Source: Amoebidium appalachense (Eukaryota; Protista; Ichthyosporea). From it: a DNA stretch of 26,275 nt. The position numbers and the translations under genes were made by a program. Shown piece by piece: positions 1 to 26,275 of this stretch. Numbering within the stretch: position 1 is the first letter of the stretch; every line of letters begins with the position of its first letter. The stretch spans positions 1-26,275 of the forward strand of contig CAVNZM010000054.1 of the NCBI GenBank assembly GCA_963693365.1. The letters run 5' to 3'. The notes beneath the pieces were generated by a model. That model was not told the origin of the DNA, searched no databases, and saw only the letters and a program-made list of their open reading frames with translations.

Positions 1-650
1 GCCAGCTATACAAAGCGCATCGCGTGCCCATGCATCCCGGCGTAACACGTGTACTTCAGGCTCATTCTCTCAGGAAACGTACGGGCGGAGCCTCTATTTC
101 ATGCATCACGGTGGCCACTGCTCACTACCAGGAAGGCTTGAGCAACAAAGTGTGCACTGAACATCTGTGACAACTCAGTGAGGGGAGGAGGGGGGGGAGG
201 AGCAGGGTGAGGGGTTGGAGAGCGAGGTAGAGAGCGAGGTGGGGTCTTTATGGTGTCTCGTAGAGAAAGTAAACCCTGATATATAGTCACCACCCGACAT
301 CTATGTACGTGATCATGATATACCGCTGAGGGGATATTCCGAGCAAACCCCCCCCCCCCCATACCTGAGACTGGTTCTCTTTGCCTCGAGTAAACAGCGT
401 AAACCCCCAAGTTAGTTTCTAAGTAAAAAAACGAGTGAAACATGCGCCTAAGAGCCCTTATATTTGAATTTCGGTCCCCGGCGATCGGGTGAGGGCAGCC
501 CTTACACTATGGGCCATAGCCCTTTCGGAAAGTGAGGCCAATCAGATGACCCGAATCTTGGAGGTAAGCCATATTTGGTTGATGCTTTTGAGTAGATCAC
601 GCCTGGGCCAATATCGTTTCTATCACGATAACCCTTTTCTTTCAACCAAT

Positions 651-948
651 CAACCTATTCTCCGATATTATTACCGAAAACGGTTTTCTATTACCCACAT
701 GGCCAGATCCGGGACGGTGATCGGCGTTTTTTTATTTTAAAACTTTAATTTTTTACCTGACCGCTAAAAGATCTGGCCATCCGCCCATCTGGCCATTGAG
801 TCACACCAAACAACCTATTATCCGATATTATTACCGAAAACGGTTTTCTATTACCCACATGGCCAGATTCGGGACGGTGATCGGCGTTTCTTTATTTTAA
901 AATTTTAATTTTTCACCTGACCGCTAAAAGATCTGGCCATCTGGCCAT
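651..948. repeat. Tandem duplication, 160-bp period (~1.9 copies)
   Basis: caacctatt(c/a)tccgatattattaccgaaaacgg starts at 651 and at 811. Each unit contains an internal inverted pair atggccagat...atctggccat. Confidence 0.9.
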
Positions 949-969
949 GGATGTCTATGTGTATAACAC

Positions 970-1892
970 TAACTGCCACTGCCCGGGGGGCTGGTTCCGC
1001 GTGCACGGGAGGCAAAGGAGGCAAAGGAGGCAGGTGTGCTGGTGTGCTGGCGTGCTGGTGTGCCGGTGTGCTGGTGTGCTGGCGTGCTGGTGAGCTGGGG
1101 AGCTGGGGAGGCTGGGGAGGCTGGCGGGCCACTCACAGTGTCTGTGTGCACTACTGCCACTGCCCGGGGCGGGGGGTGGTTCCGCGTGCACGGGAGCTGG
1201 GAGGCAGGGGAGCTGGGGTGCTGGCGTGCACTACTGCCACTGCCCGGGCGTGGTTCCGGGAGGCACGGGTGCTGGGGGGCGGGGGTGCTGGGGTGCTGGG
1301 GGGCTGGGGTGCTGGGGAGGCTGGCGGGCTGGTGTGCTGGGGAGGCTGGCGGGCCACCCACAGTGTCTGTGTGCACTACTGCCACTGCCCGGGGGGGGTG
1401 GTTCCGCGTGCACGGGAGCTGGGAGGCAGGGGAGCTGGGGTGCTGGTGTGCTGGGGTGCTGGGGAGCCACCCACAGTGTTAGTGGGATGTGTGTGTGCAC
1501 TACTGTCTATATGTATAAGACTGACTGCCACTGTCCGGGCGTGGTTCCGGGAGGCACGGGTGCTGGGGGGCGGGGAGCTGGGGGGCGGGGGAGGCTGGGG
1601 TGCTGGGGTGCTGGGGTGCTGGGGTGCTGGGGTGCTGGGGTGCTGGGGGGCCACTCACAGTGTCTGTGTGCACTACTGCCACTGCCCGGGGGGATGGTTC
1701 CGGGAGGCACGGGTGCTGGGGGGCGGGGGGGCTGGGGCGCTGGGGAGGCTGGCGGGCTGGTGTGCTGGGGAGGCTGGCGGGCCACCCACAGTGTCTGTGT
1801 GCACTACTGCCACTGCCCGGGGGGGTGGTTCCGCGTGCACGGGAGCTGGGAGGCAGGGGAGCTGGGGTGCTGGTGTGCTGGTGTGCTGGGGG
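970..1892. repeat. G-rich compound minisatellite
   Basis: Many copies of gtgctggg(g)/ggctggcgg, organised into larger recurring blocks (cacagtgtctgtgtgcactactgccactgcccggg...tggttcc). The ORFs here are low-complexity by-products of the repeat. Confidence 0.9.
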
Positions 1893-2427
1893 GACTTAGC
1901 ATGTTTTGCACGGAAGCATTATCTGACCGGGGAGGGGAGAGAGTGTTGGAGTACACTGGTACTCCCGGCTAGCAATGTCTGTTAGAGAAAGTTTCTGAGC
2001 AATTGAATAACTGTTTCAACACTCACTCGAGTGCATAGAGCTTTTGTTTACGGTCATATTCATATATGGTAGTTATATGTTTGAGCCAAAACTGTACCAA
2101 TGACGAGCTTCACTAGCAACGTGCTAATTGTGCTCATTAATTAATATTCCCGGTTCAGATGATGTCATGTCTATATTTGCCACAGGATTCTATTCTTAGA
2201 GTGGTAGTGTGCTTTATTCCCGGATATTCTCAGAATATTTTTAGTTGTGTGAAGCAAGATTTACGTTTAACTGCAATTGGTGTGTTAAACACGTTTATTT
2301 GTGTGCTTTAGTGCAAGTTAACTAGCCACTCAACGTGCACAGTTAACTTTTATATCTTTAACGACTTGTTTTCATTGTGCTCTCTTTTCGGCCATGCTGT
2401 ACATGGCCCACCACCAGGGTGCACACG

Positions 2428-2461
2428 AGGCCACCATGAGGTGGCCAACGACTATATAAAG
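2428..2461 (+). promoter_or_regulatory. Candidate TATA box preceded by a 7-bp inverted repeat
   Basis: ggccacc-atga-ggtggcc is followed by tatataaag, about 115 bp upstream of the ATG at 2573. Confidence 0.35.
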
Positions 2462-2572
2462 CAGTGCCTCCCATGTCACAAACATGGGAAGCAGAACGTT
2501 TGATTTACACTTTTCTACTGTCGTTTCCAGTGCACAAAACACATAGACTAGTTACCCATCATACACGACACT

Positions 2573-2710
2573 ATGTCTGACAACTTACAGTTGCAGCAAC
2601 TAGTCCAACTACTGGAGCAGAGGTTGGCCTCACAAGATGCAATCATTTCTGACTTACAGAAGGAACAACGTGCACTAGAACTAGCTTCTATGAACACAAT
2701 GTCCAACAGA
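2573..2710 (+). pseudogene. Coiled-coil-like N-terminal fragment or first exon of an unknown gene
   Basis: MSDNLQLQQLVQLLEQRLASQDAIISDLQKEQRALEL has a heptad pattern. Coding character is lost at the G-run at 2713. Confidence 0.35.
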
Positions 2711-2749
2711 GAGGGGGGGGGGAGGGAGGGGGGAGGGGCTTACTTGCAG

Positions 2750-2990
2750 AGGCAGTGCTTTTGTGCATGGGGGTGGGGGTGGGGCGTGGTGGTGGTAAAA
2801 ACCTCCCATGTTTTATTATTTGCATTCGCACACACACAAGGTTATTACTTGCAACTTGATTATTTTGCATTCACACTTATTACTTGCAATTGATTATTTT
2901 GCATTCACACTATTATTTGCATTCACACACACAAGGATATTATTACTTGATTATTATTTGCATTCACACTCCTATTACATTCACACCCAA
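2750..2990. repeat. AT-rich short-motif array (ttattttgcattcacac)
   Basis: Multiple copies of tttgcattcacac and ttacttg. The same motifs recur at 5860-6080. Confidence 0.7.
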
Positions 2991-3029
2991 TACACAAATA
3001 CGATCATGTTGTCCATCCCCACCATTGTC

Positions 3030-4412
3030 CTAGCCTATGTGGTGGAGAGCAACGAGCTCTCCCAGTGTGGTTTTCAGTTTGTCTGCGATGGGTGGCAGGA
3101 CCAGACGGTCGTTGATGTATACACTGCCGGAAATGTCCTCGCACACAACCCGGATGTCGGGTGACAACCGTTGGAGGTCCCCCCGGAGCCTCACTGTTGA
3201 AAGTGTGTTTATTTTCAGCTTTTTCACGTGAGGTGGAATGTCAAACGACGCATTGATGTATTCGTCGTGGTCGTGGTCTAAATCCACGTCGTGATTTTGG
3301 AACACCTCGAGTATGCGCACCGAGTACGCATACTTGGGCAGCTCCGTGAGTACACGAGGAACGGTGGCTCGCACGACTTGTGGCATCCGGTGCCCGCCCT
3401 CAAAAGTCCATACTGAGTACGGCATGGTGCATACGAACGTCTTGATATCGCACAAAGTCCGCTGCCCACCGCGCCCCTGTCTCAGGCTATCACCTCCGAG
3501 ATTCACATAGTCAGTGTTCTCGATTTTGCCGGTGAATAATTTCCCTTCTTCCAACACAACAACACGAGCCCCTGATATTGTGTCAAAAACCACATCGCCG
3601 TATGCGCCGATTTTGACCTCTTCAATGCCGGTACATGCTTCGAGACCCCGAATGGTGTGCACGATTGTTTCCTCGTCGAGGTAACCGTTCATATGCTCGT
3701 CCTCGGGACGGTATGTCACTTCGAGAACCTGCAATGACGGGGGAAGCAGAAGCGTGGTGTTGTGTCTTATGTGAAACCTAAACACCTGGTGGTAGAGTTG
3801 GACGTCTAGTGTTTTCAGTTGGCTGAACACTGAAAAATCCCAGACGTGTGTGGGGAGTACGTGCTCATTGATGTCCGGACGCATAAAGAATGCGTCTATC
3901 TTGACCAGGTTTCTGAGGCACACCATGTTTGCCATTCGCCTGAAGTTGATACCCCATGCGGGGAAGTAACAGACTGAGTCACTGGCATGTTTATTCCAGA
4001 GATCGACGGGGTCAGTTGCCACGAGTTCTGTAAGGTTTGGGAACGCCGCCATCCTACCCAGAGTGAACGGGGTCAGTACCCCTTCGCCCGCCGGTATGCG
4101 CGGAACGAGTTTTAGGGCCTTGATTTTGTCAAACACGGGTGTATCCGGTACCCTCTTGAGCTCGTCCAGCCACACGGAGACCGCCGCCATTTTCGCTCTC
4201 TGCACAAACTTCACGCGGGCACCGTCCGGGTCGAACGAGCCAATGTTGACGTAAAACGGGCTGGTTACTGCTTGTGTGGCCAACTCCATCACCTTGGCAC
4301 GGCTTGCCTTGTTTACCATCGACGCGTTCATGCGAGACTCGTAGTCAAGGAACTCGAAAATGGTGTGAATAACTTCTGTGGGGAGGAGCGCTACGGAGTA
4401 TTCCTGGCCCAT
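3030..4412 (-). CDS. Intronless F-box protein with a probable LRR-like C-terminal region (460 aa)
   Basis: N-terminal LLPTEVIHTIFEFLDYESRMNASMVNK fits the F-box consensus (LP.EI...IF..L.......S.V.K). Later FPNLTELV, FSQLKTLDV and LPPSLQVLEV segments are LRR-like. The ORF is uninterrupted and of normal complexity. Confidence 0.75.
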   Translation of the reverse strand: MGQEYSVALLPTEVIHTIFEFLDYESRMNASMVNKASRAKVMELATQAVTSPFYVNIGSFDPDGARVKFVQRAKMAAVSVWLDELKRVPDTPVFDKIKALKLVPRIPAGEGVLTPFTLGRMAAFPNLTELVATDPVDLWNKHASDSVCYFPAWGINFRRMANMVCLRNLVKIDAFFMRPDINEHVLPTHVWDFSVFSQLKTLDVQLYHQVFRFHIRHNTTLLLPPSLQVLEVTYRPEDEHMNGYLDEETIVHTIRGLEACTGIEEVKIGAYGDVVFDTISGARVVVLEEGKLFTGKIENTDYVNLGGDSLRQGRGGQRTLCDIKTFVCTMPYSVWTFEGGHRMPQVVRATVPRVLTELPKYAYSVRILEVFQNHDVDLDHDHDEYINASFDIPPHVKKLKINTLSTVRLRGDLQRLSPDIRVVCEDISGSVYINDRLVLPPIADKLKTTLGELVALHHIG

Positions 4413-4685
4413 TTTGTTATGTCACGGTTTTCGCTGAGGAGGAGGAAAGAAAGAGCGAGGCAAGTTGTGGCTGTTGTTTTCTTTTGTATTCTATTTTTTA
4501 GCGCGACCCGAGCAGAGCGCCATCTGATTGGAGATGGTGTGAAAGCACTGGTATGGCATGTGATGCCCACAGCCATCAAGCAGATGGTGTAATTGTTGGC
4601 CGATATCCGGCCATCCCAAAACGAACTGGCGCACGATCTGATTGGCTCAGATTTGACATTTGATAAGCAGATTTTTGATTCGCTA

Positions 4686-5628
<943 letters not shown>

Positions 5629-5630
5629 TG

Positions 5631-5968
5631 GTGCATGTGTGTGGGGTGGGTCGGTGATTTTTGCAGTGCTTTTGCATGTGTGTGCATATGGGCAGTGCTT
5701 TTGTGCATGTGTGTGGGGTGGGTCGGTGATTTTTGCAGTGCTTTTGCATGTGTGTGCATATGGGCAGTGCTTTTGTGCATGTGTGTGGGGTGGGTCGGTG
5801 ATTTTTGCAGTGCTTTTGCATGTGTGTAGTGCATATGGGCAGTGCTTTTGTGCATGTGTGTGGGGTGGGTCGGTGATTACTTGCCTTGCAACTTGATTAC
5901 ATTCACACACTTTGCATGTGTGTAGTGCATGTGGGCAGTGCTTTTGTGCATGTGTGTGGGGTGGGTCG
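5631..5968. repeat. 72-bp tandem repeat (~4 copies)
   Basis: gtgcatgtgtgtggggtgggtcgg occurs at 5631, 5703, 5775, 5850 and, after a diverged unit, at ~5946. Confidence 0.9.
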
Positions 5969-6323
5969 GGGAGGGGTGGGGTGGGGAGGTTGGAGGGGTG
6001 GGGGGTGGGGTGTGTGTGTGTGTACGGGTGTGTGTGTTTGTGTGTGTATATTACACTCAGGTATTATTTGCATTCACATCAGCAATCTCCCCCCCCCCTC
6101 GTAACCCCACCGAAGACCTCGTCGATGGGTTGGCACTGGTTTAGGACTGTCTAATGGATGGGTTTACGCTATATGAAGGAAAAACCTCCAAACCCGTCGA
6201 CGACGTCGTAGACCGTCGGCGGAGTGGTTTACGACCCCTTTAGGGATGACCGACAGTATTGGGACAGCCCAATGTATAACCCTAACCACACCTATGGATG
6301 GGTTTACAGCAACCACAACTTTC

Positions 6324-7758
6324 GTGGTACTCCTAACCCCATACATTGGATGTACACTGGATGTCGTACACACCTCCGGATTACGACATCATAAGATGGT
6401 CTTGCTGCACCCCCTCGGAAGACTGTCTTACGACGTCGGAAATAACTGTCGAATGGATGGGTTTACAATATCCATATGAATGTCCTCGACAACCATTAGT
6501 TGTCGTAAACCCGCCGGCGCCGCCCCCTGAGTACGACATCGTAACATGCTCTTACGACACCCCACGTGAGACTGTCACTAGACGTCTGAAACCCCGCCGG
6601 ATGGATTGGTTTACAGTATCCATTTGAAGGTCCACGATACACTGTGTATGTCGTAAACACCTGCACATTACGACATCGTAAGATGATATTATGGTGGTAC
6701 TCCTAACCCCATACATTGGATGTACACTGTATGTCGTGCACACCTCCGGATTACGACATCATAAGATGGTCTTGCTGCACCCCCTCGGAAGACTGTCTTA
6801 AGACATCGGAAACAACTGTCGAATGGATGGGTTTACAATATCCAAATGAATGTCCTCGACAACCATTAGTTGTCGTAAACCCCACCTGAGTACGACATCG
6901 TAACATGCTCTTACGACACCCCACATGAGACTGTCAATTGACGTCTGAAACCCCGCCGGATGGATTGGTTTACAGTATCCATTTGAAGGTCCACGATACA
7001 CTGTGTATGTCGTAAACACCTGCACATTACGACATCGTAAGATGATATTATGGTGGTACTCCTAACCCCATACATTGGATGTACACTGTATGTCGTGCAC
7101 ACCTCCGGATTACGACATCATAAGATGGTCTTGCTGCACCCCCTCGGAAGACTGTCTTAAGACATCGGAAACAACTGTCGAATGGATGGGTTTACAATAT
7201 CCATATGAATGTCCTCGACAACCATTAGTTGTCGTAAACCCCCCCAGCATACGACATCGTAACGTGCTCTTGCGACACCCCACGTGAGACTGTCAATAGA
7301 CGTCTGAAACCCCGCCGGATGGATTGGTTTACAGTATCCATTTGAAGGTCCACGATACACTGTGTATGTCGTAAACACCTGCACATTACGACATCGTAAG
7401 ATGATATTATGGTGGTACTCCTAACCCCATACATTGGATGTACACTGGATGTCGTGCACACCTCCGGATTACGACATCATAAGATGGTCCTGCTGCACCT
7501 CCTCGGAAGACTGTCTTAAGACATCGGAAACAACTGTCGTATGGATGGGTTTACAATAGCCATATGAATGTCCTCGACAACCATGAGTTGTCGTAAACCC
7601 CCCCAGCATACGACATCATAACATGCTCTTGCGACACCCAACGTGAGACTGTCAATAGACGTCTGAAACCCCGCCGGATGGATTGGTTTACAGTATCCAT
7701 TTGAAGGTCCACGATACACTGCCAGGTCGTAAACACCTGCACATTACGACATCGTAAG
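6324..7758. repeat. ~359-bp higher-order satellite, left part
   Basis: gtggtactcctaaccccatacattggatgtacac recurs near 6325, 6694, 7053 and 7412. A degenerate lead-in starts at ~6100. Confidence 0.95.
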
Positions 7759-8326
7759 GGTTTTATTTGTGGAAATTATTGACATAAATATTTTTCTGGG
7801 TAAACACGTAGGATGGGTGTTCGATACCAACATAACCATGTAGGCTTCATTTTCGTGTTTTAGCAGTTAGCGGTTGGCTGCCCGCACACGGGCACCAATT
7901 AGCCAATCAAAACATCAGATACCACAGATCACTAGACCGAGTTATGATTGGCTCGGATCAGATTTCACATATCACTAGATCGATTTTGATTGGCTCAGAT
8001 CGGTAGGCTTAGGTATATAAGCACGACAGTTTTTAGCAGATCAGCAAGCTACAAACACATCTTCTGTGTTTAGCATCCACAGCCTTACAGCTATATATTC
8101 CTTTTCACCCACCCACCTACACCCACACTCAACCCCCATTGATCCACACATACGTGCTGTTTTTTCACGGGGCGAAGACTTCCCCCGTTTTTTGGGCACA
8201 TGGACCTCACGGATCAATAAATTGATGACTGGGGGCTTGCCGTGGTTTACAACCATTGCAGGTTCACTTTCGTCCAAGGGGATGTCCCCCTAGAGGCAAC
8301 ACACGTCCCGGAGTAGTTTTCATAGA
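7759..8326 (+). mobile_element. Solo A-B split direct repeat of the Ngaro/PAT-like YR retrotransposon
   Basis: Reverse-complement homolog of 9666-10223 with some substitutions and small indels. It interrupts the satellite cleanly (atcgtaag|atgatattatgg) with no TSD. It contains gattggct (CCAAT) boxes and gtatataagc. Confidence 0.85.
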
Positions 8327-9296
8327 ATGATATTATGGTGGTACTCCTAACCCCATACATTGGATGTACACTGTATGTCGTGCACACCTCCGGATTACGA
8401 CATCATAAGATGGTCTTGCTGCACCCCCTCGGAAGACTGTCTTAAGACATCGGAAACAACTGTCGAATGGATGGGTTTACAATATCCTTATGAGTGTCCT
8501 CGACAACCATTAGTTGTCGTAAACCCCCCCAGCATACGACATCGTAACATGCTCTTGCGACACCCAACGTAAGACTGTCAATAGACGTCTGAAAACCCGC
8601 CTAATGGATTGGTTTACAGTATCCATTTGAAGGTCCACGATACACTGTGTATGTCGTAAACACCTGCAAATTACGACATCGTAAGATGATATTATGGTGG
8701 TACTCCTAACCCCATACATTGGATGTACACTGTATGTCGTGCACACCTCCGGATTACGACATCATAAGATGGTCTTGCTGCACCCCCTCGGAAGACTGTC
8801 TTAAGACATCGGAAACAACTGTCGAATGGATGGGTTTACAATATCCATATGAATGTCCTCGACAACCATTAGTTGTCGTAAACCCCCCCGAGTACGACAT
8901 CGTAACATGCTCTTGCGACACCCAACGTAAGACTGTCAATGGACGTCTGAAAACCCGCCTAATGGATTGGTTTACATCTCGTGCACACCTCCGGATTACG
9001 ACATCATAAGATGGTCTTGCTGCACCCCTTCGGAAGACTGTCTTAAGACGTCGGAAACAACTGTCGAATGGATGGGTTTACAATATCCATATGAATGTCC
9101 TCGACAACCATTAGTTGTCGTAAACCCCCCAGAGTGCGACATCGTAACATGCTCGGGCATCACCCAACGTAAGACTGTCAATGGACGTCTGAAAACCTGC
9201 CTAATGGATTGGTTTACAGTATCCATTTGAAGGTCCACGACACACCATACTATGTCGTAAACACCTGCAAATTACAATATCGTTAGATGATATTAT
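8327..9296. repeat. ~359-bp satellite, right part
   Basis: The same unit resumes in phase after the insertion (8338, 8697). A shortened junction lies near 8975. Confidence 0.95.
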
Positions 9297-9371
9297 GATG
9301 CCCCATCCATTACCAAATGGCAAAAGTTCTGCCATCGTTACCTGTAGGATCTATACACCTAGACACGTGCA

Positions 9372-9429
9372 GGGGGGGGGGGGGGGTCGTAGTGGGAAGG
9401 AGGGAAGACAGGGGGGGTTGGGTGGGGGG

Positions 9430-9483
<54 letters not shown>
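9372..9483. repeat. Poly-G tracts
   Basis: Several G runs, including one of more than 50 nt at 9431-9483. Confidence 0.9.
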
Positions 9484-9627
9484 CGGCAGACACGTACGTT
9501 CTGTAACGCTCCTTCATCTCGTTGAGTGAGTCCTTTTTTATAATGTATTTCCGTTTATATATTTACACATAATCGCCACATTCATTTACCGGTGCGCCAT
9601 GATAAACACATGGCCGGCTTATCATTG

Positions 9628-9629
<2 letters not shown>

Positions 9630-9665
<36 letters not shown>
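9630..9665. repeat. (CA)n microsatellite abutting the retrotransposon 3' end
   Basis: A pure ac repeat ends immediately before B2. Confidence 0.9.
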
Positions 9666-9668
<3 letters not shown>

Positions 9669-10312
9669 ATGAAAACTACTCCGGGACGTGTGTTGCCTCT
9701 AGGGGGACATCCCCTTGGACGAAAGTGAACCTGCAATGGTTGTAAACCACGGCAGGCCCCCAGTCATCAATTTATTGATCCGTGAGGTCCTTGTGCCCAA
9801 AAAACGGGGGGAAGTCTTCGCCCCGTGAAAAAACAGCACGTATGTGGGGATCAATGGGGGTTGAGTGTAGGGTGTAGGTGGGTGGGTGAAAAAGAAAATA
9901 TAGCTGTAAAGCTGTAGGTGCTAAACACAGAAGATGTGTTGTTGCTTGCTGATCTGCTAAAAACTGTCGTGCTTATATACCTAAGGCTACCGGACTGAGC
10001 CAATCAAAACCGATCTAGTGTTATGTGAAATCTTATCCTGAGCCAATCAAACTCGGTCTAGTGATCTGTGGAATCTGATGTTTTGATCGGCTAATAGGTG
10101 CCCGTATGCGGGCAGCCGAACGCGAACTGCTAAAACATGAAACGAAGCCTGTTGATATCGGACACCCATCCTACGTGTTTACCCAGAAAAATATTTATGT
10201 CAATAATTTCCACAAATAAAACCTCTATGAAAACTACTCCGGGACGTGTGTTGCCTCCAGGGGGACATCCCCTTGGACGAAAGTGAACCTGCAATGGTTG
10301 TAAACCACGGCA
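9666..10312 (-). repeat. B1-A2-B2 split direct repeats
   Basis: Two 89-bp B copies (tctatgaaaactactccgggac...gtaaaccacggca) at 9666 and 10224 differ by one substitution that I can see. They flank the 469-bp A segment. Confidence 0.9.
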
Positions 10313-10340
10313 CGAGAGCAGTATGCTTGCTCCAAAGGTT

Positions 10341-11539
10341 TCACTTAAGAATAGAGGCGAATACACGTGTGGTAGTGGCAGCAATGGAGGCCGGACGAAG
10401 TCGGGTATAGATCAGGAAACAGTCGGAGGACCACCTGCCGAGTTGTTTGATCCGGGAGTCGTCGACCCCGGCCTCAGCCAGTGCTGTGGCCCCCCCGATG
10501 CGGAGGCTGTGTCCGGCAAACCGGGAGGGTGAGAGGCCTGCCCGGGAGAGGAGGGCACGGAAATCGGCAGAGAAAGCACTCTTGGTGTAGGGGATGCCAC
10601 CGAGACTGAAGAGGGGGTCGTCGGGTTGACCGGACGTTGTTCCAGGAACTGCCGGAGGAGATGGGCTGGGGAGAAGTGGGTGAGGGGCAGAGCAGCTAGA
10701 GTGACGTTGACACCTCGGGCCTGTACATCCGTCTTAGAGGTTGGCAGGTGGAGGGTGGCATGGGACAAAGTACCGGTGGGGGTGTAGGTGAAGGTCACGT
10801 CTTTCCGTTTAACGTGACGGGACGGGTCGAAAGAAGTCAGGGTCTTGGAGGTAAATTCCCCTTAACGGAGGAGACCACAGAAACCGACGATGAGGGCCGT
10901 CCATAGCCGGAGATTGGCCGAGGAGGCCTTGGTGGGGCACTGGCCATGAAGTAGGCTGAGGTGGGAGGGCAGGAGGGGTTCCCTGGTGGATGAGCGGGGT
11001 CGGATGTTGTGAGAAAGCTGCCATCTGCCCACCCCCCGTAGGAACCAGGCCAGAGACTTGTCGTGGGGGTAGGGAGCAGGGAGGCCCATGTCGAGGTGGA
11101 GCCTGGTGATGGCCGAATTGTAGCCGGTTAAGGAAGAGGCCTGTACCCCTCGTTGGGCACACCAGGCGAGAAAAAGTTGCACGGTGTGTGGGGAGGCCGG
11201 GAGAGAGGACCCGGAGGGGGATTGCAGCCGAGATGCCACACAGAAATCGATGAACACTTTTTGCACCCGGGAGTAAAAGGCCCGAGAGTCGAGGTTGAGA
11301 CTCAGGGCCTGGCATTCCTGCAGGGTAGTGGTGGCTCGAAGCAGCTCGGCCGGAGCAAAGTGGGGGGCCAATCTGCCAGCGTTGCTCCGGAACGGGAGAT
11401 CTTGGGGGGGGGGGGGGGGGGGGTTAGCCCAAGGGAAGGGATAGGAACTCGTGGACCCAGGAGGGGAAGGGGCAGGGCTCCGGTTGCAGGGAAGGTCGGA
11501 GTCGTCGGGCCCGGGGAAGTTGGTTACGAGAAATGGCAT
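10341..11539 (-). pseudogene. Tyrosine recombinase of the DIRS-type element (disrupted)
   Basis: SAM-like N-terminal region, then GLLR*GEF (in-frame TAA at 10862-10864), SKTD, a frameshift near 10620, and PLF...GHSLRIGGAT...LGRWSSDCFLIY with a stop at 10341. The catalytic R, K, HxxR, W and Y motifs are all present. Confidence 0.9.
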
Positions 11540-12561
11540 CGGCCAGATGGTTGAGGGGTCCTGGTAGGTAGGATGCCTGTAACGTAAATTGGTATTGCAT
11601 TTCCATGCGGGTGATGAACCGAATAAGTTTGGCCATCACGGGGTGGGGGGAAGACCGGGAGTGCAGGTCAGACACAGCACCCGTGTTGTCGCATAAAATA
11701 CGGACATGGTGGGTGGACCAGGGGGGCGGGTTGGTGCAATGGTAAGATCTCTGCGTGTCAAGCTCAAAGTCGCAGGATCGATCCTGGTTACTTCCGATTT
11801 TTTTCTGCCTCGACGGTCCACCGGTCTGGCCGCCCCCTAGAAGCCATCACCCCAGACCACGTCAAAGCAGCACCACCAATTTGTTATCACCCGGCCGTAA
11901 GACATGACGTCATGAACAGCACCGGCCCTCTGACGTCGACGGCGCGCCGCTTGGGCATCCCGGCCCAACGTTCAAGTGGGAGACCAATCCGAGTCACCGG
12001 CCACGGTTCGGGTCAGCGTCCTGGGCATGGGGTCTTCCCTTTCAAGTCTTTATGTTTGTGTATGTGTCCCGGGTCGCTCCCGGCTGGTGTTGTTAAAGTG
12101 AGCTGTGCTCATTTCCCCACTAGCGTTGCTGCGGCTAGAACCGTGGGATAAGGCGTAACTAAAAATAGTGCCAGTTCTGGTCAATTAGAATCCTGACTTA
12201 TGAGTGTGCTATACAGTACGATCTGTGTCTAGGCGGAAGACGGTAAGCTCCCCTGAGGCAGTGCCTCGCCGGGAGTGAAACGGGATAAAATAAAAAAAAG
12301 GGTGGACCAGGAGGGGGCCCAGAGGGCCACGGCGGCTGCGATGGCCAGGAGTTCGATGACGGAAGAACCGAGTTTACCCTCATGAGCATAGAGGGCTTGC
12401 CAATGGGTGGAGGGGGACCAGGGCATGAAGAACCATTGGTCGAGCCAGTGGCCTCCTAGACCCACCGATCCGGCAGCATCGGTGGCCAGGGTAGTGTATG
12501 TGGGGGGTGTGATGAGGTGCACCCCATTCCATGATGTGAGGAACTGGTGCCATTCGGCTAT
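11424..12561 (-). pseudogene. DIRS-type RNase H domain (pol C-terminus) split by a SINE
   Basis: LATDAAG, IELLAI, RILCDNTG and NHLADAISR supply the D-E-D-D residues. Removing 11723-12299 plus one TSD copy restores the frame (WAPSWSTHHVRILCDN). Confidence 0.9.
11723..12299 (+). mobile_element. tRNA-derived SINE (577 bp) with a 12-bp TSD
   Basis: Flanked by gggtggaccagg at 11711-11722 and 12300-12311. The head has an A-box-like tggtgcaatgg and a B-box-like ggatcgatcc. There is a 3' stem-loop at 12247-12276 and an A-rich tail (ataaaataaaaaaaa). Confidence 0.85.
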
Positions 12562-12568
12562 ACTACAA

Positions 12569-12641
12569 TAAGGGGCGCGGCACCCCACGTTAGTGACGTC
12601 ACAAAGTGTGACGTCACTAACACAGGGTGGCGCACCCCTTA
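12569..12641. promoter_or_regulatory. Long hairpin at the candidate viral terminus, with two TGACGTCA sites
   Basis: Perfect 15-bp stem gttagtgacgtcaca-aag-tgtgacgtcactaac (12589-12621), with outer arms caccc/gggtg and taagggg/cccctta. Confidence 0.75.
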
Positions 12642-12895
12642 GGATATGGCAGATATGCATATGGGATATGGCGATATGCAGTATGATATGGGTGTATATT
12701 GTGATTAGGATATGGATATGGGTATGGATATGTACAGGAGCACGTGCACACACTGTGTGTGTATGCATAAACACGTGCAGAGCACGTGGATTTAATTAAA
12801 ATAGTAAAGGGAAAACGTGTCATGTGTGCGCGTGCACGCACGCGCACATGCGACACGTACACAGTTCTGAGATCAAAGGAATGCGACGGTGTGCA

Positions 12896-13105
12896 CAAGG
12901 CGGCCAATGAGAATTCGAATTCCGAATTCCTTGTACAAGGCGGCCAATAGTAATGCGGATGCACAAGGCGGCCAATGATAATTCAGTTCCAAAAAGCCAG
13001 TTGCCGCACAAGGCGGCCAATGAACATTAAGATAGCACATTCCATTTCCAAGGCGGCCAATGAGCGCCCGGATCGGTCAACCTGGGTTTCCTATTGGCCG
13101 CCTTG
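12896..13105. promoter_or_regulatory. Iterated 13-bp CCAAT-containing motif upstream of polB
   Basis: caaggcggccaat at 12896, 12936, 12964, 13009 and 13049, plus an inverted copy at 13093. Confidence 0.8.
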
Positions 13106-13231
13106 TGTAAACAATGGTGGCGCACTTACGCACGCACAGGATCATTATTTTGCGTTCTGTTTATTGATGTTTTTGCTGCCGGCGCTGCCTGGCAATTACA
13201 TTGTGGCTAAGATCTAAGATTACTGTTCAGG

Positions 13232-16200
13232 ATGTTAGACGACAGCCAGGAAGGCTTCATAGAGGACCTGCTGCGGGCACTGGATGCCGACCCGCAGCAG
13301 GCCCTGCAAGCCAACCCGTTTCTGCAGGCCCTGCAGGGCCCACCACCCCCACCCCCACCCCCTCCCCGGCCTCCCCCCTGCCCCCGCCCCCATCAACCAC
13401 CCAGATGACCCCCAGATCATTGCCATGCCTGCCGAGGGCAACTGGCAGCTGCGTTCACGGGTGGATGACATGCAGGCAAGGGGGTTGGGCGTACGCGGCC
13501 ACACCCTCGAGTACCAACCCCTGCGCACCATGGACGTCACCGAGTTCCCCCAGTTCTTTGCAGCTATGCTGTTTGATGCCATTGCCCGTGCAGATGTGCA
13601 GGTGGGGGACATGATCATCGTACGCATCATCAGCTTGCACGTGCAGGCCAATGGTGTGGACAACCAGGTGGGGGATGACGGCAACCCCAACGCCGATGTC
13701 ACCAACCGTCGTGTGTTTACGGCAGGCCCCATGGACGTGTTCAACGGTGATGTGAATGCCGTGGTGCTCAAGCTGATGGAGAACATACGCCAACGCACCC
13801 AGAGTGCAGCCGAGACCTTTATGGACGGGCGATCCAGTGTGCATCTGACCGTGGTCCGGCCCAAGGACATGGTGAGGAAGGGTGCCTGCGGGTCCCTGTC
13901 CACCCTCACAGGGGTGACAGCCCAGTGGCTGCGGGAGCTGGTGGAGGCCAAGGCCGTGGTGGATGTGACCACCCTGGTGAAGGCAGCCTGCAGCAGCAAC
14001 GACCCGCAGGTGACAGGGGAGAAGGAGCTTGACCACCATCAGCTGCTTGAGATTGCCGACGGCCCCTCCTGTGCCCAGCTGTGCCTGGTGTACTGTATGG
14101 CAGTGTGGGTCAGCAAGGCAGCCAACAGCAACGAGAACGGCAGCCTGCCCTCCGAGCACACTCGTAAGAACCTGGGCAATGGGGGTGACCTCATGAAGCT
14201 CAAGGACCACCACGTGCTGTGCCACCTACTGGACCCTATGGATGTGATTGGTATTGGCAACAAGGCTCTGGGTAGGTCTGTGTCTTCCGGCTGTGGGGTG
14301 TGCAACCTGCTGCAGCCACCCATCAACCCAAGGAGCAACTTCCAGGACCGTTACCTGCGCAGGCTGGCAAGGGCCACCCGCCGGCTGTGGGCCAAGTACA
14401 AGCTGCCTGTGCCTGCAGAGGACGGGCTGACGGTGGATCAGTTGGGTGCAGCCGTGGATGCCCTCAACATGCAGATTGCCAGTGAGACCCAGTCAGTCAC
14501 CCGTCTACGGCTGGTGGTGGTGGACCTGGACAGCAAGGGTAGGGTGGCAAGAAGGTACGGGGACGTGAGCTCGGCCCTTCCCCCCGGCAAGCTGTGCACC
14601 ATGTACCTTGGCCACTCCCAGAAGCTGGGCCACTTCACGGCCATCCCCTCCAATGTCAGCAACACCATCGAGCGCCTGCGCAACGGCAACCACACGGGGG
14701 CCGTACGTCGGAGCCTCAGCACCTGCTTCCACTGCAACCAGACCGTGCAATCCAAGAACATGGGGGTGCACCGTTGTGTGAACCGGTGTGGGAACTGTGG
14801 ATCAAAGGGGAACCACATCGACCAGGCAGATGCCTGTGTGTGGACCCCCGGGCGCCGTGTGGAGCTAGCACGGGTGGGGGAGGATGCATGGCCTTACCGT
14901 TGTGACGACTGCTGTGGCCTCTTCCCTTCGGCCAGGTGCATGGCCAACCACAGCACCAAGCTCAAGGGGGCCGGGGCCAGGGCCGACGGCCGGCAACAAT
15001 CCTTCTGTGACACCGTGTTCTGGTGCCGGCTGGCCACGTGCACCCACGGCCTGCAGGGGTACAGGATGATTGGCAGTGGAGATGATGCCCTCAGGGTGTG
15101 TGTGTCGGGCAATCCTGCCGGCCGGTTCTTCTACAAGTTCAAGTATGCCAGCGTGCGCCGTCTACGCCGGCTGCACACTGCCCAGGAGCAAGGGGGGTAC
15201 GATGCAGGCGTCAACGACGAGGGGGAGGACTGGGGCTGGGTCACGGACACGGAGGGGGACTCGGCCACCGAGGATGCCGACTCAGACCCCCCACCCAGCC
15301 TTGCCGACTCGTCGGACGACGAGGGTGGCGATGACGAGGATGATGGCATCGACCTCATGCAGATGTCTGAGGGGGAGGGGCAGGGGGAGGGGGAGGGGGG
15401 TCAGCACGGGGCCAAGAAGGACGACACGTGGACACAGCACCTGTGCACCGACTACGACTGCAAGGGCTGTGGGGGGTACATGCCCGGCAACCACACGTGC
15501 CTCATACGTAGCAAACGAGATCAACGGCGTGTGTACATGTGCACACACACGGATGCAGACGGCACGGTGTGTGACAGGGTGGCATGCTACTCCAACGAGC
15601 AAGGGAGGGGGAGGGGGGGGGGGAGGGGGGGAGGGGGGGGGGAGAGTCACCTGCACGGCAGAGGGCCAGGGTGGATGATGCCGGCTGCAGGGTGGGTGCA
15701 CACGTGTGCAAACGGCACGTGCCCGACGACGATGGCAGCAGGGGGTCGTGGAAGCAGACCCGGCAGCCCATCAGGGACATCGTGCTGGACTTCGAGACCA
15801 TGCCGGTGCCTGCCCCAGACCACACGGCCGAAAACCCCCACTTCATCCACATCGTGTAACTTGCAGTGGCCATGTACGTCGAGCCAATGGGCGGCCAGCC
15901 GTCTGCCCCCATCATCTTCTGGTCGGAGGCCTCGGCCGACGGCAAGAATGCCTGGGACGTGCTGATGGAGGACAACCACCACGTGATCGACAAGGTGGTC
16001 AAGTGGCTGTTCGACACACCAGCCCATACCGGCGGCCGGGTGTACTGCCACAACGGTAGTGGCTTTGACTTCCACTTTGTGACCAAGAGGGTGGTGGGCA
16101 GCCAGGACAACGTGTACGTGCCCATCATGGCCAACAGCAAGATCAAGTCCTGCCGTATACGTCACTACATCAAGAATGCCGGTGCACCAGCAACCCCCGT

Positions 16201-18862
16201 GCCCATGCGGGTGGATGGTGATGGTGATGGTGATGGCCACCATGGCCATGGCCATGGTGATGGCCACGATGGCAATGGCCATGGTGATGGCCATGGTGAT
16301 GTGCAGCAGCAGGCAGCAGCAGCAGCAGCAGCAGCAGGTGCCGGCCGGAAGAGGAGGCACGGGGGGCAGAGGGGGGACGGCAGCCGCACGACGGTGGTGG
16401 AGCTGACGTTCGTGGACACCCTCAACTTCCTCACCATGTCACTGTCGGATGCAGGCAAGGCCATGGGCTGCCAGGAGACCAAGGGCCACTTCCCCCACCA
16501 TGCAGCCACCTTTGCCAACTTCAAGGCCGGCCACATCCCCTTCCCTGGGCCCGAGGACTTTGGGGCCCAGGACATGAAGCCCAAGCAGCATGCTGCCTTC
16601 ATGCAGTGGTGGCGGGAGGAGCAGGCACGTCTGCAGGGGCAGGCACCGGCGGGCACGTGCTACGACATTGCCCAGCAGTGCGAGGACTACTGTGTCAAGG
16701 ATGTGGTGCTGCTGCAGCAGGTGGTCAAGGCCTTCATGTCGAAACTCATCGAGCTGACGGGCATCGACCCCTTCACGTGCGTCACCCTTGCTTCCCTCGC
16801 CATGCACTTCTGGATCACGCAGGCCATGCCCAAGGACGTGACCGTGATGCGTGACCAGACCATGGGCAACGTCAACAGCAGCAAGAAGGAGCAGGAGTAC
16901 ATCGACTACATCACCCACGGCCTGGGGGTGGGGCCAGACGACGTTGCACGGCACGTGGCCACCGGGCACGACCCCCACGGCAGGGCCACTGCCGATGCCA
17001 AGGCCACCCACGACGACGGCACGTGCACCTACTACTTCTTCCACGGCTGTGTGTTCCATGGGTGCCCCGACTGCAACAGGCACGAGGATCTACTAGTAAC
17101 GATGAGGGTGGTGAAGAGGCCAGCCAAGGAGGCCTACGACAGCACCATGGGCCACGAGAGGTACATCCGTGCCCAGGGGCACAAGGTGCAGAGCATGTGG
17201 GAGTGCAGGTGGGACAGGCTTCGGCAGAGCCCGGAGGTGAAGGCAGCACTTGCAGCACAGGCTGCACGGAGGGAGGGCACCGGCAGGGTGGCCCCCGTGC
17301 CCACGGGCCCGGTGCAGTTCCGTGATGCCTTCTTTGGTGGCCGTACGGAGGTCATCACCCGTCACATCGAGGTCAAGGAGGAGGACTGGCCACAGGCAGG
17401 CCTCAAGTACGTCGACGTCACCTCCCTCTACCCGTACGTGATGATTGACAAGTACATGCCGGTGGGCAAGTCACAGTGGTTCACGTCACTGCCCATCAAG
17501 CCGGAGGACCACCCCTCGGCCATCGTCACGGACCCCCAAGTGCTCAAGGAGAGGCTCGACAAGACGTGCCGTATGACCCCCGGCTCCCCCAAGGCCAGGA
17601 CCAAGGGGTACTTTGGTGTTGCACGTGTGAGGGTGCTCCCCCCCAAGGACCTGTTCATCCCCGTGCTGCCTGTGCGTATGACGGGTGCCCAGGGGTACGA
17701 CAAGCTGGGCTTTGTGCTGTGCAGGGCCTGCAGCAGCAAGGAGGAGGCCCAGGCCACCTGCATGGACGAGGAGGGCAACCCCCGGGTGCGTAAGCATGTG
17801 CAATGCACACACACGGACGAGGAGAGGGCACTGGTCGGCACGTGGACGACGGAGGAGCTGAAGGTGGCCGTGCGTGATGGGTACACCATCCTCGACGTGT
17901 ACGATGTGGTGCATTTCAAGAAACGCACCAAGAACCTCTTCCGGAAGTACGTGCAGACGTTCCTGAAGGTGAAGCTCACCAGCACCACCGTGGATCCTGC
18001 CGACATACCCGCCCTCGTGCACCTGTTCAAGGAGCACTACGGCATCACGGTGACGGCCGACGAGTTCAGCCCCAACCCTGCCCTTCGTACCATCAGCAAG
18101 CTGTTTTTGAACAGCCTCTGGGGCAAGCTGGTGCAGAGGGCAGGGCTCGACACCATCGAGTTTGTCGACGATGTCGATCGGCTGAGTCTGCTGGTGACCA
18201 ACCCCAACATCTTGGTGCTTGACGTCGAGCCCATCGGCGAGCAGAGGGTGGCCATCAAGTACAGGCCCAAGAAGGAGACGGCCCCACCCCCCTCCTACGC
18301 GAACATCGCCATCGGCACGTTCGTGACGGCCCATGCACGGTTGCACCTCTATGGTGCCCTCCGGTCCCTCTCCCCCCAGCAGGTGGTGTACATGGACACG
18401 GACTCCATCGTCTACCACTACGACAGCAGGGTGCCCCACCTCAGCCACAACATCGACTCCACCAACGGGGACTTGCTGGGCAACTGGAAGAACGAGACCA
18501 CCACCCCCATCGTCGAGTTTGTTGGTGTGGCCCCCAAGACCTATGCCTACCGCACCCAGGACGGCAAGACCGACGTCAAGGTCAAGGGCATCACCCTCTC
18601 CCGTCGTGCAGCCGACATGGTGAACCTCCCCAGCCTCCGTATGCTGGTGCACGGGGAGATGCCGAGTGTGAGTGTCACCAACCACCGTCTGCTGCGTGAG
18701 CCCGTGCCCGGGGTGCCCCACAACTACCACCTGGCCAGCAAGGACCAGAGGAAGACACAGTCGGGGGCCTTCGACAAGAGGGGGGTGTTTGAGGCAGCCG
18801 ACGGCAGTGTACGCAGCTACCCCATTGGGTGGGCAGCACCGGAGGGGACTCTGCAGTTTTGA
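13232..18862 (+). CDS. polB: Protein-primed family B DNA polymerase polyprotein (disrupted as sequenced)
   Basis: Motifs: ExoI DIVLDFET, ExoII HNGSGFD, ExoIII YCVKDV, motif A DVTSLYP, motif B KLFLNSLWGK, motif C YMDTDS, then KTY and KVKG. Likely start is the ATG at 13232 (MLDDSQEGFIEDLL). Frameshifts fall in the C-run at ~13340-13390 and the G-run at ~15603-15642, and there is an in-frame TAA at 15857-15859. Confidence 0.93.
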
Positions 18863-19456
18863 GTGGGGGAGGGGGAGGGAGGGGGAGGGGAAGGGTTAGT
18901 TAGCATTTTAAGTTAAAGTATGCAATTTTTAAATCAAAGTTAAATCAAAGTATCAAAGTATGCAGGGAATACGTTAGGGTAGACATGAAAATTATATGGG
19001 GTGTCTGTTAACTTAGCTTCAGAAAAAAGGAAAATGGGGTGCAGTGTGCATGGGAAAGGGGGTCAGAAGAAAAACTTAAAGAAAAAGACGGTGTTTTTAG
19101 GCATACACCACGTGCACCGTATGCATGAGGGGAAGCAGCAAATAAAATCAGAGTTTAATGCAAACACAAACCCTTCCAATGTGGCCTTGGGTAGAAGCAT
19201 GAACACCAACATCAGCACCATACATGCATACAAGGGGGGAGACTTGCCAAAAAGAGCAGGCACCTGCACATATAAAAGGCACACACATGTGCAAAGATAC
19301 CTCACTTTTTCCAACACGAAAACAGGCAACACACGAAAAAATCAAAATTAAATAAATTAAATTAAATACAAGACATGTGCACAATATGTTAGGGGTAGCA
19401 GGTGGTGGTAGGGGGTGTGCCAGCACGTGCCCACACTACCGTCGACCCACTCACGT

Positions 19457-19648
19457 TTATTTAAACACCACAGGTGCCGTGCGTATGGGACGGTTGGCGT
19501 TGATGCCGGACAACGGTACGGTGTAGGCCAACGGGCGTTCCCGGAAGTCACGTATGGTCGAGACGTCCATGACGTTTAAGCTGTTGTTCTGCTCCGGAAA
19601 AATGAACGGCTTCTTACGTATGGGGGGCCCGCCGATGTTGAGCTCCAT
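19457..19648 (-). CDS. Small hypothetical viral protein (63 aa)
   Basis: ATG in an aacatgg context like neighbouring viral genes, co-oriented and tightly packed. Confidence 0.5.
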   Translation of the reverse strand: MELNIGGPPIRKKPFIFPEQNNSLNVMDVSTIRDFRERPLAYTVPLSGINANRPIRTAPVVFK

Positions 19649-19687
19649 GTTGCAGAAGTAGGGTGTTTACACAACCACACACAATAT

Positions 19688-19924
19688 TTAATAGTTCTGG
19701 AAGGAGCTCTTGTCGGCAGCCACAGGCCAGGGTGTGTACGTGGCCGGCCTCGGCCTCATGGTCCCCCCTGGGCCCTCAATGACGGTGTTCCCCGGCCCGT
19801 AGAACGGTCGGGTTTGGGGTACAGGCCCGGGGGTCGGTCGGGTGCGGTAGGGGAGGGGTACGGGGAGGGGGGCAAGGGTGTGTGGCAACGCATACATGCG
19901 CATGTGCTCCGTGCCGGGTGCCAT
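19688..19924 (-). CDS. Small Pro-rich hypothetical viral protein (78 aa)
   Basis: ATG ORF beginning 20 nt after the upstream stop, co-oriented with the structural block. Confidence 0.5.
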   Translation of the reverse strand: MAPGTEHMRMYALPHTLAPLPVPLPYRTRPTPGPVPQTRPFYGPGNTVIEGPGGTMRPRPATYTPWPVAADKSSFQNY

Positions 19925-19943
19925 AATGGTGGTGGTGGTGGTG

Positions 19944-22470
19944 TCACTGTTGCCTGTGGCGTAGATTATTTACCCTTCTTCTTGCCGCTGGTTTCTTGTC
20001 GTCCTTCTTCTTCTTGGTGTCCTTCTTCTTGGTGTCCTTCTTCTTGGTGTCCTTCTTCTTGGTGTCCTTCTTCTTGGTGTCCTTCTTCTTGGTGTCCTCC
20101 TTCTTCTTGGTGTCCTTCTTCTTGCCGTCCTTCTTCTTCGTACCCTTCTTCTTGGTGTCCTTCTTCTTCTTATCCTCCTCGGTGGTACCGGTGGTGTAGT
20201 CCAGTGCAAGCTGTGCCAGTCTCACAGTGTCCGGTTGAAAACCAAGGGCCCGGCCAACAGTCGGTAGGGCTGCCCTAACCAACGGAAGGGCTGCTCGGAC
20301 GTGTGGGTGCTGTGTGTGGTGTGGTAGGTCCCCCGACTTGTAGCCGTCATGACGCGTAGCCGGACTTGGTTTTGCAGAGGGGCCTGCAGGGGGAGGCTTT
20401 CTCCCGGACCTACGGCCACCCGAAGGGTCGTGCTCTATAGCTAGAGGGGTGGAGGAGGCCGGTGGAGTCGACTTGTGCTGCTGCACGTAGTACTCCAGCA
20501 AGTGCTTTCCGACGTTTTTCACCTCGGTGATAAGGCCCTGGTCACCCAACACAGCTTCCTGCAGGCTGCCCCCTCCGACCACACTAGCCAGCCTCTCCCC
20601 ACCCGCTGAAAGTGCTTCAACGCCACGTTTCAACACCGATTTCATATAGGGTGTCAAGGCCGGGTTGTCAAACACTGAGTTTTGCTCGTACATCCGTCTC
20701 TCATACTCCTCCAGGCTCTCACCGTGCATCCGTTTGAGTGGCCCCAGCAACGCGTTCATACCGGAGGAACCCTTGTCGGTACGGGTCACCGGTACGGGCT
20801 CATAGGTCCCCTCATCGGGTGGGGTAGCAGACGTGGGACCCTCGAGTCCCCCTTGCAGAGTGGTTGACGGTGCAGCCGGGCTCGTGGGGGGTCTCCAGAG
20901 TGCAGGTGTCGTCCCTCCCCCCTTCATGGTGACCGACTTTTTAGTCGTTGGGTAGTAGGTGGCAGCAAGGGAGGGGTGAACCGTCGGAGTCTCGGTTAGG
21001 AATGCCAGTGGTGGTGGTGCACTTAGAACACGGCCAAACTCCCTCCCGGCAGCCCTTGCAGCCCTCGCCTGGTTGCCCTTGTCCCCGAGACCCCAGAGGA
21101 TCCACTTGACAAGAGCGAGGCCACCTATCTGTGCCACCCTCCACCAATTCGGGTGGTTCAACATGAGCCACCTCTCCAGCTCCGAGAGGGGGGTCCAAAA
21201 GGAGTCGTCCTCAATAGTGGCAACGGCAGCAGTGGTGGCTTCGGCTAGCTGAGTCTCGGTCGGTGTTGCAGAAGTTGCCGTGCTGGTTGGTGCCATGGCA
21301 GGCAGGTGGGGTGCTGCAGGGGTCGTGGGCAGTGGGCCGGGGTGCCAGTTGGGGGGTGGGTACGGGAGGGGTGGCCCGTCGGGCTTGGCAGGCAGGTGGG
21401 GTGCTGCAGGGGTCGTGGGCAGTGGGCCGGGGTGCCAGTTGGGGGGTGGGTACGGGAGGGGTGGCCCGTCGGGCTTGGCAGGCAGGTGGGGTGCTGCAGG
21501 GGTCGTGGGCAGTGGGCCGGGGTGCCAGTTGGGGGGTGGGTACGGGAGGGGTGGCCCGTCGGGCTTGGCAGGCAGGTGGGGTGCTGCAGGGGTCGTGGGC
21601 AGTGGGCCGGGGTGCCAGTTGGGGGGTGGGTACGGGAGGGGTGGCCCGTCGGGCTTGGCAGGCAGGTGGGGTGCTGCAGGGGTCGTGGGCAGTGGGCCGG
21701 GGTGCCAGTTGGGGGGTGGGTACGGGAGGGGTGGCCCGTCGGGCTTGGCAGGCAGGTGGGGTGCTGCAGGGGTCGTGGGCAGTGGGCCGGGGTGCCAGTT
21801 GGGGGGTGGGTACGGGAGGGGTGTACGGGTGGGTTTGGGTCCCTTCTGCCCTAGGAAACCCGACGGTCGGGGAGTCGTGGTCGAGCCGCCCGTGTGGGGT
21901 GTCAGCGGTCCCTTGGAGACACGGGCAGGGGGACGTATGGCAGACGTTGGCCGTGGTGGTGGTGGTCCAGGGTGCCAGCCCGGGGGTGGGTAGGGTATGG
22001 GAGGGTCAGCTGACTTGGTTGGGTGGTCGGACGGGGTGGGGGGAGGGGAGGGGTGCCAGTGGGGTCACGTCAGGTACGGGGGGAGGGGGTGGTCGGGGTC
22101 TGGTCCACACGTACGAGCTACCGTACTTGTCCTTGAGGTGGGAGTAGTAGTCCATGTAGTCTAGGTCCACCTTAACCACCTCCGGCGGATGCCCACCCCA
22201 CAAAGACCCATGGTCAGGGTCCATGTACTTGAGCCTGAGGAAGGCCTCGGGACCCTCCCTAATGAGCTTACGGTATTCATCCGGGTGCAACCGCTGCTGC
22301 AAAGACCCAAACAAACCGACAGGGAGCTCACGCCACGTTTCCCCGGCGACCTCGTGTGGGTGCTTGTAGCTGACACGGTAATGGCCCACACGTTGTAACC
22401 AACCCAAATGCTTGTCCAAGTCATCAGCGTGCCCATGAGGCTGCTGCACGTTGGGGGACATGGTGGACAC
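19944..22470 (-). CDS. Large Pro-repeat/Lys-repeat protein (~840 aa if one frameshift near 22020 is repaired)
   Basis: The 450-aa ORF stays open upstream through the 90-bp repeats to ~22020 (PTKSADPPIPYPPPGW...), one base out of frame with the 22006-22470 ORF. It ends in (KKKDT)n. Confidence 0.65.
20002..20171. repeat. 15-bp coding tandem repeat (KKKDT)n
   Basis: ccttcttcttggtgt is repeated about 10 times with variants. Confidence 0.9.
21296..21823. repeat. 90-bp perfect coding tandem repeat, ~5.9 copies
   Basis: Identical units start at 21301, 21391, 21481, 21571, 21661 and 21751. On the minus strand they encode PLPYPPPNWHPGPLPTTPAAPHLPAKPDGP. Confidence 0.95.
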
Positions 22471-22494
22471 GGTATTGTTGTAAACTGGTGTTTA

Positions 22495-22914
22495 TTATTT
22501 GGAGAACCCGGCATACTGTGCCATGGGTTGCCTGGTAAAGCTGTTCTGGGGGTCACCACTACGGCCCACCCTCACGGGTGCAAAGTCCAGGTAGTAGGTC
22601 TGGTTGTTGAACGGGAGACCCCTGCTACCCAGACCACTCCTGCCCGGCATGGAGGGTAGGTGGTTGTCGGCGGGCAGGTTGCCGAAAGTCGGCAGCTCAC
22701 GGAACGGCACACCGTACACCCCGGCCTGGAAGGTGCCGTCCGTGTGAGGTACACGGTAGGGGGCAACATAGGCTGCCTCGTACTCGGCCTGTGGAGCCAC
22801 CTTGTAGCCGTACACGGCTGCCGGGGTTGGTGTAGGTGCCCACGGTACAACGGCAGTGTCGGTAACATGGCTAGGTGTAGGTGCCCACGGTACAATAGCA
22901 GTGTCGGTAGCCAT
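22495..22914 (-). CDS. Hypothetical viral protein (139 aa)
   Basis: aacatgg start with tataaaaa about 25 nt upstream. The N-terminus has a 15-aa duplication (TDTA(I/V)VPWAPTP, 45-bp period). Confidence 0.65.
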   Translation of the reverse strand: MATDTAIVPWAPTPSHVTDTAVVPWAPTPTPAAVYGYKVAPQAEYEAAYVAPYRVPHTDGTFQAGVYGVPFRELPTFGNLPADNHLPSMPGRSGLGSRGLPFNNQTYYLDFAPVRVGRSGDPQNSFTRQPMAQYAGFSK

Positions 22915-22962
22915 GTTTGCCGTGTGTGCTTGTTTTTATATAGCCAGACACAATTTAGCACT

Positions 22963-24703
22963 CTAGGCCTCCACCGTCACCTCACGGGCACCAGACAGCA
23001 CAAGCACGTTTTCATGGTGCACAAACGTGTCAAGGGTCAGGTCGTCGTACTCGTTGGCTCTGGAGGTACCGCTGGTGAACTTCTCCGTGTTGAGGTGCAG
23101 CAGAATGGGGGTAGCATCGGAGCTGGTGTCGAGGCCAGAGTACAGGTCACGGTCCCTCTCCAGGTCAAGGGCAATCATGAACTGTTTATCCGGCCAGGCA
23201 GTGCTGTTGTACATGCAGTCGGCCGTGACGTCACCCAAGAAGTACAGGGCCTTGGCCAACTCCGCCCATGCCTCGGCACAGTTGTTCGAGGACACTCGAA
23301 TCTCGTCGAGGGGCTTCTGGTAGGGTCCTATCTTGATCTGGTAGCTGGTGATGTTACTACGCTTGGACCTGAACGTCTCGCTGTTTGCTTGGGCCCAGTC
23401 GTTGCCACTCCTCACCAGGGACAGCAGGGACTTGACGTTCCGCCCCCGGAACGAAATGTGCAGGTCGGCAGGACTGCCCCCCTTGACGTAGCTCTGGAAA
23501 TGGGTGAACGTGCTGTATGGAATATACACGTTCTTCTCCATCAGAGCCTTCTCAAAGCCGGCCGTGTACACGGCGTTCCACTCAATAGTGGAAGACGGGG
23601 TTGATAATCTCGTAGGACACGTCCTTCACCCATTCCGCGTTCTCGGTGGGCACGTACAGCACCTGGTTGGCCTCCCCCAGCGACAGCTCGATCTGTACCT
23701 CCCCCATGTATGACAGGGGCAGGTACCTGCCGGAACGCATGAGGCCGAGCTTGAGCTGATGAATGTAGGTGAACCCGTCAGTGGCATCGATCTGGGCCTG
23801 AACGTTGACCTGCTGGGGTGGCCACTTGGCCACCTTCTTGGTGTAGTCGAGGTACTTGCCGTCTGTAATGCGGTCCTTGCCGGGTACACTGTCGGCCTCG
23901 GCGGGTGTGGGTATCAAGGTGTCATTGGCAAGGGGGGCTACGTCCTTGAGCTTTTCAATGCCAAACAGCCTCTTGAGCGGGTCGGGGTTGAAGAGAGCGT
24001 ATTTACTATCGACAGCCGTATTCCACTTGTCTGCGTACTCCCAGTCGTCGTCCTGGGGCCCGTAGCTGCCATGCATGCGGCCGGCAGGGCAGTTGCCGTA
24101 GTCGGCCGACGACAGGAAGCGTTCAAGGTTGATCATGAGGTGGTTGTACCCAGAAATGTCCTCCACGGTAGTGCCGTTGATGGACACGCGGGCACGGTCA
24201 AAGGGGGCAGCCGAGGAGCACAGGTGACCACCCATCATAGCCATACCCTCCAGGTTACGGACCTTGAGAGGGAAAATGTCCTTACTGGCAACAGCCGCCG
24301 GATTGAGGGTGTCAGAATCAGCCGTCCCGGTCTGGGGCACTGTGGTACCCTCAAAGCCGACAGTGTCCTGGTTGTTGCTGATGGGGTGGTCGAGCTGGTC
24401 AGGGAGGGGGAACTTCCGCAGTCTCTCCACCTTGACACCCACGTTCTCGGGGGCGTTGGGGACGTTGGCCTTGAACTGGAACGTCATGTAGCTGTTGAGA
24501 CAGTCCAGGAAGCCCACAGCAGGCAGGGAGAACCGAATCACACGCTGCCCCTTGGAGCTGTACGTCGAGCCGGTCACCGGATAGGTCTTGACGGTCGATC
24601 GGCGGTTAATGTGGCTGAGCTCGACAGGTGAGTAGGTGCCGGCGTCCGTCAGCTTGTGGTAGGCCAGGTTGAGGGGCACGGAGGCGTCGTAGGGGGCTGC
24701 CAT
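22963..24703 (-). CDS. Double jelly-roll major capsid protein, PLV type (frameshift near 23585)
   Basis: IRFSLP..GFLD..NSYMTF, RVSINGTTVEDISGYNHL, LGLMRSGRYLPL..MGEVQIELSL and the C-terminal FMIALDLE..SGLDT resemble PLV MCP motifs. The two ORFs (373 and 202 aa) are joined by a small indel, and the gene is adjacent to the ATPase. Confidence 0.82.
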
Positions 24704-24715
24704 GTTGCCGGTGTG

Positions 24716-25459
24716 TTACACATGGTCGACATTTTTTTCATTCGTGCCGAGCACCACCTCCTCCTCAAAATTGCGAAACATCCGACCCTCGTTCAGCCGG
24801 ATAAAAAGAAAGTCGTGCTTGTCCCGGTAGACCGTGTCCATGAGCTCGAAAAACTGGGGGGTTTCGAGGGTCGGCAAGAACTCGTCCCTCAACACCTTGA
24901 GCTCGGTGTTGTTGGTGTTCTTAAAATAGGCCAAGGCATCGGCCTGGCTACGTAGCTCAAGGGGGATCTTGTTCAATTTCTGCCCCACCATCATCACCGA
25001 CACACCAATGTGTCGTCGGTTCTGTGCCATACGTACAAATTCACGGAGGTTGCCGGATTTTCGGAAAATATGGGACATGTCGTCGAACACCAACAACATC
25101 CGGTAATTTGGGTTGACCTTCTTGTGTTGGAGGGACAGTTTGAGAATCTCGGGGAGGAAGGTGACGTCCTGGTGCAGGCGGGCCTTGGGAATTTTCAGGG
25201 CCGTGCCGAGGGTGTGCATGCTCGGGCTGAAAATGTACACACGGTCAAACTGTTTATTGTAGAACTCGCCCTCCCGGGCAATGAGGTTGACGAGCAGGTT
25301 GGACTTGCCAGAACCAGGCTGGCCAATAAGCAAAAAGAAGAACACGTTGTCCATGAGGGGGTAGGGCACGTTCAGTTTGGTGTCACACGTCATCGGAATG
25401 TGCTCCACCGACAGTGGTGCCGGCAAGGGGTTGACGGCTATGGGTGGGGTAGGGTGCAT
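24716..25459 (-). CDS. A32/FtsK-HerA-like genome packaging ATPase
   Basis: Walker A LIGQPGSGKS, Walker B LLVFDDM, NRRH arginine motif and MMVGQ; 247 aa, intact. Confidence 0.92.
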   Translation of the reverse strand: MHPTPPIAVNPLPAPLSVEHIPMTCDTKLNVPYPLMDNVFFFLLIGQPGSGKSNLLVNLIAREGEFYNKQFDRVYIFSPSMHTLGTALKIPKARLHQDVTFLPEILKLSLQHKKVNPNYRMLLVFDDMSHIFRKSGNLREFVRMAQNRRHIGVSVMMVGQKLNKIPLELRSQADALAYFKNTNNTELKVLRDEFLPTLETPQFFELMDTVYRDKHDFLFIRLNEGRMFRNFEEEVVLGTNEKNVDHV

Positions 25460-25487
25460 GGTGTCACTCAGTGTAGGGTGGCTAAAA

Positions 25488-25724
25488 TTAATGACGGCAG
25501 CTGTCGATCTGCACGTTGTAGACGGTAAACTCGTCGAGGCACTTGAAACTGCAGAGGTACATAGGCTCGTCCCCCAGCCACGTCATGGTGCACCCACAGT
25601 CAAAGTCACAGCCTGGCCCCTCCTCCTGCGTGGCACACCGGAACCAGTGCCCACAGAAGTCGCACGCGTGCTGCCACGGCTCGGCATCCGTGTCGGACGC
25701 GCTCTTGGACGTTGTGCCGACCAT
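25488..25724 (-). CDS. Small Cys-rich, probable zinc-binding protein (78 aa)
   Basis: CDFC...CDFDCGC...LCSFKCL, with the ATG at 25724 in an aacatgg context. Confidence 0.55.
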   Translation of the reverse strand: MVGTTSKSASDTDAEPWQHACDFCGHWFRCATQEEGPGCDFDCGCTMTWLGDEPMYLCSFKCLDEFTVYNVQIDSCRH

Positions 25725-25818
25725 GTTGGTTGACCGTGTTTGATAGTGGGCACACATTTTTTGGACGTATGTACGCCCAACGTTGGAAAAAAATGTGTCC
25801 CTATTGGTAACACCAACA

Positions 25819-26275
25819 ATGTCAACCGACGAGAACCAAATCGAGCGCATGTCGGACGGTGAGGCCGACCAACCGGTGTCCAACGAAACCACCAACACCG
25901 GTATGGGTGTGGACCCCATGGTGCTGGAAGCCGGCAACGCGGCAAGGGCCAAACGGCAACCCACAGCACGGCCGCTGGAGGCCTTGGAGAAGGGTAGGAG
26001 CACAAGGGTGGAACGCATGCGTAGGAACAAGGACTATATCCGTGAACTTGAGCAGAAGCTGCAGGTGCTGGAGACCCGCCCAGCCGACCCCCCACCCCCA
26101 GCAGCAGCACCGGTACTGGTAGCACCCCCAAAGGCCCCCCGGCCAAAGCAGAAGAAGGCCCCACGAAAGCCCTTGGCACGGGTGACCTATGAAGAGGAGG
26201 ACAGCTACGAGGAGAGTGACGGGTATGACAACCCGTACAACACGTACTATGAGCACTATTACGTGCCCCCACCCC
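25819..26275 (+). CDS. Partial hypothetical viral protein (runs off the window; absent from the ORF track)
   Basis: MSTDENQIERMSDGE...KRQPTARPLEALEKGRSTRVERMRRNK...KQKKAPRK...YEEEDSYEESD, with no stop before the window end. Confidence 0.7.
   Translation, partial: MSTDENQIERMSDGEADQPVSNETTNTGMGVDPMVLEAGNAARAKRQPTARPLEALEKGRSTRVERMRRNKDYIRELEQKLQVLETRPADPPPPAAAPVLVAPPKAPRPKQKKAPRKPLARVTYEEEDSYEESDGYDNPYNTYYEHYYVPPP

Follow-up and report, generated by a model that had tools for sequence, protein, structure and literature searches.

An integrated polinton-like virus of a probable Amoebidium-like ichthyosporean host, seen in its left part, pairs a Maverick-type polymerase with a separate capsid and ATPase lineage

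Content and identity of the element

Analysis of a 26,275-nucleotide stretch of DNA (hereafter the window) revealed, from approximately position 12562 onwards, a hairpin-tipped end, a gene for a giant protein-primed family B DNA polymerase (pPolB), a major capsid gene, an A32 ATPase gene and six to seven orphan ORFs. We interpret this region as ~14 kb from the left side of a polinton-like virus (PLV) that has integrated into its host, likely an Amoebidium-like ichthyosporean, and that is likely one of the elements that have been reported as 'adintoviruses', in which a Maverick-type polymerase is combined with a separate, PLV-type capsid and ATPase lineage; we put the probability of this reading at about 0.75. 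The window ends (26275) inside the element. With respect to replication the element behaves as a polinton would, whilst by its capsid it is a PLV, and its filing as an adintovirus is inappropriate.

An initial sequence-only reading had described pPolB, an A32-like ATPase, a major capsid protein and at least six unassigned ORFs in a convergent layout, all of which were found again. It had also proposed that a polymerase of the Polinton/adintovirus type is paired with a capsid of the PLV type, in what may be a chimeric or undescribed lineage. Searches, fold comparison and trees agreed with the first part of this proposal, but the second part was overstated, as set out below.

The left end and its insertion into a retrotransposon

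The sequence to the left of the element (10341..12561, minus strand) comprises pieces of a tyrosine recombinase (Pfam Phage_integrase, E 1e-7) together with RNase H-like motifs that were recognised by eye, and from these motifs we take it to be a DIRS-like retrotransposon of the host, cut off by the virus. Contigs from other sequencing runs that carry this retroelement matched the window up to 12557-12561 and then continued into other sequence; the virus has therefore been inserted into the retrotransposon at approximately 12561/12562. This agrees with the earlier guess of such an insertion and with the start of the element that had been set at 12562. The tyrosine recombinase was also considered as a candidate integrase of the virus, but was rejected given its location outside the border and beside the RNase H pieces, and the continuation of its contigs elsewhere.

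The element opens with a non-coding region without a long ORF (12562..13232), which is likely a terminal inverted repeat with its partner outside the window. A terminal hairpin with 35-nt arms and a 3-nt loop (12569..12641) was predicted within it; this 73-nt structure had a folding energy of -36.1 kcal/mol (z -9.0), with none of 200 shuffled sequences folding as well. Upstream of the polymerase, a CCAAT-containing 13-mer was present in six exact copies (12896..13105; five direct and one inverted), relative to 0.09 expected and with 0 of 100 shuffles reaching this number, and these copies are likely promoter or origin elements. An Rfam search returned no match. Of the 15-45 kb genome with terminal repeats at both ends that is typical of PLVs, the window shows this left, hairpin-tipped end.

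The polymerase is of the Maverick/adintovirus type

The polymerase gene (13233..18862, plus strand), identified through Pfam, homologues and motifs, spans 1,876 codons end to end (~1,870) and lies in four pieces. The breaks were located to a run of C at ~13345-13390, to the interval between ~15600 and ~15790, and to an in-frame stop at 15857-15859. An alternative genetic code was rejected as the explanation of the latter, this being a single stop in a frame of ~1,090 codons at which contigs of other runs differ. The last 1,000 residues matched DNA_pol_B_2 (PF03175; E 4e-40), and the Exo and Pol motifs have been kept.

A total of 723 homologues were retrieved, with the best 120 being 28-33% identical; all 16 of the organism-named sequences among these 120 were from animals, and the cluster of the top homologue was salmonid. 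This search covered lengths of 550-1,750 residues, so full-length giant relatives could not appear in it, and pPolB is ~400-550 codons longer than most of the homologues listed. In trees of 43 and 24 sequences derived from quick searches, pPolB grouped with the Maverick-type polymerases relative to two outgroup sequences, on a long branch. Its position within the clade was not fixed by topology tests, with three named placements all retained (p-AU 0.28, 0.43 and 0.30). The same clade includes contigs L100 and L101, with rve integrases and capsids judged by eye to be of the gossevirus type, as well as contigs L102 and L104, with polymerases of 1,730-1,870 codons beside a distant capsid-like gene. 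The latter genes matched the capsid family described below only weakly, with E-values of 2.7e-8 and 3.2e-6 (hmmsearch --max), and with an hhalign probability of 16%.

Part of the N-terminal extension (14592..15026, plus strand) likely represents the catalytic-His strand of a vOTU domain followed by Cys clusters. The N-terminal piece aligned to Maverick-type polymerases with an hhalign score of 49.4 and a probability of 64%, a weak match that nonetheless exceeded those of 20 shuffles (16.0-24.5), and the Cys/His-clustered extension noted from the sequence is hence one that these polymerases share. Pairwise BLAST of the same piece to single homologues gave no significant match. The domain names used here follow PMC11161782, the accessible text of which assigns this N-terminal region to a terminal-protein domain and a vOTU protease. 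A Polinton-type pPolB with an N-terminal OTU-like domain, a feature of adintoviruses, is accordingly present, with the OTU-like part resting on this weak N-terminal match. Between the exonuclease and palm regions, a nuclease-like insert (17009..17215, plus strand) could be aligned to its counterpart in a profile built from 30 pPolB homologues. The VSR-like insert of the sequence-only reading therefore exists and is common to Maverick-type polymerases, but the VSR label itself had no Pfam match and is taken from 10.1101/2023.08.22.554363, in which, as far as its available text extends, a VSR domain of polinton polymerases is described.

The capsid and ATPase belong to a different lineage

The capsid gene (22963..24703, minus strand) was assigned from its homologues, a tree and the fold of a homologue, and has one break near 23585, across which the translation was read with an X. 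Four homologues were found: an intact protein (P0122; 53% identical), one from NCBI (28%), and those of Creolimax (30%) and Sphaeroforma (29%), such that both of the organism-named homologues are ichthyosporean. A sensitive search that started from P0122 expanded the family to 276 sequences. There was no animal homologue among the capsid matches, and no match to the PDB by sequence. A single-sequence AlphaFold model of the capsid reached a pLDDT of only 30; fold comparisons were made with P0122, modelled from a 133-row alignment (pLDDT 74.8). This model matched double jelly-roll capsids in Foldseek (E ~1e-12) and superposed on a capsid chain of PBCV-1 with Z 28.0 and an rmsd of 2.9 over 356 aligned residues. 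The major capsid protein thus belongs to the double jelly-roll kind insofar as the fold of this homologue stands for that of the window's protein. With the same proviso, the first outcome that the sequence-only reading had named as refuting it, a capsid that fails to model as a double jelly-roll, did not arise.

The Creolimax homologue (P0123) has the same length as a Creolimax major capsid protein in Table S2 of Bellas et al. 2023 (PMC10120064), and agrees with it over the printed stretch of sequence. In the accessible part of that table, this protein is listed as a confirmed capsid of cluster MMPC_3, marked 'new', outside the virophage and Maverick columns and without a Mavpol label; the rows matching it, among the matches listed, were all from Sphaeroforma. 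In a tree of 55 capsids that was built without those of Mavericks, the window and P0122 were grouped with a support of 100, and seven sequences including the window, Creolimax and Sphaeroforma with a support of 93. None of 90 capsid-family members (of 133 aligned) matched the Pfam capsid families, those of virophages included. On the basis of Pfam and of the position of MMPC_3 outside the virophage columns, this is not a major capsid protein of the virophage type. Nor does it appear to be of the Maverick type (Mavpol1/2), judging from the lack of an animal match, the MMPC_3 neighbour outside the Maverick columns and the Pfam result, the tree having held no Maverick capsids. The capsid lineage and the fold of P0122 instead place the element with the PLVs in the broad sense; MMPC_3 itself bears no PLV group label, and the gossevirus-type capsids of L100 and L101 matched the capsid-family profile poorly. 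Loci closely resembling the capsid or window-specific patterns were not found in viral or metagenome contigs, and no close loci were found in a phage collection.

Adjacent to the capsid gene, an intact gene of 247 aa (24716..25459, minus strand) encodes an A32-like genome packaging ATPase, assigned by Pfam (Pox_A32, E 3e-9), homologues and a tree. The presence of such an ATPase is a feature of PLVs, and none of its 22 homologues was animal-named. Among 99 loci of ATPase relatives, many of them short, 26 carried the capsid family of the element and none a pPolB match; the 12 long loci encoded helicase-type replicases (5), a recombinase-like gene (2), an rve integrase (1) and VLTF3 (1, in L002). 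When the three genes were compared, the polymerase and the capsid/ATPase module had different neighbours, and the mismatch between the modules is therefore real.

Orphan ORFs and genes sought in the window

Between the polymerase and the capsid gene, and on the minus strand, are an ORF of 63 aa (19457..19648), a Pro-rich ORF of 78 aa (19688..19924), a large gene (19944..22461) and an ORF of 139 aa (22495..22914). The large gene is likely a single ORF of ~840 codons that has been broken near 22040 into two pieces (19944-22064 and 22006-22461); a Pro-rich repeat of 30 aa occurs in it six times, along with a Lys-rich (DTKKK)n tail, its last 450 aa gave no match in the Atlas, and at the overlap an indel distinguished the contigs of all four runs compared from the window. 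Beyond the ATPase are a small Cys-rich ORF of 80 aa (25488..25730, minus strand), whose Cys spacing suggests that it is likely zinc-binding, and an ORF of more than 152 aa (25819..26275, plus strand) that is cut by the window end. The orphan ORFs matched no Pfam family at threshold and none of 1,813 ORFs from 129 related loci.

As had been noted from the sequence, no penton, adenain or integrase was recognisable in the truncated window by Pfam or tblastn. The tblastn test, in which eight control proteins (three rve pieces, an adenain, VLTF3, two recombinases and a methylase) gave no match at E<=1, is a weak one, and the element extends past the edge of the window. Genes for VLTF3, Dam and a minor capsid protein were likewise not recognised in the window by Pfam (and by tblastn for VLTF3 and the methylase), the right part of the element being located outside it. 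An integration enzyme would be encoded in that right part, together with a minor capsid protein.

Both modules are depleted in CGC/GCG

The trinucleotide pair CGC/GCG was the most depleted in the viral coding DNA, with 126 occurrences observed relative to 350 expected (o/e 0.36), the next lowest value being 0.67. Control loci ranged from 0.75 to 1.59 (60 of 129 loci passing the size filter). The depletion extended through the polymerase (0.31), capsid (0.49) and ATPase (0.18) and into the flanking retroelement (0.23), and held in a synonymous-codon test for six viral pieces (z -3.8 to -11.3), whilst CGT/ACG was spared. The terminal region (12562..13232; o/e 1.21) and an F-box ORF in the flank (0.9) were not depleted.

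Amoebidium methylates CGC/GCG at ~70%, compared with ~20% at other CGs (Sarre et al. 2024, PMC11244446, section 6), and, according to the available text of the same study, DNA methyltransferases are missing from the other ichthyosporeans that have been sequenced. Taken with the ichthyosporean relatives of the capsid, this is indirect evidence for an Amoebidium-like host. Prolonged methylation of CGC/GCG in the host nucleus has likely eroded these trinucleotides in both modules, therefore the pairing of polymerase and capsid is likely old. No report of CGC/GCG loss in Amoebidium elements was found in the literature searched, which consisted largely of papers free of subscription.

The element belongs to a multicopy family

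Among the matches listed, the stretch was present in 20 of 24 runs (three named studies). None of the listed holders was an RNA run, which says nothing on expression. Contigs from four runs carried variants whose similarity ranged from below 90% to above 99% (85-99% identity), and the element is thus one of a multicopy family with related variants rather than a single fossil. Among the sites listed, differences between variants fell at third codon positions in 22 of 24 cases for the ATPase, 8 of 12 for the capsid and 15 of 25 for the polymerase, an excess that would be expected had the variants diverged as working viruses. This enrichment was weaker in the capsid and polymerase than in the ATPase.

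At the capsid break, at the polymerase stop and at the overlap near 22040, contigs of the runs read otherwise than the window; the breaks are therefore likely specific to the present copy or to its assembly, between which the contigs cannot discriminate. In one run (X13), contigs of the capsid arm were deep and near-identical, and those of the polymerase were shallow and diverged. As contig depth cannot rank genes, this contrast only marks module swapping among family members as a lead, and is not evidence of it.

Relationship to published elements

According to the available text of PMC11244446, the Amoebidium reference genome contains 44 'adintoviruses', of ~30 kb if complete and forming four clades across isolates, with a PolB closest to those of adintoviruses, capsids annotated by HHpred, and genes for VLTF3, Dam and minor capsid proteins. 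The present element resembles them, as there described, in its integration, multiple copies, several clades, adintovirus-closest PolB, a major capsid gene recognisable by remote methods only, and a TE-rich methylated host. Their adintovirus-closest PolB, capsid genes, multicopy nature and, as judged from CGC/GCG loss, 5mC-rich host were thus all recovered here, but their VLTF3, Dam and minor capsid genes were absent from the truncated window. It is most likely that the element is one of these 'adintoviruses', matched by description rather than by sequence. To their capsid, the accessible portion of that study assigns no lineage. Dam genes of adintoviruses in Amoebidium are also mentioned in the available part of 10.64898/2026.05.21.726589.

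From the accessible data of PMC10120064, the window's capsid shared, across 75% of its length, 30% identity with the Creolimax member of MMPC_3, above the 25%/30% clustering rule, and was grouped with it in the tree; that catalogue covers capsid genes alone, with no Amoebidium row among those listed. A novel Sphaeroforma capsid is noted in PMC7805220 as far as it is available, and ichthyosporean capsids receive no mention in the available part of 10.64898/2026.06.19.733378. With the Maverick-Polintons and adintoviruses (Polintoviricetes) the element shares a pPolB with an N-terminal extension, Cys clusters and a VSR-type insert, a terminal repeat region and a packaging ATPase; unlike them, it has a capsid and an ATPase without animal relatives, a longer polymerase, and neither rve integrase nor adenain in the window. 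The protist MELD viruses, which have an Alpha-adintovirus-like PolB (from Blastocystis and others; PMC8502044, section 3.4, in part), together with L100 and L101, are similar in combining an adintovirus-type PolB on a long branch with unrelated virion genes in a unicellular host, but have other capsid families, and an rve integrase adjoining the polymerase that was not seen here.

An undescribed lineage is hence not what these sources suggest: within their accessible parts, an ichthyosporean cluster that has been published accommodates the capsid (MMPC_3; supplement of PMC10120064), Amoebidium elements that encode capsid proteins along with an adintovirus-like PolB had been reported (PMC11244446), and polymerases and capsids of this group of viruses are said to reassort commonly (PMC8502044, section 3.4; 10.64898/2026.10.13.758929). 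Adintovirus-type polymerases with unrelated capsids in protists have been published (PMC8502044), and such module swaps are described as frequent (10.64898/2026.10.13.758929), again from partial texts. Because module mixing is known and in itself not new, the element likely adds one more member to an already reported group instead of founding a new kind. What is added here is that the element is a PLV by its capsid and not an adintovirus, and that both modules bear the methylation scar of the host. No paper that places the capsid of the Amoebidium elements in a PLV cluster was found in the (mostly subscription-free) literature searched.

Alternative explanations

Three other explanations were weighed, of which the least improbable, though still unlikely, is that the same kind of virus came from another eukaryote with CGC/GCG-biased methylation and is thus not a published Amoebidium element. 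The capsid is only 29-30% identical to its ichthyosporean homologues, as this would allow, but the ichthyosporean capsid cluster, the CGC/GCG signature and the repeat-rich flanks agree with one another, and DNA methyltransferases are stated to be missing from other ichthyosporeans with genomes in the accessible text of PMC11244446. It is somewhat less probable again that the polymerase and capsid arms derive from two elements that were joined by repeat misassembly or by recent recombination in the host genome. Contigs of the four runs compared never spanned both arms, the family is multicopy with divergent variants, and several breaks of the window are near homopolymer runs. However, one contig bridges the end of the polymerase into the spacer (18719-19272), the two arms are alike in base composition and in CGC/GCG loss, PolB and capsid genes occur together in the ~30 kb insertions of PMC11244446 (in the text available), and the environmental contigs L102 and L104 pair a same-clade polymerase of 1,730-1,870 codons with a distant capsid-like gene.

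The least probable explanation, by a small step, is a true adintovirus (Maverick-Polinton) in which the capsid and ATPase have merely diverged strongly and all three genes are congruent. The type of the polymerase would fit, as would its nesting among animal and metagenomic sequences under a simpler model (support 97), and adintoviruses is the name given to the Amoebidium elements in the accessible text of PMC11244446. In an Atlas search, moreover, a cluster with 45% PF21738 members scored 0.97, equal to the PLV-type clusters, and the query had a low recognition value, both of which count against the PLV reading. Against a true adintovirus are the lack of animal matches for both capsid and ATPase, the position of the nearest named capsid's cluster outside the Maverick columns, and a BFVD search in which the adintovirus-labelled model ranked only 15th, among giant-virus capsids; adintovirus virion proteins are also apparently restricted to animals, as far as the available part of PMC8502044 goes. 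An integrated PLV with a Maverick-type polymerase is thus the reading that we retain.

Proposed biology and implications

From the gene families present, the linear genome of this PLV would be copied from its ends by protein priming, with the terminal-protein domain fused to the polymerase, and the vOTU domain would cut off the priming domain, which is a hypothesis put forward in the accessible text of PMC11161782. Packaging of the DNA into icosahedral double jelly-roll capsids would be driven by the ATPase, and 5mC deposited by the host would keep the integrated copy silent. The element may possibly depend on a giant virus, because VLTF3 is present in the published Amoebidium elements.

A broader suggestion, which we regard as possible but on balance somewhat doubtful, is that ichthyosporeans host a family-level PLV lineage of their own, to date wrongly labelled as adintoviruses, which combines the MMPC_3 capsid with a giant polymerase of the Maverick type. 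Such viruses may have resided in a methylating nucleus for long enough to lose most genic CGC/GCG, with the terminus spared, and their polymerase may be a surviving sister of that of animal Mavericks. The trinucleotide scar suggests that the element has resided in the nucleus under host methylation and did not arrive recently, and offers a cheap means to assign the host and to date the residence of each module. If the present reading is true, a label would be corrected, in that the polymerase-named 'adintoviruses' of an animal relative would be polinton-like viruses by capsid, and genuine adintovirus capsids would stay restricted to animals.

Polymerase architecture and related viral contigs

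The extra length of the element's polymerase is explained in part by two low-complexity insertions (window positions 15240-15400 and 16215-16340), one an acidic stretch and the other a His/Gly/Asp and poly-Ala stretch, the latter lying within the exonuclease region. Polymerases of the same clade were also observed on two environmental contigs (L102:6695-15816 and L104:5202-13779), where they span 1,730-1,870 codons and face capsid-like genes of 1,110-1,170 codons, approximately twice the usual capsid length. An ATPase was not detected within the stretch of either contig examined.

The ATPase of a viral contig, L002, was among the closer ones (39%), and a related capsid gene is located on the same contig. 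L002 also carries VLTF3 (L002:2638-3285), a gene reported in PMC11244446 as an unusual component of the Amoebidium elements.

Repeats flanking the element

The RNase H piece of the flanking DIRS-like retroelement is interrupted by a 589-nt insert (11711-12311) that ends in an A-rich tail, is bounded on both sides by a 12-nt direct repeat, and resembles a retroposed SINE-type element. This insert was absent from the matching contigs in all four sequencing runs compared. Further left, an imperfect inverted repeat of ~580 nt around ~1.3 kb (7752-10312) sits embedded in a satellite array with a 359-nt unit (6300-9300) and has the appearance of either a foldback element or a TIR element of the non-autonomous kind. 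Other host repeats comprised a 160-nt tandem pair, a G-rich array based on an 8-nt unit, and GA microsatellites that occur in association with a recurring unit of ~45 nt (645-948, 1000-1900 and 4780-6050).

CGC/GCG retention

An intronless F-box ORF of 460 aa on the reverse strand of the host flank (3030-4412; Pfam E-value 5e-5) showed no CGC/GCG depletion (observed/expected ratio 0.9), in contrast to the surrounding sequence, perhaps reflecting recent acquisition or an absence of methylation. Within the element, these trinucleotides have been lost from the genes but retained in the terminal region (12562-13232; ratio 1.21), which also contains a short GATATG-type repeat (12642-12735). Such retention may indicate protection from methylation, or constraint by function.
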